Virus record (IMG/VR): IMGVR_UViG_3300028840_003357
Location: 1-61,703 of that record
Length of the DNA stretch: 61,703 nucleotides
Reading direction: 5' to 3' (one strand)
Source: a virus
Lineage: Duplodnaviria; Caudoviricetes
The stretch's first letter is position 1; every line of letters starts with the position of its first letter. The notes below the pieces were generated by a model. The model ran no database searches. It saw only the letters and a list, made by a program, of their open reading frames with translations, and had not been told where the DNA came from. Both the position numbers and the translations under genes were made by a program. Positions 1 through 61,703 of the stretch are shown here, one piece after another.

Positions 1-2
1 GA

Positions 3-965
3 ACATACGTGACGCCAAGTGATAGCACCTGCGGCATCTGTACATCGTGCAACCTGTGCGTGAACGGGTGCGGCCTATTCCAGAATGACGTTTGTGTGAG
101 CGCAAGCGGTTCATTCTACGGTTGCGGCCACGGCCTTCAGTTCAGCGGGGAGTCATCTGGGTGCTACCTGTGCTTTGACGGGGGCAATTGGGTAGCCGGA
201 AGCCCTCCTGCTACCGTGTGGTGTAACAGTAGCGGGGGTGGGTGTATCGAGCCTGTTGACGGCGGTTGCATAGTGTGGGCCGGGAATGGCATGTGCGCTC
301 AGGGCTGTATCGAGGCAACAGCGTGTCTGATCGCCAGTTCAGAGGTCCACGGAGGAGGCATTTGTGCCTCCTCGTATATGTGCGCTCCCATCTACTGCGG
401 GTGTATGCACACCACCAGCCTGTGCCACGAAAGCGAAAGCGATGGATGCGCACTTGTGTACTGTGGTGCCAGCGGTGGCTGGGTGCCGGGCAGTGCAGGC
501 GGTGCGAGCGTTTGGAGCGATGCCGGTGGGTACATCTGCGTGACCGATATGAATTGCACCATGTGTTTCCAGCACAGTTGCTTCTGCGGGTGCATCCTAT
601 CACAGGACAACTGCTTCTGCTATGATTACTCAACGCAGGCCCTGTGCTTGGGTTGTTTGTATGTCGGAGGCTCCCCTGTAGGCGCATCCCTGTGGGTGGA
701 CAATAACGGATATATCTCGCCGCCTACCGGGTGCGGGATCTGCTGGAATAGTTCCGGTTCTCACTGTGTCGGGGACGGAGGTTCGAAGTTCAACCTTGAT
801 TACAACAGTGACTATCTGTGCTTTGATATGGGGTGTATCTGTACCTCGTCGGGCTGGCAGGGATGGTACATCAACGGAGCCACGGCGTCGGGGTTCTGTA
901 ACTTCACCGACCAGGCAGGGTGCCAGTTCTGTTTCTGCAACGGACTGTTCATCGGTGCCTCATAG
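3..965 (+). CDS. Cys-rich tail fibre-like protein (5' partial)
   Basis: Frame is open from the window edge; ~42 Cys in 318 aa; repeated G-A-S-x-W-x-D-x-x-G-Y-I-like units; lies upstream of the putative lysis genes. Confidence 0.55.
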   Translation, partial: TYVTPSDSTCGICTSCNLCVNGCGLFQNDVCVSASGSFYGCGHGLQFSGESSGCYLCFDGGNWVAGSPPATVWCNSSGGGCIEPVDGGCIVWAGNGMCAQGCIEATACLIASSEVHGGGICASSYMCAPIYCGCMHTTSLCHESESDGCALVYCGASGGWVPGSAGGASVWSDAGGYICVTDMNCTMCFQHSCFCGCILSQDNCFCYDYSTQALCLGCLYVGGSPVGASLWVDNNGYISPPTGCGICWNSSGSHCVGDGGSKFNLDYNSDYLCFDMGCICTSSGWQGWYINGATASGFCNFTDQAGCQFCFCNGLFIGAS

Positions 966-986
966 AAGAGAAAAGTGTGACGGATC

Positions 987-1025
987 CCTAACCAGGGGAG
1001 ACCGTCGAAGTCCTAACCAAGGGAG
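987..1025 (+). promoter_or_regulatory. Tandem CCTAACCA hairpin motifs next to the RBS
   Basis: CCTAACCA at 987 and 1012, each closable as CC-TAACCA(N)-GG; the motif recurs at 51451/51488 and 55883/55906. Confidence 0.5.
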
Positions 1026-1032
1026 AAGGAAG

Positions 1033-1947
1033 ATGAACGAGAAGGCAGAGAAGAAAGCGGAGAATGTGCTGTTCATAGTGGACGGCGGAATCGGGAAGAA
1101 CATAATGTCGACGGTGCCGATAAGAGGAATCAAGCAGAAGTATCCTGACAAGAAGCTGCTTGTCGTCTGCGGATATCCAGACGTGTTTGCGAACAATCCG
1201 AAAGTTCACCGGGCGTATTCTTTCGCCAACACCTCATTCCTGTACGACGATTTCATCGCCGGCGGGAAGGCAATCGTTCTGAAGACGGAGCCGTATCATC
1301 ACAACGACTACATCAACGGAAGCAGACATCTGGTCGACGTCTGGTGCGAACAGCTTGGAGTGCCATTCGAATCGCCGAAGCCGGAACTGTATTTCACCTC
1401 GAAGGAGAAGAGAGAGGCAAAGCGTTTCGCGGAAAGCAAGAGAAAGCCTCTGTTCTTCGTTCAGTTCGAGGGCGGTGCTCCGCCACAGCCGAACAAGATG
1501 GTTCCGAAGATGTTCGTGAGAAGCCTTCGCAGGGAGACGGCTCAGGAAGTGGTGAACAGGATGAAGAAAAAATATCATCCGATGCTCCTGAAGGCGGCGA
1601 CGCAACAGGATCTCGACGGTGCGGAGAACGTCTCATATCCCATGCGCTTGTCGATGTCTCTATTCGCTGAGGGAGCCAAGTTCCTGCTCATAGACTCGAT
1701 GTTCCAGCACGTTGCCGCGGCGATGGACAAGAAGGCGGTCGTCTGTTGGTGCGCCACTTCGCCAGACAGGCTTGGATACAAGTCACACCAGAACATCAGG
1801 ATGAGCGATTGTCCCACGCCAGAGTGTCACCGGCCGAACAGTTTTCTGTTTGACAGAGACGGGACCCAGCAACCGTGGAGCTGTCCTCACGATGAGAGCT
1901 GTACGGATCACGACGCGAAAATGATATTGGATAAACTGAGAAAGTGA
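1033..1947 (+). CDS. Glycosyltransferase, GT9 (heptosyltransferase)-like GT-B fold
   Basis: N-terminal GGIGKNIMSTVPIRGIKQKYPD and C-terminal IDSMFQHVAAAMDKKAVVCW match GT9 patterns; ATG 1033 follows GGGAGAAGGA. Confidence 0.75.
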   Translation: MNEKAEKKAENVLFIVDGGIGKNIMSTVPIRGIKQKYPDKKLLVVCGYPDVFANNPKVHRAYSFANTSFLYDDFIAGGKAIVLKTEPYHHNDYINGSRHLVDVWCEQLGVPFESPKPELYFTSKEKREAKRFAESKRKPLFFVQFEGGAPPQPNKMVPKMFVRSLRRETAQEVVNRMKKKYHPMLLKAATQQDLDGAENVSYPMRLSMSLFAEGAKFLLIDSMFQHVAAAMDKKAVVCWCATSPDRLGYKSHQNIRMSDCPTPECHRPNSFLFDRDGTQQPWSCPHDESCTDHDAKMILDKLRK

Positions 1948-1958
1948 AAGGGGAAATC

Positions 1959-2351
1959 ATGAAGAGAATGGTCATGACCGCACTGATGTTGATCCTGTCG
2001 GTGTTCTATGTCGGTTGCGGAAACATAGCAAAGAAAACAGATCCGACGAAGATGGCCCTGGCGTACTACGGTCAGGAGAGAGTGTACAAGACGATGGAAG
2101 TCACCGGAGCGAATGAGATCACGTTCAAGGGAACAAACCTGAACTTCACCGTCTCCAATCAGCTGACTCCTCTCTCCATCTATCCCAGGGATCCATCCAC
2201 GTTGGCCACGCTGATCGACGGTGCTGTTCGCCTTGGAACTGTGGCAGGTGCGACCTACGTGGGAGCCACGCTAGCAGACGGTGCCGCGAAAGACCCGACA
2301 GTTGTAGTACAGGAGCCGCTAATAGTGCGGCCTGAAGTGATCACGCCATAA
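1959..2351 (+). CDS. Predicted lipoprotein (possible spanin or lysis accessory)
   Basis: Signal peptide MKRMVMTALMLILSVFYVG-C with a lipobox-like Cys. Confidence 0.6.
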   Translation: MKRMVMTALMLILSVFYVGCGNIAKKTDPTKMALAYYGQERVYKTMEVTGANEITFKGTNLNFTVSNQLTPLSIYPRDPSTLATLIDGAVRLGTVAGATYVGATLADGAAKDPTVVVQEPLIVRPEVITP

Positions 2352-2364
2352 CAAGGGGGAAGAG

Positions 2365-2652
2365 ATGGCTGGAGGAAAAGAAAGAAACGGAAACGGTGTA
2401 GCTCTGAAACTGGTTCTGTGGCTCTTGGCAGTCGCATTGGCGGCAGGTGGAGTGGTGGCGACAGTCAAGATGAGTGCCGGCACTCTGGTGAACCACGAAA
2501 AGAGGATCCAGGAGAACACGACGAGCATCTCTCAGATTCAGAAGCAGCACGCTGAAGAGATGGGAGAAGTGAAAGCGGAGATCGGTCGTGTGTCGATCAA
2601 GCAGGAGATGATGCACGACGACATCAAGTACATCAAGGAGAAACTGAAATGA
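2365..2652 (+). CDS. Single-TM coiled-coil membrane protein (holin/XhlA-like)
   Basis: N-terminal hydrophobic helix followed by a coiled coil; position in a putative lysis cluster. Confidence 0.5.
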   Translation: MAGGKERNGNGVALKLVLWLLAVALAAGGVVATVKMSAGTLVNHEKRIQENTTSISQIQKQHAEEMGEVKAEIGRVSIKQEMMHDDIKYIKEKLK

Positions 2653-2942
2653 CAAGAGTCATGAAGGACAAAGAGAAGCAGGTGCAAAAGAGAAAGCGGA
2701 TCGACAAGGAAAGAGAATTTGTCATCATCCGCGGCAAGGCACTTGACGTCGCTCTTTGGGAACACGCTGAAGATGATGATGTCAAGAAAGCTCTCGCCGG
2801 AATAGAGAAGGCGAAAGACAAAGTCAGGAACGCAGAAGCTGAGATCCCTGAGCTGAAGAACGCGGTCGCCGAGGCAGAGGCGACTCTCAACGCTCTCCTG
2901 GAGAAGTACATTCCGGAAGGTCTCAGAAAAGTGGAGAAGTAA
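2649..2942 (+). CDS. Hypothetical coiled-coil protein
   Basis: ATGA overlap with the upstream gene; helical composition. Confidence 0.65.
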   Translation: MTRVMKDKEKQVQKRKRIDKEREFVIIRGKALDVALWEHAEDDDVKKALAGIEKAKDKVRNAEAEIPELKNAVAEAEATLNALLEKYIPEGLRKVEK

Positions 2943-2943
2943 A

Positions 2944-3552
2944 ATGAGTCCTCCACTCAGTGCGGCCCAAGAAATGCTTGTCAGATTCAATACCGATGCC
3001 ATTCTGCCTGCCGACATAATCTGTAGACGATCGGAGACCGGTGCGTATGGTCCTCTGATCAGGTCGGTGTTGGGATCGTATACGAATCACAACGCGATGC
3101 TAGTCAAGAAGCATGGACAGTGGAAGATTGGAGAGGCGGTGGCGCCCAGATCGAAGCTGACCTTTCTGGAGGACTACGAAGAGGAGATCGCCAAGGGTGA
3201 GGCGATAGTGAGGATCCTCCGCATCCCCGAAGACAGGATGACGATACAGGAGCGCGAAGCCGTTAACGATCTGTTCCTCGACTGTTGCCTCGGACTGAAG
3301 TATCCCATCAGCGTGGCTCGCCTTTGGGTGTATCGGTTCGTCAACAGACTTCCTTGGAAGATACACGGCGACTGGTGTACCAGGATCGTATGGGAACCTT
3401 GCGAACAGATAGCGCCTGGAATCTTTGATCGTCCGCCTGACGGAAAGAAAAAGAAGAACCCGACGCCGCGCACATTTGAGAACAGGTTGATCGCTGGCGT
3501 GGTGAAGGATGTCACCGACGAAGTTCTCGTACCAGCTGCCCGATTGCGATGA
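2944..3552 (+). CDS. Permuted papain-like NlpC/P60 amidase (YiiX/YebB family)
   Basis: ADII...IR...SYTNHNAM (His first) and WCTRIVW (Cys later): the permuted catalytic order. Confidence 0.7.
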   Translation: MSPPLSAAQEMLVRFNTDAILPADIICRRSETGAYGPLIRSVLGSYTNHNAMLVKKHGQWKIGEAVAPRSKLTFLEDYEEEIAKGEAIVRILRIPEDRMTIQEREAVNDLFLDCCLGLKYPISVARLWVYRFVNRLPWKIHGDWCTRIVWEPCEQIAPGIFDRPPDGKKKKNPTPRTFENRLIAGVVKDVTDEVLVPAARLR

Positions 3553-3697
3553 TCCAGACCAGAGGTCCGGCGAGGAGTATTCCGATGAATCCAGTCCAAG
3601 GATTCTGAAACATCTTCTGATTCGACATGACGAAGAACACGCCTGCGATCGTCCACGCGGATCCAAGGATGAATATGCCTAGTGCTTCCCAGTTCAT
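3512..3697 (-). CDS. Small two-TM membrane protein
   Basis: MNWEALGIFILGSAW...; two hydrophobic stretches; ATGA overlap with the upstream gene. Confidence 0.55.
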   Translation of the reverse strand: MNWEALGIFILGSAWTIAGVFFVMSNQKMFQNPWTGFIGILLAGPLVWIIAIGQLVRELRR

Positions 3698-4290
3698 GTT
3701 GCTGTTATCTCCCCGCTGACTCGTATCTGGATGGTGTTTGTCATCCTGATCATTTCTCTCTCCATGCTGACGATGAATCCTTTGAACCTCCATTGAGAGT
3801 CGTCGCTGGGGAAAGTCACCTTCATGTCAAAGACCTGTCCCATGCTGTCTGTGCTCAGGCTTCCGATCTTCGCCTTTGACATGCCGAACTCATTCAGGAC
3901 GACTGAGATGGTTGTCTCGCTGAAGGCCATCGTCTTCATCATCCCTCCATCCATCATCGTGTCAACCGGTCCAGACCTGTCAACTGAGATGTCCTCTATC
4001 TCGGCTTCGAAGTCTCCGATAGAGAGCGTTGCGAGAAGAGCCTTGAACGATCTTCCGTCCTGCTGAATCTTTGGGGCGGTGCTCGGAGCGTATCCGCCTG
4101 CGCCGAAGCTGACCGTCGTCCCCTTTCCGACGACTGGTTTCTTCGAACTTCTCTTTTTCTTTGCCTTCGCTTCTGGAACTGGAGCGTGATGTTCGACCTT
4201 CTCTCCTGGCAGTTCGACGTGACGCTTGTTCACCTCCTGTCCCTTGATCTTGTTGATCAGCTCTCCTATCTCAATCGATCTCTTTTTCAT
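3694..4290 (-). CDS. Tail-tube protein paralog with basic N-terminal extension
   Basis: GKGTTVSFG...VTFPSDDSQWRFKGFIV...RMTNTIQIRVSGEIT aligns by eye with the tail tube at 55477 (GTGTTVSFG...ITFPDSGSTTWGFDAIV...RMTATLTFKVTGAIT). Confidence 0.65.
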   Translation of the reverse strand: MKKRSIEIGELINKIKGQEVNKRHVELPGEKVEHHAPVPEAKAKKKRSSKKPVVGKGTTVSFGAGGYAPSTAPKIQQDGRSFKALLATLSIGDFEAEIEDISVDRSGPVDTMMDGGMMKTMAFSETTISVVLNEFGMSKAKIGSLSTDSMGQVFDMKVTFPSDDSQWRFKGFIVSMEREMIRMTNTIQIRVSGEITAT

Positions 4291-4897
4291 ATGACACCTT
4301 TGTCATTCTTTTCCTCTGGATCGCTTCGAACACTCTATCTGCGCTCTCTTCGAGGTTCTGTTCGTGCGTAACGATGATGAACTGTATTCCGAGACGATCT
4401 GATATCTCCTTCAGCATTCTCGAGGCCTTCTCCTGAAGTCCTCTGCTCAGGAATCTGAAAGGTTCGTCAAGGACGATGCAGGGACGAGACCTCTTTCCGC
4501 GAAGGCTCCAGAGGGAGACGCGGAGACCAAACGCCGCCACGTCCACCGCGCCCCCTCCGGAAGCGGACAGCGGATCGATCTTGTCGCCTTTCTTCTTGCT
4601 GAAGGTCAGGTCCGCCTCGCTCTTGTTCCTGCGAAGTTCGAAGTCGAGATTCAGTCTGTATGGATCAGGAAAGACTGCCTCCAGGGCCAAGGACACGAGT
4701 TCGGATATGTGATACTCCAGCTCCTTCTGAGTCGCCTGCGCGGTCGTCTGGATGATGTCCTGTGCCTCTTTGAGATCCTCCGCCTCTGTCTCCAGTTTTG
4801 CTATCGCCTTCTCAACTCTTGCGACGACGGCTTCCACCTGTTCGCGGCGACCCTTCCTCCGCTCGTATTCCTGCCTCAACTCTTTGACTTCGTTCAT
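4271..4897 (-). CDS. Rad50/SbcC-like ATPase, C-terminal half
   Basis: Coiled coil, signature-like SASGGG, Walker B VLDEPF, H-loop IIVTH. Confidence 0.85.
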   Translation of the reverse strand: MNEVKELRQEYERRKGRREQVEAVVARVEKAIAKLETEAEDLKEAQDIIQTTAQATQKELEYHISELVSLALEAVFPDPYRLNLDFELRRNKSEADLTFSKKKGDKIDPLSASGGGAVDVAAFGLRVSLWSLRGKRSRPCIVLDEPFRFLSRGLQEKASRMLKEISDRLGIQFIIVTHEQNLEESADRVFEAIQRKRMTKVSYEKEID

Positions 4898-5217
4898 ACC
4901 CATCTTCCCCAGACGTGCCAGACCAGCGTCTTGACCCTGGGCGGAGGCAACCTTCCGTCTGGTCCCGCAATCCTGCTCTGTGCGAGGAACTTTTGAATGG
5001 TCGTGCCGAGGAAGTCGAAGCCTTCGAGATCGTCTGGAAGGAGATGACCTGTCCCTGCTATGTGAACTTCGTAGCACTTTTTCGTTGCGACCGGATCCAC
5101 CATCGCCCAGACGCAGATCGTCTCGACCTGATCTCCTATGTGCAGGATCGTCGCACCTTCCGGCAGCTCTATGACCTGCCTGTCCTGTGTCAACAGAGGA
5201 TACTTGAACACCTTCAC
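4894..5217 (-). CDS. Conserved phage hypothetical protein
   Basis: KYPL...ELPEGATIL...WAMVDP...GTGH pattern typical of a common small phage protein family. Confidence 0.7.
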   Translation of the reverse strand: MKVFKYPLLTQDRQVIELPEGATILHIGDQVETICVWAMVDPVATKKCYEVHIAGTGHLLPDDLEGFDFLGTTIQKFLAQSRIAGPDGRLPPPRVKTLVWHVWGRWV

Positions 5218-5459
5218 AAGTCGAACTCCTTTCTGAATTCCTTCATCTTCGAATCCAGTTCCGAGTCCAGTTCCTCGATCTCCTTCTCCATCTCATCCAC
5301 CTTTTTCTTGGCGGACTTCAGATCGTCGCAACCGAACTCATCCTTGATTTCCTTCATCACCTGCTCGTACGCCCCCTTCGCACGAGCATGATCCTCCTTT
5401 GCCCTCTCGATCTTGTCCCGGATCGCGGCGAGTTCTTCCTCAGTCACTGACGTCGTCAT
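5214..5459 (-). CDS. Small coiled-coil protein in the split SbcCD locus
   Basis: Heptad-rich 81-aa ORF coupled to its neighbours. Confidence 0.7.
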   Translation of the reverse strand: MTTSVTEEELAAIRDKIERAKEDHARAKGAYEQVMKEIKDEFGCDDLKSAKKKVDEMEKEIEELDSELDSKMKEFRKEFDL

Positions 5460-5853
5460 CTGATTTCTTCTCCTGCTTGTCGACGCGCTTGACCACGTAC
5501 ATCGTTCCGTCTGGAGTGTCGAAATCGAACAGACCGAATGGCGAGCCATCTTTTTCTTTCTTCCCGACTTCGTTATAGAAATCTATTGCCTCGTTCGTGA
5601 TCAACAGGCGCCATTCATCCTTGTCCTCGATCTTCTCACCAAGCATCATGACGATGCCTGCGAGTCCCCTGGACAGACTTGAGATCTGTTTCTTCTGATC
5701 GATACCGATCATCATCGCCTCCAGGGCGAGACCGATCGTCCCCATACCTCCGACTTCCATCTTGATCCCCTTCACGGCGCAGTCGTCTTTCTTGTCACAC
5801 TCTTCGCAGTCGACCGGCGGTTCGTTCTTTGTCCTGTCATTAGCACACACCAT
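5440..5853 (-). CDS. Hypothetical protein
   Basis: GGAGG RBS; N-terminal CxxC...C. Confidence 0.6.
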   Translation of the reverse strand: MVCANDRTKNEPPVDCEECDKKDDCAVKGIKMEVGGMGTIGLALEAMMIGIDQKKQISSLSRGLAGIVMMLGEKIEDKDEWRLLITNEAIDFYNEVGKKEKDGSPFGLFDFDTPDGTMYVVKRVDKQEKKSDDDVSD

Positions 5854-5857
5854 TTTT

Positions 5858-6778
5858 TCATCCTCCTGTCACTTCGTCGACGATCCTTCTGACCGCCTTT
5901 CTCGTTCTACTCTTGTCCATAACCTCTCTCAGATTCTTCTTGAAACTGAGGCTGATCTCCACCTTCCCCTTGCCAAGCCTGCTGACGAAGGCGTCTATCC
6001 TGTCGTCCCTCCTTTCCTTCGCTTTCAAGTGGTCTCTGGATACGTCCCCTTTGTTCTGAGGGATGTAGACCGTCTCCACCTGATTCTTCTTGGCGTTCCA
6101 GAGATAGACCCGCGGTCTGTGCTTGATCTGGTCCGCCGAAATCCTCATCAACGATCCTGGATTCACCAGAAGCGTTCCGTCTCTTTCTATCTCGAAAGGT
6201 TCGTGGTTGTCCCCTGTCACTATCAGGTCAAAGTTCTGAAGCCTCTTCATCAACCTGTGTCCCGGATCCGCGGTGCATCCCGGAAACGGAACGGACTTTG
6301 CGAAGGTCATCACATGGGCGACTGCTATCTTCCTCGCGAACTGGTTTCGCTTCCTTCCTGCCGCCCGTAGAGAGCTTCCCCACGGAAATCCATAGAGGCC
6401 CAGCCTAGTGCCAAGGTCGTCGAACATCTTTCCTCGGCCATCAGGAAGGCACTGGACGAAGCCTCCCTGGTGGAGTACCGCCAGAGCGGTCTCGTCGAAC
6501 TTGTCTATGTTGTGATGGCGAAGGTCGTGCTGTCCCGGCACCACGAATATCCTTCCACGCGGAAGGTTGGCCATCACCCATCTCTCGAAATCGTGCGAGA
6601 CCTTCCACTTGTCATAGATGTCGCCAGCGATCACCATCGGTGCGAAGTCGTGTTCGGCTTGGAGTTCGTTCAGGAAGTTGAGCGTCTCTTCCTGAGCCGA
6701 AAAGTAATCTCCCACCCATGCCTCTGGCTGATCTTCTCGAAGATGCCAGTCCGCAGATAATATCAGGTCAGCCTTCAC
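5858..6778 (-). CDS. Mre11/SbcD-like metallophosphoesterase nuclease
   Basis: ADWH, AGDIYD, PGQHD, GDNH and NPGSL motifs. Confidence 0.9.
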   Translation of the reverse strand: MKADLILSADWHLREDQPEAWVGDYFSAQEETLNFLNELQAEHDFAPMVIAGDIYDKWKVSHDFERWVMANLPRGRIFVVPGQHDLRHHNIDKFDETALAVLHQGGFVQCLPDGRGKMFDDLGTRLGLYGFPWGSSLRAAGRKRNQFARKIAVAHVMTFAKSVPFPGCTADPGHRLMKRLQNFDLIVTGDNHEPFEIERDGTLLVNPGSLMRISADQIKHRPRVYLWNAKKNQVETVYIPQNKGDVSRDHLKAKERRDDRIDAFVSRLGKGKVEISLSFKKNLREVMDKSRTRKAVRRIVDEVTGG

Positions 6779-6950
6779 GCTTCTTTTCCTCTTTCTTGAG
6801 TTCTTTCTTGACTGTCTCTTCGTAGTTGAGTCTTGCCAGTTCTCTTCCTGTCACCTCATCAGCCTCTATCACCGAAGCTATGTACTCGAGCCTGTCGTCG
6901 ACGACAGGTTTCTGATGCTTCTTTTTCTTCTCTCTTCGCCTCTTACTCAT
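6768..6950 (-). CDS. Small basic hypothetical protein
   Basis: Fills the gap between coupled genes. Confidence 0.5.
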   Translation of the reverse strand: MSKRRREKKKKHQKPVVDDRLEYIASVIEADEVTGRELARLNYEETVKKELKKEEKKREG

Positions 6951-8019
6951 CGACTATCTCCTGTCCGCAAGTGGGACAAATCCTCGTCAGATTCTTTCTT
7001 GCTTCCTTCAGTTCCGCCTTCGCTTTCTTGATCTCTGCCTCGTGGAATCTCATCAGGTCAAGCTTCTCCTGAGCGACATCCGATATGGCCCGGAGCTCGA
7101 TGCTGTCCATCGTCATCTCCTGCCGTTTTTGCCATAGTCTCTCTACGGCCGTACACGGCCGATGTGCCTCCATTAGGGTCTTCCCCTTCCTCATACGAAA
7201 CGAAGCCGATTCGGCCGTACCAAGGATGTCCATGAGCCGATCCTTTCGGCTTTGCGTTTCTTTCTTGCGGTCGGCAAGCCGGCGGATCCGCTGTAGCCTT
7301 TCTTCGGCCGGAAGGATGACGGCGGCCTTCTCCAAGACTGCCTTCGATGCCTTCGCCTTCGCCATGAGATTCTCCAGTTCGAAGGATCGTTCATCGACCT
7401 TGTCAGCTGCCTTCTCAATCAGCTCTATTGCCTTCAGTTTCTTCTCCATCTTTGGAAGATAGTCGAAGGCGGACAGGTCGTCCTTGTGCTCTTCGAGAGC
7501 CGCCTTCTGGCTTCTGAGGTCTTGCGTGTTCTGTCTGACCTTCGCTATCATCCGCGACAGGGCGAGATCTATGATGTCGAGATCGACAGCTTCGTTGAGC
7601 TTGCTAGCCACTTCGCCCGGCGTGTCTGAAAGAAGGAAGGGAGAGTCGAGTTGTCGTTGCCAGTTGACGGGATCCATAGCGATCGCTTCGGCTATGTCTG
7701 CCGGGACTTCGCTCCTGAATGACTTGAACTGCTCGGTCTGGTTACCGCGCATGATCGAGTACAGGTTGACGCTCTTTCCTCGCTTTTCCCGAAGGATAGT
7801 GACGCCGTCGTCCAGTTCGATCTCGACTCTCGTGTCTCCTCCCCAATCGCTTCTGAAATCGTCGCCCGAAGGTCTGTTGTTGCACACCCAATCGAGGGCG
7901 CGGATGATCGCTGTCTTTCCGCAGTCGCTCTGTCCGACTATCACGTTCAGTCCGTCGACGAACTCAACTTCCGTCAGCTTGTGGCTCTGAAAGTTCTCTA
8001 TCTTGAGACGCCTGATCAT
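6943..8019 (-). CDS. Rad50/SbcC-like ATPase, N-terminal half ending at the zinc hook
   Basis: IENFQSH, Walker A GQSDCGKT, Q-loop QRQ, coiled coil, terminal CPTCGQ. Confidence 0.9.
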   Translation of the reverse strand: MIRRLKIENFQSHKLTEVEFVDGLNVIVGQSDCGKTAIIRALDWVCNNRPSGDDFRSDWGGDTRVEIELDDGVTILREKRGKSVNLYSIMRGNQTEQFKSFRSEVPADIAEAIAMDPVNWQRQLDSPFLLSDTPGEVASKLNEAVDLDIIDLALSRMIAKVRQNTQDLRSQKAALEEHKDDLSAFDYLPKMEKKLKAIELIEKAADKVDERSFELENLMAKAKASKAVLEKAAVILPAEERLQRIRRLADRKKETQSRKDRLMDILGTAESASFRMRKGKTLMEAHRPCTAVERLWQKRQEMTMDSIELRAISDVAQEKLDLMRFHEAEIKKAKAELKEARKNLTRICPTCGQEIVDE

Positions 8020-8422
8020 CTTCTTTGATCCTTTCCATGATACTGGAGAACCGTTTGTACTTTTCCATCCACTTATTCCAGTTGATTATATCTGTTTCGC
8101 CGCGACTCACGCGAAGGAGTTCTGTCATCGCATCCATAGACAGGGACAACGCCATTCTCAGCAGGTCGTTCTTCTTGAGAAGGCACGGACCGCAATCGAA
8201 GTTCACCGTTCTGGATCCGCACGCTTCGCAGTGGCCATAGACGTCGTGCGTCTGTTCTTCCTTCACGTTCATGATGATGCCTTCGACCAGAGGTTGAGCC
8301 TCTATGAACTGATGAAGGTTCGAGAAGAACTCCTGGAATGTCTCGCGGATCGCCGCCGGACTTCCGTATCTGCCTCCGTCTGGAACTTCAAGCGTGAGCT
8401 GGAAACCGGTGTTCACTTTCAT
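7964..8422 (-). CDS. Hypothetical protein with CxxC...CxxC
   Basis: ATG 8422 overlaps the upstream stop; CEAC and CGPC motifs. Confidence 0.55.
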   Translation of the reverse strand: MKVNTGFQLTLEVPDGGRYGSPAAIRETFQEFFSNLHQFIEAQPLVEGIIMNVKEEQTHDVYGHCEACGSRTVNFDCGPCLLKKNDLLRMALSLSMDAMTELLRVSRGETDIINWNKWMEKYKRFSSIMERIKEDDQASQDRELSEPQADGS

Positions 8423-8937
8423 TTGAAAAACCTCCTGCAATACTCCGCGATAAGGATCCCGTCGCCGTCGCCTTCGTCCCTTCCATTCCTGTTCGTTCGC
8501 TTGATCTGTTTCTTGTGCTTGGGGAAGAGACGACAGGCTATATCTCTGCTCGCTTTCTTCAGTTCGGATGGACCTTTCACACCCTTCGGCAGCATCTCCT
8601 TCTGCCATTCCTTCGAGTCGATGTAGGTGATGGGAAAGTCAAGGAAGTTGATGACCACCAGCGTGGCCTCGAGAGCACGTAGCGCTGATCTTGTCGCAGC
8701 GAACCTCTTCGGATTCACCATCGGCCTCTCCATCATGATCTTCACTGTCTTGGCGTCCTTGGTGAAGTCGTACAGGATGTCGTCAAGCTTCGTGGCGTCC
8801 ACCCTTGTGATGTTCCCTTTCTTCTTGGTGTAGTTCTGCTCGACGAATGTGGGCATCGGAACGAATATCGTGGCGCCGCACTTGATACCGCCGATGGATC
8901 CAGTGACGCCATTATCGATTCCGATGTAGGCTGTCAT
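8419..8937 (-). CDS. RuvC-like Holliday junction resolvase
   Basis: YIGIDNG, MMERP and DGDGILIAEY acidic catalytic motifs. Confidence 0.8.
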   Translation of the reverse strand: MTAYIGIDNGVTGSIGGIKCGATIFVPMPTFVEQNYTKKKGNITRVDATKLDDILYDFTKDAKTVKIMMERPMVNPKRFAATRSALRALEATLVVINFLDFPITYIDSKEWQKEMLPKGVKGPSELKKASRDIACRLFPKHKKQIKRTNRNGRDEGDGDGILIAEYCRRFFK

Positions 8938-9869
8938 CTCTTTCTCCTCCTGTCTCTGATCTTGTTTGTCGTCTGCTTCCTTTCGTGTCTGGCGGAGGCG
9001 GACCTGTCTTCAACCACCTGAAAGTCTCCGGCGAAGAGATCCTCCCACCGCTTGAACTGCGGACCCTCTATGAAACTGTTCATGCCGTATCGCTGTGCGA
9101 CGAACTTCAGACCTTCGATGTCGAAGTCGTCTTCGCAGATGTCGAGATCTTTTGTGGCTGGATGCGGAAGGCGGACCAGGCTCTCGTTCCTGTCTATCAG
9201 ACCAGCTTCGATTGCCGCTTCGATCTTCTCGAAAGTCTTCGTGTCAGGATTCATCTTTCTCGTTATCCACTGTATCGCTTTCTTCTCGCCTACGCCTGCG
9301 ACGCCTTTGACATTGTCCGAAGAACAGCCGCCGATGGCCTTCACCCTCCACCAGTCTTTCGGATGGATTCCGTACTCGATTTCGAACGATCTCTTGGTCC
9401 AGCTCTTCTTGCTTGACGGATTGAATATCTCCGTCTCTTCTGTCAGGCATTGGAAGAGATCCTCATCGGACGTGACTATCACCGAGTCGGGTACTCGTTC
9501 GGCGATCCAAGCCATCAGGTCGTCGGCTTCGATTCCCCACTGCTCGAAGATGTTGTTGAATCCTATCTCCTGGAGGATGTGATACTTCAGTTCATCCATC
9601 TGTTCCCATAGGATCGAATACGTCGCCAGCTCGTCGTCCGTGTGTTCCCTCCTGTGAGACTTGTACTCGGAATACTCCATCCGCCTGTAGCTCTTCCTCG
9701 AGTCCCAGCAGAGCGCGAACCTGTTGGACCTGAACTGATGGCCAAGATAGAGAAGGCGATTCAGGAAGCCAAAGACGACGCCGCTCGGCACGCCGTCGTG
9801 ATCGAGATCTCGCATCGTGTAGAACGCCTGATACGACAGATAGTTGCAATCAATTATCATCGTCTTCAT
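8934..9869 (-). CDS. 5'-3' flap exonuclease (T5 D15 / T4 RNase H-like)
   Basis: IIDCN, YKSHR, EADD, TSDEDL, and H3TH G.SSDNVKGVAGVGEK. Confidence 0.9.
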   Translation of the reverse strand: MKTMIIDCNYLSYQAFYTMRDLDHDGVPSGVVFGFLNRLLYLGHQFRSNRFALCWDSRKSYRRMEYSEYKSHRREHTDDELATYSILWEQMDELKYHILQEIGFNNIFEQWGIEADDLMAWIAERVPDSVIVTSDEDLFQCLTEETEIFNPSSKKSWTKRSFEIEYGIHPKDWWRVKAIGGCSSDNVKGVAGVGEKKAIQWITRKMNPDTKTFEKIEAAIEAGLIDRNESLVRLPHPATKDLDICEDDFDIEGLKFVAQRYGMNSFIEGPQFKRWEDLFAGDFQVVEDRSASARHERKQTTNKIRDRRRKR

Positions 9870-10275
9870 CTTCGAACCTCACTCCCAGTCTCTTCGCAGA
9901 CTCCTTCGGCAGGAACTCTGCGGCGAGCCATCTCGCCAGATAGTCCACCAGCGACTTGGCTCTTCCGATGCGCGGATCCTCTGTCCATCCACTTGGTTCA
10001 TGCCTTATGTGTGCCAGCTTCCCAAGGATCGGTTCGATGGCGTCGCTGTCCATCTGGAATAGACAGCTGAGGACCATGCACAGAGGATCGTGAATGTGGC
10101 CGTCGCCTTTCTCCCTGATGAATATCTCCCTCAGGATTCCATCTTCGTCGACGTTCGCTATCAGATAGAACTCGAAGTCGCCCTCCGAACTTTTTATCAC
10201 GCCCTTGTGAGTCAGGCCGCTCCAGTTCGGATTTGTTTTCATGTCTCTTTTCTTCCTGTTCTTGAATGTGGTCAT
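9850..10275 (-). CDS. Stand-alone class II ribonucleotide reductase C-terminal (TSCPD-like) domain
   Basis: EDGILREIFI and RHEPSGWTEDPRIGRAKSLVDYLARWL resemble the NrdJ C-terminal domain. Confidence 0.7.
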   Translation of the reverse strand: MTTFKNRKKRDMKTNPNWSGLTHKGVIKSSEGDFEFYLIANVDEDGILREIFIREKGDGHIHDPLCMVLSCLFQMDSDAIEPILGKLAHIRHEPSGWTEDPRIGRAKSLVDYLARWLAAEFLPKESAKRLGVRFEDEDDDN

Positions 10276-11378
10276 TCGTATCTCTTCTTTCTGTCGACCT
10301 TCAGACATTCTTCGATGACATTCCATCCATCCTGGACTTCGTCCTTCAGCTCTTCAAGCCAGCCGTTGTCGCTCTCGATCTTCGTGATGAGATCCTCCAC
10401 GCTCAGCTGTGCTTTCATGAATCCTTTGGTGTTCACCTTGGACTTTGTCCCTGTCCAAACTTTGTTGGACATCAGCCAGTTGATCATCGAACCTATGTCG
10501 TCAACGCCGTAGTCCGTGTAGATCGGAACCTCGATGTCGCGCCGCTTTCCTGTCAGCTTGCTCCTGTGGCTTCTGATGACCACATCGTGCCCGATGGTCC
10601 TCTTCTTTCCTCTGACCGTGCGCTTGATCTGTCCCTTGATCGCCATCCACATCTCGTGAGAGGAAAAGAACTTCAGCCCCTTTCCACCTGCGCGTCTCTT
10701 CTGGGCTCCGAACGTCCCTGGATTCATCACATCCCTGGTCTGGCTGACGACGATGAGAACCGAGTCCGTCTTTCGAAGTTTGGTCTTGCATTTGCGAAGT
10801 GCCTCGTTGAGAATGGCAGGCTGTCTTGGGAAGTCCCTGTTCATCTCTTCCCCTTTCGCCTCCTTCTGCTGACGCTTGATCTCCTCCCTGCTTGTCATGC
10901 CATCATAGGAGTCAAGGATGTAGACGAACGGACTGTCATCGTCGAAAGTGTTCCAGACGTTGTTCTTGAAATCCTCGACCGTCTCACTGCATCCGAAGTC
11001 TGGATCGCCGTAGGGCGTTCCCCACGGATCCACTATTCTGTCGGCAAGCTTCGGGCCGAACACCTTCCTGACGTCCATCTCCAGAGCGCTTTCTGCATCG
11101 TCGTAGATGAACCGCCAGTTCTCCCAGAAATCATCGAGCGACATCTCCATCAGTCCGGACAGAACTTCGATGGTCTTGCCGCTGTTGCTGTCGCCCACGA
11201 GGTTGACGATCTTTCCGCCGCCGTATCCTCCTCTGGCTTGGTCGCTCACTGCCAGGTTCAGCATCGTGCTTCCCGTGGGAATGAGAAGCCGACTGGATTC
11301 GACAGCCGGCTCCTCTTCGCGGGAATGCTCACGAACTTGCTTCACCACTTTCCTGGTTTCGCTTTTCTTTCGTGGCAT
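10272..11378 (-). CDS. recA: RecA/UvsX-like recombinase
   Basis: IPTGS.MLNLA, Walker A GDSNSGKT, DAE.AL, ILDS, SQTRD, GGKGLKFFSS. Confidence 0.9.
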   Translation of the reverse strand: MPRKKSETRKVVKQVREHSREEEPAVESSRLLIPTGSTMLNLAVSDQARGGYGGGKIVNLVGDSNSGKTIEVLSGLMEMSLDDFWENWRFIYDDAESALEMDVRKVFGPKLADRIVDPWGTPYGDPDFGCSETVEDFKNNVWNTFDDDSPFVYILDSYDGMTSREEIKRQQKEAKGEEMNRDFPRQPAILNEALRKCKTKLRKTDSVLIVVSQTRDVMNPGTFGAQKRRAGGKGLKFFSSHEMWMAIKGQIKRTVRGKKRTIGHDVVIRSHRSKLTGKRRDIEVPIYTDYGVDDIGSMINWLMSNKVWTGTKSKVNTKGFMKAQLSVEDLITKIESDNGWLEELKDEVQDGWNVIEECLKVDRKKRYE

Positions 11379-11387
11379 CTTGGTCTC

Positions 11388-12569
11388 CTATTTGCGACGC
11401 CTTCCTGAGCGCCTCTTCTTTGGCTTCTCCTCTTCCTCTTCTGCCTCTGGATCCTCGATGTACCCCTCGCCTTTGCAGATGCGACAGGTACGACCGCGGG
11501 TGTTCTTTCCTCTGCCTTCGCAGGCGGGGCAGATCACGTAACCGTCAGGAACGTCGTCAGGATCGATGCCACCTTCCCCGTCTTCGCCATCTTCGCTCTT
11601 CTCTGAGCTCGGCTCTGGCGAGGATTCCTGCTCCTGGCTCCCATCCTCCTCGTTTCCCTCCTCTTCCTCAGGTTCTTTCTTCTTGCGACGTCGCCTGCGA
11701 GGCTTCTCTTCCTCCTCTTCCTCTTCACCCTTTTCCTCTTCAGGCTCTTCCTCAGGCTCCTTCTTTTTCCTGCGCCTGCCACCGACTGACCGCTTCGGCT
11801 TCTCCTCCTCTTCGGGTTCTTCCTCTTCGCCTTCGCCGACGTCGTCCTCGCCTATCCCCTGGAACTTCGCCTCGATCTCCTCATAGGTGAGGATCATGAG
11901 AACTCCGTCAAGGTTGACGACCTGTTCCAGCAGTTCGTCGTCATAGTCTTCCCTGGACTTGAAGTCGATGCTGACGCACGGGAAGGAAGTGAATCCCTGA
12001 CCGTCGCTTCCTGTTCCTTTCTTCTCTTCGAAGTCACAGATGAGCGTGCATCCGTTCTCCAATTCAAAGAAATCGCCGCGCTCTTCGAGGTCCTGTGCGA
12101 CTCTCTTCTCCAGCAGTTCGCCGAAGAGAAAAGTGCTGTAGTCGAGCACCATCACGACCGGTTCGTCCGCCTGGATATCGACGACGTTATACAGCGCTCT
12201 GTTCTTGGGCCATAGAGCCCGGAGCGTGTCCTTGTCTGCGTCGCCACTCCTGCTGAGGCTTTCGGCCTCTTCGCAGATCGGGCAAGGCTCGCCGATGCTT
12301 CTCGGACAGACGATCCTTTCGTTGTTGACTCCGACGTCCTTGTGGATCATGAAGGGACGCGTGTACCAGGTATCTCCCTGTTCCACCTCGTCAGGATGAG
12401 ACTCATCCGTGACCTTGTACGGAAGTATATCCAGCTTGTACGTCTTGCCCTCGGGCGTGAACAGCTCGACATCTTCCGGCAGGTCGACATATCTCGCTCC
12501 GCTGAATGCTCGACCCTTCTTTGCCGCCTTCCGCTTGTGAAGGTCGTGTTTACTCTTTTTCTTCGCCAT
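11388..12569 (-). CDS. Single-stranded DNA-binding protein (gp32-like) with charged tail and C-terminal Zn finger
   Basis: H..V...CP...GEPCPICE Zn motif, YNVVD; long E/K/R tail; CPACEGRG...CRICKGEG. Confidence 0.75.
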   Translation of the reverse strand: MAKKKSKHDLHKRKAAKKGRAFSGARYVDLPEDVELFTPEGKTYKLDILPYKVTDESHPDEVEQGDTWYTRPFMIHKDVGVNNERIVCPRSIGEPCPICEEAESLSRSGDADKDTLRALWPKNRALYNVVDIQADEPVVMVLDYSTFLFGELLEKRVAQDLEERGDFFELENGCTLICDFEEKKGTGSDGQGFTSFPCVSIDFKSREDYDDELLEQVVNLDGVLMILTYEEIEAKFQGIGEDDVGEGEEEEPEEEEKPKRSVGGRRRKKKEPEEEPEEEKGEEEEEEEKPRRRRRKKKEPEEEEGNEEDGSQEQESSPEPSSEKSEDGEDGEGGIDPDDVPDGYVICPACEGRGKNTRGRTCRICKGEGYIEDPEAEEEEEKPKKRRSGRRRK

Positions 12570-12714
12570 CTTCTCTGTCCTCCTTCTTTCTTCTCATCTC
12601 CTCTATCCATCCTCTCGCGAACGCCCGACCTGCTATCCTGAGAACCACCCAGATGAGCACGATAGCGACCAGCAAGAGGAACGCGGTCGTCAGTATGTTC
12701 AGGGCGTCGTTCAT
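12550..12714 (-). CDS. Small single-TM protein (54 aa)
   Basis: Translated by hand: MNDALNILTTAFLLLVAIVLIWVVLRIAG...; overlaps both neighbours. Confidence 0.6.
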   Translation of the reverse strand: MNDALNILTTAFLLLVAIVLIWVVLRIAGRAFARGWIEEMRRKKEDREDGEEKE

Positions 12715-13211
12715 GACTTCTCTTTTCTTCTCCTCCTTCCTGCTCTTCTTGACTTGATTCCGTCGACAACTTCCTTCCTTTCCAGTGACCTGAGACGTTC
12801 TGCCTCTTCACTGAGATTCCTTGGTGCCTCTGGTGAGGCGAAATAGTTTGCGACGACAAGCTTCGCCAGGTTCTCGAGAGCGACTTTCCTCTGGTGGAAG
12901 GCGAAGACCGCACCATCAAGGATGTCGGCCTCCAGCTCTGCTTCGAAGAGTTCTTCCTTGGCGTCCTGATGATCCGGATGTGTTCTGTAGTATGCTTCTG
13001 CCTGCTTGTCAGTCTTGACTTCGCCCAGCTTCTTGGCTTCGATCATCAGTTCTGATCTCACGACCTTCACCCTTTCCGCTTTCTTCTTGGCTCGCTTCTT
13101 GGCTTCCGCTGCCATACGCGAATACTTGGCAAACAGCTCCGCCTGATTGAGCCATTCGACGTCTAGCGCATCAGGGTCTATTCTCAAATCGTCTCTGTAG
13201 TCTGTGTCCAT
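12711..13211 (-). CDS. UvsY-like recombination mediator
   Basis: DLRIDPDALDVEWLNQ helical protein next to SSB and RecA. Confidence 0.6.
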   Translation of the reverse strand: MDTDYRDDLRIDPDALDVEWLNQAELFAKYSRMAAEAKKRAKKKAERVKVVRSELMIEAKKLGEVKTDKQAEAYYRTHPDHQDAKEELFEAELEADILDGAVFAFHQRKVALENLAKLVVANYFASPEAPRNLSEEAERLRSLERKEVVDGIKSRRAGRRRRKEKS

Positions 13212-13226
13212 CTTTCCTCCTCAATG

Positions 13227-13232
13227 ATTATA
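13227..13232 (-). promoter_or_regulatory. TATAAT -10 element
   Basis: Intergenic TATAAT about 15 nt upstream of ATG 13211, ahead of a GAGGAGG RBS. Confidence 0.4.
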
Positions 13233-13238
13233 GCCTCT

Positions 13239-13445
13239 TCAGATCCTGTCTTGCGGATCCAGAATTATGTCTGGAATCCTGTGAGCGTTGTTCACGATGT
13301 AGGCTATCAGCTCTGGCCATCGCTGTCTCATATCTTCCTGTTCGTAGCACCAGACCAGATAGGAGTCTGGAACGTCCTCCATCTTCCTGCCTTTGTACTT
13401 TCCGAAAGGCATCTCGTCATTGTGTTCAAGGATCGTTGGCATCAT
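13239..13445 (-). CDS. DUF3820 / exonuclease X C-terminal-like small protein
   Basis: MPFGKYKGRKMEDVPDSYLVW motif. Confidence 0.75.
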   Translation of the reverse strand: MMPTILEHNDEMPFGKYKGRKMEDVPDSYLVWCYEQEDMRQRWPELIAYIVNNAHRIPDIILDPQDRI

Positions 13446-13972
13446 TTTCCTCCATAGCATCTGTGATACATGTCAAGAAACTGGTGCTCGGCCGCTTCTG
13501 GAGTCATCGGCACGATCGGTATCGTCTTGGCGACCTTCACCTTGATGAAAGGTTCTGACATCAACTGTTCTTCCGCCAGACGAACCTTGTCGTTTGCCTT
13601 CCTGACTTCTGGAGGCAGACCGAGATACGGCTCGTCTATCTCAAGAAGTCCAAAGCGCCTGAACACTATGACGTCCACGGGTCTGTTGGCGTGCCTGATC
13701 TCTTCGTACAGGTGATTGTCAACCTGCGAGGCGAGAACGTCTCCGTAATATGCCTTCGGAGCTTCGTGGAGAAGAGCCCACAGACGCATCTCTTTTCCCA
13801 CGAGACCGGCGACGGTCAGACTGTGTTGAGCGACGCTGTAGAACCATCTGCACGCTCCGTTGAAGCAGCAGATATTGCTGAGGTGGTGGGCCACGTCTTT
13901 GATGTCTATGTCCTCCAGCTTCAGCCTGTCAAGGTTGAGTAGTTTCCCGGTGTAGGTTGGCATTGAATCCAT
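13442..13972 (-). CDS. HD-domain (YfbR/DatZ-like) nucleotidase, degenerate motif
   Basis: DIDIKDVAHHLS..C.FNG, YSVAQHS, LLHEAPKAYYGDV (family consensus LLHD..EAY.GD). Confidence 0.75.
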   Translation of the reverse strand: MDSMPTYTGKLLNLDRLKLEDIDIKDVAHHLSNICCFNGACRWFYSVAQHSLTVAGLVGKEMRLWALLHEAPKAYYGDVLASQVDNHLYEEIRHANRPVDVIVFRRFGLLEIDEPYLGLPPEVRKANDKVRLAEEQLMSEPFIKVKVAKTIPIVPMTPEAAEHQFLDMYHRCYGGK

Positions 13973-14865
13973 CAGCAATCCTCCGTGTATCTGTGCATGT
14001 TTCCAACGCTGACGACAACCTCATAGCCGTCGACGTCTACGGCTTCACAAATCATACATGACATGCGACTGAGCACGTCCGTATCCTTCCTGATCATCTC
14101 CACGTCCTGAGATCGCTGGAACACGGAGCAATAGAGCTTGTCTCTTCTGACTTGAAACTGTGCCGAGACGTAGCAGTTCGGAAGCGGTTGTGCTTGACTG
14201 AAAGCGATGACTGCCTGCCTTGACATCGGATCGTCCTTGAGGATCCTCTTGACTCTTTTTATTTCATTCCAGTTGACCTTCAGTTTCTTGAGGACATAAT
14301 CGTTCTCTTCTCTGTCCTGAGGAGAACAGAAGAAATCGTCGTTGAATGTGTATCCATAATTGAGTATCTCCAGAACCTTTCTTCCGTCCGCTAGTTCTCC
14401 CTGTTCGCCTGCGAGGTCGACATACTCTCTTGTCTTCTCCACAAGTTCGCTGGCCGGCGTCACTCTTTCGATGTAGTCTGCGACTTCTTTGTCCTTCGCG
14501 CAGTATCCTATCAGCCGTCTGTAGAAAACGTGGAAGGATTCAAGAGCGTAGTCGCCGATACCTGTCATGTCTTTCAGCAGATCCGCTTCGCCTTGCATGA
14601 TCTTTTTCTTCTGAGACTGAGTCAGGCCGATCCATTCACCGGAGAAGTCTCTTATCATCTTTGCCTTGCGATTCTGGAGGCCGAGGCTTGCGAGAGGTTC
14701 GGCGATCTTCTCTTCATCCGAAGTCCATACCTTCGAGGGATTCCAGAACCGTTTGAAGAAACCTCGCATGACTTCCTTCACTTTCCTTCCGGTCGTACGG
14801 TTCAGCATGATACAGGCGACCATCATCTTCCACGGATCATTCCTGTAGATGTCTTGGACCATCAT
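13972..14865 (-). CDS. Fusion: MBD4-like HhH DNA glycosylase + thymidylate synthase/dNMP hydroxymethylase-like domain
   Basis: N-terminal PWKMMVACIMLNRT, LGL, GIGDYA..S...F and a conserved Asp; C-terminal D.MSRQAVI, LPNC, QF, FQRSQD, GNMHRY. Confidence 0.75.
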   Translation of the reverse strand: MMVQDIYRNDPWKMMVACIMLNRTTGRKVKEVMRGFFKRFWNPSKVWTSDEEKIAEPLASLGLQNRKAKMIRDFSGEWIGLTQSQKKKIMQGEADLLKDMTGIGDYALESFHVFYRRLIGYCAKDKEVADYIERVTPASELVEKTREYVDLAGEQGELADGRKVLEILNYGYTFNDDFFCSPQDREENDYVLKKLKVNWNEIKRVKRILKDDPMSRQAVIAFSQAQPLPNCYVSAQFQVRRDKLYCSVFQRSQDVEMIRKDTDVLSRMSCMICEAVDVDGYEVVVSVGNMHRYTEDC

Positions 14866-15737
14866 GACTGCACCTCTTTCGTCTCATACTGATCCGAACC
14901 GTACATCAATTCGTTGCGAGTCTTATCGTGGAGAGTCCAGTCATTCTCTCCTTCGTCGCTGACCTTGTGATCGTCGTTTCTTTTGTAGATACAGTTCGCC
15001 GTGTATCCTCGCTTCTGATGAAAGCACCTTCCGTCGCCGCAGTGCGACTTGAAATATGAAGTCATCCAGGGGAACTTTTCCGACACGAGAATTTTCATGT
15101 CCTGAACCATGATATTCATCTCCGGATGTTCTTCCTGATCGCATACGCGCTTGGCATATATCGACAGAAGAGTCGGAAGCGTGACGCTCACGTAGCACCA
15201 ACTTGGAATGGTCTTCGGCAGGCAGAACCTGGCGTCGCCGTTGGCTATCTCTCCGGTGTCGAGAAAGTCTGAGTACAGTCTCTTTCCCTCCTGAACCCAG
15301 TTCTCATATCGTTCCAGAAGCTCCGGGAACTTCGTGAAGGCTCTCGGAACGAGGACGTCGCTGTGCCGAAAGTCTTTGACCGCTTGAGACTGCTGCATGT
15401 AGCAGATGCCGATCCTGTTTCTGACAAGCGAATGGGTGCCGTGAAGGCTCAGACCTTCGACGCGAAAGCAGAACTTTGCGTGTTCGAGTCCCTGTCCAAG
15501 CATCCTTCCATTCATCAGTCCATCGATGGTCTCTTCCACATCCTCTTCTGCGGCTTCCATCATGTAATCCTTGTACCACGATGCCTGCGACATGTTGACG
15601 AAGACTCTCTTCAGTCTCTCCGGATCCGGCCAGTCGATGAGTTCGACCTTGACCGCCATCAGGTTGTCGATGAACTTCGTCCTTGGCTTCTGACCTTTCT
15701 TGATTCCAAACATCTGCTTGATTCTTTTCAGGTTCAT
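14862..15737 (-). CDS. thyX: Divergent flavin-dependent thymidylate synthase (ThyX-like)
   Basis: LEH..F.F.VEGLS...H.LVRNR...QQSQ and DARFCLP; the canonical RHR...S.R motif is altered. Confidence 0.7.
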   Translation of the reverse strand: MNLKRIKQMFGIKKGQKPRTKFIDNLMAVKVELIDWPDPERLKRVFVNMSQASWYKDYMMEAAEEDVEETIDGLMNGRMLGQGLEHAKFCFRVEGLSLHGTHSLVRNRIGICYMQQSQAVKDFRHSDVLVPRAFTKFPELLERYENWVQEGKRLYSDFLDTGEIANGDARFCLPKTIPSWCYVSVTLPTLLSIYAKRVCDQEEHPEMNIMVQDMKILVSEKFPWMTSYFKSHCGDGRCFHQKRGYTANCIYKRNDDHKVSDEGENDWTLHDKTRNELMYGSDQYETKEVQS

Positions 15738-15895
15738 GCCTTCTCCACTCCATGCTTATCCACGTGCCGCTTGATCACGTCGCCGCTTTCGAGACGGACG
15801 AGGACTGTGTTGCGATTGACCTTTACCACGAACGCTATCACTCTTCTGGCGTCCACCATCACGCTGACTCTGTCTCCAACTTCCAGCACTTCCAT
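15734..15895 (-). CDS. Small SH3/KOW-like beta protein (53 aa)
   Basis: Translated by hand: MEVLEVGDRVSVMVDARRVIAFVVKVNRNTVLVRL...; coupled at both ends. Confidence 0.6.
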   Translation of the reverse strand: MEVLEVGDRVSVMVDARRVIAFVVKVNRNTVLVRLESGDVIKRHVDKHGVEKA

Positions 15896-17160
15896 CAGCC
15901 TTTCCTCCTCTCTTTTTCTTTCAACAACTTCCTGTATCTGTCCTCGACTATCGAAGACTTCTCGTCGAATAGCCGGAACAGTTCTTCAGGTGTGATTCCC
16001 CACGCTATCATGAGATTCAGGACGTATTTGAAAACATCGACGATCTCCATCTTGACAGCGTGTTCGTCGACGACCTTCGCTTCTCTGTGAATCTTGTAGT
16101 TGACGCCGTCGAGGATCTCTCCGATTTCTGGATACAGATGGAGGATGAAGTTCTTGGTCAGCTGATCCCTGTATTCGTCATCGGCGAGCCTATTGAAATC
16201 ATGGAATCTCCGCGTGAAGTTCATCTGCCTGTTCCACACCATCCTGAAGTCAATGTCGAACTTCGCCTGCCGAACTACATCGCCGATCTTGATCCTGTGG
16301 TCCCAGTTGGCGAACCTTCCTGCGAAGAGGATCCGCTCTGGAGAAACGTTGTTCAGATTCGTCATGATGACGCTTCTGGGATCGATCCAGTAATCGACGA
16401 CGGAATCTGGACCGCCGGGAACAAGCGAAGCCACCACGTCAGGCGGAAGCTGTCCGGGAAATTCGTAGAGGAATGGTCCCTCGCCTCTGTTCCTTGTCAC
16501 CACTCTTGCCTGCTGATACTCGTCGTCGACGAAGTACATCACGCTGAAGGATTCCGGATCGATGTCGTCGATGATCCTGTCGCAAAGTACGAAGGTTGTG
16601 GCGCCGCTGGCCAGCTCGATTTCTGGATCCGGCTTTCGATGATAGAGTTCCCAGAAGATGTCAGCTGGAATCGTCGACACTATCTCGTCGTATGTGTAGC
16701 TTGTCGTGTCGCTGACGATGGCCTTGTCGGTGATGCGAATGACCTCGTCCTTGACGAACGACGCCCCGTCGGATAGTTTCTGTATCAGTTCTTGGAAGTC
16801 TATCTCGAAGGTGTCGATGTAGTAATCGCCTGTGCTGAGGTTGAAGTCTTTCGGCTCGAAGGCAACGTCCATCATCTTCTTTCGGATCAGTGCGAGCTTA
16901 TCCTGTTCCGTTATCTTCTCCATCACCTTGCCGCCTTTGAAATACTTGATCCGTCTGGTGCTCTTCTCATATTCAGTTCCTGTGTCTATCAGGAGGCGCT
17001 CGGTGTCTTCGCAGGCGTGAAGGAAGATCGTGTTTGCCATTCCTTCCCTGGCGAGCTTTCCGCCAACTTCCGGTGAGATGATTTTGAATTCTGGATTGTA
17101 GTACGCCCAGATGAGACCGGATAATCCGCCGCCGATGATGTACTTGCCTTCGTTGCGCAT
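15895..17160 (-). CDS. Fusion: FAD-dependent oxidoreductase (UDP-galactopyranose mutase-like fold) + all-alpha dUTPase/MazG-like domain
   Basis: YIIGGGLSGL, IVSTIP, FAGRFANW; C-terminal EIGEILD...YK.H...EIVDVFKY. Confidence 0.75.
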   Translation of the reverse strand: MRNEGKYIIGGGLSGLIWAYYNPEFKIISPEVGGKLAREGMANTIFLHACEDTERLLIDTGTEYEKSTRRIKYFKGGKVMEKITEQDKLALIRKKMMDVAFEPKDFNLSTGDYYIDTFEIDFQELIQKLSDGASFVKDEVIRITDKAIVSDTTSYTYDEIVSTIPADIFWELYHRKPDPEIELASGATTFVLCDRIIDDIDPESFSVMYFVDDEYQQARVVTRNRGEGPFLYEFPGQLPPDVVASLVPGGPDSVVDYWIDPRSVIMTNLNNVSPERILFAGRFANWDHRIKIGDVVRQAKFDIDFRMVWNRQMNFTRRFHDFNRLADDEYRDQLTKNFILHLYPEIGEILDGVNYKIHREAKVVDEHAVKMEIVDVFKYVLNLMIAWGITPEELFRLFDEKSSIVEDRYRKLLKEKERRKG

Positions 17161-18068
17161 CAGAAGAACTCCTTTCTGGATTTCAGTTGTTCGTGGATGT
17201 TGTTGATCTCAGAGAACCTATCGATGCATTGGTGACTGCAGATGTATGGGAGGCACATCTTGTTCAGCTTCGTGTGTTCGACAGCCTTTTTCCATATCGA
17301 CGACCACGGATCCGAGAAGACGTTTCCGAAAGGTCTGATCAGTGGAGCTATGTCGACATCGTTGTTGGTCAGGCAACACGGAAAGACATCGCCGTCCGAT
17401 CCTATGTACAGCTGATAGAATACCGCGTAACAGTTCCTGAACTTGAAAGGATTCCCCTCTGGATCCGCGCCGTCGCAGGTTCCGTGATACGCACCCTTAC
17501 ACTTGACTTCGATTCCTCTCTCTTCGCACCACGCCTCTATCTTCTCCTGTTCGCCTTCGTTGGCCTTGTGGATCGTCGGTCTGACTCGAACGGTGACTTC
17601 GCCCAGCACCATCTTCTCTATTCCGTCGAGGACCTCGCCGACTGACACGCTATCTCCTCTGACCAACTTGTAGACATCCGGATCGATGGCGTCAAGACTA
17701 CAGCTGACGAACTTGGCTTGCGACAGGAGTCCCAGATCGATAGTCGGCGGCAGATAGCCGCTTGTCACCACGCCGAACGGAAAGTCTTTTTTGATATGCC
17801 AGTCCATGAGGATGTTGAAGTCGGTGTGGCAGAAAGGATCGCCGCCGGTGTAGCAGACCGTCTCGACTGGATCTCGTAGCCAGGTGAGAAAGTTGGTCCA
17901 CTCCACGACCTTCATGATGTTCTTCTTTTTCCTGAGTCTGTGACGGCACATCAGGCAACTGTTGAAACAGTGATCCGTGATGGCAACGTGAAGCGAGACA
18001 GGTGCGCCAAGCCTTCCCGTCTTGACGTAGTTGACATACTGCTTGATCTTGTCTGTTCTGTCCATCAC
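17160..18068 (-). CDS. Radical SAM enzyme with SPASM/twitch domain
   Basis: CFNSCLMC, TGGDP, SLDA, C...F..LYIGSDGDVFPCC, C...C. Confidence 0.9.
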   Translation of the reverse strand: MMDRTDKIKQYVNYVKTGRLGAPVSLHVAITDHCFNSCLMCRHRLRKKKNIMKVVEWTNFLTWLRDPVETVCYTGGDPFCHTDFNILMDWHIKKDFPFGVVTSGYLPPTIDLGLLSQAKFVSCSLDAIDPDVYKLVRGDSVSVGEVLDGIEKMVLGEVTVRVRPTIHKANEGEQEKIEAWCEERGIEVKCKGAYHGTCDGADPEGNPFKFRNCYAVFYQLYIGSDGDVFPCCLTNNDVDIAPLIRPFGNVFSDPWSSIWKKAVEHTKLNKMCLPYICSHQCIDRFSEINNIHEQLKSRKEFF

Positions 18069-18394
18069 TCTCTCCCTGGCTTCTTGATGTTCTCTATCGC
18101 GAAGGCGGCGTAGCAGATGAGATCCTTCAGGGAATCCAGAGCCACTTCCGGATTCTTGATCGTCTCTTCCAAGCCGTCGACAGATAGCTGTAGCCTGAAT
18201 CTCTTCAGCTTGTTCCTCATCTGATAGAACAGGAAGAGAAGTTCGTCCTCTCGATAGGTGTCGCCATACTGGTCTCTTCTATCCGCCCTGACCACCGCCG
18301 CCGAATGGAGAGCCTCAAGGAAGAACACGCCGGTGTTGTCCCTCAGCTTTTCCATCTGCTCCAACCAATGCTTTTTTTCTTCGTCTGTTGTCAT
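18065..18394 (-). CDS. Nucleotide-modification-associated (DUF1599-like, alpha-helical) protein
   Basis: RRDQYGD...KLKR...DSLKDLICYA pattern; GGAGG RBS. Confidence 0.65.
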   Translation of the reverse strand: MTTDEEKKHWLEQMEKLRDNTGVFFLEALHSAAVVRADRRDQYGDTYREDELLFLFYQMRNKLKRFRLQLSVDGLEETIKNPEVALDSLKDLICYAAFAIENIKKPGRE

Positions 18395-18410
18395 GATTTC
18401 CCTCCGTAAC

Positions 18411-18416
18411 ATTATA
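18411..18416 (-). promoter_or_regulatory. TATAAT -10 element
   Basis: Intergenic TATAAT just upstream of the RBS of the first gene in the modification cluster. Confidence 0.4.
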
Positions 18417-18419
18417 TCT

Positions 18420-21400
18420 CTATCCGACGTATTCGAAGAGACAGATTCTCTTTCCGTGTGCCTCTGGTCTGTCGCTGTGGATCGTCCTGACGAACTGCCA
18501 TTTTCTTGTGTTGAAGATCGCACCCCACTGGGGATCCTCTAGCTCGACGTCATTGGCTTCGCACCAGCTTCTTGCTTCAAGGACAGAGACAGGCTCGCCT
18601 GTTCTGAAAAAGAGATCTTTCATTGCGTTCCTGATCCTGGCGAACTTTTCCTTCGTCGATGTGCCGCCTTTCCTTTCGACGCTCTTGAGGATCCGGTTCC
18701 TGATCTCCAATCCGCGCTGCCTTCCGGCTTCTCCTCTCTCCTTCTTGTCCGCCTTTCCTTCCACACGGCTTCGAGGCGTTCCGAGGTCGGCTCCCACGGC
18801 TTCCAATGTCCGCGCAAAGTTCTTCAAGCCGGATATGAGTGGACGCCGATTCTCAGCCGAATGGAGAGCCGAAGCCGGATGGACGCAATAGCATATCCAG
18901 GCGTTATGGATCGGGCTCCATTCCGTAGTCGCGTTCAGCGACATGATGCCGGACTTCTGTCCGCTGATCCACTGGAGAGGAGTGTTGCCAAGGACGAGGA
19001 TGACCACAGGTTTGATCTCTTCCACCTCCTTGTCGAGCCACCTTTCTGAACAGGTTCTCATCTGCTTCGTCGTCGGCGCCTTCCCCTTCCCAGGAAAACA
19101 CTTCGCGACGTTGGTGACGTGGATGAGATCGCGAGTGATCCCCTGCTTTCCAAGAATCTGCCACGCCAACTTTCCTGACGCACCTATGAACGGAGTCCCC
19201 TCCGCGTCTTCATCCTTCCCTGGTGCTTCGCCGACGGCCATCACATTCCATAGTCCCGGATCCGCCGGAACAGGGCCGCGACATATCTTGGAGAGCTCAC
19301 AGCTTTCGCAATTGTCAAGGCTGACGAGGCACTCTGGATCCGCCGCCTGCTTGGAGACGCCTATCAGATCGACGTCCATGTCGAAGATGTCCGCCGACTT
19401 CAGTTGATCGTCGAACCATATCTTCTGGCAGAACACGTTCTTGATCCTCTGCTTGCCGCCGACGTTGATTCCTTTTCCTCTGGTGGATTCGATGACAACG
19501 TTCTTGCCTTTGCAGTGTTCGATCTCATCTTTCCTCTGCTTGTAAAGGTCGCCATCGAAGGTGATCATCTCCGCGGCCGAATCGTCTCTGATGTATCCGT
19601 AGACGCCTCCGAGCGATGAGGATCCAGCGCGTCTGGCGGAGTGGCTTTGGACTCCTTTCTTGTAGCTGTACTTCATCTCGTCGATCTTCCCAAACATCAA
19701 TGCGGTCTTGTCCACATATCCTCCTGTCAGGATGTCGTCTATCGAGTAGAGATACGGATCGAGGAGGTTCAGGATTCCTCTGATGTCGCGAAGGGGATCC
19801 TGTGACATGTCGAAGGCGAGAAGGTCTGCTATCTCCTCCACTTCATCGTCGGTGAAGGACAGCTTCTCATCGTCGAAGGCATGGACTCTTTGGAGAACCT
19901 TGACGATGTTCGACGGCAGGTTCTTGTCGACTTCCTTCTCGGCGAAGAACCCCTCCTGAGCGACTCCTTCCCTCAGCTTCCTGATCTTCTCACACGCCTT
20001 CGGCCCTATGCCTTTGATCTCCAGAAGAGGCATCAACAAGTCTGTTCCTTTCGCCACCCACGACTCCGGTTCTGAAGTCTTGACCTTCGGCGGAACGATC
20101 TTCAGCTTCAGGCGTCTGGCTTCCTTGATGAGCTCGTCCTTGAGATCATCCTTGGCATGCGTCAGAGTCGCGGCCATGAATTCCGCCGGATAGTACACCT
20201 TCAGCCACATGTCCCAGTAGGTGATCATGGAATACTCGACCGAATGAGATTTGTTGAAGCCGTACGACCCGAAGCTGGATAGTTCGTCCCATACCTCGCC
20301 GGCGGCCGATGGATCCAGAGTGCCTTTCTTGCTACAGCCTTCGACGAACATCGTCTTGTACTTCGCGAAGAGACTATCGCCTTGACTCTTGCTGACGACC
20401 TTGCGGATCAGGTCGCAATTCTTCCAAGTCATTCCTGCCAAGTCGTACGCCAACATCATAATCTGTTCCTGATAGAGAATGATGCCGTGCGTGTCTTCGG
20501 TCAGGTCTTTCATGCTCGGATGGATGTGTTCCCATTCGCTCTCGCCATTCTTCCTCGCCCTGAATTCTTCCGCCGTTCCTGCTCTCAAGGTGCCTGGTCG
20601 CCACAGGGCAGTGGCATCCACGATGTCGGAGAACTTTTGGATGCCGAGCGCTTCGCAGAACCTTCTGAGCCCCGGCGAAGACAACTGAAAGGCACCGACC
20701 GTGTGTCCCATTGAGACTTCGGCGAGGACATCAGGATCGTCGAGCGTCAGGCTTTCATAGTCGACGTCGACTCCGTGGTTCTTCTTGATCATGTCCTTGG
20801 CATCGGACAGGACGCTCAAGGCAGACAGGCCAAGCACGTCAAGCTTCATCATCCCGAAGTACTCGACGTCGTGCTTGTCCCAGTTTGCGACGACGACATC
20901 CTTTCCTCTGACCGCAAGAGAACAGCGCCTTCCTTCCAGAAGGCTCTCTTCAGACACGCATATCCCTGCCGCGTGTTGTCCCGCTCCTCTGACCTGTCCC
21001 TCTATCCTCATCGCGAAGTCTGCGACGTGGGGATATTTCTTCTTGAACCGCTTTCCATCTTCGAAGGTCTCGAAGGCATCCTCTATCGTGTAGTCAGCGC
21101 GATCGTCTCCCATGGACCTGACGACGATGGCCTTCGCCGCCTTGTCTATGTCGATGTATGGAAGGTCGAAGACTCTGCCGATGTCTCTGATCGCCGCCTT
21201 TCCTTTCAAGGTCGAGAAGGTGGAGACTCCAGCGACGCAATCCTTCCCGTACATGTCTTCGAGATGCTTCCTGACGAGGTGCCTCTTCCTGTCTTCAAAA
21301 TCCATGTCTATGTCCGGAAGGTCGATGCGCGCAGGCGATATGAATCTGGAAAAGACAAGACCGTGCACCAGCGGATCCACTCCTGTGATCCTCATCAGAT

Positions 21401-22556
21401 AAGCGACAAGACTTCCGCCGACGCTTCCTCTTCCTGGACCTGTCATCACGTCGTTATGTCGGCACCAGTTTATGAGCTCCCAGACGATCAGGAAGTATCT
21501 CTGGAAACCGAGATTGCAGATGATCTCCATCTCTTCCTCTATCCTGTCGTCGTACATCTTCTCCGTCACTTCCCTGTCCTTGTAATCCAGCTTCGGAGTC
21601 TTTCCCTCGATCAGTTCCTCCCAGCCGTCCTCTATGACGGACCACATCGCCTCCGTGTCGTCGTCCGATTTCACTCCCTGAACGCGAGGCAGAGAGACTT
21701 CCCTGCCCGGAAGCTCCGGGAATCCTTCGTAGCATTCTTCAGCTATCTCCACGGTCAGGTCAAGAGCTTCGTCGACGCTGGCGATCAGTTCCTTGGATCC
21801 GCCCTGTTCGATGAAGGCGTCCATCATCTCTTCTCTGGATCTGAGGTGAAGACCTGTCACACTGAACCGCCATCGGTTTGGGTCTTTCCACTTCGCCTGC
21901 CGTTGTATGGCCAAGAGGACCTCCTGAAGTTCCGCGTCTTTTTCCAGCGGATAGTGGCAGTCGTTCGTCGCCACGACGCCAATCCTCCCACCGAATTCAT
22001 CCGCGAAGTCAAGAGTCATCTCGTTCACGACCAGCTGATCTTCAAAGTCGTGCGGCATTATCTCGCCAAGCACTCTATCGTCGCCGACTTCCTGAACGAG
22101 ATTCTTCATGAATTCGAGTCCCCACTTCTCCTTCAGGATCGTGGAGGTACAAGCTGTCATCCAGAACAGACCGTCGCAGTGTTCGAAGATCATGTCCGGA
22201 TCCACCCTCGGCCGGCGATAGAATCCGTCGAGGTTCGCCTTCGTTGTCAGCTGTAACAGATTCTGCCAGCCTTTCGGATGGGCGACCAGAACAGTGACGT
22301 GAAGTCTCTTCTCCCCCTTCTCCTTGACAGACGCATCCTTGACGACGTACAGTTCGCTTCCGAAGACCGGCTTGATGTCGCCGGCTTGACATGCCTTCTG
22401 GAACTTCAGGCATCCGTCCACGTTTCCGTGGTCCGTGATGGCCAAGTACTCCATCCCAAGATCGTTGGCCCTCTCGACATACTGCTCGGCGGATCCGAGG
22501 CCATCGAGAAGGCTGTACTGATGATGGACGTGCAGGTGACAGAAGTCTTTACTCAT
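18420..22556 (-). CDS. dnaE: DNA polymerase III alpha subunit fused to a family-4 uracil-DNA glycosylase domain
   Basis: PHP HLHVH..YSLLDG, ITDHG, GRGS.GGS, PDIDMDF, GFNKSHS; C-terminal CESC, GEAPG, PFIG.SG, NVAKC, HPA. Confidence 0.95.
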   Translation of the reverse strand: MSKDFCHLHVHHQYSLLDGLGSAEQYVERANDLGMEYLAITDHGNVDGCLKFQKACQAGDIKPVFGSELYVVKDASVKEKGEKRLHVTVLVAHPKGWQNLLQLTTKANLDGFYRRPRVDPDMIFEHCDGLFWMTACTSTILKEKWGLEFMKNLVQEVGDDRVLGEIMPHDFEDQLVVNEMTLDFADEFGGRIGVVATNDCHYPLEKDAELQEVLLAIQRQAKWKDPNRWRFSVTGLHLRSREEMMDAFIEQGGSKELIASVDEALDLTVEIAEECYEGFPELPGREVSLPRVQGVKSDDDTEAMWSVIEDGWEELIEGKTPKLDYKDREVTEKMYDDRIEEEMEIICNLGFQRYFLIVWELINWCRHNDVMTGPGRGSVGGSLVAYLMRITGVDPLVHGLVFSRFISPARIDLPDIDMDFEDRKRHLVRKHLEDMYGKDCVAGVSTFSTLKGKAAIRDIGRVFDLPYIDIDKAAKAIVVRSMGDDRADYTIEDAFETFEDGKRFKKKYPHVADFAMRIEGQVRGAGQHAAGICVSEESLLEGRRCSLAVRGKDVVVANWDKHDVEYFGMMKLDVLGLSALSVLSDAKDMIKKNHGVDVDYESLTLDDPDVLAEVSMGHTVGAFQLSSPGLRRFCEALGIQKFSDIVDATALWRPGTLRAGTAEEFRARKNGESEWEHIHPSMKDLTEDTHGIILYQEQIMMLAYDLAGMTWKNCDLIRKVVSKSQGDSLFAKYKTMFVEGCSKKGTLDPSAAGEVWDELSSFGSYGFNKSHSVEYSMITYWDMWLKVYYPAEFMAATLTHAKDDLKDELIKEARRLKLKIVPPKVKTSEPESWVAKGTDLLMPLLEIKGIGPKACEKIRKLREGVAQEGFFAEKEVDKNLPSNIVKVLQRVHAFDDEKLSFTDDEVEEIADLLAFDMSQDPLRDIRGILNLLDPYLYSIDDILTGGYVDKTALMFGKIDEMKYSYKKGVQSHSARRAGSSSLGGVYGYIRDDSAAEMITFDGDLYKQRKDEIEHCKGKNVVIESTRGKGINVGGKQRIKNVFCQKIWFDDQLKSADIFDMDVDLIGVSKQAADPECLVSLDNCESCELSKICRGPVPADPGLWNVMAVGEAPGKDEDAEGTPFIGASGKLAWQILGKQGITRDLIHVTNVAKCFPGKGKAPTTKQMRTCSERWLDKEVEEIKPVVILVLGNTPLQWISGQKSGIMSLNATTEWSPIHNAWICYCVHPASALHSAENRRPLISGLKNFARTLEAVGADLGTPRSRVEGKADKKERGEAGRQRGLEIRNRILKSVERKGGTSTKEKFARIRNAMKDLFFRTGEPVSVLEARSWCEANDVELEDPQWGAIFNTRKWQFVRTIHSDRPEAHGKRICLFEYVG

Positions 22557-23403
22557 TCCAAAGCCTCCCCAGTCTCTTCTTGATTTCATCTTCACCGATC
22601 GCCGAAGTCTTATCGCCGGCGAAGGTTCTCTCTTTGTCGTAACCGAACGCCCAGACATCCTTGGCGTACATCTCTTCAACCATGTCAGCTGTCTCTTCAT
22701 CGTACAGCTCTTCCATCGGCGGCTTTTCCTTGACGTAGTGCATCCGCTGATGGATCGTCAGGTCGTGATCGAATCCTATCATGTCGCACATCGCATCCCA
22801 GTCCCAGAGAAGGTTCTCGAACCTTCCGATGAATGAAAGGTCGGGGTGGGTCCACCTCCACTGCTGATCTGGAATCCTGTAGCGTGGCGAATTCACGTCC
22901 AGAGAAGAGACGATCTTCTCGACGTGTAGCTTCCTGACGAAGTCTTTGAAAGTCTTACAGCCTTTCAGCTGTGTGTGTTGGGACGTGTTGCCGAAGACGA
23001 ACCAGACGGACATCATCCGCGTCCACGGATTCCTGACGAAGCAGAAAGAGAGCACGCCGTCGAAGAACTCCTGCGGACACAGCCCCTCATTCATGATGAC
23101 ATTCAGGGGCATGTGGTTGTAGCAGACGTGGAAGCGATTCAGATCCGGGCGTTCGCCGCGCCGCAGGTGTTCGAACTCCGCGATCCTGCTCAGCCGTCCG
23201 ATCCTGATGTAGTTGATGACGTTCCGCTTGAAGACAAAGTGCATTGACTCAGAAGCGGTCCTCGGAACCTTCAGAAAGATGAACGGCTTCACCTTCTGAC
23301 CCGAGGACCCCATCTGCCTGTTTCTATCCTCGCAGTCGGCCAGGGTTTCCACGATGCTGTGGTCACTCCTGGCCGACCTTGAGCGCTTGGACTTGGCCGC
23401 CAT
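22549..23403 (-). CDS. Sulfotransferase (Sulfotransfer_2-like)
   Basis: FIFLKVPRTASES (5'-PSB), FVRNPWTR..S (3'-PB), FIGRFENL, Y..D...FGY. Confidence 0.8.
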   Translation of the reverse strand: MAAKSKRSRSARSDHSIVETLADCEDRNRQMGSSGQKVKPFIFLKVPRTASESMHFVFKRNVINYIRIGRLSRIAEFEHLRRGERPDLNRFHVCYNHMPLNVIMNEGLCPQEFFDGVLSFCFVRNPWTRMMSVWFVFGNTSQHTQLKGCKTFKDFVRKLHVEKIVSSLDVNSPRYRIPDQQWRWTHPDLSFIGRFENLLWDWDAMCDMIGFDHDLTIHQRMHYVKEKPPMEELYDEETADMVEEMYAKDVWAFGYDKERTFAGDKTSAIGEDEIKKRLGRLWNE

Positions 23404-24038
23404 TACACGACGACCTTGATGTATCCGTTCCTGGCGTGGTGATAGACAGCTGAACGTGCGCCACCCTTCTTGATGTAGGTCGCGATCTTCATGCCATCCT
23501 TCATCAGCTTGAAGCGGTCGTACGCCTTCGTCCCCTTCCTGTGAGGATTCTCGTCCACCAGGAACTTGATGACGCCTTCATCGGGACAGCTGATCTTCTT
23601 GCCGTTCTTTTTCTTCGCCGCAGGTTTCTTCGCCGCGGGTTTCTTCGCCGGAGGTTTCTTGGCAGCAGGCTTCTCTTTGGCCGGCGCCTTCTTGGTCGCG
23701 GGTTTCTTTCCGTTACCGTTCTTCGCCTTCGCAGGCGCCGCCTTTTTCTTTGCCGCTGCTTTCTTCGTCACTTTCTTTTCCTCCGGTTCGTCCTCATCTG
23801 CACTGCCGGCCTGGATCTCCACGCCGAGCTGTTCCAAGACATCGAAGGTGTCCTGTTCGAGCTCATCCTGCTCGAAGAATCCACCGTCATCTGCCTTGCC
23901 TTCCTCCAGGATCGCCTCGATGATTTCATCTTCCGATCCCTTGGTCGGTAGTGGCGTGTCCAGATCCAGAACCTTGTTGATGTCCTTCACCGCCGCGACC
24001 AACCTTTTCTTCTCTACCGCTACTGCTTTCTTCGCCAT
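23403..24038 (-). CDS. Protein with histone H1-like KKPAA repeats (putative DNA-binding)
   Basis: Acidic N-domain, repeated KKPA(A/P)/KKAA units, C-terminal NP.RKGTKAY.RF domain. Confidence 0.65.
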   Translation of the reverse strand: MAKKAVAVEKKRLVAAVKDINKVLDLDTPLPTKGSEDEIIEAILEEGKADDGGFFEQDELEQDTFDVLEQLGVEIQAGSADEDEPEEKKVTKKAAAKKKAAPAKAKNGNGKKPATKKAPAKEKPAAKKPPAKKPAAKKPAAKKKNGKKISCPDEGVIKFLVDENPHRKGTKAYDRFKLMKDGMKIATYIKKGGARSAVYHHARNGYIKVVV

Positions 24039-24113
24039 CGTCCTTCCTCCTTCTTTCCTTCCTGTTTGTTTTCGATTGCTTCTCCTTTATGATGGAGCAT
24101 CCTGTTACGCTGT

Positions 24114-24122
24114 ATTATATCA
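24114..24122 (-). promoter_or_regulatory. Extended -10 promoter TGATATAAT
   Basis: TGnTATAAT in the intergenic region upstream of 24038. Confidence 0.5.
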
Positions 24123-24156
24123 TGATCAGACAGCTTCCCGCGAAAGTTTGTCCCTG

Positions 24157-25725
24157 TCAACCCTGTCTCTTTCTCCACCAGCTGCCGACTAGCGGACGAC
24201 CTTGACCGAGAGCCTGAACGATACAGACCTGATCTGAAATCGTGTAGTGACCTTTGCGAAGTTTGAAGTACGCCCACCTGGCGATTCCTCTTGCCTTCTC
24301 CACATCTGTCTGGTTGATGCCTATGCCTCCGGTCAGGACATCATTCCTGCGGCGATCTTCGTTGAAGTTCTTCAGGTTGATCGTCTCCGTCTCATAGCTG
24401 TTGGCGTCCCCCTGATCTGCCGCTATCGCCAAGATGTTCCACTTGAAAGCGAGGCCTCTCATCGCGCTCCACTTTCCAGCTTCCTGATGACGGAACTGAT
24501 CGAAGGCGTCGTCGCTAGCCAGCTCATCCATGTAGTCGACGATCAGGACGTCGGCAAGCCAATCGTCATAGTCGCTCCACCTCTGGAGAAGCGAATCCAA
24601 TCCTGAAGGCGACACGCCTTTGCTTGGGAAGCACTGAAGCTTGAAGTCTCTTCCCTTCATCCTCTTCATGAATCTCTTGCCGAGCTTCACCGCCTCTGAT
24701 CTGGTCAGCGGATCCACAGCCTCTCTCCAATACCACCAAGCCGCTCCTCTGAACTTCGGGTCATCTTGACAGACCGAGCACGGCTTGTAGTTGTCGGGCG
24801 CGTCGTCAGGATGAGGGAACTCCGCATCAAGAAGATCGCGGGGCAGACCGACGGTGCTCTTCCGTTGGCGTTTCTTGCACTGATCCGTCTGATTCAACCA
24901 GCAGTCGAGACAGGGAATCCACATGGCATCGCAGTCGTCCGGATCGCTCGACCTTCCTGCGAGGTTCTCCGCCCACCTGAGGGCGTATTCCTCTTCGGAC
25001 ATGTCTCCGACCCCGATGAAGGCCACGTTCAGCCTCGCCCTCGCTGCGAACTTCGCCAGCTCCTGAAGCGTGAAAGTCTTTCCTCTTCCCACCACTCCTC
25101 TGAAGCTGATGAAGTTCTTTCTGTGTAGCTGTACGGACAACAACTTTCCGGCGGCCCCCGGAAGGGTGAACATCGGCTTGGACATCCTCTCGAACGCTCT
25201 GTCGATGAGATCGATGTCGACGAATGGATTCACGCCTTCGCCGATGGTCCTCTCGATCTTCCTGTGCTGAGACCACACTGTCTCTGCATCCTCGATCCTT
25301 CCGTCCTCCAGAAGAGCGTTGGCGTCGTCGGTGGTGATCTTCAGACTCCTGAGGCGGAAGTATCTCATCGCCTGCTCCACAACGTACCCTTCGTTGAAGC
25401 CGTCGTCCCTTTCGAACTCCGAACTGATACCGGACAGGAAGTCGTTGACGGTGCTGGCCAGACTGGATTCCATTCCATTCTTCTTTTCGCGATGATAGAC
25501 ATCCTGTATGTGTCTCTTCGAAGGTTCGCGATGAGACCGCCAGAAGTCAAGCGCCTTCGTTGCGGTCCACCTGGTGAAGTCGGCACAGAAGAAATCCTCT
25601 TCGAATATTGGATCCAGCTCCTTGCAGACTCTTTCGCTGACTATCAGCCCCGTGCATATCAGCCTCTCTATCCTCGCGTCAAGTCCCTGTTTCTTCTGCC
25701 GCTTCTTGAATATGCCTTTCGTCAT
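24157..25725 (-). CDS. DnaB-like replicative helicase
   Basis: Walker A GVVGRGKT, DMSEE, VLIVDYMD, ADQ, INQT..EK, KLR. Confidence 0.8.
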   Translation of the reverse strand: MTKGIFKKRQKKQGLDARIERLICTGLIVSERVCKELDPIFEEDFFCADFTRWTATKALDFWRSHREPSKRHIQDVYHREKKNGMESSLASTVNDFLSGISSEFERDDGFNEGYVVEQAMRYFRLRSLKITTDDANALLEDGRIEDAETVWSQHRKIERTIGEGVNPFVDIDLIDRAFERMSKPMFTLPGAAGKLLSVQLHRKNFISFRGVVGRGKTFTLQELAKFAARARLNVAFIGVGDMSEEEYALRWAENLAGRSSDPDDCDAMWIPCLDCWLNQTDQCKKRQRKSTVGLPRDLLDAEFPHPDDAPDNYKPCSVCQDDPKFRGAAWWYWREAVDPLTRSEAVKLGKRFMKRMKGRDFKLQCFPSKGVSPSGLDSLLQRWSDYDDWLADVLIVDYMDELASDDAFDQFRHQEAGKWSAMRGLAFKWNILAIAADQGDANSYETETINLKNFNEDRRRNDVLTGGIGINQTDVEKARGIARWAYFKLRKGHYTISDQVCIVQALGQGRPLVGSWWRKRQG

Positions 25726-26534
25726 CCGCCGATCCTCCTCCGCGGCTTGTCAGGTCGCAAGACTGTACGCTTGTGCCCGTTGCCGCCCTTGCCTTTTTTC
25801 TTTTCGCTTCTCTTGATCGCCGCCTCGATCCTCTCAAACTTCTCTCTGAACGCTCTAGCGCTCCACGCCTCAGGAACGTAGTCGTCGCCTATGATCTTGG
25901 CGTATCCTTTCAGTGCCGCGTCGACTCTGTTCATCGGCACTCCGTCTAGCTCTATCAGTCCCCTGAAGGAATCATCCCATCGGAACATCTTCACAGTCTT
26001 GACGACCTTTCGTTTCTTCTGGATGATCGACAGAAGCCTTTCACTCAACGGCCGATAGATTTCTTCCCTTCTCTTTCTTTCCGATCCTTCCCGTTCAGAC
26101 GCTTTGCCGTCTGAACAGATAGATTTCTTTTTATTATTATCATGGCAATTTTCTTCCATAGGGTCTAGCAATTTTTTGCCATAGTCCTGCTTCTTGTTTT
26201 CGCTGGCGTACTTCATCTGCTTGTCCATCACAAGACTTTCTATCAGACGCTTGTTGGCTTCCGATGGATCGATGCTGACGATTCTGAGGAAGCCCTGTTC
26301 CTCAAGGTTGGCGACGCCTGCACTGATGGTTCTGATCTTTGCGCCAAGAAGAGATCCCATGTAGGCGTTGGATGCGTAGCAGTATTGACCGCCGTCTCTG
26401 GAGTGGTCAAGGTGGTGGATGATCGTCGCAAGCAGAACTTCTCGCGGCGTGAGTTTACCCTCTCTCATCGCGTCCATCAGGACGGAGTAAACTGAGTAGT
26501 GATCAAGCGCATTCGGCTTCTGTCGTCTTGCCAT
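25722..26534 (-). CDS. Replication initiator-like protein (N-terminal winged HTH)
   Basis: CYASNAY...LG...RTIS..V..L...GFL; C-terminal WSARAFREKF motif; sits between primase and helicase. Confidence 0.7.
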   Translation of the reverse strand: MARRQKPNALDHYSVYSVLMDAMREGKLTPREVLLATIIHHLDHSRDGGQYCYASNAYMGSLLGAKIRTISAGVANLEEQGFLRIVSIDPSEANKRLIESLVMDKQMKYASENKKQDYGKKLLDPMEENCHDNNKKKSICSDGKASEREGSERKRREEIYRPLSERLLSIIQKKRKVVKTVKMFRWDDSFRGLIELDGVPMNRVDAALKGYAKIIGDDYVPEAWSARAFREKFERIEAAIKRSEKKKGKGGNGHKRTVLRPDKPRRRIGG

Positions 26535-26550
26535 TTTGCCTCCTCTCTCC

Positions 26551-26636
26551 AAAAAAAAAGAAGGAACCCCGCGTGACTGCTGGCGGCAAGGAGCGTCGAG
26601 GCGGACGCCGGCGGATGCCAGAGCACACGGGGTTCC
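26551..26636 (-). promoter_or_regulatory. Structured leader element: 13-bp closing stem plus U-tract upstream of the initiator RBS
   Basis: On - strand GGAACCCCGTGTG pairs with CACGCGGGGTTCC (one G-U), followed by TTC-T9. Confidence 0.6.
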
Positions 26637-26695
26637 AAAGTTCAATTTCTTTCAACAACATTTTGCCATCTCCGCCATCTCCATCACGATCGCGA

Positions 26696-26742
26696 ATTTT
26701 ACCAAAGCATTTTCGCTGGTGTAAAGTCCTGATGTAAAGTCC
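26696..26742 (-). promoter_or_regulatory. Sigma70-like promoter with a direct repeat over the -35
   Basis: TTTACA-18 nt-TAAAAT with extended TG; GGACTTTACA repeated at 26720-26729 and 26733-26742. Confidence 0.55.
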
Positions 26743-26745
26743 ATC

Positions 26746-27639
26746 TCATCTCAACAATTCTCTGGTCAGAAAGTCTGCCTCTGTCTGGTCAAGTTCACCC
26801 GGATCGCCTTCACCTATCTCGTAGTTGAAAGCCTCTTTCCCCATTGCGATAACGGCATCACAAAGTTCCTCTGCCTTGCGTTGTGCCGGTGCTTCTGAAT
26901 CGAACATTGTGATCACTTCATCGAACCTTTTGACGAGTAAAATAAATTGATCGCGACTCCAATCTTGACCGAAGGTCGCCACGGATTTGTTCACGCCTAG
27001 TCGCCAGACATCTGTGACGCCCTCCGTGACGATGACCTTTCTTCTGTCTGGATCCATCTTGTCAAGACCGTAGAGGACTCTCTTTACGTCTGATCCGGGA
27101 CAGGTTCGATACTTGGCTCTTGCCTTGCCGGTTATGTCCCTGGCTTGCCAAGAAACCGTCCTGCCAAACTCGTCCTGTATGGGGACGATGATCGCCCAAG
27201 GGTATTTCCCTAGCGGACCTGTGTACTCGGCTTGCCACAGCCGAGTGACGGCTTCAGGATCGAAGCCACGTTCGGCCAGATAGTTCCAGTGCCGGGGAGT
27301 GATCTTTCCTCGGCCGGAAGGAAGAGCGACCTCTTCAAGTTCGCTTTCACCTTCCTCGCGGATCCGCGTTGGCGACACACCACCGCAGACGGAATCGACA
27401 AGGTCGGAGGCTTCTCTTCTCGTGCAGTTCAGCAGAAGCCTGAGCGTCTCGCCCAGGTTCTGCCGACCGCATTTGAAACACCTTCCGACTGGCACTCCTT
27501 CAGCGAAGCCGAGGTGGTATCCGCTGTCTCCACAGTGGGGACAGCAGACGTGGATCCACCCCGGCTTGTAATGCTTGTGCCTTTCCGAGGCCATCGGTAT
27601 CCCTCTGGTCCTCAGCAAGTCTGTTAGTGTCGTCGCCAT
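26746..27639 (-). CDS. DNA primase (Zn finger + TOPRIM)
   Basis: CPHC...CFKC, YLAERG, VTEGVTD, MFDSE, GDPG. Confidence 0.85.
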   Translation of the reverse strand: MATTLTDLLRTRGIPMASERHKHYKPGWIHVCCPHCGDSGYHLGFAEGVPVGRCFKCGRQNLGETLRLLLNCTRREASDLVDSVCGGVSPTRIREEGESELEEVALPSGRGKITPRHWNYLAERGFDPEAVTRLWQAEYTGPLGKYPWAIIVPIQDEFGRTVSWQARDITGKARAKYRTCPGSDVKRVLYGLDKMDPDRRKVIVTEGVTDVWRLGVNKSVATFGQDWSRDQFILLVKRFDEVITMFDSEAPAQRKAEELCDAVIAMGKEAFNYEIGEGDPGELDQTEADFLTRELLR

Positions 27640-27653
27640 ATTTCCTCCGCCTC

Positions 27654-27683
27654 ATTATAGACAGAAGGATGGCTGTTGTTCAA
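27654..27683 (-). promoter_or_regulatory. Sigma70-like promoter
   Basis: TTGAAC-18 nt-TATAAT upstream of the primase RBS (GGAGG). Confidence 0.45.
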
Positions 27684-29926
27684 CCTGCCATCTCCCTCAG
27701 GAGTTCGGTGAGAAGATCATCTGTCTCCACTTCCTTTCCGTCAAGGACGCTGGCCAACACCTTTCGCTTCCTGTCTATCAGCCTGGCGATCCTCTCTTCG
27801 ACGGTGTCCTTTGCGACGAGATAATAGGCGCCTACGCTTTCCGCTTCCTGACCGATCCTGTGAACCCTGTCTTCGGCCTGGTCGTGGTCGCCTGGCGTCC
27901 ACCACAGTTCAAGATGAACCGTGTTGCTGGCTGCCGTCAGCGTCAATCCTTCCTTCGCCGCCATCGTTCCGATGAAGAGACGGACGTCGTCATCTTTCTG
28001 GAAGGCATCGACAGCCGCCTGTCTATCCTTCTGAGAAACACTGCCGTCGACCTTGACAGCCTTCAGCGTTCTCTTTCCGGATTCGTCCGACCGAGTCCAG
28101 ATGCCGTAGTTGTTCATCAGCTCGTCGACGACGAACTTGTGATGACAGAACACTACCAGCTTCTCTCCGCTTTCCAGGAAGTCTTCGATCCACTGAAAGC
28201 ATCCCTTGAGCTTCCCTCTGACGGCCGCCTGCTTCAGCTCTTCGATCTTGGCCAAAGCGTTTTTCTTTTTCTTCGGATCCGTCATCGCCTGTTCCGCCAG
28301 CACCCTGACGTCGGCATCGATCGAGTCGTACTCTTTCCTGTTGGATATCTCCAGAGGAATGACAGACCTGACCTTCGGCGGCAAGTCTTTCATGACGTCC
28401 GCCTTCAGTCTGCGGATCATACAGGAGCCCACAAGCTTGTCGTGGAGTTCCTGAGTATTGGAAGCGCCGGAGAAGTCCCATCCGTATCCGTTGTGCTTCG
28501 CGTCGCAGTATCGCTGAAGGAAGTCCCATCGTCTGGGGAAGAGACTAGGAGCCACCAGCTGTGTCGGCTCGTATATCTCCAGCGGTCTATTCGTTATCGG
28601 AGTGCCTGTCAGGCAGATGACGTGATCAGCCATCCGGCACACCTTCTTGACCGCCTTCGTTCTCTTCGCCTTCCTGTTCTTGATGTAATGCGACTCGTCG
28701 ATGATCACGGTCTTCGGCTGGTTCTTCTTGATCCTGTCTGCCCAGTCGGAGAGGATATCGTAGTTGATGATCGCCACGAAGTCCCTGTTCTTCGACGCCT
28801 TCGCCTCACCTTTCGGCCGACCGTTTATGACGGCGATCTTCTTGGTGTCGGGAAGCCACGTCTCTGCTTCTCTCTGCCAGTTGATCTTGAGACTAGCAGG
28901 GCAGATGACAAGAGCAGGAAGTGCTTCAGGATTGAGCCTGAGCCATCCGAGCGCCTGTATCGTCTTGCCGAGTCCCATCTCATCACCAACGATTCCGTTC
29001 CCGTTGTGTTCGTCCAGCCACTTGACGCCATCCTTCTGGAAGCCGTAGAGGTCTTCGGTCCACTCCGGAAGCTTGGCGACCTTCGGTCTGGGTTCGGTGA
29101 TCTTCTTGTACCAATCCCAGACTGGCTTGTCGATCTTGAAGCCAAGGTCGGACAGCTTCTCCACGTTCTTTGGATCCAGAGCCAAGTTCCACCAGCGGTC
29201 CTGTCCGTTCCTGACGAACTTCGGCCGGCTGAGGTTCATCGCCCTGACCTTCGCGACAAGGTCTTGATCGTAGTCGAACCTGACTTCGATCTTGTCCCCA
29301 TCGACGTTGAATGTCACTCGCTTTTTCATGTCGTCTTGTCCAGCTTTCCGTGGATCCATGCCAGAAGGTCCACCGCTTCCCTGATCTGATCCGGATCCGT
29401 TATCGGTTTCTGATTGCTCATCCACGAGACGATCCTGCTCTTGATCTCTTCGTCCCTCTTCCGAGACTTCAATATCTCTTCGAGCGACGAGTGGATTTCG
29501 TTCACTCTCTGGAGCACTCTTCCTGTCAGATTGCCGGACATCATTCACCTCCTTTTCGATTTCGATTTCTTCGTTGACAGGTACCGAACTGAGCACACAA
29601 CTTTTCGGGATCCAGACCTTGTCGATCTTGATCTCGCTGACCATCCTCTTCAGCTTCTCCGCGTGTTCCTCGGTGAAGCCGAACGGGCCAAGGATGCTTT
29701 CGTCCCAGAAGTGCTGACCGCACTTGGGTCCGATGCCAACCAAGCGGCTGACCGGATGCGTCAGCTCTCTTCCACAGGCGACGCAGGTGACCAAGTCCCC
29801 TGTCGTGCCGTGGCCGTAGAGCTGAATTGCCTTGGCCGTCTCTCTGACCGGGACCGCGACAAAGGTTCTTGGAATGTCCCTCTGCTTCGCGATCCATTTC
29901 TTCACTTCGTATCTGTTTGCCTTCAT
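27680..29926 (-). CDS. SNF2/SMARCAL1-like helicase, in frame with an N-terminal DUF6011-like Zn-finger domain (internal start likely at 29329)
   Basis: DEMGLGKT, DESH, LTGTP, EGLTLT, QAEDRVHRIGQ; N-terminal CVACGRELTHPVS...GIGPKC. Confidence 0.85.
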   Translation of the reverse strand: MKANRYEVKKWIAKQRDIPRTFVAVPVRETAKAIQLYGHGTTGDLVTCVACGRELTHPVSRLVGIGPKCGQHFWDESILGPFGFTEEHAEKLKRMVSEIKIDKVWIPKSCVLSSVPVNEEIEIEKEVNDVRQSDRKSAPESERNPLVARRDIEVSEEGRRDQEQDRLVDEQSETDNGSGSDQGSGGPSGMDPRKAGQDDMKKRVTFNVDGDKIEVRFDYDQDLVAKVRAMNLSRPKFVRNGQDRWWNLALDPKNVEKLSDLGFKIDKPVWDWYKKITEPRPKVAKLPEWTEDLYGFQKDGVKWLDEHNGNGIVGDEMGLGKTIQALGWLRLNPEALPALVICPASLKINWQREAETWLPDTKKIAVINGRPKGEAKASKNRDFVAIINYDILSDWADRIKKNQPKTVIIDESHYIKNRKAKRTKAVKKVCRMADHVICLTGTPITNRPLEIYEPTQLVAPSLFPRRWDFLQRYCDAKHNGYGWDFSGASNTQELHDKLVGSCMIRRLKADVMKDLPPKVRSVIPLEISNRKEYDSIDADVRVLAEQAMTDPKKKKNALAKIEELKQAAVRGKLKGCFQWIEDFLESGEKLVVFCHHKFVVDELMNNYGIWTRSDESGKRTLKAVKVDGSVSQKDRQAAVDAFQKDDDVRLFIGTMAAKEGLTLTAASNTVHLELWWTPGDHDQAEDRVHRIGQEAESVGAYYLVAKDTVEERIARLIDRKRKVLASVLDGKEVETDDLLTELLREMAG
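29326..29544 (-). CDS. Nested small helical protein in an alternative frame
   Basis: AAGGAGGTG RBS, ATGATG start, stop overlapping the helicase-core ATG (ATGA). Confidence 0.55.
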   Translation of the reverse strand: MMSGNLTGRVLQRVNEIHSSLEEILKSRKRDEEIKSRIVSWMSNQKPITDPDQIREAVDLLAWIHGKLDKTT

Positions 29927-29943
29927 CCGCCTTTCCTTTCGTG

Positions 29944-30111
29944 TTAGAACCACGCGACAAGAATCAGGGCGGCGACGAGATGCCAGATGATGATCCAGCA
30001 AACCATCTCGATCCGCTTGTAGATTTTGATTGCGCGCCTGTCTTTTTCTTCCTGCTTCTGCCTCCTGTACTCCGAGTCAATAAGCAGACCATCGATGTTG
30101 AACCACGTCAT
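29944..30111 (-). CDS. Small C-terminally anchored membrane protein (55 aa)
   Basis: Translated by hand: MTWFNIDG...WIIIWHLVAALILVAWF; RBS GGAGG. Confidence 0.55.
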   Translation of the reverse strand: MTWFNIDGLLIDSEYRRQKQEEKDRRAIKIYKRIEMVCWIIIWHLVAALILVAWF

Positions 30112-30629
30112 TGTCTTGCCTCCCTCAGTATCTGAGTTATGCGAGCGAAGGCGATGGCTATCTCCTTGTCGCTGTATCCCTCTTGCCTCAGGACAGCCTT
30201 CGCACCTCTCTTCAGTGCTCGCGGTCTCATCGAACCAGCTTCCTCGATCACTTCGACGTATGACTTCAGCAAGACGTCTATGATCGAGCCGACTTCGTCT
30301 CTGATGTAGCCTTTCAAGTCATTCCATTCGACCTCTGCCTCGACCGTTATCGGAGAGACTCTTTCGTCTGGATCCTCGAAGACCGCATCGACGTGATCGT
30401 GCTTGTTCAGGTACTTGATGATCATCTGATTGCAGATGGTCCCAAGTAATGAGCTGAACTTCGCACCTCTGGCTTTGACGAACTTCACTGTGCATTCCAT
30501 GAATGCTTCGTGACAGACGCCAAGCAGGTCGGAGAACTCCCTGCCGCTAGTCTGAGCCCACGACCAGGCGCGGTTGGCTAGCAGCAGTTTGTTCTCTTCG
30601 TAATACTGTTCCCTCGTTTTTCGCGGCAT
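30108..30629 (-). CDS. Sigma factor-like protein
   Basis: Region-2-like DLLGVCHEAFMECTVKF...AKFSS; C-terminal GYSDKEIA HTH-like segment. Confidence 0.6.
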   Translation of the reverse strand: MPRKTREQYYEENKLLLANRAWSWAQTSGREFSDLLGVCHEAFMECTVKFVKARGAKFSSLLGTICNQMIIKYLNKHDHVDAVFEDPDERVSPITVEAEVEWNDLKGYIRDEVGSIIDVLLKSYVEVIEEAGSMRPRALKRGAKAVLRQEGYSDKEIAIAFARITQILREARQ

Positions 30630-30799
30630 CAGTAATTCATCCTCCCCTCATCTTTCATGTGCTTGCGAAGGATTCTTTCCAGACCGTCCTTGATCTTCTC
30701 ACCCCTGGCCTTGCACCTTCCTGCGAAGGAGTTCCAAACGTCAGCCGGGAAGTCCGGCACAGATATTGTCTTTCGTCTTTCTTTGGTCTTGTTCTTCAT
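30629..30799 (-). CDS. Ribbon-helix-helix-like small DNA-binding protein (56 aa)
   Basis: Translated by hand: KTISVPDFPADVWNSFAGRCKARGEKIKDGLERIL; coupled on both sides. Confidence 0.55.
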   Translation of the reverse strand: MKNKTKERRKTISVPDFPADVWNSFAGRCKARGEKIKDGLERILRKHMKDEGRMNY

Positions 30800-31125
30800 C
30801 GTTCTGCCCTCTTTCTACTCTTCATCACTCCTGTGACTTTTTTCACCTTGCGAAGAACCAGCACCTCACTGGTCGCACTTATCTGATACCTCTTTCCCTT
30901 GCCTTTCAGCTCGACTTCCTTCCCCGTCTTGCTGTCGGTGAATATCCTGGTGCGTCCCTCGCCCTCCTGCACCAAGGCACCGCAATCGTTGACGCTGATG
31001 ACTGTGAGAACCTGTCCGTTCGAATGGACCTTGATCCTCATGCCCGGAGCGAGTCTGCCTCTGTTCTTGACCCACTGCTCAGTCGCCTCGGTCTTGCTTT
31101 TCATCCTCGACTTTCTTGGCATCAC
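30796..31125 (-). CDS. Hypothetical basic beta-barrel protein
   Basis: Coupled ORF with RBS. Confidence 0.6.
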   Translation of the reverse strand: MMPRKSRMKSKTEATEQWVKNRGRLAPGMRIKVHSNGQVLTVISVNDCGALVQEGEGRTRIFTDSKTGKEVELKGKGKRYQISATSEVLVLRKVKKVTGVMKSRKRAER

Positions 31126-31415
31126 GCCTCCTTTCCCAGACCGTACATCATCCAGCTTCGGGACAGCCTTGCGGCGTCCTTCAGATCGAAGCCAAGGTCT
31201 CGCCTGAGGATCCTCACAAGAGCGGGAAGGCTCTTGCCATGACCCTTTCGGTCGAGTACTTCCTTCGCATTCTCCTCCCGTATGGCCGCGAGATCGACAT
31301 CCTTCTCCCAGTCCTCTTCAGGGACGGCTTCATGGACATCCTCATCGGCCGGAGGCTTGGATAACGCCCCGGTTGTAAGGGTTTCCACCGTAGTGGGGTT
31401 TCGGTCTTTCCTCAT
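31122..31415 (-). CDS. Hypothetical protein
   Basis: AGGAG RBS; coupled to the downstream gene. Confidence 0.6.
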   Translation of the reverse strand: MRKDRNPTTVETLTTGALSKPPADEDVHEAVPEEDWEKDVDLAAIREENAKEVLDRKGHGKSLPALVRILRRDLGFDLKDAARLSRSWMMYGLGKEA

Positions 31416-31476
31416 CGGTTTCTCCTTCCTGGGGTGGGGATAGCACGAAGGCCATCTCCACCCCGGTCTGCTTCTC

Positions 31477-32244
31477 CTAGTCCGTCTCGATCTGGCGAGC
31501 CTTCACCGGAGCGATGAACTTCGTCTTGGCGTTCCGCTTGCCGATGCTGTCGACGGTTTCTATCAGGTCGGCTCTGATCTTCTCAACCGGTACTGACTTC
31601 AGCACCTTCTTGGCGATCTTGGTCTTCGCCTTTTCCTGATCCACTTTCTTCATCTTCTTGACCGCCTGCTTCGCCTTGTCCCTGGCGTCCTTCATGACGG
31701 AGCTGAGTTTCTCCGAAGTGTCTTCGGGAAGCATCCTGTCCAAGCTCTTCATCTGACCGAAGAGCTGGCGGAGTTTTCTGACGTCGCCGTCGTTGATGTA
31801 CTCGGCCATCTGCTCCAGGAGTTCCACCGCCTTCCTGTAGAGGGCCGCGGCGATCCTGTCGTCGCTTGAGGATATCTGGAACACCGCGAAGTCCACCGTC
31901 AGCCTGGTGAGCCTTGCCTGCTTGTTGTAGACCTGAACCTGGATCTCGATGTCCTTCAAGGTCTCTTCCAGTTCCTTCCCCTTCGCGATCGGCACGAAGT
32001 ATCCGAAGTGGTTGATGAAGGTGCCAAGCTGTCCGATCTTCCCGTTCAGCCTTGCCCGTTCCGTTCTGACCGCGGTGTTCTCCTTCACGTTCTTGACGTG
32101 CTTGTGAGTACGCCAGTCCGCGTCGAACTTGTTGTCGCCCATCTTCTGAGTGCGTTCCCTGGTGACGTAGGTGACACAGCCTGATGCGTAAACCTGACCG
32201 ACTACCAGATAACCGGGGTTGATGTATCCTTTTTTCTTCGCCAT
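31477..32244 (-). CDS. Hypothetical helical protein next to the AAA ATPase
   Basis: AGGAG RBS; codon usage like neighbouring genes. Confidence 0.7.
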   Translation of the reverse strand: MAKKKGYINPGYLVVGQVYASGCVTYVTRERTQKMGDNKFDADWRTHKHVKNVKENTAVRTERARLNGKIGQLGTFINHFGYFVPIAKGKELEETLKDIEIQVQVYNKQARLTRLTVDFAVFQISSSDDRIAAALYRKAVELLEQMAEYINDGDVRKLRQLFGQMKSLDRMLPEDTSEKLSSVMKDARDKAKQAVKKMKKVDQEKAKTKIAKKVLKSVPVEKIRADLIETVDSIGKRNAKTKFIAPVKARQIETD

Positions 32245-32313
32245 TGTTCTTCTCCTTTTGCGGGGGCAGGATCGGCCCTGCCCCCAGATTCACTTCTCAC
32301 TTTCTTCGACGTT

Positions 32314-33831
32314 CTACTCTATCGCTCTTCCCTTTTTCTTGCTGCTGGTTTCAGGAGCTGTCGCGAGGCGGGCTCTTCCCTTCGCCCACTTCCTGATCTC
32401 CTCCAACTTTTCCGCCATCGTCTTGGACAGGGGAACCCTCTTCCCGAACGCGTCCACAACGTCCTTCGTTTCCACCTTCCTTTCGCCATCGGCGAAGGCC
32501 GCGAACATGGCATCGATGAACGCCTGTTCGATTTCAGCACCCGTGTTCCCATCGCTGGCATCTGCCACCGCTTCTGGATCCACGTTCTCGCAGTTGTTGA
32601 ACTTCGCCATCATGACTTCGGCGATCTGTGCCCGTTCCTTCAACGTGGGAAGATCGACGAACCAGATGTCGTCCCAGCGTCCTGCGCGGAGGAACTCCGG
32701 AGGCAGACCGCTGATGTCGTTCGACGTGGCGATGATGAACACGCCTTCCTTCCTCTCCTGCATCCAGGTGAGAAGCTTGCCGAAGACTCTTGACGATGTA
32801 CCGCCGTCGGTTTCGCCGCCGCCCTGGCTGAAGCACTTCTCTATTTCATCGATCCAGAGAATGCACGGGGCTATCGCTTCCGCGGTATCGAGTGCTCTCT
32901 GTATCTTCGCTTCGCTGTCGCCCACGAACTTGCTGTAGAGACTTCCGACGTCCATTCTGATGATCGGAATTCCCCAGGCGGCCGCGACGCACTTGGATGT
33001 CAGGCTCTTGCCACCGCCGGGCATCCCCGTGACGAGCATTCCCTTCGGCGCCGGCAGTCCGTAGTCTTTCGCCTTCTGTGTGAAACCCTGACGCCTTTCC
33101 ATCAGACATTTCTTCAGCTCGTCCAGACCGCCGATGCCGTCCATTCCTCTTGGATCCGGCTCGTACCATTCCAGCCCGGAACCCTTGACGACGCGTTCCT
33201 TCTCAGAACTGATCAGCTTGGGATCGAAGACCCCTTTCGCCGCGATCGATCTGGAGAGTGCACCTGCGCCCGCTTCCGTGGTCAGACCGAGCATCGCGGA
33301 GACGACCTTGTTCCTGTTGTCGTTTTCCTTGACCGCCTTGACCGCTTTGTCGGGAACGAACTCCAGGAAGGAATCGAGGACTGACTCCATCGTTTCCCTG
33401 TCAGGCATCTTCCACTCTATCAGCGAGACGCCGATGAGTTCTTCGGGCGGTGCGGATGCGTCCACCACTATGACCTGCTTGGCGTTCTGCTTCTCCAGTG
33501 TCGTCAGCTTCCTGTGAACGTCCTTCGCTGTGCGAAGGGTCATCGGGTCTTTCAGCCAGCTTCCCAGATCCAGGAACACTGCCGTGATCCTTCCGCTCAT
33601 CTGTGCGAGCGTGGTCAGTGCGGTGGAGGGATCGCGAGTCTGTGCGTTGGTGGCTTCCTCGTTTCCGACTTCCACCAGACCTCTTGTCGCGGTCCATACC
33701 ATCGTCTTGTAGTTCAGCTGTCCGGCGACCTGAGTGATCGCGTTTTCAACCCTGATTTCTTCCGGCGTCTGCACCCAGCAGATACCAACCTTCGCCCGCA
33801 TCGCTATCTCAAGTTTCTGTTCTTCCTTCAT
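32314..33831 (-). CDS. Ycf46-like AAA+ ATPase
   Basis: T.EE.R N-domain, IGGL..LK, GMPGGGKS, WIDEIEK, TSND, LPPEFLRAGRWD. Confidence 0.9.
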   Translation of the reverse strand: MKEEQKLEIAMRAKVGICWVQTPEEIRVENAITQVAGQLNYKTMVWTATRGLVEVGNEEATNAQTRDPSTALTTLAQMSGRITAVFLDLGSWLKDPMTLRTAKDVHRKLTTLEKQNAKQVIVVDASAPPEELIGVSLIEWKMPDRETMESVLDSFLEFVPDKAVKAVKENDNRNKVVSAMLGLTTEAGAGALSRSIAAKGVFDPKLISSEKERVVKGSGLEWYEPDPRGMDGIGGLDELKKCLMERRQGFTQKAKDYGLPAPKGMLVTGMPGGGKSLTSKCVAAAWGIPIIRMDVGSLYSKFVGDSEAKIQRALDTAEAIAPCILWIDEIEKCFSQGGGETDGGTSSRVFGKLLTWMQERKEGVFIIATSNDISGLPPEFLRAGRWDDIWFVDLPTLKERAQIAEVMMAKFNNCENVDPEAVADASDGNTGAEIEQAFIDAMFAAFADGERKVETKDVVDAFGKRVPLSKTMAEKLEEIRKWAKGRARLATAPETSSKKKGRAIE

Positions 33832-34361
33832 GATCTTTCCTCCTCGTTTTCCTTGCCTTCGTATTCCGCTATCCTCTTCAGCAGGTCATTCCTGCTATCC
33901 TTCACTCTGTCGAGGTACTGTCTCTCCGCCTCGCTCAGACTTCCTTTCTCTTCGTACGACCTGATGGTCTCGTTCCTTCTCTCCAGACTCGACTTCGCCT
34001 CTTCGTAGTCCGCCTTTCTCGGATCCGCGAAGATCTCCTTCCTGCCTTCGATGAACTTCTCGATGGCGACCTTCAGTGCGGTGTGCGCTCCGTTGAGCAT
34101 CGCGTCGATGATCGCCTTCCTTTCCACCCACGTCCTGCCGGCGTCGTAGATTCTGTCGGCGAGCATGTCGCTGAAGAAATCCACATCGTTGTACAGGTTG
34201 TCCGCCAGGGCTCCTTGCGGGTCGCCGCAGACCGGAATATCGAGTTCGCCAAAGTTGGGTCCCTCGACTGCTTCCATCGCGACTTCGCCGCAGGCTGTCT
34301 CTATATCAGAAACGATCCTGCGTGCCATATCTTCCGGTGTCTGATCCGAACGATTTCTCAT
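33828..34361 (-). CDS. Hypothetical protein
   Basis: GGAGG RBS; coupled to the AAA gene. Confidence 0.65.
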   Translation of the reverse strand: MRNRSDQTPEDMARRIVSDIETACGEVAMEAVEGPNFGELDIPVCGDPQGALADNLYNDVDFFSDMLADRIYDAGRTWVERKAIIDAMLNGAHTALKVAIEKFIEGRKEIFADPRKADYEEAKSSLERRNETIRSYEEKGSLSEAERQYLDRVKDSRNDLLKRIAEYEGKENEEERS

Positions 34362-34375
34362 GACTGATCTTCCTC

Positions 34376-34645
34376 CTAGTGTCCGTGCCCGAACGTGATC
34401 CCCTGTTCGACTGGAACTGCGACCGCGACCATGCGTCTGATCTCGAAGTCTTCGCTCTGGCGGAGCTTCCTGATCGCGCAGGCGTCGCACCAGCCACCGC
34501 GTTCTTCCCATCCCTCGATCGAGACCGTGTTACCGATCTTCATGATCTGGGCCGACTTGTTCTTCAGGCGTTCTTCCAGCGCCTTCATCTGGCGTTCGCG
34601 TTCCCGCTGTTCCCTCTCTTCTCTGCTGATAGTATCGCAAGGCAT
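34376..34645 (-). CDS. Small Cys/His-containing protein (MPC...CDAC...HGH)
   Basis: AGGAG RBS; potential metal ligands. Confidence 0.65.
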   Translation of the reverse strand: MPCDTISREEREQRERERQMKALEERLKNKSAQIMKIGNTVSIEGWEERGGWCDACAIRKLRQSEDFEIRRMVAVAVPVEQGITFGHGH

Positions 34646-34702
34646 CTTTCTTCTCCTTCTTGGAGGGGCTGGCTGATTCCAGCCCCTCGGTTCTTGCTTC
34701 TG

Positions 34703-35680
34703 TTAGTCGATCGCGTCGATGATGTCGAGCGCGACGTCGTTTTTCTTCTCGTCCTTGATGCGAAGGTGACTGAGCGTGATCGTCCCCTTATCGTCATCGT
34801 AGTGGACTTCGACCGAGCCGTTCCTTCCATCGATGTGGTAGTGCGTCACGGTGTAGGTGCCCTGGTACCGGTTCCTGTAGTCGTAGCGAGACTTCTCTTC
34901 CTTCTCGACCCTGACTTCCCTGCCGGTGATCTTTTCGATCGCTGCCTTGTCGCCATCTTCCTTTTCTTTCTGTTCCTTGACGGCCTCGATCTTCCTTTCA
35001 GCACTGGCGACCTTGATCCGGACGTGTTCTTCCAGGTTCTTGACGACGGTCGTGATCTTCTTGGCGTTGCCGCCGATCTTGTTGTACGACTGCGTCAGCT
35101 TGAAGTACCATCCCGTCGCCCTGGCCCTGTAGCTGTTGCTGTTGTAGGTTGTCTCTCTGCGAATGTCGAATTCGAAGTCCAGCTTGTTGCCGTTGCTGAG
35201 CTTGACCGAGGTCGTCACCTTCACCGCGTTGTCCCTGTACCACGACTTGTCATTCTTGAGAGCGTCCTCCAGCTCCTTCCTGGTGGTCATCAGCTTGACC
35301 TTGTAGTCGGCTCCGAGCATCTGCTGGACTTCCTTCGCCATTCCGTGAAACCATCCCTTATCGAATGCCTCCAGCGTTTCGGCGATGCGCTTCTTTTCCT
35401 CTTCCGCTTCCTTCGCTTCCAGGATCGACTTGAACTTCAGTTCGATTTCGCTGGTGTCCAGCTCGATGCCGAGCGCCTGGAGCGTTTCGTCGTCAAGCGT
35501 CTTGAACCTGACCGGATACAGATAGTCATCCTGGTTCTCATCCTGACGCTGGTTGTACGGTGCATACTGCCTGGAGATCGTGAAGCTGTGATCGTTCTCC
35601 ATTATCGTCGCGATCCCCTCCGCGCTGTTACCCTTTTCCGACATCTCCATTCCCTTCAGTTCTGCTTTCACTTTCTTCAT
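34703..35680 (-). CDS. Hypothetical early protein
   Basis: 325-aa ORF with AGGAG RBS. Confidence 0.7.
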   Translation of the reverse strand: MKKVKAELKGMEMSEKGNSAEGIATIMENDHSFTISRQYAPYNQRQDENQDDYLYPVRFKTLDDETLQALGIELDTSEIELKFKSILEAKEAEEEKKRIAETLEAFDKGWFHGMAKEVQQMLGADYKVKLMTTRKELEDALKNDKSWYRDNAVKVTTSVKLSNGNKLDFEFDIRRETTYNSNSYRARATGWYFKLTQSYNKIGGNAKKITTVVKNLEEHVRIKVASAERKIEAVKEQKEKEDGDKAAIEKITGREVRVEKEEKSRYDYRNRYQGTYTVTHYHIDGRNGSVEVHYDDDKGTITLSHLRIKDEKKNDVALDIIDAID

Positions 35681-35788
35681 TGTTCTTCTCCTGTGTTCGT
35701 TCTTGGTTCGTTCTTTCTTTCGCCTTGTTCTTCCGCCTTCTTGTGGGGACGACCAGGTGGCCGTCCCCGCCTCTTTCTATCCTTTCAC

Positions 35789-36370
35789 TCAGTCTTCAAT
35801 CTTGTCGCCGACCCTGAACGATCCTCCGCCGAGGTCTTCGACCTTCCTCCAGGCGACTTCGTTGTCGCCCCACTTGCGCCCTCTTTCCTTCCTGGCTATC
35901 ACCTTCCCCATCCTGTACCTGTATCCTCTGGTGAAACCGAGGTTGCCAACCACTTCCACGTAGTCGACGTTCTCTATCCTGCGCGGATAGTCTTTGCTGT
36001 AGCTCTTCCCGAACGCCTCTGCCGCGTCGGTGATCTGGAAGCCGGCGACGATTGTTCTCTTGCCGGACTTCCTCACGATCCAGACTGTGACGTCCGCATC
36101 GAGGATCCTCAGTGCCTCCAGGTTCTCCTGATAGACCCTGGGGCATGTTCCCCACCACTTCTGTGTGTGGTTCTGGATCTGCGGCTTGATCGTGTACTGC
36201 CCGCCGCATTCGTACACCGGTCCATTCTTGAAGTACCGGGTGGCCTCCTGCTCGGGCTGAACCTTTGCGATCGGCGCCTCGCAGATCGGACAGGTCTCCG
36301 GAAAGACCATGTCCGCTGTCCGATCGATTGCGATCCAGCGTTCTTCGTAGATGTTGTTTCGTCCTTTCAT
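35789..36370 (-). CDS. Hypothetical early protein (CPIC...C...C)
   Basis: GGAGG RBS; Zn-ribbon-like cysteines. Confidence 0.65.
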   Translation of the reverse strand: MKGRNNIYEERWIAIDRTADMVFPETCPICEAPIAKVQPEQEATRYFKNGPVYECGGQYTIKPQIQNHTQKWWGTCPRVYQENLEALRILDADVTVWIVRKSGKRTIVAGFQITDAAEAFGKSYSKDYPRRIENVDYVEVVGNLGFTRGYRYRMGKVIARKERGRKWGDNEVAWRKVEDLGGGSFRVGDKIED

Positions 36371-36382
36371 ACTTTCTTCCTC

Positions 36383-36631
36383 CTAGTCGTTGTACACCTT
36401 GACGGTGTGGGTTCTGTTGCTGACTCTGTAGCTGACGCTTATCGTTTCTCCTTCCTTGTTCTGGTGGACGCCGTCGCAGTCGTAAGCGAAGGTGCCCTGG
36501 TTATTTGTTCTCAGTTCGAATTGCTTCGGCCACTGTCCCGGTGGCAGTCCAAGGTCACTTGCGAAGACTGTCATCAGACTTTCGCTAATGACCGTGAACC
36601 TTTCATCCAGTTCGTACGATAGCATGATCAT
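36383..36631 (-). CDS. Hypothetical early protein
   Basis: AGGAG RBS; ASDLGL..GQWP motif. Confidence 0.6.
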   Translation of the reverse strand: MIMLSYELDERFTVISESLMTVFASDLGLPPGQWPKQFELRTNNQGTFAYDCDGVHQNKEGETISVSYRVSNRTHTVKVYND

Positions 36632-37158
36632 TTCGTTTCTCCTTTCTTGTGCTTCGCGCAAACCTTCCGACCTGTTCCCCTGATCAACCTTCCGTCGATG
36701 CCTGCGTCGTAGCAGACACCGCACACGTTTTCGTTCCATCCGTTTCCGCAGTAGAAACAGTCGCGATGCGTCTTCGGTTCCCTGCAGGTGCATACTGGAT
36801 CCACCTTCGTGTACTTCTTGACGATCGCTTCCTTCACCCACTCGATCGCGCCGTACTGTGCGCGGCGATTGTTCTTCGCCTCACTCCTGCGGAGACGCTT
36901 GCCCGTTTCCCGGTCGAAGTATCCCTTGCGGAATATCCGAGAGCGATACTCGATCTTCTCTGCCTTGACCCCTGCCCTGGCGAGGATCTGTTCCACCTTC
37001 TTGGCGAAGACTGCCTTCTCCGGAACGAGCGTGAACATCTCGATCCTGATGGACTTGTCGGTGTAGAGCCTTGCGTACCATCCATCGCCGCGCGTCTTCA
37101 GCACGTCCTGTATCGAATTCAGCTCCTCGTTCGTGTTCCTTGTCATCGTTGCGTTCAT
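36628..37158 (-). CDS. Hypothetical early protein with Cys-rich C-terminal domain
   Basis: AGGAG RBS; CTC...H..C..C...C..C...C..H. Confidence 0.65.
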   Translation of the reverse strand: MNATMTRNTNEELNSIQDVLKTRGDGWYARLYTDKSIRIEMFTLVPEKAVFAKKVEQILARAGVKAEKIEYRSRIFRKGYFDRETGKRLRRSEAKNNRRAQYGAIEWVKEAIVKKYTKVDPVCTCREPKTHRDCFYCGNGWNENVCGVCYDAGIDGRLIRGTGRKVCAKHKKGETK

Positions 37159-37172
37159 CTTTCCGTCTCCTT

Positions 37173-37727
37173 TCATATGCTGATGTAGTTCCTGCAAGCT
37201 ATCTCCGTCCACCTTTCCGGTGTCGTGTGGACGATGTACTTCTTTCCCTTGTAGCTGACCTGATTCCTTTTCTTCTCGTAGCGGCGCTGCATTCCCTTCC
37301 CCTTGTAGCCGCCCACCTTTGTCGGTATCCTTCTGATCGTGTCCACGATCTTCCCGTCGAATCCGTCGAAGCCTTCGACCACCAGAACTTCGATCTGGCG
37401 CATACGCTGGTTCGACTTTTCCCTGGCCTTCAGCTGGTGGATCTGATTCTGGAGCTCCCACTTCTGTTCCTCGAGTCCTTCCACATCCTCCCAGTGGCAG
37501 GTCTTCAGCTCTTCCTTGATTCCGTTGAGTTGTTCGACCAGTTCCGCGATCCTTCCGTGATACTTCGCCGGCGTCCTTCTGAAGAGAGGTTTCACCGTCA
37601 CGTTGTAGAGATGACCGCCGAGCTTTTTCGTTGCGACCTTCACCGCGTGCTTTTCGTTCCTCGCCCTGACCTGTACCCCCACGTTGTCCCCGTCTACGTG
37701 TAGCGCTGTTACTTCGAACTTGTTCAT
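37173..37727 (-). CDS. Hypothetical early protein
   Basis: AGGAGG RBS. Confidence 0.65.
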   Translation of the reverse strand: MNKFEVTALHVDGDNVGVQVRARNEKHAVKVATKKLGGHLYNVTVKPLFRRTPAKYHGRIAELVEQLNGIKEELKTCHWEDVEGLEEQKWELQNQIHQLKAREKSNQRMRQIEVLVVEGFDGFDGKIVDTIRRIPTKVGGYKGKGMQRRYEKKRNQVSYKGKKYIVHTTPERWTEIACRNYISI

Positions 37728-37738
37728 CGTTTCGCCTC

Positions 37739-38251
37739 CTAGTTGTTCCTGCTGTCTGCCACCTTGATGGATCCGCCGTCCTGGAAGTTGATCCAGACTA
37801 CTCCGTCCCTAACCACCGCCGAACCGATGGCGGGGACTTCCACGTGGGTCACCTTCGTCGTTTCTTCCTCTTCGATCTCGATCGGAATCCTACGCTGCAT
37901 CCTGTTCGCCTGGTTGGCGGTCAGGCTGCTGAAGTTCCTGTTCTTCCTCAGTCCCTTCACCTTCTTGAGGTTCGCCCCTTCGATCTTCTTGGCCTCGCTG
38001 GAGAGGCGTGCCGACCTTTCGCCGTGGCCGGGATAGGTGTAGTGGCGCTTGCCTGTGCCCGGAACGGGGATGCCGCGTTCCAGAAGGATGGTCCTGACGA
38101 CCGCCGCGTCGTCATCGTCCGCCGGAGTGATTCCGAAGATGGCGCAGACGCATGCGTATGATTCGTCCGCCTTCCGCTGGAGCTCCATCGCGTACTGCTT
38201 GTTGATGTTCTCCGCCTTGATCCTGTTCCATTCGCTTTCTCTTCCCTTCAT
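37739..38251 (-). CDS. Hypothetical early protein
   Basis: AGGAGG RBS. Confidence 0.65.
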   Translation of the reverse strand: MKGRESEWNRIKAENINKQYAMELQRKADESYACVCAIFGITPADDDDAAVVRTILLERGIPVPGTGKRHYTYPGHGERSARLSSEAKKIEGANLKKVKGLRKNRNFSSLTANQANRMQRRIPIEIEEEETTKVTHVEVPAIGSAVVRDGVVWINFQDGGSIKVADSRNN

Positions 38252-38353
38252 CTTTCCTTCCTCCTTTTTGTTCCGCCTGTTAGTTGTTCGCCTCGATGTT
38301 TCTGCGACTGAAAGTGGGGGGATGTTTGAGGCACATCCCCGGAAGCCTGTCCG

Positions 38354-38752
38354 CTAGCTGATGTTCTGTTCGTACTGTTCCTCGATCCACGTTGTCCGTG
38401 CGTGGAGGATTCCGGTGGGGCGATCCGACAGGATGCCGAAGCGTGTTTCGATCTTCCTGCTAGCGAGCTCGTGGAAGATCGTGTGGAGCTCTTCGATCAT
38501 CCTGCTGGCCTTGACGGCCTCGTACCATTCCTTCCCCTTCGCCGGGCGAAGGAGTTCGGGGAGCTTCTTGTGGAGCTCCGTGTCTATCGCCCAGATGGCG
38601 ATCGAGGCTACGATGTGCTGCCGGAGGTCGTCGGGGAATTCCCGATCGCCCGCGACCAATAGTACATCGGCCTTCACTCTTTCTTCGGTCGCCTTCGCCG
38701 ATTCTATCCCTTCGGCTGCTTCCCTGGCTGCTTCGTCGAAGTATGAACTCAT
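38354..38752 (-). CDS. Hypothetical early protein
   Basis: AGGAG RBS before MSSYFDEAA. Confidence 0.65.
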   Translation of the reverse strand: MSSYFDEAAREAAEGIESAKATEERVKADVLLVAGDREFPDDLRQHIVASIAIWAIDTELHKKLPELLRPAKGKEWYEAVKASRMIEELHTIFHELASRKIETRFGILSDRPTGILHARTTWIEEQYEQNIS

Positions 38753-38768
38753 CTCCTTCTCCTTTCTG

Positions 38769-38987
38769 CTAGTTGATCCCGTTGTTGAAGTCATCCTGCT
38801 CGCCCATGGCGAAGTCGGTGGTCTTGTCCGACTTGACCGCGTGCGCTTCCATGTGCTTCGCCGTGTCCTTGGCGTCCTGCTTGTCGTCCGTGAAGTAATC
38901 GGCGCCGGCCTGATACTCGCCATCGATGAAGAGCCGCACGCGATATTCCTCCGTGTCCCTGTTGAATGTGATCTTCGTTGTTGCCAT
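38769..38987 (-). CDS. Small hypothetical early protein
   Basis: AGGAG RBS; EYRVRLFIDG...ADYFTDDK.DA..TA motif. Confidence 0.65.
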   Translation of the reverse strand: MATTKITFNRDTEEYRVRLFIDGEYQAGADYFTDDKQDAKDTAKHMEAHAVKSDKTTDFAMGEQDDFNNGIN

Positions 38988-39023
38988 CGTTCTTCTCCTT
39001 TGCCTTGTTCCGCCTTCGTTCGT

Positions 39024-39569
39024 TTAGTCCTGTACGTTGTGGACGTGGATTGCGCCCGCCGGTCCGCTGTGCCTCATTCCTTTCACTATTTTCGCTTCGC
39101 TGTAGGTGAAGACTTCGTCGTCGTCGATCTCCATCCCGAGATAGTCGCTGAACTCTTCGATGTCCTGCTTCTTGAGGATCTCCACCGCTTCCGGTCCGCT
39201 GTCGGCCGCCACGAGGACGACGTCCAACTGTTCGTTGCCTTCCGACTTCCTTGTGATGCTGTAGACCCTCTTGCGAGCGGCTTCCTGAACCATCCGCTTG
39301 ACCGCGGCATCGATCTCGTCCTTTTCCATCCCGTAGCCGCCGCCGACTATCAGGTCTTTCGCTTCCTGGATCCACCTTTCCAAAGGAAGGTGGTTGAGCC
39401 TGCAGACTGCCACGCTGGAGGAGTACCATCCGGAAGGATCGAGATCGCTGGGCGTGTTGTCCGTTCCCGCGAAGTACAGGTAACCGTTCCCCTGTACGAG
39501 TTCGAGTTCGAATCCGACTGCTTCTGAAACCGCCTTCGATACTGTCTTGAGTGTGAGTCGCTTTGTCAT
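39024..39569 (-). CDS. Hypothetical early protein
   Basis: ELVQGNGYLYF...SSSVAVCRLNHL motif. Confidence 0.65.
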   Translation of the reverse strand: MTKRLTLKTVSKAVSEAVGFELELVQGNGYLYFAGTDNTPSDLDPSGWYSSSVAVCRLNHLPLERWIQEAKDLIVGGGYGMEKDEIDAAVKRMVQEAARKRVYSITRKSEGNEQLDVVLVAADSGPEAVEILKKQDIEEFSDYLGMEIDDDEVFTYSEAKIVKGMRHSGPAGAIHVHNVQD

Positions 39570-39586
39570 CGTTCCGTTCCTTTCTT

Positions 39587-39856
39587 TCAGCTGTAGTTGA
39601 ATTCCGCGTCGACCTTGTCCATCTGATCGCGGTCGATCGTTTCGAAGTCGGTATCGAAGATGCTGTCTTCAATTCCGAGGTAAACGATGAACGCGTGCTT
39701 CTTGTTCTTCGTCCTGACCAGGAAGTCGTTGTTGAATCTGCTTCCGGGGATCGCTTCGAAGTCTTTCGCTGACTTCGCCTTGATCTGCTTCATGTCCACC
39801 ATCTTCACCAGTGCTTCGATTGCGTCCTGACTTGTGTAGCTGCGTCTGCGTTTCAT
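39587..39856 (-). CDS. First early gene, hypothetical
   Basis: AAGGAGG RBS before MKRRRSY. Confidence 0.6.
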   Translation of the reverse strand: MKRRRSYTSQDAIEALVKMVDMKQIKAKSAKDFEAIPGSRFNNDFLVRTKNKKHAFIVYLGIEDSIFDTDFETIDRDQMDKVDAEFNYS

Positions 39857-39889
39857 TCTTCCGCCTCCTTCTGTTGTGGTTCGTTGTTG

Positions 39890-40520
39890 CCTCTGTGGTT
39901 TGCCTTGCCGTCTGTAAAGTGGCGAGGTTGATTTGTGGCTCAACCTCGAAAGCCTGAACGTTCTGTTGTAGGTTTCTCACTTCGCACGTTTCGTTGCAGA
40001 TCACTTTCATCTGAGTACGAAGTCGATCCAAGCACTTCATCGATTCCTGGCCCCGTAGTTTCGGCTTCCGCCAACCAGATACGTTGACTGTCTGTCACTG
40101 GACTGTGTCCTGTGGGCTTCGCAAGCTTTCCCGTCGTGGTGATGAAGGAGACTTTCGAATCCTTCGCCCGACTTGTACTTCATAGCTGAGCAACGTTCTT
40201 CAATGCTTTCCTGTGGATCTCTCAAAGGGGTCTGGTCTCTCGACCGGCTGGCTGTAGTTGAAGATGGGGTCACTCCCTAAACTTTTTTCTCCCTAACACC
40301 TCAGTAAAAAAGGTTTGGACTCTCTCACCTTTTCCCCTATCGTCACTCCAGCGAGGTTGGGCCTCAGTCGACTTTCGTCTGCGTTGCGACTTCCGCCGCG
40401 CGGCCATCAACAGCTTTTTCCCTCGCCTTCGACGCTATGTCAAAGAACCTGACAAAGTCAGAAGAGTCTGTCGTGAAGTACGCGTCGCGAGGCGTCTGTG
40501 TCCTGCGTCCGCCAACCTTC
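39890..40520 (-). ncRNA. Putative large structured non-coding RNA or leader
   Basis: No credible ORF; several GNRA-capped hairpins on the - strand, long-range pairings and internal repeats. Confidence 0.5.
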
Positions 40521-40582
40521 AACTTACTATATCTTAACTTTATCATAGGGGAATCATATCAGCATCCCCATATAAAGGAAAG

Positions 40583-40610
40583 AAAAAAGTGAAATTATTT
40601 TCACTTTTTT
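40583..40610. repeat. Perfect 12-bp AT-rich inverted repeat in the divergent control region
   Basis: AAAAAAGTGAAA-TTAT-TTTCACTTTTTT. Confidence 0.8.
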
Positions 40611-40732
40611 AAGGTTTACGCAATTCCTGCTATTATTGCGTGAATCTGGGATATGGCAGATTTTTTGAACTTTTTTTGGCCGTCCAGCGAAAAGCCGGGG
40701 TACAATTGCGGAAAAGTGCTGAAGGAGAACCG

Positions 40733-41449
40733 ATGCCGCGGAAGGCAAAAAAGAAGTCAGAAGCACAGACAGAATCAGGCAGCAAGCCTGGCAGAAAGTC
40801 TCTGTACAGACCTGACTTCGATGACCTTGGTTTTGATCTGGCGAAGGCAGGCGCGACTGTGAAAGAAATCGCAAAAGCATTTGGCGTCAGCACCTTTGCA
40901 GTTGAAGACTGGATGAGGAAGCACGACGCATTCGCTAGGGCCATAAAAAAGGGACGGTGGCAGTTCGACACGAAGCAGATCGAGAACGCGCTCAGATCCA
41001 GGGCGCTTGGATTCACATACGAGGAAGTCACAGTCGAGGCCATCGTTCTGCTGGACGGAGATGAAGAGGACACCTTCGTCGAAAGGAAGGACACCGTCGG
41101 AGGCAATGGAAAGAGTCGCACACGCATCAGACTGGTTCCCGGATACAAGAGGAAAGTCACAACGAAGCAAGTCATACCTGACGTCGGCGCTCTCTGTTTC
41201 TGGCTCTGCAATCGTCAGCCGGAAGATTGGAAGAACGTCCAGCGACAGATCGTCGAAGGAAAGGTCGAACACGAACACAATCATTATCTTGATCTAACGA
41301 AATACTCGAGGAAAGAACTTGAACAGCTCCGCAGTCTTATCAGCAAGGGAACTCCAGACGACCCCGATGCCGACAGCGAGGGAAGTGGACAACGCTCTGG
41401 CGTACGTCAGCCTGTACCACTTCGTTTGTCAGCTGTGGCGGGTAGTTGA
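40733..41449 (+). CDS. terS: Terminase small subunit
   Basis: GRKSLY, HTH (GAT.KEIAKAFGVS...W), ENAL..RALG..YEE, PDVGA..FWL.NR.P..W. Confidence 0.85.
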   Translation: MPRKAKKKSEAQTESGSKPGRKSLYRPDFDDLGFDLAKAGATVKEIAKAFGVSTFAVEDWMRKHDAFARAIKKGRWQFDTKQIENALRSRALGFTYEEVTVEAIVLLDGDEEDTFVERKDTVGGNGKSRTRIRLVPGYKRKVTTKQVIPDVGALCFWLCNRQPEDWKNVQRQIVEGKVEHEHNHYLDLTKYSRKELEQLRSLISKGTPDDPDADSEGSGQRSGVRQPVPLRLSAVAGS

Positions 41450-42821
41450 GAAGAGACCGTTCGTACCAGGGTGGCACATCGAAGCCATGTGCGATCACCT
41501 TCAGGCGGTGTCCAGCGGATCCATCAAGCGGCTGATCATCAACATACCTCCTCGCCACACCAAGTCGCTTATCGTCTCCGTCATGTGGCCCATGTGGGAC
41601 TGGCTTCATAATTCCTCACGCCAATGGCTCTTCGCCTCCTACGCTCAGACGCTCTCCATCCGCGACTCCGTGAAGGCCAGAAGGATATTCCAGTCGGCGG
41701 AGTACCAAGAGCTTCTCATGATCTACAGACCGGACCTCGTTCTCGTAGGCGACCAGAACACCAAGACAAGATTCGAGAACAACGACAGCGGATACCGGCT
41801 TGCCACCTCAGTCGATGGTGCCTTGACAGGTGAAGGCGGCGACATCATCGGCGTGGACGATCCGCACAACATCCGCGACGGGGAAAGCGAGACGAAAAGG
41901 AAGGCGACGCTGGACTGGTGGGATGAGGCGATGTCCACTCGGTTGAACGACATGAAGACGGGCGCCTATGTGATCATCATGCAGAGATCGCATCAGAACG
42001 ACCTGACCGGACACATCCTTGAGCGGGAAGCCGACGAATGGGATCAGTTGGTGATACCGGCAAGGAAGGAAGAGAAGAGCCGCATCAGATCCAGCCTCGG
42101 CTTCGTGGATCCGCGCACGACCATCGGCGAACCTATGTCACCGGAACGCTTCGGCGAAGAGGAGCTGCGGAAGCTTGAGCGATCCTTGGGGTCGTACGGC
42201 ACGGCCGGCCAACTACAACAGCGGCCCTCGCCCAGAGGCGGCGGCATGATGAAGGTCAGCGAGCTGAGTATCCTTGAAGCCATCAACAGGAACTTCATCG
42301 AGAAGTCCGTGCGATACTGGGACAAGGCGGGGACGGAAGGCGGCGGAGCACGAACCGCTGGCGTCCTGATGCACAAGATGAAGGGTGGTCCGGTGGAGTT
42401 CGTGATCGAAGATGTGGTCAAGGGGCAGTGGTCCGCTGGATCCAGAGAGAAGCGGATCAAGCAAGTCGCCGAACTGGACGCCGAAGAGATGGGGTCGAAG
42501 ACCGCCGTGAAGGTGTGGGTGGAGCAGGAAGGCGGAAGCGGCGGAAAGGAATCGGCGGAGAACACGGTCAGGAATCTGAAAGGCTTCAGCGCGTTCAAGG
42601 AATCGGTGCAAGGGGACAAGGTCACCAGGGCGGAGCCTCTATCGGCGCAGGTGGAGATAGGAAACGTTGCGCTGATGAAGGGACCGTGGGTGAAGGAGTA
42701 CGTCGAAGAGCTGGAGATGTTTCCGGCCGGCTCCTACAAGGATCAAGTGGACGCGTCAAGCGGAGCGTTCAACAAGCTGATGAACCTTTCCGGAAAGCGG
42801 AAGCGAGCCGGAACCTGGTGA
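41367..42821 (+). CDS. terL: Terminase large subunit
   Basis: INIPPRHTKS, TGEGGD..VDDPH, IMQR.H..DL, YWDKA, DQVDA. Confidence 0.95.
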   Translation: MPTAREVDNALAYVSLYHFVCQLWRVVEKRPFVPGWHIEAMCDHLQAVSSGSIKRLIINIPPRHTKSLIVSVMWPMWDWLHNSSRQWLFASYAQTLSIRDSVKARRIFQSAEYQELLMIYRPDLVLVGDQNTKTRFENNDSGYRLATSVDGALTGEGGDIIGVDDPHNIRDGESETKRKATLDWWDEAMSTRLNDMKTGAYVIIMQRSHQNDLTGHILEREADEWDQLVIPARKEEKSRIRSSLGFVDPRTTIGEPMSPERFGEEELRKLERSLGSYGTAGQLQQRPSPRGGGMMKVSELSILEAINRNFIEKSVRYWDKAGTEGGGARTAGVLMHKMKGGPVEFVIEDVVKGQWSAGSREKRIKQVAELDAEEMGSKTAVKVWVEQEGGSGGKESAENTVRNLKGFSAFKESVQGDKVTRAEPLSAQVEIGNVALMKGPWVKEYVEELEMFPAGSYKDQVDASSGAFNKLMNLSGKRKRAGTW

Positions 42822-42831
42822 GGAGGAAGAG

Positions 42832-43209
42832 ATGAGTGACATCCTGATAACGAACACAATCAACATCAACAAGGGAACGATAAGAGACCGAGGACTGAAG
42901 GTCAACAACCTGGTGCTCAGCCAGACGGGGTCCGGCTATCAGAGCGGCACGCTCGATATAGGAGCAGGAGTGACGGTGGACCTCCCGATCGACGAGTTGA
43001 CGACGGCAGGCGTCTGGAATCTCCAGGTGTCGGAGGCCGCCACGGGTGCCACGCTTCAGGTCGGTCCAAACAACGGCGGGGCCATCCTGCCGATGGACGA
43101 ACTGAACGAGACGGAAGTCGCAAGCGGAAGGATCGCCTCCGGTGCCGGCGTCAAGCTGAAGGCGATAGGCGGCGCGGTCAAGGTCGAGTTCTTCGTCGCG
43201 GAGGATTGA
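42832..43209 (+). CDS. Hypothetical beta-rich protein
   Basis: GAGGAGG RBS; lies between terminase and portal. Confidence 0.65.
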   Translation: MSDILITNTININKGTIRDRGLKVNNLVLSQTGSGYQSGTLDIGAGVTVDLPIDELTTAGVWNLQVSEAATGATLQVGPNNGGAILPMDELNETEVASGRIASGAGVKLKAIGGAVKVEFFVAED

Positions 43210-43211
43210 TC

Positions 43212-44720
43212 ATGCCAAGAAAGTCGAAGATGAAAGAGACCGGAAGGGCCAACGTGAAGACGATGGCGGTGAACCGAGTACTTCAGGAACAGTTGAGCCT
43301 CTTGGCGGGCACGATCCAACAGCGACGTGCTCTTGCCCACGGTCTTGGAAAGTCTTACGAAGGCCAGCGAGATCTGTACCTCGCACTTGGCTACAAGAAG
43401 GTGATCGAGTACACCGACTATCTGGACAAGTACGAACGGCAGGACATCGCCAAGCGGATCGTGACCGCCTATCCCGATGCGACCTGGCGCGGTGAACCTG
43501 TCGTCTATGAGACGGAGGATCCAGAACCGACTTCGTTCGAAGAGGCGTGGCAGGAACTAGCCAGGGACAAGAACGTGCTCCAGTATCTCACCAGGCTGGA
43601 CAAGATGGCGGGCATCGGACGCTACGCCGTTCTGTATCTCGGATTCAGCGACGTGGAGAAGCCAGAGGACGCGCAGGAAGAGGTGACGAAGGCGGAAGGC
43701 AACGAGCTACTCTTCCTTCAGCCGTACAGCGAAACGAACGCCGAGGTGAACACCTGGGACAACGACCACTCGTCCGAACGATACGGACTGCCGATGACCT
43801 ACAAGCTGAAGGTCAAGAACCTGAACAACGCCACCGGAACGAAGGCGGATGAGTCCCTGTCCACCACCGACGTCGTCGTCCACTGGAGCAGAGTCATCCA
43901 CGCGGCGGAGGGACTTCTTGAATCGAACGTGTACGGGACGCCTCGCCTGAAGGCGGTCTTCAATCGTCTTGACAACCTTGACCTCATAGCCGGAGGATCC
44001 GCCGAGTCGATGTGGCGTGGTGGTTTCCCCGGTCTGGCCTTCGAGCTGGATCCAGAAGCCGAGCTCACACCTCAGGACGCCGAAGACCTCGACAAGCAGA
44101 TAGACGAGTACGTTCACTCGCTTCGGAGATATCTCAGGCTCCAGGGAATGAAGGCCAACAGCCTGAACCCTCAGATAGCGGATCCGGATAGTCACGTCAA
44201 GGTCCAACTGGAATTGATCTCAGGTGCGACGGGAATCCCCGTCCGTATCCTGACCGGTTCGGAGCGCGGCGAACTAGCATCCACTCAGGACAAGGAGAAC
44301 TGGTCGGACAGGGTGTCGGAGCGCAGGAAAGACTTTGCCGAGCCTTCGATCCTGAGACCTTTCGTCGACAGGTTGATAGAGTCAGGCGTCCTTCCTGAGC
44401 CGGCGGAAGGATACTTCGTGGCGTGGCCGGACGTCAACGCACTGTCTGACAAGGAACAGGCGGAGATAGCACAGATCAGGACGAAGGCGATAGCGGAATA
44501 TGTGAAGGCGGGTGCGGAGATGCTCATACCGCCGTACGCCTTCCTGACATCGATAATGGGATTTGAACAGACGGAAGCGGAGGCGATGCTGGACGAGCTT
44601 GAACAGATGCTCAAGGAAGAGGAAGAGGACGCCGCCGCGATGGCAGATGAAGAGGCGATCAAGAAGCAGGAAGAGGAAGCTGCCATGGAAGATGAAGAGG
44701 AAGAGGAGGACGCCGCTTGA
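43212..44720 (+). CDS. Portal protein (DUF1073-like)
   Basis: Y.R.DIA.RIV, RYGLP..Y, VHWSRVIH, GIPVRILTG.ERG.LAS..D; position after terL. Confidence 0.85.
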   Translation: MPRKSKMKETGRANVKTMAVNRVLQEQLSLLAGTIQQRRALAHGLGKSYEGQRDLYLALGYKKVIEYTDYLDKYERQDIAKRIVTAYPDATWRGEPVVYETEDPEPTSFEEAWQELARDKNVLQYLTRLDKMAGIGRYAVLYLGFSDVEKPEDAQEEVTKAEGNELLFLQPYSETNAEVNTWDNDHSSERYGLPMTYKLKVKNLNNATGTKADESLSTTDVVVHWSRVIHAAEGLLESNVYGTPRLKAVFNRLDNLDLIAGGSAESMWRGGFPGLAFELDPEAELTPQDAEDLDKQIDEYVHSLRRYLRLQGMKANSLNPQIADPDSHVKVQLELISGATGIPVRILTGSERGELASTQDKENWSDRVSERRKDFAEPSILRPFVDRLIESGVLPEPAEGYFVAWPDVNALSDKEQAEIAQIRTKAIAEYVKAGAEMLIPPYAFLTSIMGFEQTEAEAMLDELEQMLKEEEEDAAAMADEEAIKKQEEEAAMEDEEEEEDAA

Positions 44721-47344
44721 GTCACCTCTGTACATGTAGTCGGAAGCCGAAGAAACTGACGCTGAATCAGGTGGCGCGTTCTGCGGATCCGACTCGCACC
44801 ACCACTTTGAGGAACAGATTCGCGGCCGACCTGACTGGACGTTGGCGACGTATCGCTACTGCTGTGAGGAAGTCCATCGTTGATAACGATGCGTTGGGAC
44901 TGAAAGAAGGAGACGCACTATCGCACGAACTGGTCGGGTCGGCCCAATCTTTCGTGATGAACGTACAGCCCCTGCCGCCTGGAGCCTTCGCATTCAAGAC
45001 TAGCTCCGCGAAGGTGGAAGGATTCATGAACTGGCTGAACACCGAGATGGACAGAGAGGTCCTCGGCATAACGACGGGCGCCTCAAGACAGTCCGTCGGA
45101 CAGGCCGCCTGGGCGAACACCTACATCGACACCGCGTACAAGAGAGGAATGAGAAGAGCCGATGCCGAGCTGGCGAGGGCTGGAATCCTTCCGACGGGCG
45201 AGGCGTTGGCCTTTCCTATTGACGCCAGATTCCTTCAGCCGATACACGCGGATCGCGTCGGACTGATCTACACCAGAACCTTCTCGGAACTGAAGGGGAT
45301 CACCGACACGATGGACCAGGAGATCAGCAGGATATTGGCTCAGGGAATAGCCGAAGGAAGAGGACCGCAGTACATCGCAAGGCAGATGAACAAGGCGATC
45401 ACCGGAAAGGGACTGCCGTCCTTGGGAACAGGAAGGATGTCCGCCGTACAGAGATCGCGGATCCTCGCAAGGACGGAAGTCATACGGGCGCACCACGCCG
45501 CGACGATCAACATCTACAGAGAAGCACAGGTGGAAGGCGTGAAGGTGAAGGCGGAATGGGCGACAGCCGACGACGATCGCGTCTGTCCCGACTGCGGCTT
45601 CATGGAGGGAAGGATATTCACGCTGGACGAGATAGAGACGCTGATCCCCTTCCATCCGCAGTGCCGATGCGTGGCGTTGCCCAACGTCGGACAGAAGCCT
45701 GACGTCACCACGAAAGGCGAACGCTTCGACTACGTCGGTGACAGGTACAAGGCGAAGGACGGAACGTTCAGGCGAAGAGGATTCTACGAGCAGAGAACTG
45801 GCAAGACACTGCGCGGCGCTCCGAAGGCTGGAGCGAAGGTCAAGGGGACGCCGCCTTCCGCGGAAGAGCTGGCACGAAGGCAACGGGCAGCTGTTAGAGC
45901 GGCAAGGAGACGTGCGAGGGAAGCGGCGACACAGGCGAAGGTTGCTGGACCGACTCCACCCACGCCGATAGTTCCCCCAACCGCTCCGCCTCCGGCCGCA
46001 CCTCCGCCGACTCCCGCACCGCCTCCGGCCGCACCTCCGACGCCCACGGTGACCACGCCGACGAGTCCCAAGCTGTCCTTGGAGAATGCAACGAAGAGAC
46101 TGAAGGACAGATACGGCGTGACGGTGAACGTCAGCAAGCTTGGTCCGACAGCAGGAAAGAGATTTGCTAACGATGTGCTCGCGACATTAGATGACATCAG
46201 TGAGAGATTTCCAGCCTTCAAGTCGCAGATGAGCGCCAGGCAGTTTGGGAAGAAACCGCAACTGACTCCGCTGATAGGATCGAAAGGGAAATCGTTCATG
46301 GGAACTGGAGGCAACCCCCTGTCCGGACGATACTACACGGGCAACGTTCAGCTTGCTTCTGGAATGACGAGGAACGCGAAGGCGCTCAGGATCGGTGGAA
46401 AGGCTTGGGATGTTGGCGACGATTTCTTCTCTGTTACCAGGCATGAATTTGGTCATCGAGTCTACAGACCGAACAAGGAGGAGTGGCTGAAGCTGCATAA
46501 TGAACTTCGAGGCAACGTGTTCTTCAGTCAGAATGTGAGTTCGTACGCGGCAAGCAACGCAGACGAGGCCTTCGCCGAATGCTTCGCCGCCTACACGCAT
46601 CCAGACTACGGCAAGGCTGGGGTCAGGTTGCCTGCGAAGGTGGAGAAGTTCTTCGAACAGGCTTTCGGAAAAGCGAAGGTGACAGCTCCTCCTGCCGCAC
46701 CGCCTCCCGCTCCTGCTCCTACAGCACCGTCGGTGAAGGTTCCGAAGGCTTTTGACGAGAAGACTGCGACTGCGTTCGTCGAAGGCAACGGAAGCATAGT
46801 GGCGAAGAATGCCACAAAGGCTCAGCTGGAATCCGTTCTCAGCTACACGGAAGGAGACGCCCTGGGGATCAACCTGTCACTGCGCGCTTCGAATCAGAAG
46901 GAGGCTCTGGCGAGACTCAGTGCAAGAGAAAAGCAGATGATCAAAGACCTTGATGCCATGATGAAGAAAGCCCCTGAGCTGAGGAAGCCTTCTGTGGTGT
47001 TTAGGACAGTGGATCTCGGATCTGATGTAGCTGACGACTTCATAGGACCAGTCGGAAGCGAGTTCGTCGACGACGCATACGTGTCAACGACGCCTTCTCA
47101 GGAAGCATACAAGAAGATACTCAGAGATGCCGATGACATGTTTCAGATGTACAGGCCGGCTAATCTGAAGATTGTCCTGCCTGAGAACAGTCAGGGGATA
47201 GGTTTGGGCGAGTCCTTGCTTGGCGACGACGCGCCGTTCCTATATCAGAAGGAGTTCCTGCTGCCAAGAGGAACGCGATTCAGAGTCTTGGAGAGGAAAG
47301 TCGTGGCTGGTGTAGAAGAAATCACTTTGGAGGTCGTGACATGA
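44717..47344 (+). CDS. MuF/gp7-like minor head protein with zincin-like metallopeptidase and ADP-ribosyltransferase domains
   Basis: ARTE, D.RVCPDC, HPQCRC (MuF); Pro-rich linkers; HEFGH...S.YA....EAFAE.F; VFR, YVSTT, QKEFLLPRGTRF (ART). Confidence 0.85.
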   Translation: MSHLCTCSRKPKKLTLNQVARSADPTRTTTLRNRFAADLTGRWRRIATAVRKSIVDNDALGLKEGDALSHELVGSAQSFVMNVQPLPPGAFAFKTSSAKVEGFMNWLNTEMDREVLGITTGASRQSVGQAAWANTYIDTAYKRGMRRADAELARAGILPTGEALAFPIDARFLQPIHADRVGLIYTRTFSELKGITDTMDQEISRILAQGIAEGRGPQYIARQMNKAITGKGLPSLGTGRMSAVQRSRILARTEVIRAHHAATINIYREAQVEGVKVKAEWATADDDRVCPDCGFMEGRIFTLDEIETLIPFHPQCRCVALPNVGQKPDVTTKGERFDYVGDRYKAKDGTFRRRGFYEQRTGKTLRGAPKAGAKVKGTPPSAEELARRQRAAVRAARRRAREAATQAKVAGPTPPTPIVPPTAPPPAAPPPTPAPPPAAPPTPTVTTPTSPKLSLENATKRLKDRYGVTVNVSKLGPTAGKRFANDVLATLDDISERFPAFKSQMSARQFGKKPQLTPLIGSKGKSFMGTGGNPLSGRYYTGNVQLASGMTRNAKALRIGGKAWDVGDDFFSVTRHEFGHRVYRPNKEEWLKLHNELRGNVFFSQNVSSYAASNADEAFAECFAAYTHPDYGKAGVRLPAKVEKFFEQAFGKAKVTAPPAAPPPAPAPTAPSVKVPKAFDEKTATAFVEGNGSIVAKNATKAQLESVLSYTEGDALGINLSLRASNQKEALARLSAREKQMIKDLDAMMKKAPELRKPSVVFRTVDLGSDVADDFIGPVGSEFVDDAYVSTTPSQEAYKKILRDADDMFQMYRPANLKIVLPENSQGIGLGESLLGDDAPFLYQKEFLLPRGTRFRVLERKVVAGVEEITLEVVT

Positions 47345-47475
47345 CGACGAAGTCTGAGAAGGCGAGAAGGAATGTGACGAAGGCTGATAGAGCCTTGAAC
47401 TCGATGACGAAGTTCGTCTGGCTTTCAGGTCAGACGAAACAGGTCGAACCGAAGGTGGAGAAAGGAGCGAAATGA
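47341..47475 (+). CDS. Small protein coupled to MuF-ART (44 aa)
   Basis: GGAGG RBS; ATGA overlaps at both ends. Confidence 0.5.
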   Translation: MTTKSEKARRNVTKADRALNSMTKFVWLSGQTKQVEPKVEKGAK

Positions 47476-47678
47476 TTCCTCAACCAAAGTGTCATTCGCG
47501 TGGATGCATGAACTTCGGCGGAGCCAAGTGGCTCGGTGCTACAGAGGACAGCGAAGTGCTGGTCTGTCCCGCTTTTCCGGAGGGGATTCCAGACAGAATA
47601 GCCTTCGGAAAAGATAAGCACCTGGAAGTCGCTCCTGACCAGACAGGGGACATAATTTTTGAGAAGGCAAAGGAATGA
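47472..47678 (+). CDS. Small Cys-containing protein downstream of MuF (CPAFPEGIP motif)
   Basis: C....C...CPAFPEGIP..I....H....DQ...IIFE; AGGAG RBS. Confidence 0.7.
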   Translation: MIPQPKCHSRGCMNFGGAKWLGATEDSEVLVCPAFPEGIPDRIAFGKDKHLEVAPDQTGDIIFEKAKE

Positions 47679-47832
47679 GACACAACACGAATAGACCGAT
47701 GATGAAACGAAGAGCTGGAGACGCTAACCAGACCGCTCACCTCCGCTCTGCCAGTCGCGTCGGAGGCGGATTCAGTCCTGAGGGCGAGAAGAGATTCGCC
47801 GCGATCAAGTGGAAGTCGAAAGGAGGGAAGTG

Positions 47833-49914
47833 ATGGTCGTCAAGAAAGGAAATGCCTGGTGCGTTGTCCACGGCAGCCCGAAGAAAGCGGGAAGCAAGAC
47901 CGACAAGCCGAAGGGTACAGTCATCAAGTGCTTCAGCTTCTCGCCGGGGAATAAGGCAAGCGAGACGAAGGCGAGACAGAAGGCACAGGGACTTCACTAT
48001 CGAATAACTCATCCTGATGCGAAGTTCGACAAGGAACTGGAGGAACTACTCCAGAACGCGGGGTCGTGCGAACTGGTGATCAACGAGAGGCACACCAGCA
48101 AGCTGGCCGACGACGAGCCGCCGTGGGAAGAGGCGCAGAAAGACCTTCCGCTGAAGGCCAACGTCTGGCAGGCTCCGGGGACCGATGCTGAGGATCCAGA
48201 GACGTGGGACTACCCGCATCACTTCATCTGCAACGGCGAGATGCTCCTGCATCGCGAAGGCTTGACGGAGGCATGGAGGAGGGCGACGAGGGAATCCGCA
48301 CCTGCGTCTGTGATCCGTCACCTCGAGAAGCACGGAAAGACCATCGGACTGAACATGAAGACGAACGCGGAAGGACTCCGCCATCTGATGAGCAATCTCA
48401 TCCGACAGGAGGAGCTGAAGGGGAAAGACTATCTCGTCTGCCCGACCATCCTCATCTGCGAAGGCGTCCACAACAACCTGTTCTATCCTTCCGATGAGAT
48501 CGCGATGTTCCCAGATAGCTGGAACGGCAGACCGGTGGTCGTGGCACCGACGGGACATCCGAAGGAGAACGGCAAGCCTGTCACCGCAAGCAAGCCGAAG
48601 TACGTGGAGCAGATCGAGGTCGGCCGTCTGTTCAATTGCTTTTACGAGAACTCGAAGCTGAAGGGGGAAGTCTGGATCGACGTGGAGACCTGTTCGGAAC
48701 TCGCGCCGGAGATCCTCACGATGCTCGAGCAGAATCAAAACATCGAGGTCAGCACTGGCCTGTTCACTCAGAACGACCAGAAGCCTGGCGAATGGAATGG
48801 GGAAAAGTTCCTCGGCACCGTCTACAACTACAGACCCGATCACCTGGCTCTTCTGCCACACGACAAGGGAGCCTGTTCGTGGGAGGACGGTGGTGGTATG
48901 CCGAGGGTGAACAAGAAGGAAGGAGGAGAAGAGCCAGAAAAGGAGGGAAGCGTAGTGAAGAACATCAGGGAATGCTTCCAAGCTCTTGGCAAGGCTCTCG
49001 GCCTGCAGACCAACGAACTGAGCCACGACGCGATCAGGTCTGGACTCAGGGACGTGGTCGGCACCACTCTCAACCTCGGCACAGATGAGTTCCTGTTCGT
49101 TCACGACGTGTTCGACAAGCACTTCATCTACGGAGTCGAGGGGAAGGAGCAGGCGGCTCTGTTCAAGCAGGGATATGCTGTCAGCGCCAACGATGAGGTC
49201 GAGCTTGTCGGGGACAGGATGGAAGTGAAACCGAAGATGGAGTACGTTCCTGTGACCAATCAGGACGAGAACACTGGTGGCGCCGATGATCAGGGCGGCA
49301 CCGCAAACGAGGGAGGTCAGAAGATGACCCGAACCGAAAAGGTGAATGCTCTGATCGCGAACAGCGACTGGGGCGAGGACGACCGGGAGCTTCTCGAAGG
49401 CATGACCGACGAGCAGTTCGCTCGGGTGGAGGCTGCCGCTGAGAAGCCGCAGGTGAACGAGGACGAGGAGAACAAGGAAGGCGACGAAGAGAAGCCGGCC
49501 GAAGGCTCCGAGGAATCAGCGGAAGGCGAAGGGGAATCCAAGGACGAGGGCGAAGGGGAAGAGAAGTCCGAGGACGAACCTGAGGCCAACCAGGAGAAGG
49601 AGACCGTGGAAGATGTCATCGGGAACATCAAGGACCCCGCGGTCAGGGAGACCATCGAAAGGTCTGTCGCCAGGGACAAGGCGATAAAGGAATCGATGGT
49701 GAAGGAGCTGTCCGGCAACAAGTCTTGCCCGTACAGTGAGGACGAGCTGAAAGGCAAGTCCATTGACGAACTCGAGAAGCTGTTGACGCTCTCGGGATCA
49801 GCGAAAAAGGCAGTCGACTTCTCGGTGCGCGCACCGGCAGAGGTGACAGAGAACAAGGCAGAGGACGCCGTCCCTGCGATGCCGACTCTGTGCCCGAAAA
49901 AGAACGAGGGCTGA
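47833..49914 (+). CDS. Prohead protease/scaffold (DUF2213-like) with N-terminal extension
   Basis: EGVHN, WNGRPVV..HP, EVSTG, PDHLALLP..GACS..DG.G; acidic scaffold tail. Confidence 0.85.
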   Translation: MVVKKGNAWCVVHGSPKKAGSKTDKPKGTVIKCFSFSPGNKASETKARQKAQGLHYRITHPDAKFDKELEELLQNAGSCELVINERHTSKLADDEPPWEEAQKDLPLKANVWQAPGTDAEDPETWDYPHHFICNGEMLLHREGLTEAWRRATRESAPASVIRHLEKHGKTIGLNMKTNAEGLRHLMSNLIRQEELKGKDYLVCPTILICEGVHNNLFYPSDEIAMFPDSWNGRPVVVAPTGHPKENGKPVTASKPKYVEQIEVGRLFNCFYENSKLKGEVWIDVETCSELAPEILTMLEQNQNIEVSTGLFTQNDQKPGEWNGEKFLGTVYNYRPDHLALLPHDKGACSWEDGGGMPRVNKKEGGEEPEKEGSVVKNIRECFQALGKALGLQTNELSHDAIRSGLRDVVGTTLNLGTDEFLFVHDVFDKHFIYGVEGKEQAALFKQGYAVSANDEVELVGDRMEVKPKMEYVPVTNQDENTGGADDQGGTANEGGQKMTRTEKVNALIANSDWGEDDRELLEGMTDEQFARVEAAAEKPQVNEDEENKEGDEEKPAEGSEESAEGEGESKDEGEGEEKSEDEPEANQEKETVEDVIGNIKDPAVRETIERSVARDKAIKESMVKELSGNKSCPYSEDELKGKSIDELEKLLTLSGSAKKAVDFSVRAPAEVTENKAEDAVPAMPTLCPKKNEG

Positions 49915-49957
49915 GAACAAAGAGGAAGGGTGATCAAACTCGAAAGGAGGCAATTAG

Positions 49958-50398
49958 ATGCCAGTGAGGAATACGATCATCGTAATTGGGACCGGGATGC
50001 AGAGTGAAGCTGTCGCTGAGGCGGCAATCACTCCCGGTCAGGTTGTGGAACTTCTGTCCACCGGCAAGGTGCAGAAGAAAGCAACCGGAGGTACGATCGG
50101 GGAAAAGGCCGTCGCGATCGAAGACTACCTCCAGGGCAACACGGTCGCGGATGACTATTCCGCCGACGACAGAGTGCTGTACCGCGTCTTCAAGTCCGGA
50201 GATGAGACGTACTGCATTCTGGCCGATGGTGAGAACGTTGGAATCGGGGACACGCTTGCGTTTGCGGACGCAGGTGAGATGAAGGCCAACGGGACAACCA
50301 CGGATGTCGTGGTGGCAATAGCCATGGAAGCAGTGGACGCGAGCGACAGCGCGGCGACTCCGGTTGCCGACAGGCGCATCGTTGTTCGGTGGCTCTAA
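49958..50398 (+). CDS. Head decoration/cement protein
   Basis: AITPGQVVE...A.E...G....Y; directly upstream of the capsid gene. Confidence 0.7.
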   Translation: MPVRNTIIVIGTGMQSEAVAEAAITPGQVVELLSTGKVQKKATGGTIGEKAVAIEDYLQGNTVADDYSADDRVLYRVFKSGDETYCILADGENVGIGDTLAFADAGEMKANGTTTDVVVAIAMEAVDASDSAATPVADRRIVVRWL

Positions 50399-50425
50399 TC
50401 GCAACAAAGGGAAGGAGAAAGTTCA

Positions 50426-51418
50426 GTGAATAAAGAACTCCTGAAACAGATGATTGCGAACGGAGGCACGACGGCCCAGAAGCTCTTGATGAGCGGCATG
50501 GACGTGAACTCGCTTCGCACGAACGCCACCCTCCGCAAAGAGGAGTGGATTGAGTATGACACAGCGATCATCGAAGCAGCGCAGGACAGGCTCGTCGGCG
50601 TTGCGGATCTGCTGGGTCGCGGTCTCCGGTACACCTTGACCAACGGTCTTGGCAAAACTGTACTCGAGTCCGAGAACGTCGGGGATATGAGGGACGCGGA
50701 AGTCAACATGGACGGTGTGACCCGTGGCCAGAACGACGCGATCAACTACGAGATAGTTGGTCTGCCGCTCCCGATCATCCACAAAGACTACCAGATCTCC
50801 ATCAGGAAGCTGGCAGCGTCCCGGAACACCGGGGAACCACTCGACACCACGCAGGCTCGTCTCGCCTCTCGTAAGGTCGCCGACACCCAAGAGGATATTC
50901 TCTTCAACGGTTACGGCACCTTCGCATTCGGTGGCTACAACCTCTACGGATACACGAACTTCCCTGACAGGCTCACAGGTTCGATCTCCCAGTGGGAATC
51001 CGCCTCCACCGACGGTGCTGCTATCGTCTCCGAAGTTCTGGAGATGAAGCAGGAGGCTCTGGACAATAAGATGTACGGTCCGTTCATACTTTACATCCCG
51101 GCAGCCTACGAGACAAAGATGGATGAGGATTACTCATCGGACAAGGGTAGCAATACCATCCGTGAAAGAATCCTTCAGATATCGAACATCCAGGACGTTA
51201 AGGTCGCCGACAAGTTGGCGATCAACAACGTACTCCTGGTGCAGATGTCCATCGACGTGGTGCGGATGGTCGAGGGTCTTCCCCTCACCAACGTCGAGTG
51301 GCAGGAGCAGGGTGGCATGGTGTTCCTGTACAAGGTCATGACCATCTCGGTCCCCCAGATCAGGACGGACCAGGACGGGAACTGTGGCGTCGTACACTTC
51401 ACCTACGTCGCTCCGTAG
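50426..51418 (+). CDS. Major capsid protein (HK97 fold, encapsulin/linocin-like)
   Basis: LR..EW...D..I, LPLPIIHKD, R.L.ASR..G.PLD, E..LFNG, YGYTN.P.R. Confidence 0.9.
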   Translation: MNKELLKQMIANGGTTAQKLLMSGMDVNSLRTNATLRKEEWIEYDTAIIEAAQDRLVGVADLLGRGLRYTLTNGLGKTVLESENVGDMRDAEVNMDGVTRGQNDAINYEIVGLPLPIIHKDYQISIRKLAASRNTGEPLDTTQARLASRKVADTQEDILFNGYGTFAFGGYNLYGYTNFPDRLTGSISQWESASTDGAAIVSEVLEMKQEALDNKMYGPFILYIPAAYETKMDEDYSSDKGSNTIRERILQISNIQDVKVADKLAINNVLLVQMSIDVVRMVEGLPLTNVEWQEQGGMVFLYKVMTISVPQIRTDQDGNCGVVHFTYVAP

Positions 51419-51444
51419 CAGGCACCGTGAAGACACTTGGCAGA

Positions 51445-51500
51445 GTCCCTCCTAACCACGGAGGGACGAAGCCTTCAGAACAGAGAACCTAACCAGGGGG
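51445..51500 (+). promoter_or_regulatory. Tandem TAACCA-loop hairpins after the capsid gene
   Basis: GTCCCTCC-TAACCAC-GGAGGGAC (51445-51467) and CC-TAACCA-GG (51488) over the RBS of 51510. Confidence 0.55.
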
Positions 51501-51509
51501 AAAGTTGAA

Positions 51510-52031
51510 ATGAAATACAGAATCATAGCTGGAAAACACACTGTCAAGAATGAGGACGGCACAAGGACTCGTTTCGCGAAAGGATCGGTGATCGAGTCCG
51601 ACAAGCCTCTCGACGAGATCCATGAGAACAAGTTCGAGAGGGTCAGAGACGACGAAGAGACTTCTGAACCTGAAGCTGTGAATCAGCCAAGGAACACCAA
51701 GTCGATGAACACTCAGGCGGAAAAGCGCGAGGCGAGAGAAAAAGAGGACGCAAAGCGCTCCGCATCCGACGATGAGGGGTCCTCCCCGGCCGATGAGGAA
51801 GCCGAAGGAAGCGAGGAAGGAAAGGAAGCCGGTGAAGAGAGCTCGGCCGATGAGGAAGCCGACGAGGATCAGCCGGAGATCACCCTGAAGGCCATCCACC
51901 GCGGTCGCGGAAACTGGGACGTGGTGAAGGTCATTAACGGGGTGGAGACAGAAGAGAATGTCAACGAAGCATTTTTGAAAAAGGCAGCTGCCAAGGAGAT
52001 GGAAGAGGCAGGCTGGCCGATACCGGAGTAG
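51510..52031 (+). CDS. Acidic hypothetical protein after the capsid gene
   Basis: Two small domains joined by an acidic linker. Confidence 0.65.
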   Translation: MKYRIIAGKHTVKNEDGTRTRFAKGSVIESDKPLDEIHENKFERVRDDEETSEPEAVNQPRNTKSMNTQAEKREAREKEDAKRSASDDEGSSPADEEAEGSEEGKEAGEESSADEEADEDQPEITLKAIHRGRGNWDVVKVINGVETEENVNEAFLKKAAAKEMEEAGWPIPE

Positions 52032-52034
52032 AAC

Positions 52035-52682
52035 GTGTCAAGCATCTTGCCAGTGAAAGAGATTGACGAGAAGGTCTTTTGGATTCCTCCCGAGATCTGG
52101 CCTGGCGAGACTGTCTTCATAATTGGCGGAGGTCCCAGTCTGAGAGACTTTGACTGGGACCTCGTCTGCCGAGAGAAGATCATCGGTGCGAACGATGCCT
52201 ACATGCTTGGACCGTGGGTGGACTACAACATGTTCGCCGACAGCGGATGGTACTCGATGCACAGAAAGTTCTTCAGTGCGGCGACGGCAACGATGATCGG
52301 CATCACGAATCAGCCGCTGAGAAATAGATCGGTCAAGTGGGTGAAGAGGGCACAGCACGCCTATGGCGAGAGACCTTTCGAGATTCCGTGGTTCGGCAAC
52401 ACCGGGATGGCCTGTATCTGTCTTGCCGTGAAGTTCGGAGCCAAGCGCGTCTGTCTCCTTGGATTCGATATGAAGATCGACGAAGAATCTGGAGAGGCAA
52501 ACTGGCATGTGAATCAGTTGTCCTCTCCAAACGCTTCGGCGTACGCCAGGTTCATGAACTGGGGAAAGAAACTGAAGAAACTGATGGACGAGCACCATCC
52601 CGATGTAGAGATCCTCAACTGTAATCCTGACTCGGCGATGGACCTGTGGCCGAAAGTGAAAATAGAGGAGGTGCTGTCATGA
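52035..52682 (+). CDS. MptE/Maf (DUF115)-like nucleotide-sugar transferase-fold protein
   Basis: VFIIGGGPSL, IGAND, GNTG, GAKRVCLLGFDM, ILNCNP.S. Confidence 0.7.
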   Translation: MSSILPVKEIDEKVFWIPPEIWPGETVFIIGGGPSLRDFDWDLVCREKIIGANDAYMLGPWVDYNMFADSGWYSMHRKFFSAATATMIGITNQPLRNRSVKWVKRAQHAYGERPFEIPWFGNTGMACICLAVKFGAKRVCLLGFDMKIDEESGEANWHVNQLSSPNASAYARFMNWGKKLKKLMDEHHPDVEILNCNPDSAMDLWPKVKIEEVLS

Positions 52683-53359
52683 TCGATCCGATTCTGATAA
52701 CAGGATGCGCGAGGTCGGGAACCAGCATGACCGCTGGCATCATGGATCACTGCGGTGCCTTTGGAGGCAGAACGATACCGGGCGGCCACGCGAATCCGAA
52801 AGGCTTTTTTGAGAACAGGGAGATCCGAGAGAACCTTCTGAAGCCATATCTGATTCTGTGCGGGGCGGATCCGATGGGACAGAAGCCTCTTCCGGAGCTT
52901 CATCACCTCCTTCCGCTGGAGAATCTCAGGGCGAAGGTGGAGACCGTTATCAAATATCATGGGTACAAGGATGGTCCGTGGTACTACAAGGGAGCGAAGC
53001 TGTGTCTGGTCTGGCCGATCTGGCACAAAGCCTTTCCGGATGCGAAGTGGGTGATAGTCAGAAGGAACGACGAGGACATCATCAACTCCTGCATGAAGAC
53101 AGGCTTCATGAGAGCCTACAGAGATCCAGAGGGATGGCAGAAGTGGATTGACCATCACAAGAAACGATTTGAAGAGATGAAGGAGATCGGTCTCCAGGTC
53201 AGAGAAGTCTGGCCGACCAAGTTTGTCGAAGGAGATCATTCGGAGATACGCGAAACGGTGGAATGGCTTGGACTGACATTCGATGAAAAGATCGTCGAAG
53301 AGATCGTGGTGCCTAACAGGTTCAACCGCGGATCCGCCAAAGTGAGGAGGGCGTCCTGA
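52679..53359 (+). CDS. Sulfotransferase-fold protein
   Basis: PILITGCARSGTS (5'-PSB), NPKGFFE, FPDAKWVIVRR. Confidence 0.75.
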   Translation: MIDPILITGCARSGTSMTAGIMDHCGAFGGRTIPGGHANPKGFFENREIRENLLKPYLILCGADPMGQKPLPELHHLLPLENLRAKVETVIKYHGYKDGPWYYKGAKLCLVWPIWHKAFPDAKWVIVRRNDEDIINSCMKTGFMRAYRDPEGWQKWIDHHKKRFEEMKEIGLQVREVWPTKFVEGDHSEIRETVEWLGLTFDEKIVEEIVVPNRFNRGSAKVRRAS

Positions 53360-53787
53360 TGGCAAGAGTGACAGCAACAGAAGTGAAGCAGATTCTTGAT
53401 ACAAGCTTGGACGACGCGATCGTCGACGTGTTCATAATCGTCGGCAACCAGTTGACCGATAGCGTCGCCGACAATGACAGCGAGGGACTTCTTGACTCCG
53501 CCAGGCTGAAGGAGATAGAGAGGTGGCTCTCGGCTCACTTCACGGCGATAAGAGACGTGCGAGCCGACATGGAAAAAGCCGGCGACGTTTCGCAGTCTTT
53601 CCAGTACAAGGTTGACCTGAATTTGAACCAGACGCAATACGGTCAGCAGGCAATCCTTCTCGACATCACGGGATACTTGGCGAGGCTACAGAAGGAAGCT
53701 GAAGACGGAGGGAAGGTCAGGGCGAGCATGTACGCGATGGGCACGCCTGAGGATGAGTATCCGACGACCGAAGCACCGGAGGACTAA
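53359..53787 (+). CDS. Head-tail connector (adaptor)
   Basis: T..EVK.I, IERWLSAHF, T.YGQ.A..LD.TG; gene order. Confidence 0.7.
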   Translation: MARVTATEVKQILDTSLDDAIVDVFIIVGNQLTDSVADNDSEGLLDSARLKEIERWLSAHFTAIRDVRADMEKAGDVSQSFQYKVDLNLNQTQYGQQAILLDITGYLARLQKEAEDGGKVRASMYAMGTPEDEYPTTEAPED

Positions 53788-53790
53788 ACG

Positions 53791-54168
53791 ATGGGAATGA
53801 GGATCATCAGAACGATGCGGAGACAGAAGGCTGTCTATTGGGGCAACCCTTCGTCCGATGGCCGCGGTGGAGTTCAGGTTGATCTTCCCGTGGAGATAGA
53901 CTGTAGGTGGGTCGACACGAACGAACAGGTGAGAACCGCCAACGGAGAGGAAGTCACCTCCATGTCGAAGGTGTACTCGGACAGGGATCTGGAGATAGGC
54001 GGCTTCCTGAGGCTTGGAACGATAGCAGATTTGAATGGTGTCGAGGATCCAGAGGAGCTCGACGATGCGCACGAAATAATCAAGTTCGAAAAGCTGCCAG
54101 TTCTGAAGGTCAGAACCGACGGCTTGGATCCGAACGCAGACGAATATTTGAGGACAGCATGGCTCTGA
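53791..54168 (+). CDS. Head closure (stopper) protein
   Basis: AVYW..P..DG.G...P.EI.CRW; gene order. Confidence 0.65.
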   Translation: MGMRIIRTMRRQKAVYWGNPSSDGRGGVQVDLPVEIDCRWVDTNEQVRTANGEEVTSMSKVYSDRDLEIGGFLRLGTIADLNGVEDPEELDDAHEIIKFEKLPVLKVRTDGLDPNADEYLRTAWL

Positions 54169-54644
54169 TGACCATGGGGGCGTTGAGGGTGATAGACCTG
54201 GACAAGGCTCTTGCCTCTCTCCAGAGAGACATGATGAGAGTTCCGCAGTTGACGCTGAAGGGACTCATCAAGGGAGGCTTCATCATCCAGAGACAGGCAC
54301 AGAAGTTGACTCCAATCGACACTGGCAACCTTCGTGCTTCAGCCTTCACGATATGGGCGATGAAGACTGACGTTGAGGCTCCGAACTTCAGAGGGGAGAA
54401 GGGAAGAGAGATGGACATGCAACACGAGAAGGTGATCAGGCAGGAGAAGTCCAAGATGTCGACGAATCCTCTGAAGCCTGAGGTCGAAGTCGGATACACC
54501 GCGGCGTATGCCATCTTCGTTCATGAGAATCTTGACGCCAGACACAAGGTCGGTCAGGCGAAGTTCCTGGAGGCGGCGGTCGCCCTGAAGGCACCTGACG
54601 TCGTCGCCGCGGTGAAATCGGAATCAAGAAAGGCGCTGTTATGA
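54168..54644 (+). CDS. HK97 gp10-like neck/tail-completion protein
   Basis: TPIDTGNLRAS, VGYTAAYAIFVHE, GQAKFLE. Confidence 0.8.
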   Translation: MTMGALRVIDLDKALASLQRDMMRVPQLTLKGLIKGGFIIQRQAQKLTPIDTGNLRASAFTIWAMKTDVEAPNFRGEKGREMDMQHEKVIRQEKSKMSTNPLKPEVEVGYTAAYAIFVHENLDARHKVGQAKFLEAAVALKAPDVVAAVKSESRKALL

Positions 54645-55090
54645 ATCCTGTTTGCGAAGACATCAAAGACCTGTTAGTTGGAGAAGGCGTCGGGGTGTTC
54701 GCGTCGACGAAGCCGAACGAATGGAGCATTCAGGTTGGCGACGAACCTGACTCGCCAAGCAGGACGATAACGATCTACGACACGCCGAGCACCGCAGACA
54801 AGACTTTCGATTCAGACAGGCACTTCCACCATAGTTCTTTCCAGGTTCGAGTCAGAGGAAAGAAATATCTGTCGGCGCATGCCAAGTGCGAAGAATGCCG
54901 AAGGACGCTGGACAGGTACACGACGAAGGTCGATGGACCAAAGGTGGCCCTGTCCTTTGGCGACATGAGATACGACAACATAACGATGGACAACGAACCG
55001 TTGCCTCTCGGTCAGGATTCGAAAGGCAGGTTCATCTTCGTGGTGAACGGAACGGCATTCAGACAGAGAAAAGAATCATCTGAAGAATAG
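54641..55090 (+). CDS. Tail terminator (minor capsid 3-like)
   Basis: EPDSP...ITIYDT, FQVRVRG, LGQD..GR..F..N. Confidence 0.75.
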   Translation: MNPVCEDIKDLLVGEGVGVFASTKPNEWSIQVGDEPDSPSRTITIYDTPSTADKTFDSDRHFHHSSFQVRVRGKKYLSAHAKCEECRRTLDRYTTKVDGPKVALSFGDMRYDNITMDNEPLPLGQDSKGRFIFVVNGTAFRQRKESSEE

Positions 55091-55102
55091 AGAGGAGGAA
55101 GC

Positions 55103-55480
55103 ATGCCAAGGAAAGAGAAAGTGACTATCGAGGAGGTCAAGCTGAAGCTGTGGAAACATTGTTTTGAAGCAGGCTTCGAGATTGGTCCGCTGAACTGTCT
55201 GTATTCAAAGGCTCCTCAGACGGGCGACAGGATCAGGCTGAACTTCCGCGATCAGAAGGTTCTGAAGTTGGAGGTCAAGAGACCTCTGACCGATGAAGAG
55301 AAGAAAGAGGCGCCTGACAAGACTTCCAGGTGGGATGTCATGGAGAGCGGTGCCTATGAGAAGGTCGAGATCGGAGAATCCGGCGAGCTGATCTTTGACA
55401 AGAAGAAAAAAGCCGAGAAGGAAAAGCCGAAGGCGAAAAAGAAAGAGAAGCCTGAGGCAGAAGGAAAGGAGAGTGAATGA
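55103..55480 (+). CDS. Hypothetical protein
   Basis: GAGGAGG RBS; coupled to the tail tube gene. Confidence 0.6.
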   Translation: MPRKEKVTIEEVKLKLWKHCFEAGFEIGPLNCLYSKAPQTGDRIRLNFRDQKVLKLEVKRPLTDEEKKEAPDKTSRWDVMESGAYEKVEIGESGELIFDKKKKAEKEKPKAKKKEKPEAEGKESE

Positions 55481-55857
55481 TGTATATCGGAACAGGAACA
55501 ACTGTGTCATTCGGTGGCAGTCCGATCGGTGAGATCTTGGATGTGACACCTCCTGGCGTCAGCAGGGAGACAGTCCAGTCGTCGACGATGGGATCGGTCG
55601 ACGCCCACACGTTCCTCGGAACGAAGCTGTACGATGGTGGAGAGGTCTCGCTTGAGATCGCTCTCAATCCTACATCGTCGTGGGTGATCAGCAGTGGTGA
55701 TGCCGCGCAGGCCATGGTCATAACCTTCCCGGACAGTGGAAGTACGACCTGGGGATTCGACGCGATCGTCACTGGATACGAACCGGCGGATCCGCTGGAG
55801 GACAGGATGACTGCGACCCTGACTTTCAAGGTCACGGGCGCGATCACCATCACGTAG
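55477..55857 (+). CDS. Major tail tube protein (lambda gpV N-domain-like)
   Basis: G.GTT, I.E...V.PP..SRE, L.DGGEV, ITFPD, W.F.A.VTG, MTATLTFKVTG. Confidence 0.85.
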   Translation: MMYIGTGTTVSFGGSPIGEILDVTPPGVSRETVQSSTMGSVDAHTFLGTKLYDGGEVSLEIALNPTSSWVISSGDAAQAMVITFPDSGSTTWGFDAIVTGYEPADPLEDRMTATLTFKVTGAITIT

Positions 55858-55888
55858 AAACAGAAACACACAAACAGGAGGTCTAACC

Positions 55889-56350
55889 ATGACAACCAGA
55901 ACAATCCTAACCAGGGATTCAATCGTCAAAGCGAAGGATTACACAATCGAAGAGGTGGAGGTTCCAGAATGGGGAGGCGTCGTCAGGCTCCGTTCCTTGA
56001 CAGGAAAGGACAGAGACGAGTACGAATCTGCCATCGTGGACAGTTCCTCTTCGCCGGGTAAACCTGACGCACGCGTGGATATCCGCGGACTGAAAGCTCT
56101 GCTGCTTTCCATGGCGATCGTCGACGAGAACGACGAGAAGATGTTCGACAAGAAGGAGGTCGACATCCTGAATTCGAAATCGGCCAAGGTCATCGAGATG
56201 CTCTGGAACAAGGCGCAGGAGATGAACGGCATCGGAATCGAAGCTGTGGACAAAGCGGAAAAAAACTTGCAAGGCGACCGGAACGACAAGCCTGGTTCCG
56301 GCTCGCAAGAATCCTCGGAGGAAGAACAGTCGCCGAATGGCAAGAGGTGA
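55889..56350 (+). CDS. Tail assembly chaperone (gpG-like)
   Basis: EVEVPEWGG.V.LRSLTG..RD.YE; ends near AEKN at a slippery site. Confidence 0.85.
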   Translation: MTTRTILTRDSIVKAKDYTIEEVEVPEWGGVVRLRSLTGKDRDEYESAIVDSSSSPGKPDARVDIRGLKALLLSMAIVDENDEKMFDKKEVDILNSKSAKVIEMLWNKAQEMNGIGIEAVDKAEKNLQGDRNDKPGSGSQESSEEEQSPNGKR

Positions 56351-56652
56351 TGTCGGCAAAGGAGTTTGCAGAATGGTGCGTGTACGACAGAACGAATCCG
56401 GGCGATCCAGAGAGGAGCGATTTCAGGACCGCTCTCATCTGCATGACCATCGTCAACATGCTGAAGGGAAAGAAGGGACAGCGTGCGAAGATAGAGGATT
56501 TCATTCTGAAGTTCAAGCCGAAGCGAATACAGCCGAAGTCTCAGTCGGAGATAGCGATGAAGTTCAAAGCCTGGCTCATGGGATTGCCAAAGAACAAGGT
56601 GATTGACCTGAGGCATCTGCGCCCGAAGAGGAGGAAGGAGAAGAATGGCTGA
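56260..56652 (+). CDS. -1 frameshift extension of the tail chaperone (gpGT-like)
   Basis: Slippery A AAA AAC at 56260-56266; the -1 frame reads LARRPERQAWFRLARILGGRTVAEWQEVMSAKEFAEW... to stop 56652. Confidence 0.8.
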   Translation, partial: KKLARRPERQAWFRLARILGGRTVAEWQEVMSAKEFAEWCVYDRTNPGDPERSDFRTALICMTIVNMLKGKKGQRAKIEDFILKFKPKRIQPKSQSEIAMKFKAWLMGLPKNKVIDLRHLRPKRRKEKNG

Positions 56653-59071
56653 CAGAATCGTAACCTTCAGGTTGGTTGGAGACGTGACGCAGTTCAATGC
56701 GGCATGGACTTCGGCTTCAGCCACGATGACGAAGGTCGCCGCTCAGGCTCAGGCAGTCGGAAGAAAGATGAGCACGATGGGCACCAGGATGACCGTCGGC
56801 TTCACTCTTCCTGTTGTCGCCGCACTAGGTGGAGGCGTGAAAGCCTTCTCCAACTTCGACAAGGCGATGACAGAATCCCTGGCGATAATGAGCGGCGTCA
56901 CGAAGCAGATGGAAATGGAGATGAGATCTCTGGCCAAGACCCTGTCGACCGAAAGCACCTTCGCGGCAAAGGAATTGGCTCAGGCGTATTTCTTCCTCGC
57001 GTCCGCCGGCTTCAAGGCTGAACAATCTCTGAAGGTGCTTCCTGTCGTGACAAGATTCGCTCAGGCGGGCGCCTTCGATCTTTCAAGAGCGACTTCGCTC
57101 CTCGCCGGATCCGTGGCGGCGCTCGGTCTCAAGTCTGCCGATGCCGCCAAGACGATGGAGAATATGTCGGACATATCTGACCTGCTAGTTGGCGCCAACC
57201 AGCTCGCCGACGCCACGACGGAACAGTTTGCGACCGCGTTGACAAGAGCAGGTGGAGTGATGAGAGCCTTCGGCGTGGATGCCAAGCAGGGCATCGCGGT
57301 CCTCGCAGGATACGCGGAGATTCAGAGGAAGGCGGAAGTCGGTGGCGAAGCATTCGCAAGAGTCCTTCGGCTTCTGATTCCCGCCGCGATCAAGAACTCA
57401 GCTGAATACGAGAAGCTTGGCATCAGAGTCTTCGACGCAGGAGAGAACATCAGGAACTTCGCGGACATCCTTGGCGACATGGAATCTGCCTTCGCAACCA
57501 TGACTCCGAAGCAGAGATCCGCTTCGCTGGAGGCATTGGGATTCAAGAGGAGAATGCAGGGCGCCATCCTTCCGCTGATAGGGATGTCTGACAGGATCAA
57601 GGAGTTCGAAGGTCGTCTCGATAAGATGGGCGGAACGACGCAGAAGGTCCAGCAGAATCAGCTGAAGGCTTTCGCCAATCAGATGACGATAGTGAGGAAC
57701 AGGATCGTGAATGCCTTCGCGGTCATAGGTGAGACCGTGGCCCCCGCCGTACTTGAATTCGCAAAGGGTATAGCGAGGATGGTGGAAGGATTCAACAAGC
57801 TGAGTCCAGGCGTGAGAAAGTTCATTCTGAATGCCGTGATGATAGCGGCCGTCCTTGGACCTGTCCTGATGCTGGTCGGAAAGTTGATAATGACCTTCGG
57901 GACATTCGTTGCGATACTGAAGGTCATCGGAACCGGCATCGCTCTCTTCACCGCGAAGCAGATGGCGGCAACGGCCGCGACGACAGTCGACACGACAGCC
58001 AAGGCTGCCAACACGGTGGCGGCAAAGGCACAGGCGGCCGCCAATGGAGCTGTTAGTGCGGCTCAGGTCGCGGCGGCGAACGCGACGACGCAGAACACCG
58101 TTGCCACCACAGCCAACACCGCGGCGAAGAAAGCGAACGCGACCGCCTCTGCCATGAGTGGAAAGGCCACGGCATTCGCGATGGCGAAGTCGGTTGGAAT
58201 CCTCGCCGTGCTCGCGGCAGGTGCCGTCGCCTGGGGCGCTCTGGCGAAGTCCATCTGGGAAGCCAGGAAAGCTGAGAAGGCGAAGATCGAATCGGAGAAG
58301 GCTTGGGCGGCACAGCAGGCTGACATCAATGAGAAGTATGGATCGCTCGCCAACCTGAGACAGCTGAACAGGGAAAGGTCGGAGAGAAGTGCCGCGGCAG
58401 AGAAGCTGCTAGCCGACACCCTCAAGAGCGAGATACCGCTTCTGGAGAAGATCGAGGTTCTCACAGAGCTGTCTGGAAAGAAGGCTGAGGAGATAGGTGC
58501 GACGACGGTGGCGAAGATAGCAGAAGAGCTTGACCGTCTCCAGACTCAGGCGGAGGCCGTGGAAAAGGTTGCGACGAGACCTTTCGAACCAAGTGAAGAG
58601 GACATAGAGGCACAGAAGAGCTTTGAGAAGGCGCGCGAAAAGGCTCTCTTTGATCAGCTTCGTACGGAAAGCAAGATCAACTTCCTGATAGAGAAGCGGA
58701 AGCAGATTCAGGACGAGATAGCAAAGACTCAGGAGGGATCTGCGAAGTTCTTCAGGCTTCGCGAACAGGCTCTCGAGGCGGAGGTCGCCCTGAGAGATCT
58801 GGCTCAGGAACGTACGGAGGAGATCAAGGATCGCGCAGGAAAGCAAGCCGAACAGGCGAAGACTTTCGCCGGTGCCGTCGAAGCCGGAAGCGTGGAGGAC
58901 TATCGCCTGAGGATCCGCTCTGGAACGCGTGACGAAGGTCTGAAGGTTCAGAAGGATCAGAAAAAGCAGCTCGCGGATCTGAACAAGAAGGTGGCCAAAC
59001 AATTGGACGTCCTTCAGGAAGGATTCGCGGCGCAGCAGGACATCGAACTTGAATCGAGGAGTATCGTATGA
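56645..59071 (+). CDS. Tape measure protein
   Basis: 808-aa Ala-rich helical protein with TP901-type core (F.KAM...F.A.ELA.A..FLA.AG), central hydrophobic segments. Confidence 0.9.
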   Translation: MADRIVTFRLVGDVTQFNAAWTSASATMTKVAAQAQAVGRKMSTMGTRMTVGFTLPVVAALGGGVKAFSNFDKAMTESLAIMSGVTKQMEMEMRSLAKTLSTESTFAAKELAQAYFFLASAGFKAEQSLKVLPVVTRFAQAGAFDLSRATSLLAGSVAALGLKSADAAKTMENMSDISDLLVGANQLADATTEQFATALTRAGGVMRAFGVDAKQGIAVLAGYAEIQRKAEVGGEAFARVLRLLIPAAIKNSAEYEKLGIRVFDAGENIRNFADILGDMESAFATMTPKQRSASLEALGFKRRMQGAILPLIGMSDRIKEFEGRLDKMGGTTQKVQQNQLKAFANQMTIVRNRIVNAFAVIGETVAPAVLEFAKGIARMVEGFNKLSPGVRKFILNAVMIAAVLGPVLMLVGKLIMTFGTFVAILKVIGTGIALFTAKQMAATAATTVDTTAKAANTVAAKAQAAANGAVSAAQVAAANATTQNTVATTANTAAKKANATASAMSGKATAFAMAKSVGILAVLAAGAVAWGALAKSIWEARKAEKAKIESEKAWAAQQADINEKYGSLANLRQLNRERSERSAAAEKLLADTLKSEIPLLEKIEVLTELSGKKAEEIGATTVAKIAEELDRLQTQAEAVEKVATRPFEPSEEDIEAQKSFEKAREKALFDQLRTESKINFLIEKRKQIQDEIAKTQEGSAKFFRLREQALEAEVALRDLAQERTEEIKDRAGKQAEQAKTFAGAVEAGSVEDYRLRIRSGTRDEGLKVQKDQKKQLADLNKKVAKQLDVLQEGFAAQQDIELESRSIV

Positions 59072-60027
59072 GTGTGACATCCATGAACGAAAGATTTCAG
59101 GAACGAACCGCTCAGAAGGAGATGGGAAAAAAGACTGCGACTCGATCCTTCCAGGCGACGACCAACAACGTCAACGATGACGCCCTGACGGTGATAGACG
59201 AAGGCATCGCAAGCTGGGGGCTTCCGGACACGGGCGCCGATCATCCGAACGATCCAACTCTCTGGGCCACGAGCATAACGCCGAGACCTGAAGGCGACGC
59301 CTGGGGGATATGGCTGGTCGTCGTCAAGTATGAGCTGAAACCTTCGGACATCCCTCCAGGATCAGGAACGGATCCGTGGGACCTCGATCCCGTAATATCG
59401 TTCAGCTACAGTTCAAGACAGAAAGTCTTTGACAAGGCTTACTCTTACAACGAGACGATAGCGGCGGCTGGTGCGACCAGAGACGAACCGAAGGTCGACG
59501 TGGTGAACATGCCTTTCAAGCAGCCGTTCGATCCGCCGGCGATGATAGAGGATTACATAATGATCATTGCGATCCAGAGAAATATCATTGGAAGTGCCTT
59601 CAATCCGGATGACATACGGACGTATCAGAACACGATCAACAAGGAAGTGATCACTGTCGCTGGAATATCGCTTCCGGTGTTTACAGGATTCCTGAGAGAC
59701 TTCAAGGCACAGAAGAGATGGACCGACGATCAGATAGACTATTGGGCGGAGACGTTTGAGATTCTGGTGGATCCTCAGACGTGGATAAAGCGCATCTCGA
59801 ACATGGGTGTCTTTCAGGCTGTCGAAAGCGGAGGCACTCCGACCAGTCCCGGCAACCTGGTGAAATACAGGAAGAATCTTGACACCGATGGGGACGCGAT
59901 AAGAGATCCAATCAGGATTGGTCTGGCAGGAAAGCCGCTCGGCTTCGGAGATCCAAGCGTGTATCTTGAGTATCACGGAATCTGGGAACAGGATTGGGCG
60001 GGATTGAATCTGCCCGCGACGTACTAG
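59068..60027 (+). CDS. Tail protein (distal tail/hub candidate)
   Basis: Directly after the tape measure gene; GLP..G..HP.DP motif. Confidence 0.6.
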   Translation: MSVTSMNERFQERTAQKEMGKKTATRSFQATTNNVNDDALTVIDEGIASWGLPDTGADHPNDPTLWATSITPRPEGDAWGIWLVVVKYELKPSDIPPGSGTDPWDLDPVISFSYSSRQKVFDKAYSYNETIAAAGATRDEPKVDVVNMPFKQPFDPPAMIEDYIMIIAIQRNIIGSAFNPDDIRTYQNTINKEVITVAGISLPVFTGFLRDFKAQKRWTDDQIDYWAETFEILVDPQTWIKRISNMGVFQAVESGGTPTSPGNLVKYRKNLDTDGDAIRDPIRIGLAGKPLGFGDPSVYLEYHGIWEQDWAGLNLPATY

Positions 60028-60035
60028 GAGAAGAG

Positions 60036-61703
60036 ATGCCAAATGTAGTATTCGATGATCAGTCGGCACAGCGCATAGGCAATGTCGTCAGGGCCGTCGA
60101 AGGAATGGGGATGGTCACTCCTCAGTACAGGCGTCGTCGAGACTATGGTGCCGGAGGAAAGTTGAAGAGGAGCTTTCAGGTCAACAAGAAAGACTCTGAG
60201 ACGATCCTGATACGAGCCGGTGCCTGGAGAAGAGTTGGACCGACTTCGGTGAAGGCACTGGCACCTTTCGAGCTCGACACTGGCACCAGCGGCTTCTCCG
60301 ACGACCCGATAGATCAGCACGAGATTCCAATATCGGACTTCCTGTCAACTGGCGACGAGGCCGGGACATATTACGCTCTGGTGTATCTGGATAACGACGG
60401 AAGCGAACAGCACTGGGAACTCTTCCACACAGCCGAGCTGAAGTACACCTTCACGAAAGACTTTTCGACGTTCAGACCTGAGCCGGTGACGGCGACGTCA
60501 AGTCCCGACCCCGATCCTTTCGATCCGACAGGCGACGATCTCTGGAACGTCTACAGAGAGATCGCCATCATAGAGATCGTGGAGGAGGAGGGCGACTACG
60601 TTATCAACAGCATCAGTCAGCTGCATGAGGGAAACATCGACGACTTCATGATGATAACGGACACCGACTCGAAGTACAAGTACACAGACCTGTACGGAGG
60701 CCACAGAGCGACGATCGAGTACAACCCGGATGAGGATCCGTGGCACAAAGGAGTGCTCCAGCTGAGAAGGACGAACGACATCGGCGACTGGAGATGGGCC
60801 GTTCCGTACTTCAAGGCTGAGGACGAATCTACGGGCGGATTTCTACAGGGGGAACTCTACTGGGCGAACATAGATGCGAAGTGGCCCGAAGGCGACACCT
60901 CGAATCTGGAACCGTACTACAAATCGATCGACGTCTGGGGGTCATTTCCAGACGCAAGGCTGGAGATGTATGACTTCCACAATCAGTCTGCCACCAACGT
61001 TCAGGCATCCTATCACGGAGTGAGAGACGATCTCGGCGCCGGTTCGGACTTCCACGAGCTCTTCTGGCAACCTGCCGTGGCGCTCCACGAGTACTGGTAC
61101 GACACCGGAGAGGATTCTGTACCGCTGAGCCCGTACGGATCCAATTCACCTTGGAGCGGAGCGTCGTCTCCGTCGACAGGTTCTGGCGGTTCGGCTTATT
61201 TCATCTCGATCGTTAACGGATCGGTGACAGGTATGCCTGACACTGCGACGACAGGAGGATACCCGGTCGAAGGTCACCTCAGAATTGAGGGCTATCAGAT
61301 CTGGATCGGATCGGGGGCGCTCAGAGTACAGGATACAAGAACGACGATATTCGACGACGACTTTGGAGCCTGGATCAACTGGGAGAACGCGGATCCTCCT
61401 CATCTGTGGTACAAGCACACCGATCTTGACTTCACCGATAGCACGGCAGGCGCCGGAGGTCAGAACAAGGATCACGACTTCCGCTACTGGATCCAAGGAG
61501 ACAACTGGACGAGATCCCTCTACGGAGAGAGCATCGGCTACGGGGTCGGTACGATGGGAACCGGGGCCGGACCTACAGGCACAGGCAACGGGGCCGAGGG
61601 CATCCGCATCCACCTCGGGGAGTGTAGGCTGTATGAGAATGTGGACACGGGGTCCTCCTCCGAGTATTCAGTGGACTGGTATGAGCGCACCCTGTGGGGA
61701 AGG
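60036..61703 (+). CDS. Tail/baseplate or fibre protein (3' partial)
   Basis: AGGAG RBS, ATG 60036; start (MPNVVFDDQSAQRI...) and end (...SVDWYERTLWGR) are in the same frame; missing from the ORF track, consistent with no stop inside the window. Confidence 0.7.
   Translation, partial: MPNVVFDDQSAQRIGNVVRAVEGMGMVTPQYRRRRDYGAGGKLKRSFQVNKKDSETILIRAGAWRRVGPTSVKALAPFELDTGTSGFSDDPIDQHEIPISDFLSTGDEAGTYYALVYLDNDGSEQHWELFHTAELKYTFTKDFSTFRPEPVTATSSPDPDPFDPTGDDLWNVYREIAIIEIVEEEGDYVINSISQLHEGNIDDFMMITDTDSKYKYTDLYGGHRATIEYNPDEDPWHKGVLQLRRTNDIGDWRWAVPYFKAEDESTGGFLQGELYWANIDAKWPEGDTSNLEPYYKSIDVWGSFPDARLEMYDFHNQSATNVQASYHGVRDDLGAGSDFHELFWQPAVALHEYWYDTGEDSVPLSPYGSNSPWSGASSPSTGSGGSAYFISIVNGSVTGMPDTATTGGYPVEGHLRIEGYQIWIGSGALRVQDTRTTIFDDDFGAWINWENADPPHLWYKHTDLDFTDSTAGAGGQNKDHDFRYWIQGDNWTRSLYGESIGYGVGTMGTGAGPTGTGNGAEGIRIHLGECRLYENVDTGSSSEYSVDWYERTLWGR

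What the first reader, a model, noticed from the sequence alone, without database searches (positions are those of the whole stretch)
13442..23403. Candidate new DNA base-modification pathway around the polymerase
Seen, contiguous and mostly coupled on the - strand: sulfotransferase, DnaE-UDG, DUF1599-like protein, radical SAM/SPASM, FAD-oxidoreductase+dUTPase-fold fusion, small SH3-like protein, divergent ThyX, glycosylase+TS fusion, HD hydrolase. Established: phage hypermodification loci combine TS-family enzymes that make a modified dNMP, pyrophosphatases that remove the canonical dNTP, and tailoring radical SAM or flavin enzymes. No 5-hmU DNA kinase, amino-acid:DNA transferase, PurZ or 7-deazaguanine genes were recognised, so this does not match those known routes. 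Inference: an undescribed modified pyrimidine, possibly cytosine-based.
Basis: partly seen in the sequence, partly recalled or inferred. Interest (0 to 1): 0.85.

Follow-up and report, generated by a model that had tools for sequence, protein, structure and literature searches.

The report
Candidate phage pyrimidine-modification gene module
Next to its DNA polymerase, an uncultivated phage carries a rare but recurring set of nucleotide enzymes, including a miniature thymidylate-synthase relative built to act on cytosine, which probably makes an unusual DNA base that nobody has yet measured.

Summary
Seven labels hold, the SH3-like one is borderline, and 'DUF1599-like' finds no profile match.

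Only part of the cluster is a conserved unit. Its core is a UDP-galactopyranose-mutase-like flavoprotein fused to a MazG-like NTP pyrophosphatase, a divergent ThyX, and a miniature ThyA-fold enzyme, fused here to an MBD4-type glycosylase. All four occur together in 13 of 41 distinct loci, usually beside a replicative polymerase. They are almost absent from 72 control phage loci. No cultured phage has the flavoprotein fusion or a clear rSAM relative.

The mini-TS keeps the catalytic Cys. It has Asp at the E. coli N177 position in 14 of 14 members, the published mark of dCMP specificity. Its nearest solved fold is the flavin-dependent dCMP 5-hydroxylase of phage HY126.

The ThyX-like clade lacks a conserved dUMP-binding Arg, and two lineages also carry a second ThyX. 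The rSAM/SPASM gene recurs in a sister clade. The HD, sulfotransferase and 53-aa genes have no relative in any fetched locus.

Best reading (about 0.5): T-even-style pre-replicative modification of cytosine, product unknown. No data show modified DNA, and GGCC/GCGC avoidance argues against full replacement.

The parts
13442..13978 (-). HD-type dNMP 5'-phosphatase-like protein (178 aa). Accessory, not conserved with the module.
   Evidence: phrog_318 E 8.1e-34. No Pfam hit. No blastp relative in fetched loci.
14461..14865 (-). MBD4-type HhH-GPD mismatch glycosylase domain (residues 1 to about 135 of the 297-aa fusion).
   Evidence: PF00730 30.7 bits. MBD4 E 1.1e-10. VIA Z 18.5, rmsd 2.0-2.3, 128-132 residues aligned.
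13972..14460 (-). Miniature ThyA-fold domain (residues about 136-297). It has Cys in 'LPNC', 'QRSQD', and Asp261 at the E. coli N177 position. It ends just after 'GNMHRY'.
   Evidence: PF00303 38 bits. Alignments. AF2 pLDDT 88.3. Best fold match 9iqu, the HY126 dCMP hydroxylase, Z 15.8.
14862..15737 (-). Divergent ThyX paralogue (291 aa). It reads RNR instead of RHR, the Arg of the S-x-R motif is Ala, and it has a C-terminal Cys/His extension.
   Evidence: PF02511 86.5 bits. TIGR02170 below its cut-off. Alignments.
15734..15895 (-). 53-aa ProQ_C-like small protein. Accessory.
   Evidence: PF17516 23.5 bits against a cut-off of 23.3. Small ORFs at the same place in L091, L093 and L094 align poorly, 13-27% identity.
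16246..17160 (-). UGM-like / amine-oxidase-fold flavoprotein domain (residues 1-305) with a GxGxxG motif.
   Evidence: Atlas structure neighbours. Family profile against PDB: UDP-galactopyranose mutase, E 1.1e-7. 2127 cluster representatives.
15895..16201 (-). MazG-like all-alpha NTP pyrophosphatase domain (residues about 320-421) with ExxE...ExxD seen by eye.
   Evidence: dUTPase_2 20.6 bits, below its cut-off. Weak MazG-like PDB hits, E 0.11-0.14. Fused instead to an NT5C-like domain in L096/L098.
17160..18068 (-). Radical SAM/SPASM enzyme (about 301 aa), CxxxCxxC present. Recurrent accessory.
   Evidence: PF04055 42.3 and PF13186 36 bits. Relatives in 13 viral loci beside ThyX and DnaE.
18065..18400 (-). 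The ORF runs to 18523, and the real start is probably internal.
   Evidence: Conserved in 6 loci. No PF07659 match. No PDB match.
18420..22556 (-). DnaE-type polymerase fused to a family-4 UDG domain (UDG at about 18846-19247). The ORF runs to 22700. The probable start at Met49 is inferred.
   Evidence: Pfam. The same fusion occurs in L107/L108, L111 and L114. No cultured-phage match covers 80% or more of it.
22549..23403 (-). Carbohydrate-type sulfotransferase (284 aa). No evidence that it belongs to the module.
   Evidence: PF03567 41 bits. phrog_3347 E 5.1e-21. No relative in fetched loci.

Best explanation
The region is the early nucleotide-metabolism and replication operon of an uncultivated DnaE-type phage. 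Its conserved core most likely makes a C5-modified deoxycytidylate before replication, in the manner of T-even phages.

Proposed steps:
1. The MazG-like domain hydrolyses a pyrimidine dNTP (dCTP and/or dUTP) to the monophosphate. Inferred.
2. The mini-TS binds dCMP through its Asp and attacks C6 with its Cys. The residues are shown; the activity is inferred.
3. It installs a methyl, hydroxymethyl or hydroxyl group. The product is unknown. The window's residues read Leu at position 143 and Asp at 169, a methyl-like pattern. The nearest fold is a flavin-dependent dCMP 5-hydroxylase.
4. Kinases make the triphosphate and the adjacent DnaE polymerase incorporates it. Inferred.
5. The fused MBD4-type glycosylase and the polymerase-fused UDG remove deamination products paired with G. 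Inferred.

The ThyX-like enzyme either supplies dTMP or makes a second altered uracil nucleotide. The UGM-like flavoprotein has no assigned step. rSAM/SPASM is a recurrent optional tailoring enzyme. HD, sulfotransferase and the 53-aa protein are lineage-specific.
For: Co-occurrence:
- All four core parts occur in 13 of 41 distinct loci.
- Of 19 FAD-seeded loci, MazG is in 16, ThyX in 13 and mini-TS in 9.
- Of 12 rSAM-seeded loci, the FAD-like gene is in 11, ThyX in 12 and DnaE in 9.
- Of 72 control loci, the FAD-like gene is in 0, MazG in 3, ThyX in 1, mini-TS in 1, rSAM in 0 and DnaE in 0.

Mini-TS:
- A Cys in the active-site motif and Asp at N177 in 14 of 14 members; Arg166 in 13 of 14.
- The rule that N177D means dCMP was read in PMC13326640, sections 24 and 28.
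- Member L123 has the full published 5-hydroxy-dCMP-synthase pattern, E/N/D.
- Fold: 9iqu Z 15.8 and 9iqc Z 15.3, against 14.6 or less for canonical TS.
- The C-terminal end falls about where RB69 gp48 ends.

ThyX-like:
- The Arg aligned with the S-x-R Arg of solved ThyX is absent in 12 of 12 clade members.
- Arg-90 of T. maritima ThyX is named as a conserved dUMP contact in a passage of PMC3498832. That it is the same Arg rests on my recall of the motif.
- L002 and L121 carry two ThyX genes.

Other:
- Nucleotide-degrading partners recur beside the clade: HD, NT5C fusion, deoxyribosyltransferase-like.
- No cultured phage has the flavoprotein fusion, and the rSAM finds only one weak partial hit.
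Against: - No measurement of the DNA exists.
- GGCC (170 observed, 304 expected) and GCGC (155 observed, 258 expected) are strongly avoided. That is unexpected if every C were C5-modified.
- No dNMP kinase was found in the window (E<=1).
- The TMPK-like kinase seen in related loci is also common in controls: 16 of 41 against 19 of 72.
- The window's mini-TS lacks the D169N and L143E marks of known 5-hydroxy-dCMP synthases.
- The mini-TS also lacks the folate-binding C-terminal tail that a methylase would need.
- hhalign against RB69 gp48 gives only 55.6% probability.
- The Z margin over ordinary TS is about 1.
- Many loci are cut by contig ends, and each set was seeded by one of the families counted.
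Confidence: 0.5

Rival explanations
1. Ordinary pool maintenance and repair. The MazG-like domain is a dUTPase. The ThyX-like enzyme is the phage's only thymidylate synthase. The glycosylases repair uracil and mismatches. The mini-TS is a degenerate or regulatory dCMP-binding domain. The virion DNA is canonical.
For: - A dUTPase-ThyX-DUF1599 block in Asgard viruses was read as plain dTMP supply (passage of bioRxiv 10.1101/2021.07.29.453957).
- The window has only this one ThyX and no other ThyA.
- ThyX-like keeps the Arg170 and Arg197 columns.
- Palindrome avoidance.
- No dNMP kinase in the window.
Against: - Catalytic residues of the mini-TS are conserved across 14 divergent members, always with Asp at N177.
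- Two lineages carry a second ThyX beside the divergent one. The L002 copy has the intact RHR and S-x-R motifs.
- The S-x-R Arg is lost in 12 of 12 clade members.
- The UGM-like partner is present in 37 of 41 loci and is not explained by this reading.
Confidence: 0.27
2. Thymine is the replaced base rather than, or as well as, cytosine. The ThyX-like enzyme traps the exocyclic-methylene intermediate with water or an amine to give a 5-substituted dUMP. MazG plus the HD or NT5C enzymes destroy dTTP and dTMP. rSAM and the flavoprotein tailor the product.
For: - Altered dUMP-site motif.
- MazG-NT5C fusion and HD YfbR-like deoxynucleotidase beside ThyX-like genes.
- The rSAM clade has FAD-like and ThyX genes but no mini-TS: 0 of 12 loci.
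- rSAM and flavin enzymes tailor thymidine modifications in known phages (PMC8989533 passages).
Against: - No 5-hmU DNA kinase or amino-acid:DNA transferase name among the 49 ORFs scanned.
- No ThyX-family hydroxymethylase turned up in the search listing.
- The window would then have no thymidylate synthase of its own.
Confidence: 0.13
3. The UGM-like flavoprotein, the sulfotransferase and the GT9-like ORF serve sugar chemistry. The target is either glycosylation of a hydroxylated base or host surface glycans unrelated to DNA.
For: - The FAD-like family's best sequence relative is UGM, E 1.1e-7.
- Phage RL38J1, which has glycosylated 5-hydroxycytosine, encodes a UGM (PMC13326640 passages).
- An epimerase/dehydratase sits inside the cassette in L004, and that cluster recurs in 9 loci.
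- The sulfotransferase family is carbohydrate-type.
Against: - The family is about 300 aa and matches only part of UGM.
- It is fused to a nucleotide pyrophosphatase.
- The GT9-like ORF is weak (E 0.0013; Atlas score 0.89) and absent from 5 of 5 related records.
- The sulfotransferase has no relative in any fetched locus.
Confidence: 0.1

Closest known systems
T-even pre-replicative cytosine replacement (T4 dCTPase gp56, dCMP hydroxymethylase gp42, dNMP kinase gp1). The gene roles are recalled.
   Same: An NTP pyrophosphatase, a ThyA-fold enzyme with Asp at the N177 position and a separate thymidylate synthase all sit beside the replicative polymerase.
   Different: The TS-fold enzyme is about 165 aa and has Leu, not an acidic residue, at position 143. 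The thymidylate synthase is a divergent ThyX. A UGM-like flavoprotein is fused to the pyrophosphatase. No kinase was found in the window.
Flavin-dependent 5-hydroxy-dCMP synthases (RB69 gp48, DLP3 gp80, HY126 AfhB; PMC13326640)
   Same: Nearest solved fold. Asp at N177, an 'RSQ' motif and a short C-terminus. The cluster lies next to the polymerase. A UGM accompanies the pathway in RL38J1.
   Different: The window keeps Asp at position 169 and Leu at 143, where those enzymes have Asn and Glu. Only related members L123 and L127 have Asn. No flavin binding was tested.
Xp12-type dCMP methylation giving 5-methylcytosine DNA (recalled; Xp12 5mC is mentioned in the abstract listing of PMC7653180)
   Same: Asp at N177 with a hydrophobic residue at 143. 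An MBD4-type T:G glycosylase would suit repair of deaminated 5mC.
   Different: The folate-binding C-terminal tail is absent. No sequence comparison with an Xp12 enzyme was run.
Thymidine hypermodification clusters (5-HMUDK, amino-acid:DNA transferase, rSAM isomerase, flavin lyase; PMC8989533)
   Same: An rSAM enzyme and a flavoprotein sit near a TS-family enzyme and the polymerase. An HhH glycosylase-fold protein is present.
   Different: No kinase or transferase was recognised. The glycosylase domain is MBD4-like. The flavoprotein is UGM-like, not MnmC-like.
dUTPase-ThyX-DUF1599 block of Asgard wyrdviruses (bioRxiv 10.1101/2021.07.29.453957)
   Same: A pyrophosphatase, a ThyX and a small helical protein lie in one block.
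   Different: Here the small protein does not match PF07659, the ThyX is divergent, and a mini-TS and a flavoprotein are added.

Membership tests
ThyX / flavin-dependent thymidylate synthase | Pfam PF02511 above the gathering score | tested here: met
   86.5 bits against 24.8.
ThyX / flavin-dependent thymidylate synthase | NCBIfam equivalog TIGR02170 cut-off | tested here: not met
   52.1 bits against 87.9.
ThyX / flavin-dependent thymidylate synthase | RHR...S-x-R motif. [quoted passage not shown] | tested here: not met
   The window reads RNR, Ser is kept, and the S-x-R Arg is Ala. That Arg is absent in 12 of 12 clade members. The motif passage was read.
ThyA / thymidylate synthase | Pfam PF00303 score and catalytic Cys | tested here: met
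   38 bits against 24.3, covering only profile 107-213. Cys aligned in 'LPNC'.
ThyA / thymidylate synthase | Asn at E. coli position 177 (dUMP specificity) and full-length fold with the C-terminal tail | tested here: not met
   Asp261. The protein ends after 'GNMHRY'. NCBIfam TS equivalogs score 31 bits or less against cut-offs of 108 or more.
5-hydroxy-dCMP synthase (RB69 gp48 type) | N177D | tested here: met
5-hydroxy-dCMP synthase (RB69 gp48 type) | D169N diagnostic residue and L143E | tested here: not met
   The window has Asp and Leu. L123 has Glu/Asn, and L127 has Asn at 169 with Ala at 143. The rule was read.
5-hydroxy-dCMP synthase (RB69 gp48 type) | Flavin cofactor and O2-dependent hydroxylation | not testable with these tools
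   Fold likeness only: 9iqu Z 15.8, rmsd 2.5, 159 residues aligned.
MBD4-type HhH-GPD glycosylase | Family score and fold | tested here: met
   PF00730 30.7 bits against 26.2. MBD4 E 1.1e-10. Z 18.5.
MBD4-type HhH-GPD glycosylase | Catalytic Asp | tested here: inconclusive
   Asp125 is invariant in 7 of 7 members and lies within the aligned range 1..142. No residue-level alignment to the MBD4 catalytic Asp was obtained. Its position is recalled.
Radical SAM / SPASM | Both Pfam domains and the CxxxCxxC motif | tested here: met
   42.3 and 36 bits. C33, C37 and C40 are invariant. No NCBIfam equivalog was reached: best 59.4 bits against 400.
UDP-galactopyranose mutase | Sequence and fold relation over the whole enzyme | tested here: inconclusive
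   The profile hits UGM at E 1.1e-7 over profile 123-204 only, plus the GRFxxW motif. Pfam names 2 of 61 members, one Amino_oxidase and one NAD_binding_8. My AF2 model was poor, pLDDT 57.5.
MazG / dUTPase_2 all-alpha NTP pyrophosphatase | Family score | tested here: inconclusive
   20.6 bits against a cut-off of 22.9. PDB MazG-like hits at E 0.11-0.14. The acidic motifs were seen by eye.
DUF1599 (PF07659) | Profile match | tested here: not met
   No match in the window at E<=10.
Thymidine hypermodification (5-HMUDK + AADT) | Presence of the kinase and the transferase | tested here: not met
   No such Pfam name among 49 ORFs. The right arm was not scanned.

The most novel reading that the evidence does not exclude
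The ThyX-like enzyme and its UGM-like partner, both from families that work through covalent flavin-N5 adducts, may form a new flavin-based route to a modified pyrimidine nucleotide. It would run alongside the dCMP-specific mini-TS, so these phages would alter both pyrimidines. rSAM/SPASM, methyltransferase, SDR and sulfotransferase genes would then be interchangeable tailoring steps. The flavoprotein family has 2127 cluster representatives, so this would be a large unrecognised branch of phage DNA chemistry.
Probability: 0.2. Interest if true: 0.9.

Novelty: new variant of a known kind. Interest (0 to 1): 0.72.

Why it matters
If the module makes a modified base, four things follow.
- The T-even strategy of modifying the nucleotide pool would extend to DnaE-type phages known only from metagenomes.
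- It would add a miniature TS-fold enzyme and a fusion of 'writer' and mismatch glycosylase.
- It would give a first functional context to a nameless phage flavoprotein family with 2127 cluster representatives.
- It would offer new enzymes for DNA labelling and explain resistance of such phages to restriction.

It also marks a ThyX clade whose substrate site differs from every characterised ThyX.

Tried and rejected
- Complex prediction of the FAD-like domain with ThyX-like gave no verdict: score 0.21 against a mark of 0.32.
- The AF2 model of the FAD-MazG fusion was poor, pLDDT 57.5. Its Foldseek list is only a lead.
- Single-protein scans of viral contigs with the FAD-MazG and Gly-TS proteins found nothing. 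Alignments were needed.
- megablast of the region against phage records: no match.
- tblastn of FAD-MazG and of family member P0024 against cultured phages: no match.
- The rSAM gave only one weak QueE-like hit.
- The genome-contig scan with ThyX-like found none.
- A10 was too diverse to scan with.
- The DUF1599-like profile found nothing in PDB.
- The GT9-like ORF found no PDB hit and was absent from 5 related records.
- I considered the TMPK-like kinase as a module part. I dropped it as specific evidence because controls hold it too: 19 of 72.
- I considered a frameshifted TS C-terminus in the HD gene and rejected it. All 7 family members end at the same place, and the HD ORF matches its PHROG along its whole length.
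- Ulmer et al. 2008 could not be read.
- Supplements of the papers were not seen.


Full report
**What the window is.** The window is an IMG/VR virus record of 61,703 bases, estimated 88% complete. The left 41 kb is transcribed mainly on the - strand (skew). It encodes a replication and recombination set:
- FEN-type 5'-3' exonuclease, RecA/UvsX-like, gp32-like and UvsY-like proteins, and SbcCD-like pieces
- primase, SNF2 helicase and an AAA+ ATPase

I did not annotate the right arm.

**The observation.** All nine ORFs exist at the stated coordinates on the - strand, with overlaps of 1-7 nt.

Labels confirmed:
- the HD protein (phrog_318, E 8.1e-34; no Pfam hit)
- the HhH-GPD + thymidylate-synthase fusion
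- ThyX
- radical SAM/SPASM
- DnaE + family-4 UDG
- the sulfotransferase

Labels that are softer:
- The 53-aa protein is a borderline ProQ_C match, 23.5 bits against 23.3.
- The dUTPase_2 match of the 421-aa fusion is just under its cut-off, 20.6 bits against 22.9.
- 'DUF1599-like' is not confirmed.

**The glycosylase-TS fusion.**
- The N-terminal 135 residues resemble the MBD4 glycosylase domain: E 1.1e-10; Z 18.5, rmsd 2.0-2.3, 128-132 residues aligned.
- An AlphaFold model built from 7 family members is confident: pLDDT 88.3, pTM 0.83.
- The C-terminal part (136-297) has a compact TS fold.
- Alignments to solved TS chains place Cys in 'LPNC' on the catalytic Cys, 'QRSQD' on R166-S167-x-D169, and 'GNMHRY' on the H207/Y209 motif. 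Asp261 falls on E. coli Asn177.
- A 2026 paper (PMC13326640; I read the abstract and sections 24 and 28) gives these rules. N177D marks dCMP as substrate. An acidic residue at L143 goes with hydroxymethylation. D169N marks flavin- and O2-dependent 5-hydroxy-dCMP synthases.
- The window therefore reads dCMP-specific, with Leu at 143 and Asp at 169.
- In a second look at Foldseek's matches, the best chains for the TS part are the phage HY126 dCMP hydroxylase (9iqu, Z 15.8, rmsd 2.5, 159 aligned; 9iqc, Z 15.3). Ordinary TS chains reach at most Z 14.6, a margin of about 1.
- hhalign against RB69 gp48 is weak (55.6% probability, E 1.2e-4, 80 columns). It shows a shared 'RSQ' motif and a similar C-terminal end.

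**The mini-TS family.** I aligned 14 mini-TS sequences: the 7 fused proteins of alignment A1 (the window's own and 6 relatives) and 7 stand-alone ones.
- The N177 column is Asp in 14 of 14.
- A Cys lies in the motif in 14 of 14, shifted by two columns in two of them.
- Arg166 is present in 13 of 14.
- The D169 column is Asp in 9, Glu in 3 and Asn in 2.
- L123 shows the full published E/N/D pattern.

**ThyX-like.**
- It passes Pfam but not the NCBIfam equivalog cut-off.
- Against M. tuberculosis and C. glutamicum ThyX it reads RNR for RHR, and Ala for the Arg of S-x-R.
- That Arg is missing in 12 of 12 clade members.
[quoted passage not shown] That Arg-90 is the S-x-R Arg, and the 'extended ThyX motif' of Ulmer et al., rest on my recall; that paper could not be opened.
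- Clade members are 60-67% identical to the window over seven sequences. The mini-TS partners are 35-44% identical.
- L002 holds a canonical ThyX (128.6 bits, with RHR and S-x-R intact) beside the divergent one.
- L121 also holds two ThyX genes. I did not inspect the motifs of its second copy.
- The window has only the divergent copy and no other ThyA.

**The flavoprotein-MazG fusion.**
- Neither Pfam nor PHROGs names the first 305 residues.
- The ESM Atlas model has amine-oxidase and protoporphyrinogen-oxidase-like neighbours, plus viral clusters of about 300 aa.
- An exhaustive profile search found 2127 cluster representatives at E<=1e-3, 1291 at E<=1e-10 and 490 at E<=1e-30. Most are 300-320 aa.
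- Ten of ten that I looked up are unnamed or 'hypothetical'.
- A 61-member profile hits UDP-galactopyranose mutases at E 1.1e-7, over the 'YFP...FYRAT' region and the GRFxxW motif.
- Pfam names only 2 of the 61 members.
- The C-terminal domain shows the acidic MazG motifs by eye and has weak MazG-like PDB hits.
- In L096 and L098 the same MazG-like domain is fused to an NT5C-like deoxynucleotidase instead.

**Neighbourhoods.** I seeded searches with four families: Gly-TS, ThyX-like, rSAM and FAD-like.

I dropped 13 loci as repeats or near-copies, judged by contig name and identical hit statistics: L003, L005, L086-L088, L090, L095, L098, L108, L115-L117 and L125. That left 41 distinct loci, the window included.

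HMM and BLAST counts:

| Set | n | FAD-like | MazG | ThyX | mini-TS | rSAM | kinase | DnaE |
|---|---|---|---|---|---|---|---|---|
| rSAM-seeded | 12 | 11 | 0 | 12 | 0 | 12 (seed) | 0 | 9 |
| FAD-seeded | 19 | 19 (seed) | 16 | 13 | 9 | 3 | 14 | 7 |
| ThyX-like-seeded | 7 | 4 | 5 | 7 (seed) | 4 | 0 | 2 | 1 |
| Controls (stand-alone MBD4-like glycosylase) | 72 | 0 | 3 | 1 | 1 | 0 | 19 | 0 |

- All four core parts occur together in 13 of 41 loci.
- The FAD-like and ThyX ORFs lie within 300 nt of each other in 20 of the 31 loci that have both.
- Absences are soft, because many loci end at contig edges.
- The protein of about 340 aa that precedes ThyX in the rSAM clade is homologous to the FAD-like domain (hhalign 98.1%, E 1e-13).
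- In that clade the genes between ThyX and rSAM include a HAD phosphatase, an SDR and an FkbM methyltransferase, and a glyoxalase-fold protein follows rSAM.
- The closest relative, L114, keeps DnaE-UDG, the small helical protein, FAD-MazG, ThyX-like, a stand-alone mini-TS, UvsY, gp32, RecA and FEN. It lacks rSAM, HD and the glycosylase domain.
- HD, the sulfotransferase and the 53-aa protein have no blastp relative in any fetched locus.

**Distribution.**
- No cultured phage record matches FAD-MazG, and the rSAM finds only one weak partial hit, E 6e-4.
- ThyX-like is at best 27% identical (best-ranked hit) to a cultured-phage ThyX.
- Two MAG contigs titled Patescibacteria and Saccharimonadales carry FAD-MazG, ThyX-like and mini-TS.

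**Literature.** My searches turned up no paper on this fusion, on a ThyX-family hydroxymethylase in phages, or on a UGM-ThyX link. I saw mostly listings. The library omits many subscription papers, and supplements were closed.

**Against the modification reading.**
- No chemistry has been measured.
- GGCC (170 against 304 expected) and GCGC (155 against 258 expected) are strongly under-represented, as are 8 of 16 four-base palindromes at z<-3 by a rough Markov estimate.
- The window has no recognisable dNMP kinase.
- The TMPK-like kinase common in related loci is also common in controls.
- The window's mini-TS does not carry the published hydroxylase or hydroxymethylase marks.

**Verdict.** The real unit is a four-part core plus optional tailoring genes. 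It is most likely a T-even-style cytosine pathway of unknown product (about 0.5). An ordinary dTMP-and-repair reading stands at about 0.27.

Noticed in passing
L006-L077 (72 viral loci): A stand-alone MBD4-like glycosylase of about 135 aa is widespread in phage contigs, including records of over 400 kb. 19 of the 72 loci have a TMPK-like P-loop kinase within 10 kb.
   Followed up: partly
window 766-1947 (+): 393-aa ORF with a weak Glyco_transf_9 hit (E 0.0013). It also resembles viral clusters of which 26% of members carry that family (Atlas score 0.89). It is absent from 5 of 5 related records.
   Followed up: partly
L137, L138: Two MAG contigs titled Patescibacteria and Saccharimonadales carry FAD-MazG, ThyX-like and mini-TS. 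This is either a host clue or a binning artefact.
   Followed up: partly
L096, L098, L097: Distant ThyX-like genes (28-30% identity) sit with an Fpg/Nei glycosylase, a MazG-NT5C fusion, nucleoside 2-deoxyribosyltransferase-like proteins and an HD YfbR-like deoxynucleotidase.
   Followed up: partly
window 14862-15737, residues about 231-257: The ThyX-like clade has a C-terminal extension with conserved Cys238 and His257 and further Cys/His residues. The ThyX of the rSAM clade has a different Cys-rich tail. A metal site is possible.
   Followed up: no
window 23403-24038 (-): 211-aa low-complexity basic protein with weak histone H1-like matches (NF038053, E 8.9e-6), directly upstream of the sulfotransferase.
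   Followed up: no
window 4271-8019 (-): The SbcC/Rad50-like ATPase appears as two ORFs: the N-terminal half at 6943-8019 and the C-terminal SMC_N piece at 4271-5077. A Metallophos SbcD-like gene lies between them at 5858-6778.
   Followed up: no
window, whole: GGCC, GCGC, TGCA, CTAG and CATG are strongly under-represented, while GGATCC is over-represented (75 against 51 expected).
   Followed up: partly
L126 8334-8927; L128 7907-8491: Stand-alone family-4 UDG-like ORFs lie right after ThyX or MazG in two loci. UDG may therefore be another recurrent partner of the module.
   Followed up: no
window 13239-13460 (-): 73-aa ORF with QSregVF_b (E 1.9e-9) and ExoX-like_C matches, lying between the UvsY-like gene and the HD gene.
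   Followed up: no

Follow-up and report, generated by a model that had tools for sequence, protein, structure and literature searches.

A fused glycosylase gene and its surroundings

The window, by which is meant the whole stretch of DNA analysed (61,703 nucleotides of a Caudoviricetes virus), carries at 13972..14865 on its minus strand an open reading frame of 297 aa with an ATG start, identified from the open reading frame list and the sequence. Its product is a genuine two-domain protein, an MBD4-like DNA glycosylase joined to a minimal thymidylate synthase (TS) fold, here called the mini-TS. The start of the gene overlaps the stop of its upstream neighbor (ATGA), and its 3' end overlaps the start of the gene downstream. 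The upstream neighbor (14862..15737, minus strand) encodes a divergent ThyX-like protein of 291 aa (Pfam Thy1, E 2.6e-24). Further upstream lie a 53-aa open reading frame (15734-15895) and, at 15895..17160 on the minus strand, a gene for a 421-aa protein that AlphaFold2 (AF2), Foldseek, and Pfam together describe as a FAD amine-oxidase/UGM-like Rossmann domain followed by an all-alpha dUTPase_2 domain. The set adjoins a DnaE gene (18420..22700, minus strand), whose 1426-aa product is a DNA polymerase III alpha subunit in Pfam (DNA_pol3_alpha at 1e-74, with PHP and finger domains) that bears a C-terminal UDG-superfamily domain (4.7e-23 at aa 1152-1285). The downstream gene (13442..13978, minus strand) encodes a 178-aa protein resembling HD-type deoxyribonucleoside 5'-monophosphate phosphatases (phrog_318, E 8e-34). 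This HD gene, like a radical-SAM/SPASM gene and a sulfotransferase gene that were also considered as core members of the pathway discussed below and set aside, was found in the window only among the eight stretches searched, and lies outside the conserved gene set.

The 421-aa protein gave no matches in a sequence search of the PDB, and its fold was identified through the model only (AF2 pLDDT 90.8), with which Foldseek retrieved L-amino-acid oxidase, UDP-galactopyranose mutase, and MAO at E 1e-11 to 1e-10. The dUTPase_2 match falls below the Pfam cut-off in the window (E 5.9e-4) and above it in orthologues, and hhalign aligns the dUTPase_2-type domain with T4 gp56 over 40 columns (Prob 82%, E 1e-5).

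The fusion itself is well founded. Pfam, sequence searches of the PDB, and superpositions of an AF2 model (pLDDT 96.5, pTM 0.92) agree in placing both an MBD4-like glycosylase and a minimal TS fold in the one protein, as the first-pass annotation had proposed from motifs, and seven full-length homologues of 280-297 aa were recovered. All of the quoted motifs are present, those of the glycosylase at PWK 11-13, LNRTTG 21-26, LGL 61-63, GIGDY 102-106, and KDKE 124-127, and those of the TS half at LPNC (aa 228-231) and RSQDVEMIRKD (aa 251-261); the two catalytic residues, Asp125 of the glycosylase and Cys231 of the TS half, are likewise in place. Neither a fused homologue nor a mini-TS turned up when 50,697 deposited phage genomes were searched with tblastn, which returned only stand-alone glycosylases (nine records) and ordinary TS homologues (seven records), and we know of no cultured phage with a glycosylase-mini-TS gene. 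In the literature searched, no account was found of a TS-glycosylase fusion, of a truncated TS family, or of the three-gene set treated below.

Active sites of the two domains

The N-terminal domain (aa 1-143; 14437..14865, minus strand), delimited by Pfam, a phmmer search of the PDB, and VIA, is by homology and fold a monofunctional HhH-GPD glycosylase of the MBD4 type in which the catalytic Asp and the residues of the base pocket are preserved. Pfam HhH-GPD (PF00730) matches aa 16-139 at E 4.3e-7 (30.7 bits against a cut-off of 26.2), and phmmer with the fused protein retrieves MBD4 glycosylase domains from the PDB at E 1e-10. Superposition of residues 1-143 on MBD4 (4e9g and 6vjw), a check suggested at first pass, gives a VIA Z of 18.8 and an rmsd of 2.1 A over 129 aligned residues at 29% identity, covering 129 of the 138 residues of 4e9g. 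The HhH-GPD fold is common to the phage domain and the mammalian one (4e9g, 6vjw, 1ngn), and the N-terminal 'vQ', the LN(R/Q)T loop, GIG.Y, and the catalytic Asp all align; the Arg finger position is held by Arg in the query, and roughly every second homologue has Gln there. The Asp aligned to the MBD4 catalytic residue in the alignment of homologues, Asp125 (codon 14491..14493, minus strand), is invariant among the seven full-length sequences (7/7) and is conserved in the fused (11/12) and stand-alone (32/33) glycosylase homologues alike, while the base-pocket residues Q4 and Y106 are each kept in 11/12 and 33/33, respectively. We take D125, Q4, and Y106 to be D560, Q449, and Y540 of human MBD4, going by the alignment and the chain range. 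Unlike MBD4, the phage protein begins at the glycosylase domain, with no methyl-CpG-binding domain detectable by Pfam, and is joined to a TS-fold domain. The glycosylase is predicted to excise T, U, or 5-substituted U opposite G. Stand-alone phage versions of about 140 aa are common (76 IMG/VR loci).

The mini-TS domain (aa 136-297; 13975..14460, minus strand; Pfam TS, VIA, and hhalign) comprises the TS core sheet and helices A, B, H, and J. Pfam Thymidylat_synt (PF00303) matches aa 197-295 over profile positions 107-213 of 266 (E 1.3e-9, 38 bits against 24.3), and a PDB sequence search with the fused protein reaches TS chains at E 5e-5. Superposed on chains of the TS family, residues 136-297 give VIA Z 16-17 and rmsd 2.2-2.6 A, with 161 of 162 residues aligned; the individual scores (17.0 to 9iqu, 16.4 to both MilA and Lactobacillus casei TS) differ by less than one Z unit and are to be read as tied. 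A profile of the family aligned by hhalign covers residues 18-220 of T4 gp42 (Prob 97%, E 6e-11) and residues 109-211 of the 264 of Escherichia coli ThyA. On PfTS, the Cys, R-S-x-D, Asp, and H-x-Y of the profile fall on C490, R510, S511, D513, N521, H551, and Y553.

In common with E. coli ThyA, the mini-TS has the core sheet and equivalents of Cys146, R126, R166, S167, D169, H207, and Y209, from which it departs by Asn177 to Asp and Glu58 to Lys and by its length of 162 aa against 264 aa. The counterpart of the nucleophile Cys146 is Cys231 in the LPNC motif (codon 14173..14175, minus strand; gca on the plus strand, TGC on the minus), which aligns with the Cys of PfTS 'PPC' and with Cys148 of T4 gp42. 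R126', R166, S167, H207, and Y209 correspond to R216, R251, S252, H291, and Y293 of the query and D169 to Asp254, and a conserved basic residue lies near the ThyA Arg21 position, its register being uncertain. All 21 stand-alone mini-TS proteins keep C231, R216, R251, S252, D261, and H291. Among the fused homologues the Cys column is filled by Cys in 9 of 12, and three (P0007, P0011, and P0017) have lost some or all of the Cys, Arg, and His of the TS half while retaining their glycosylase residues; P0007 does keep a Cys, offset in the alignment.

The first-pass annotation had assigned the TS half to dCMP on the strength of an Asn/Asp rule, and both the rule and its application hold up. At the aligned position E. 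coli ThyA reads ...glpfN and T4 gp42 ...fgfrnD, and the Asp of the query's 'RKD', Asp261 (codon 14083..14085, minus strand; atc on the plus strand, GAT on the minus), falls by gap-free profile alignment on the PfTS Asn, on ThyA Asn177, and on gp42 Asp179; homologues with one extra loop residue have exactly the spacing of TS. The uracil-recognizing Asn177 of ThyA is thus absent from the query, and Asp occupies the position in 21/21 stand-alone and 11/12 fused homologues. PMC13326640 gives N177D as the determinant of dCMP use. An invariant Asp at the Asn177/Asp179 position therefore supports the assignment to dCMP, and from its residues the mini-TS is predicted to bind dCMP and to form a covalent Cys-C6 adduct that would activate C5.

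The domain differs more sharply from its relatives in what it has lost. According to hhalign it has no counterpart of T4 gp42 residues ~67-107, which include the W80/Y94 equivalents, nor of anything past ThyA residue ~211, that is, the C-terminal ~55 residues; the fused protein ends four residues beyond the Tyr equivalent to Y209. The folate elements of ThyA, namely the W80/W83/Y94 segment and the C-terminal tail, are thus missing. In addition, the catalytic Glu (T4 E60; ThyA E58) aligns in hhalign with Lys194 (codon 14284..14286, minus strand), the family consensus 'YV..Ki..Y' lying against T4 'eyiqrelewy', a placement that rests on one profile alignment and carries moderate confidence. Position 194 is Lys in 19 of the 21 stand-alone proteins and Lys or Arg in 11 of the 12 fused ones. 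Because the folate-site elements are lost and Glu58 is replaced by Lys, the mini-TS is unlikely to be a self-sufficient folate enzyme, and the earlier suggestion that one protein could make a C5-modified dCMP is not supported in that form. A possible objection noted at first pass, that the TS domain might have no folate site and be inactive, is borne out in its first part; the strong conservation of the nucleotide-site residues argues against the second, that is, against a dead domain.

These features define a rare, undescribed family, which also occurs alone at 154-167 aa. As proposed here, members have a TS core of ~155 aa with the Cys, R-S-x-D, Asp at 177, and Lys at 58, a C-terminal G-[NS]-x-H-x-Y, and a position after ThyX-like and FAD-oxidase-dUTPase_2 genes, and the query shows every one of these characters. 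Scans of IMG/VR with P0059 and P0124 gave no matches, and a scan with A6 gave full-size TS homologues only, plus locus L003.

The three-gene set and a proposed cytosine pathway

Six phage loci could be assessed for gene order, namely those with upstream DNA (the window, L001, L003, L080, L094, and L095), and in all six the Rossmann-dUTPase_2 gene is followed by the ThyX-like gene and then by the mini-TS, beside a DNA polymerase of either the DnaE or the PolB family. Stand-alone mini-TS genes occupy the same slot as the fused form. The glycosylase domain is an accessory fusion, since the close relative at L080 has a mini-TS without it and another homologue, P0124, has a UDG domain in place of the HhH-GPD domain; the mini-TS has thus been fused independently to two unrelated pyrimidine-glycosylase folds. 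With the glycosylase accessory and the mini-TS always accompanied by ThyX-like and FAD-oxidase/dCTPase-like proteins, the idea of dCMP modification by a single protein gives way to that of a gene set. When all loci with stand-alone MBD4-like genes were scanned with a mini-TS HMM, only the fused loci and L080 were found, which means that a mini-TS is not a regular companion of the MBD4-like glycosylases of phages. The same scan gave one further weak match, in L052, which is probably an ordinary TS.

The ThyX-like protein, which has 65 homologues at 44-68% identity, is itself altered at its active site. Compared with Corynebacterium glutamicum ThyX, the RHR motif reads RNR and S-x-R-Y reads S-Q-A-V in the window, and in all 22 subfamily rows, compared with one canonical phage ThyX, H79 is replaced by Asn or Thr, R90 by Ala, and Y91 by Val, with the equivalents of R78, R80, S88, R147, and R174 kept. 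Y91 of ThyX is described as a lid and general acid over C5/N5 (PMC11940539; PMC6514825). L001 encodes a second, canonical ThyX (E 3e-37) besides the divergent copy, which is therefore not simply the dTMP synthase. Thymine is probably kept in such phages, and a cytosine pathway is accordingly favored, as in T4 with td and gene 42.

From these observations, the phage fusion and the two neighboring flavoenzyme genes probably help to make a modified cytosine building block by a route that has not been described. More specifically, we put at about even the chance that the domain joined to the glycosylase binds dCMP and works through its Cys as one component of a new pathway for pre-replicative pyrimidine modification. 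In such a pathway the mini-TS would bind dCMP, form the Cys-C6 adduct, and activate C5, acting as one component of three since it could not handle CH2-THF as ThyA does. The FAD-oxidase-like/dCTPase-dUTPase-like fusion would supply the dNMP and deplete the canonical dNTP in the manner of T4 gp56, and the 'lidless' ThyX-like flavoprotein would probably supply a one-carbon or other C5 substituent. Jointly the three proteins would yield a C5-modified deoxycytidylate to be incorporated by the adjacent phage DNA polymerase, and the fused glycosylase would rid phage DNA either of what the modified cytosine becomes on deamination, a plausible candidate role for it, or of stray U or T.

In favor of this pathway are the domains and their folds, the active-site mapping, the residue conservation, the gene set, and the two independent glycosylase fusions, together with precedents for TS-fold enzymes that use flavin in place of folate, such as RB69 gp48 and HY126 AfhB. 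These flavin-dependent 5-hydroxy-dCMP synthases (RB69 gp48, DLP3 gp80, and HY126 AfhB; 9iqu and 9iqc) have the TS fold, act on dCMP without folate chemistry, carry Asp at 177, and are nominally the top structural match at Z 17.0, tied with MilA and TS. They are full-size enzymes of ~234 aa that act as single proteins, unlike the mini-TS, and their D169N signature, as given in PMC13326640, is not found in the query, which has Asp254 at that position; Asp is also present in 19/21 stand-alone and 10/12 fused homologues. Against the proposed pathway, the residues needed by classical TS chemistry are lost and the domain could be non-catalytic, with 3 of 12 fused homologues showing degenerate TS residues. 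Polymerase-fused UDG domains, moreover, are linked with T-modified rather than C-modified genomes in PMC13697223, and the DnaE-UDG fusion and the adjacent HD dNMP-phosphatase-like gene are a better fit to thymine replacement.

In a bolder version of the cytosine pathway, which we think unlikely, the mini-TS would act together with the 'lidless' ThyX-like protein as a single hybrid enzyme system, in which the two thymidylate-synthase mechanisms, themselves unrelated, are combined. The mini-TS would hold dCMP and provide a ThyA-style Cys nucleophile; having no folate lid, it would leave the pyrimidine exposed, and the flavin of the ThyX-like partner, a protein likewise without its Tyr lid and Arg, could hand over the one-carbon unit or some other C5 substituent. 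The FAD-amine-oxidase-like/dCTPase fusion would feed in dCMP and perhaps process the C5 substituent further, fused MBD4 or UDG domains would remove the deamination product, and a new modified cytosine would be present in the DNA of uncultivated phages that form a widespread group. In the tRNA enzymes TrmFO and MnmEG, the flavin carries a methylene group and a protein Cys activates the pyrimidine at C6. The same division of labor would apply to the ThyX-like protein and the mini-TS by mechanistic analogy only, the folds being unrelated and the tRNA enzymes acting on RNA, and contact between the phage proteins is purely hypothetical; a complex prediction for the ThyX-like protein with the mini-TS domain, run without controls, scored 0.00 (mark 0.32) and counts neither way.

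Alternative readings and significance

The alternative that survives best, although we judge it rather improbable, is that the TS half performs no nucleotide chemistry and serves as a nucleotide-binding, dimerization, or docking module that tethers or regulates the glycosylase, for example as an anchor to a nucleotide-synthesis or replication complex or as a dCMP sensor. The missing folate site, the change of Glu58 to Lys, the rigid packing of the domains in the model (pTM 0.92), and the three of 12 fused homologues in which TS residues degenerate beside intact glycosylase residues would all suit such a module. The query, however, retains every nucleotide-site residue, and the stand-alone forms, which have no glycosylase to regulate, keep the Cys, both Arg, Ser, Asp, and His in 21 of 21 cases and fill the same slot in the three-gene set.

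It is less probable still that the mini-TS is a covalent-catalysis dCMP deaminase, in which attack by Cys at C6 would promote hydrolytic loss of N4 and the resulting dUMP would feed the ThyX-like protein. The latter would then make a 5-substituted dUMP, thymine would be the base modified or replaced, and the glycosylases would police U or T in DNA. C6 adducts are known to speed the deamination of cytosine in the chemistry of the DNA C5-methyltransferases. The Asp at the specificity position would select cytosine, the reaction needs no folate, R147 and R174, the Arg residues for the uracil nucleotide, are still present in the ThyX-like protein, an HD dNMP-phosphatase-like gene is adjacent, and the polymerase carries a fused UDG of the kind that accompanies T-modified genomes (PMC13697223). 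On the other hand, one would hardly expect a phage that replaces thymine to carry a canonical ThyX beside the gene set, as L001 does; the HD gene does not accompany the three-gene set in the other stretches searched; and phages have ready access to ordinary zinc dCMP deaminases. It also counts against a TS-fold deaminase that we know of no precedent.

We consider it very doubtful that the TS half works by itself with folate to methylate or hydroxymethylate dCMP, in the way of T4 gp42 or the XP12 enzyme. The likeness to gp42, which in T4 works with the gp56 dCTPase and is encoded beside the gene 43 polymerase, extends to the fold, Cys148, R-S-x-D, and Asp179, so that the Cys, R-S-x-D, and Asp stand at gp42 positions; in both T4 and the window, moreover, the pathway has a dUTPase_2-type dNTPase and its genes adjoin a polymerase gene. 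At the L143 position the query has Leu228, not the acidic residue of the gp42 type, and the position is variable (L, K, and others) across the family; in PMC13326640, an acidic residue there goes with dCMP hydroxymethylase and Leu with methyl rather than hydroxymethyl products. Against a folate enzyme, the mini-TS is without gp42 residues ~67-107 and ~221-246, so that both the W80/Y94-equivalent segment and the C-terminal tail are deleted; PMC13326640 counts W80 and Y94 among the 12 residues that lie no more than 6 A from C5. The catalytic Glu60 of gp42 is also replaced by Lys. Moreover, the mini-TS was never found without ThyX-like and FAD-oxidase genes in the six assessable loci, partners that T4 does not have. 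Lastly, the TS dimer interface lies in the conserved sheet, and the mini-TS keeps mainly this part, but a poison subunit that heterodimerizes with host ThyA through the sheet and stops host dTMP synthesis is highly improbable, as it would not need the invariant Cys, the Asp at 177, or the deoxyribose-binding His and Tyr, and the hosts are diverse.

Modifications of phage DNA defeat restriction and CRISPR defenses and have been a source of enzymes for epigenetic sequencing, and nearly all of the known pre-replicative pyrimidine modifications begin with a full-size ThyA homologue. The locus described here has instead a stripped-down TS core whose specificity residue is of the cytosine type and whose folate site is missing, alongside an altered ThyX and a FAD-oxidase/dCTPase partner. 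If these genes cooperate, they would constitute a new biosynthetic route, probably to a new DNA base, and would show, as an experiment of nature, how small the TS fold can become. The recurrent fusion to two unrelated pyrimidine glycosylases would tie the synthesis of the base to surveillance of its decay product.

A glycosylase joined to a thymidylate synthase core

The window amounts essentially to a single tailed-phage genome, with large terminase, portal, head-morphogenesis, capsid, and tape-measure genes at 41-61 kb on the plus strand and a replication and nucleotide-metabolism block at 2.5-40 kb on the minus strand. A segment near the C-terminus (aa 739-873) of the 875-aa head-morphogenesis/minor-head protein (44717-47344, plus strand) matches a PHROG ADP-ribosyltransferase exoenzyme (E 4.9e-7) and may be an ejected effector domain. 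The 297-aa target ORF (13972..14865, minus strand) starts at an ATG that shares the sequence ATGA with the stop codon of the upstream gene, and its 3' end runs into the start of the next gene downstream; these overlaps with both neighbors place it inside an operon. The first-pass annotation had described it as an MBD4-like glycosylase fused to a thymidylate synthase (TS) domain; its coordinates delimit a single minus-strand ORF, whose translation contains every motif that it listed.

Both domains are real. Pfam assigns aa 16-139 to HhH-GPD (E 4.3e-7) and aa 197-295 to Thymidylat_synt (E 1.3e-9, covering only profile positions 107-213 of 266), and sequence searches of the PDB returned MBD4 glycosylase domains for the N-terminal half (E 1e-10) and TS chains for the C-terminal half (best E 5e-5). 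An AlphaFold2 model, built from a 68-row alignment of all 12 fused homologues, 21 stand-alone homologues of the C-terminal half, two fragments, and 33 homologues of the N-terminal half only (drawn from 119 such proteins among the best 150 of 964 matches), was very confident (pLDDT 96.5, pTM 0.92). In this model, aa 1-143 superpose on MBD4 glycosylase domains with Z 18.8 and an rmsd of 2.1 Å (129 aligned residues, 29% identity), and 161 of the 162 residues of aa 136-297 align with TS-family chains. The best structural matches of the latter segment are the flavin-dependent, dCMP-acting TS homologue AfhB of phage HY126 (a dCMP hydroxylase; Z 17.0, or 16.5 with dCMP and FAD bound), MilA, and Lactobacillus casei TS (16.4 each), scores that are tied within a spread of less than one Z unit. 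As the aligned TS chains run from residue 1 to near residue 267 (L. casei numbering), the C-terminal half is a TS fold from the N-terminal helix through to the strand bearing His and Tyr; relative to TS, it has deletions both internally and at the C-terminus.

The glycosylase half retains the base-pocket and catalytic-Asp positions of MBD4: Q4 (11 of 12 fused and 33 of 33 stand-alone proteins), N22 (12/12 and 33/33), Y106 (11/12 and 33/33), and D125 (11/12 and 32/33), the sole fused exception at D125, the homologue P0010, appearing to be an alignment offset. The Arg-finger position holds Arg in the query and Gln in about half of its relatives, and Pfam found no methyl-CpG-binding domain in the target. 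This half looks like a putatively competent, monofunctional mismatch-pyrimidine glycosylase. Stand-alone MBD4-like glycosylases of ~140 aa are common among phages, 72 of 76 IMG/VR loci lacking the TS half; those at L005-L076 (~120-140 aa) lie on many phage contigs, including jumbo contigs of >200 kb. Within this locus set, the TS core occurs only at the fused loci and at L080, from a phage closely related to that of the window.

The mini-TS family and its active site

Scanned exhaustively with HMMER, 1.84 billion representatives yielded 964 matches at E ≤ 1e-3. The best 150 comprise eight full-length fusions and one truncated fusion, 119 matches to the glycosylase half only, and 22 to the TS half only, the last being 20 complete proteins of 154-167 aa, one 89-aa fragment, and P0124. 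The TS half is a member of a new family, which we term mini-TS. P0124 (346 aa) consists of a mini-TS followed by a C-terminal UDG-superfamily domain (Pfam UDG 9.5e-15), and is a separate, second case of mini-TS joined to a pyrimidine DNA glycosylase, independent of the MBD4-like fusions.

A profile comparison with PfTS, for which E. coli numbers were derived from the matched ranges, places the mini-TS Cys on the catalytic Cys, S-R on R126, R-S-x-D on R166/S167/D169, H-x-Y on H207/Y209, and the invariant mini-TS Asp, without a gap, on the Asn of "PFN". Using hhalign, the same Asp falls on N177 of E. coli ThyA (Prob 97%, E 7e-11, residues 109-211 only) and on D179 of T4 dCMP hydroxymethylase gp42 (Prob 97%, E 6e-11, gp42 residues 18-220), where the Cys residues of the two also align; mini-TS has nothing that corresponds to gp42 residues ~67-107, and the family motif Y-V-x-x-K lies on the catalytic-Glu helix, putting Lys at the Glu position (E60 of gp42, counted from the alignment). 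The Cys, both Arg, the Ser, the Asp, and the His are kept in all 21 stand-alone mini-TS proteins and the Lys in 19, and the query carries all of the family residues (K194, R216, C231, R251, S252, D254, D261, H291, and Y293). The one-residue gap noted on first inspection is genuine, the query loop between R-S-x-D and Asp being one residue shorter than in TS; other members have the exact TS spacing.

A tblastn search of 50,697 deposited phage genomes found no cultured phage with the fused gene or a mini-TS, and a literature search confined to main texts found no description of the gene. Structure-based neighbors of aa 136-297 in the ESM Atlas, all scoring <0.9 and taken as leads only, include short viral TS clusters (184-212 aa), fusions of a TS core to MtrA or to PterinBD-DUF4346 (pterin-binding) domains in Cyanobacteria (Cyanobacteriota) and Archaea (Nanobdellota), and further fusions to thymidylate kinase and, in viruses, to dCMP deaminase. 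These leads hint that the TS core may be split from its cofactor-binding part elsewhere too.

A conserved three-gene set

The gene next upstream of the target is ThyX-like (14862-15737, minus strand; Pfam Thy1 2.6e-24), and beyond it come a 53-aa ORF (15734-15895, minus strand) and a gene (15895-17160, minus strand) for a 421-aa protein with a Rossmann start (GGGLSG) and a dUTPase_2-like end. The model of this protein (pLDDT 90.8) matches FAD amine oxidases, UDP-galactopyranose mutase, and protoporphyrinogen oxidase in Foldseek (E ~1e-11), and its C-terminal helices match the T4 dCTPase/dUTPase gp56 over 40 columns (Prob 82%). The order FAD-oxidase-dUTPase_2, ThyX-like, mini-TS is found in all six loci with upstream DNA (the window, L001, L003, L080, L094, and L095; L096 and L097, which end at the mini-TS gene, were left out). 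The mini-TS is fused to an MBD4-like domain in the window, L001 (identical to L002, L004, and L077-079), and L003, and stands alone in L080, where the FAD-oxidase and ThyX-like genes abut without the 53-aa ORF, in L094, and in L095, where an MT-A70 gene is inserted within the set. Several mini-TS, ThyX-like, and FAD-oxidase homologues from the protein searches share the same longest-contig size (e.g., 104803, 62252, 26058, 7731, and 3303), which may reflect further co-location.

The accompanying polymerase is of the DnaE type in L001 and of family B in L094 and L095. The window polymerase (18420-22700, minus strand) is DnaE-type with a C-terminal UDG-superfamily domain (aa 1152-1285, E 4.7e-23), as is its L080 orthologue (L080 1-3270), in which an insertion resembling an intein and bearing an HNH-type Cys/His motif was seen by eye. 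The two phages also share the architecture of a gp32-like ssDNA-binding protein (window 11388-12569, minus strand), with long acidic/basic low-complexity repeats and a C-terminal CxxC...CxxC weakly matching a DnaJ zinc finger. A radical-SAM/SPASM protein (17160-18068, minus strand) is encoded directly upstream of the set and a sulfotransferase-family protein (22549-23403, minus strand; Pfam Sulfotransfer_2 3e-10; phrog "galactose-3-O-sulfotransferase" 5e-21) past the polymerase; both could tailor a modified base or sugar. Searches of the seven other stretches found neither of these two genes, nor that for the window's HD phosphatase. A 393-aa ORF (766-1947, plus strand) with a weak, below-cut-off match to glycosyltransferase family 9 (E 1.3e-3) could be a DNA or cell-wall glycosyltransferase.

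The ThyX-like protein has 65 homologues (44-68% identity). All 22 aligned subfamily members have R-[N/T]-R for the RHR motif and S-x-A-V for S-x-R-Y, retain the Ser and the Arg equivalents of R78, R80, R147, and R174 (T. maritima numbering), and are extended at the C-terminus by a segment in which Cys and His residues are conserved. C238, H240, C249, and H270 of this extension (aa ~235-275) are nearly invariant and may form a metal site. L001 encodes a second, canonical ThyX of 238 aa (L001 14951-15667, plus strand; E 3e-37) that lacks the extension, 5 kb downstream of the divergent copy, so the latter does something else; thymine is probably retained in a phage that still has a dTMP synthase. 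According to PMC11940539 and PMC6514825, the ThyX Tyr covers uracil C5 and flavin N5 as a lid and is a proposed general acid, assisted by a neighboring Arg. Judged by its motifs, the ThyX-like partner is no ordinary thymidylate synthase.

Proposed role of the mini-TS and its alternatives

According to PMC13326640, Asp at the N177 position confers dCMP preference, an acidic residue at L143 accompanies hydroxymethyl products, D169N marks flavin-dependent 5-hydroxy-dCMP synthases, and 12 residues, including W80 and Y94, lie ≤6 Å from C5. In the query, positions 177 and 169 hold Asp and position 143 holds Leu, and both the segment bearing W80/Y94 and the C-terminal tail are missing. Its nucleotide site looks intact and cytosine-specific, but it has no canonical folate site, and the catalytic Glu is altered. 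A missing folate site does not have to abolish catalysis, since TS folds are able to use flavin in place of folate (PMC13326640; PDB 9iqu, 9iqc).

The reading that we think most likely, and to which we give an even chance, has mini-TS binding dCMP and contributing Cys-C6 activation to a multi-protein pathway that yields a C5-modified dC nucleotide for replication. The arrangement parallels that of T4, where the genes for the gp56 dCTPase, for a TS-fold enzyme that modifies dCMP, and for the polymerase are neighbors; it differs in that the modifying step appears to be shared by three parts: a TS core devoid of a cofactor site, a ThyX that has lost its lid, and an additional FAD-oxidase domain. 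Three observations stand against this reading: the loss of the catalytic Glu, the loss of TS catalytic residues in 3 of 12 fused homologues, and an association of UDG-polymerase fusions with T-modified genomes described in PMC13697223.

That the TS half is a non-catalytic docking module is unlikely; the three degenerate fusions favor it, and the constancy of the active site in the stand-alone proteins speaks against it. Less probable again is a covalent dCMP deaminase supplying a uracil pathway, which the Asp at the specificity position and the UDG domain fused to the polymerase would favor. It is followed closely by a self-sufficient folate enzyme, favored by Cys, R-S-x-D, and Asp at the gp42 positions and opposed by the missing folate site. 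A poison of host ThyA is very improbable.

Under the dCMP-modifying reading, the fused glycosylase would serve the upkeep of the modified genome. The independent fusion of mini-TS to UDG in P0124, and that of polymerase to UDG in the window and L080, show that the mini-TS pathway and pyrimidine excision are recurrently tied.
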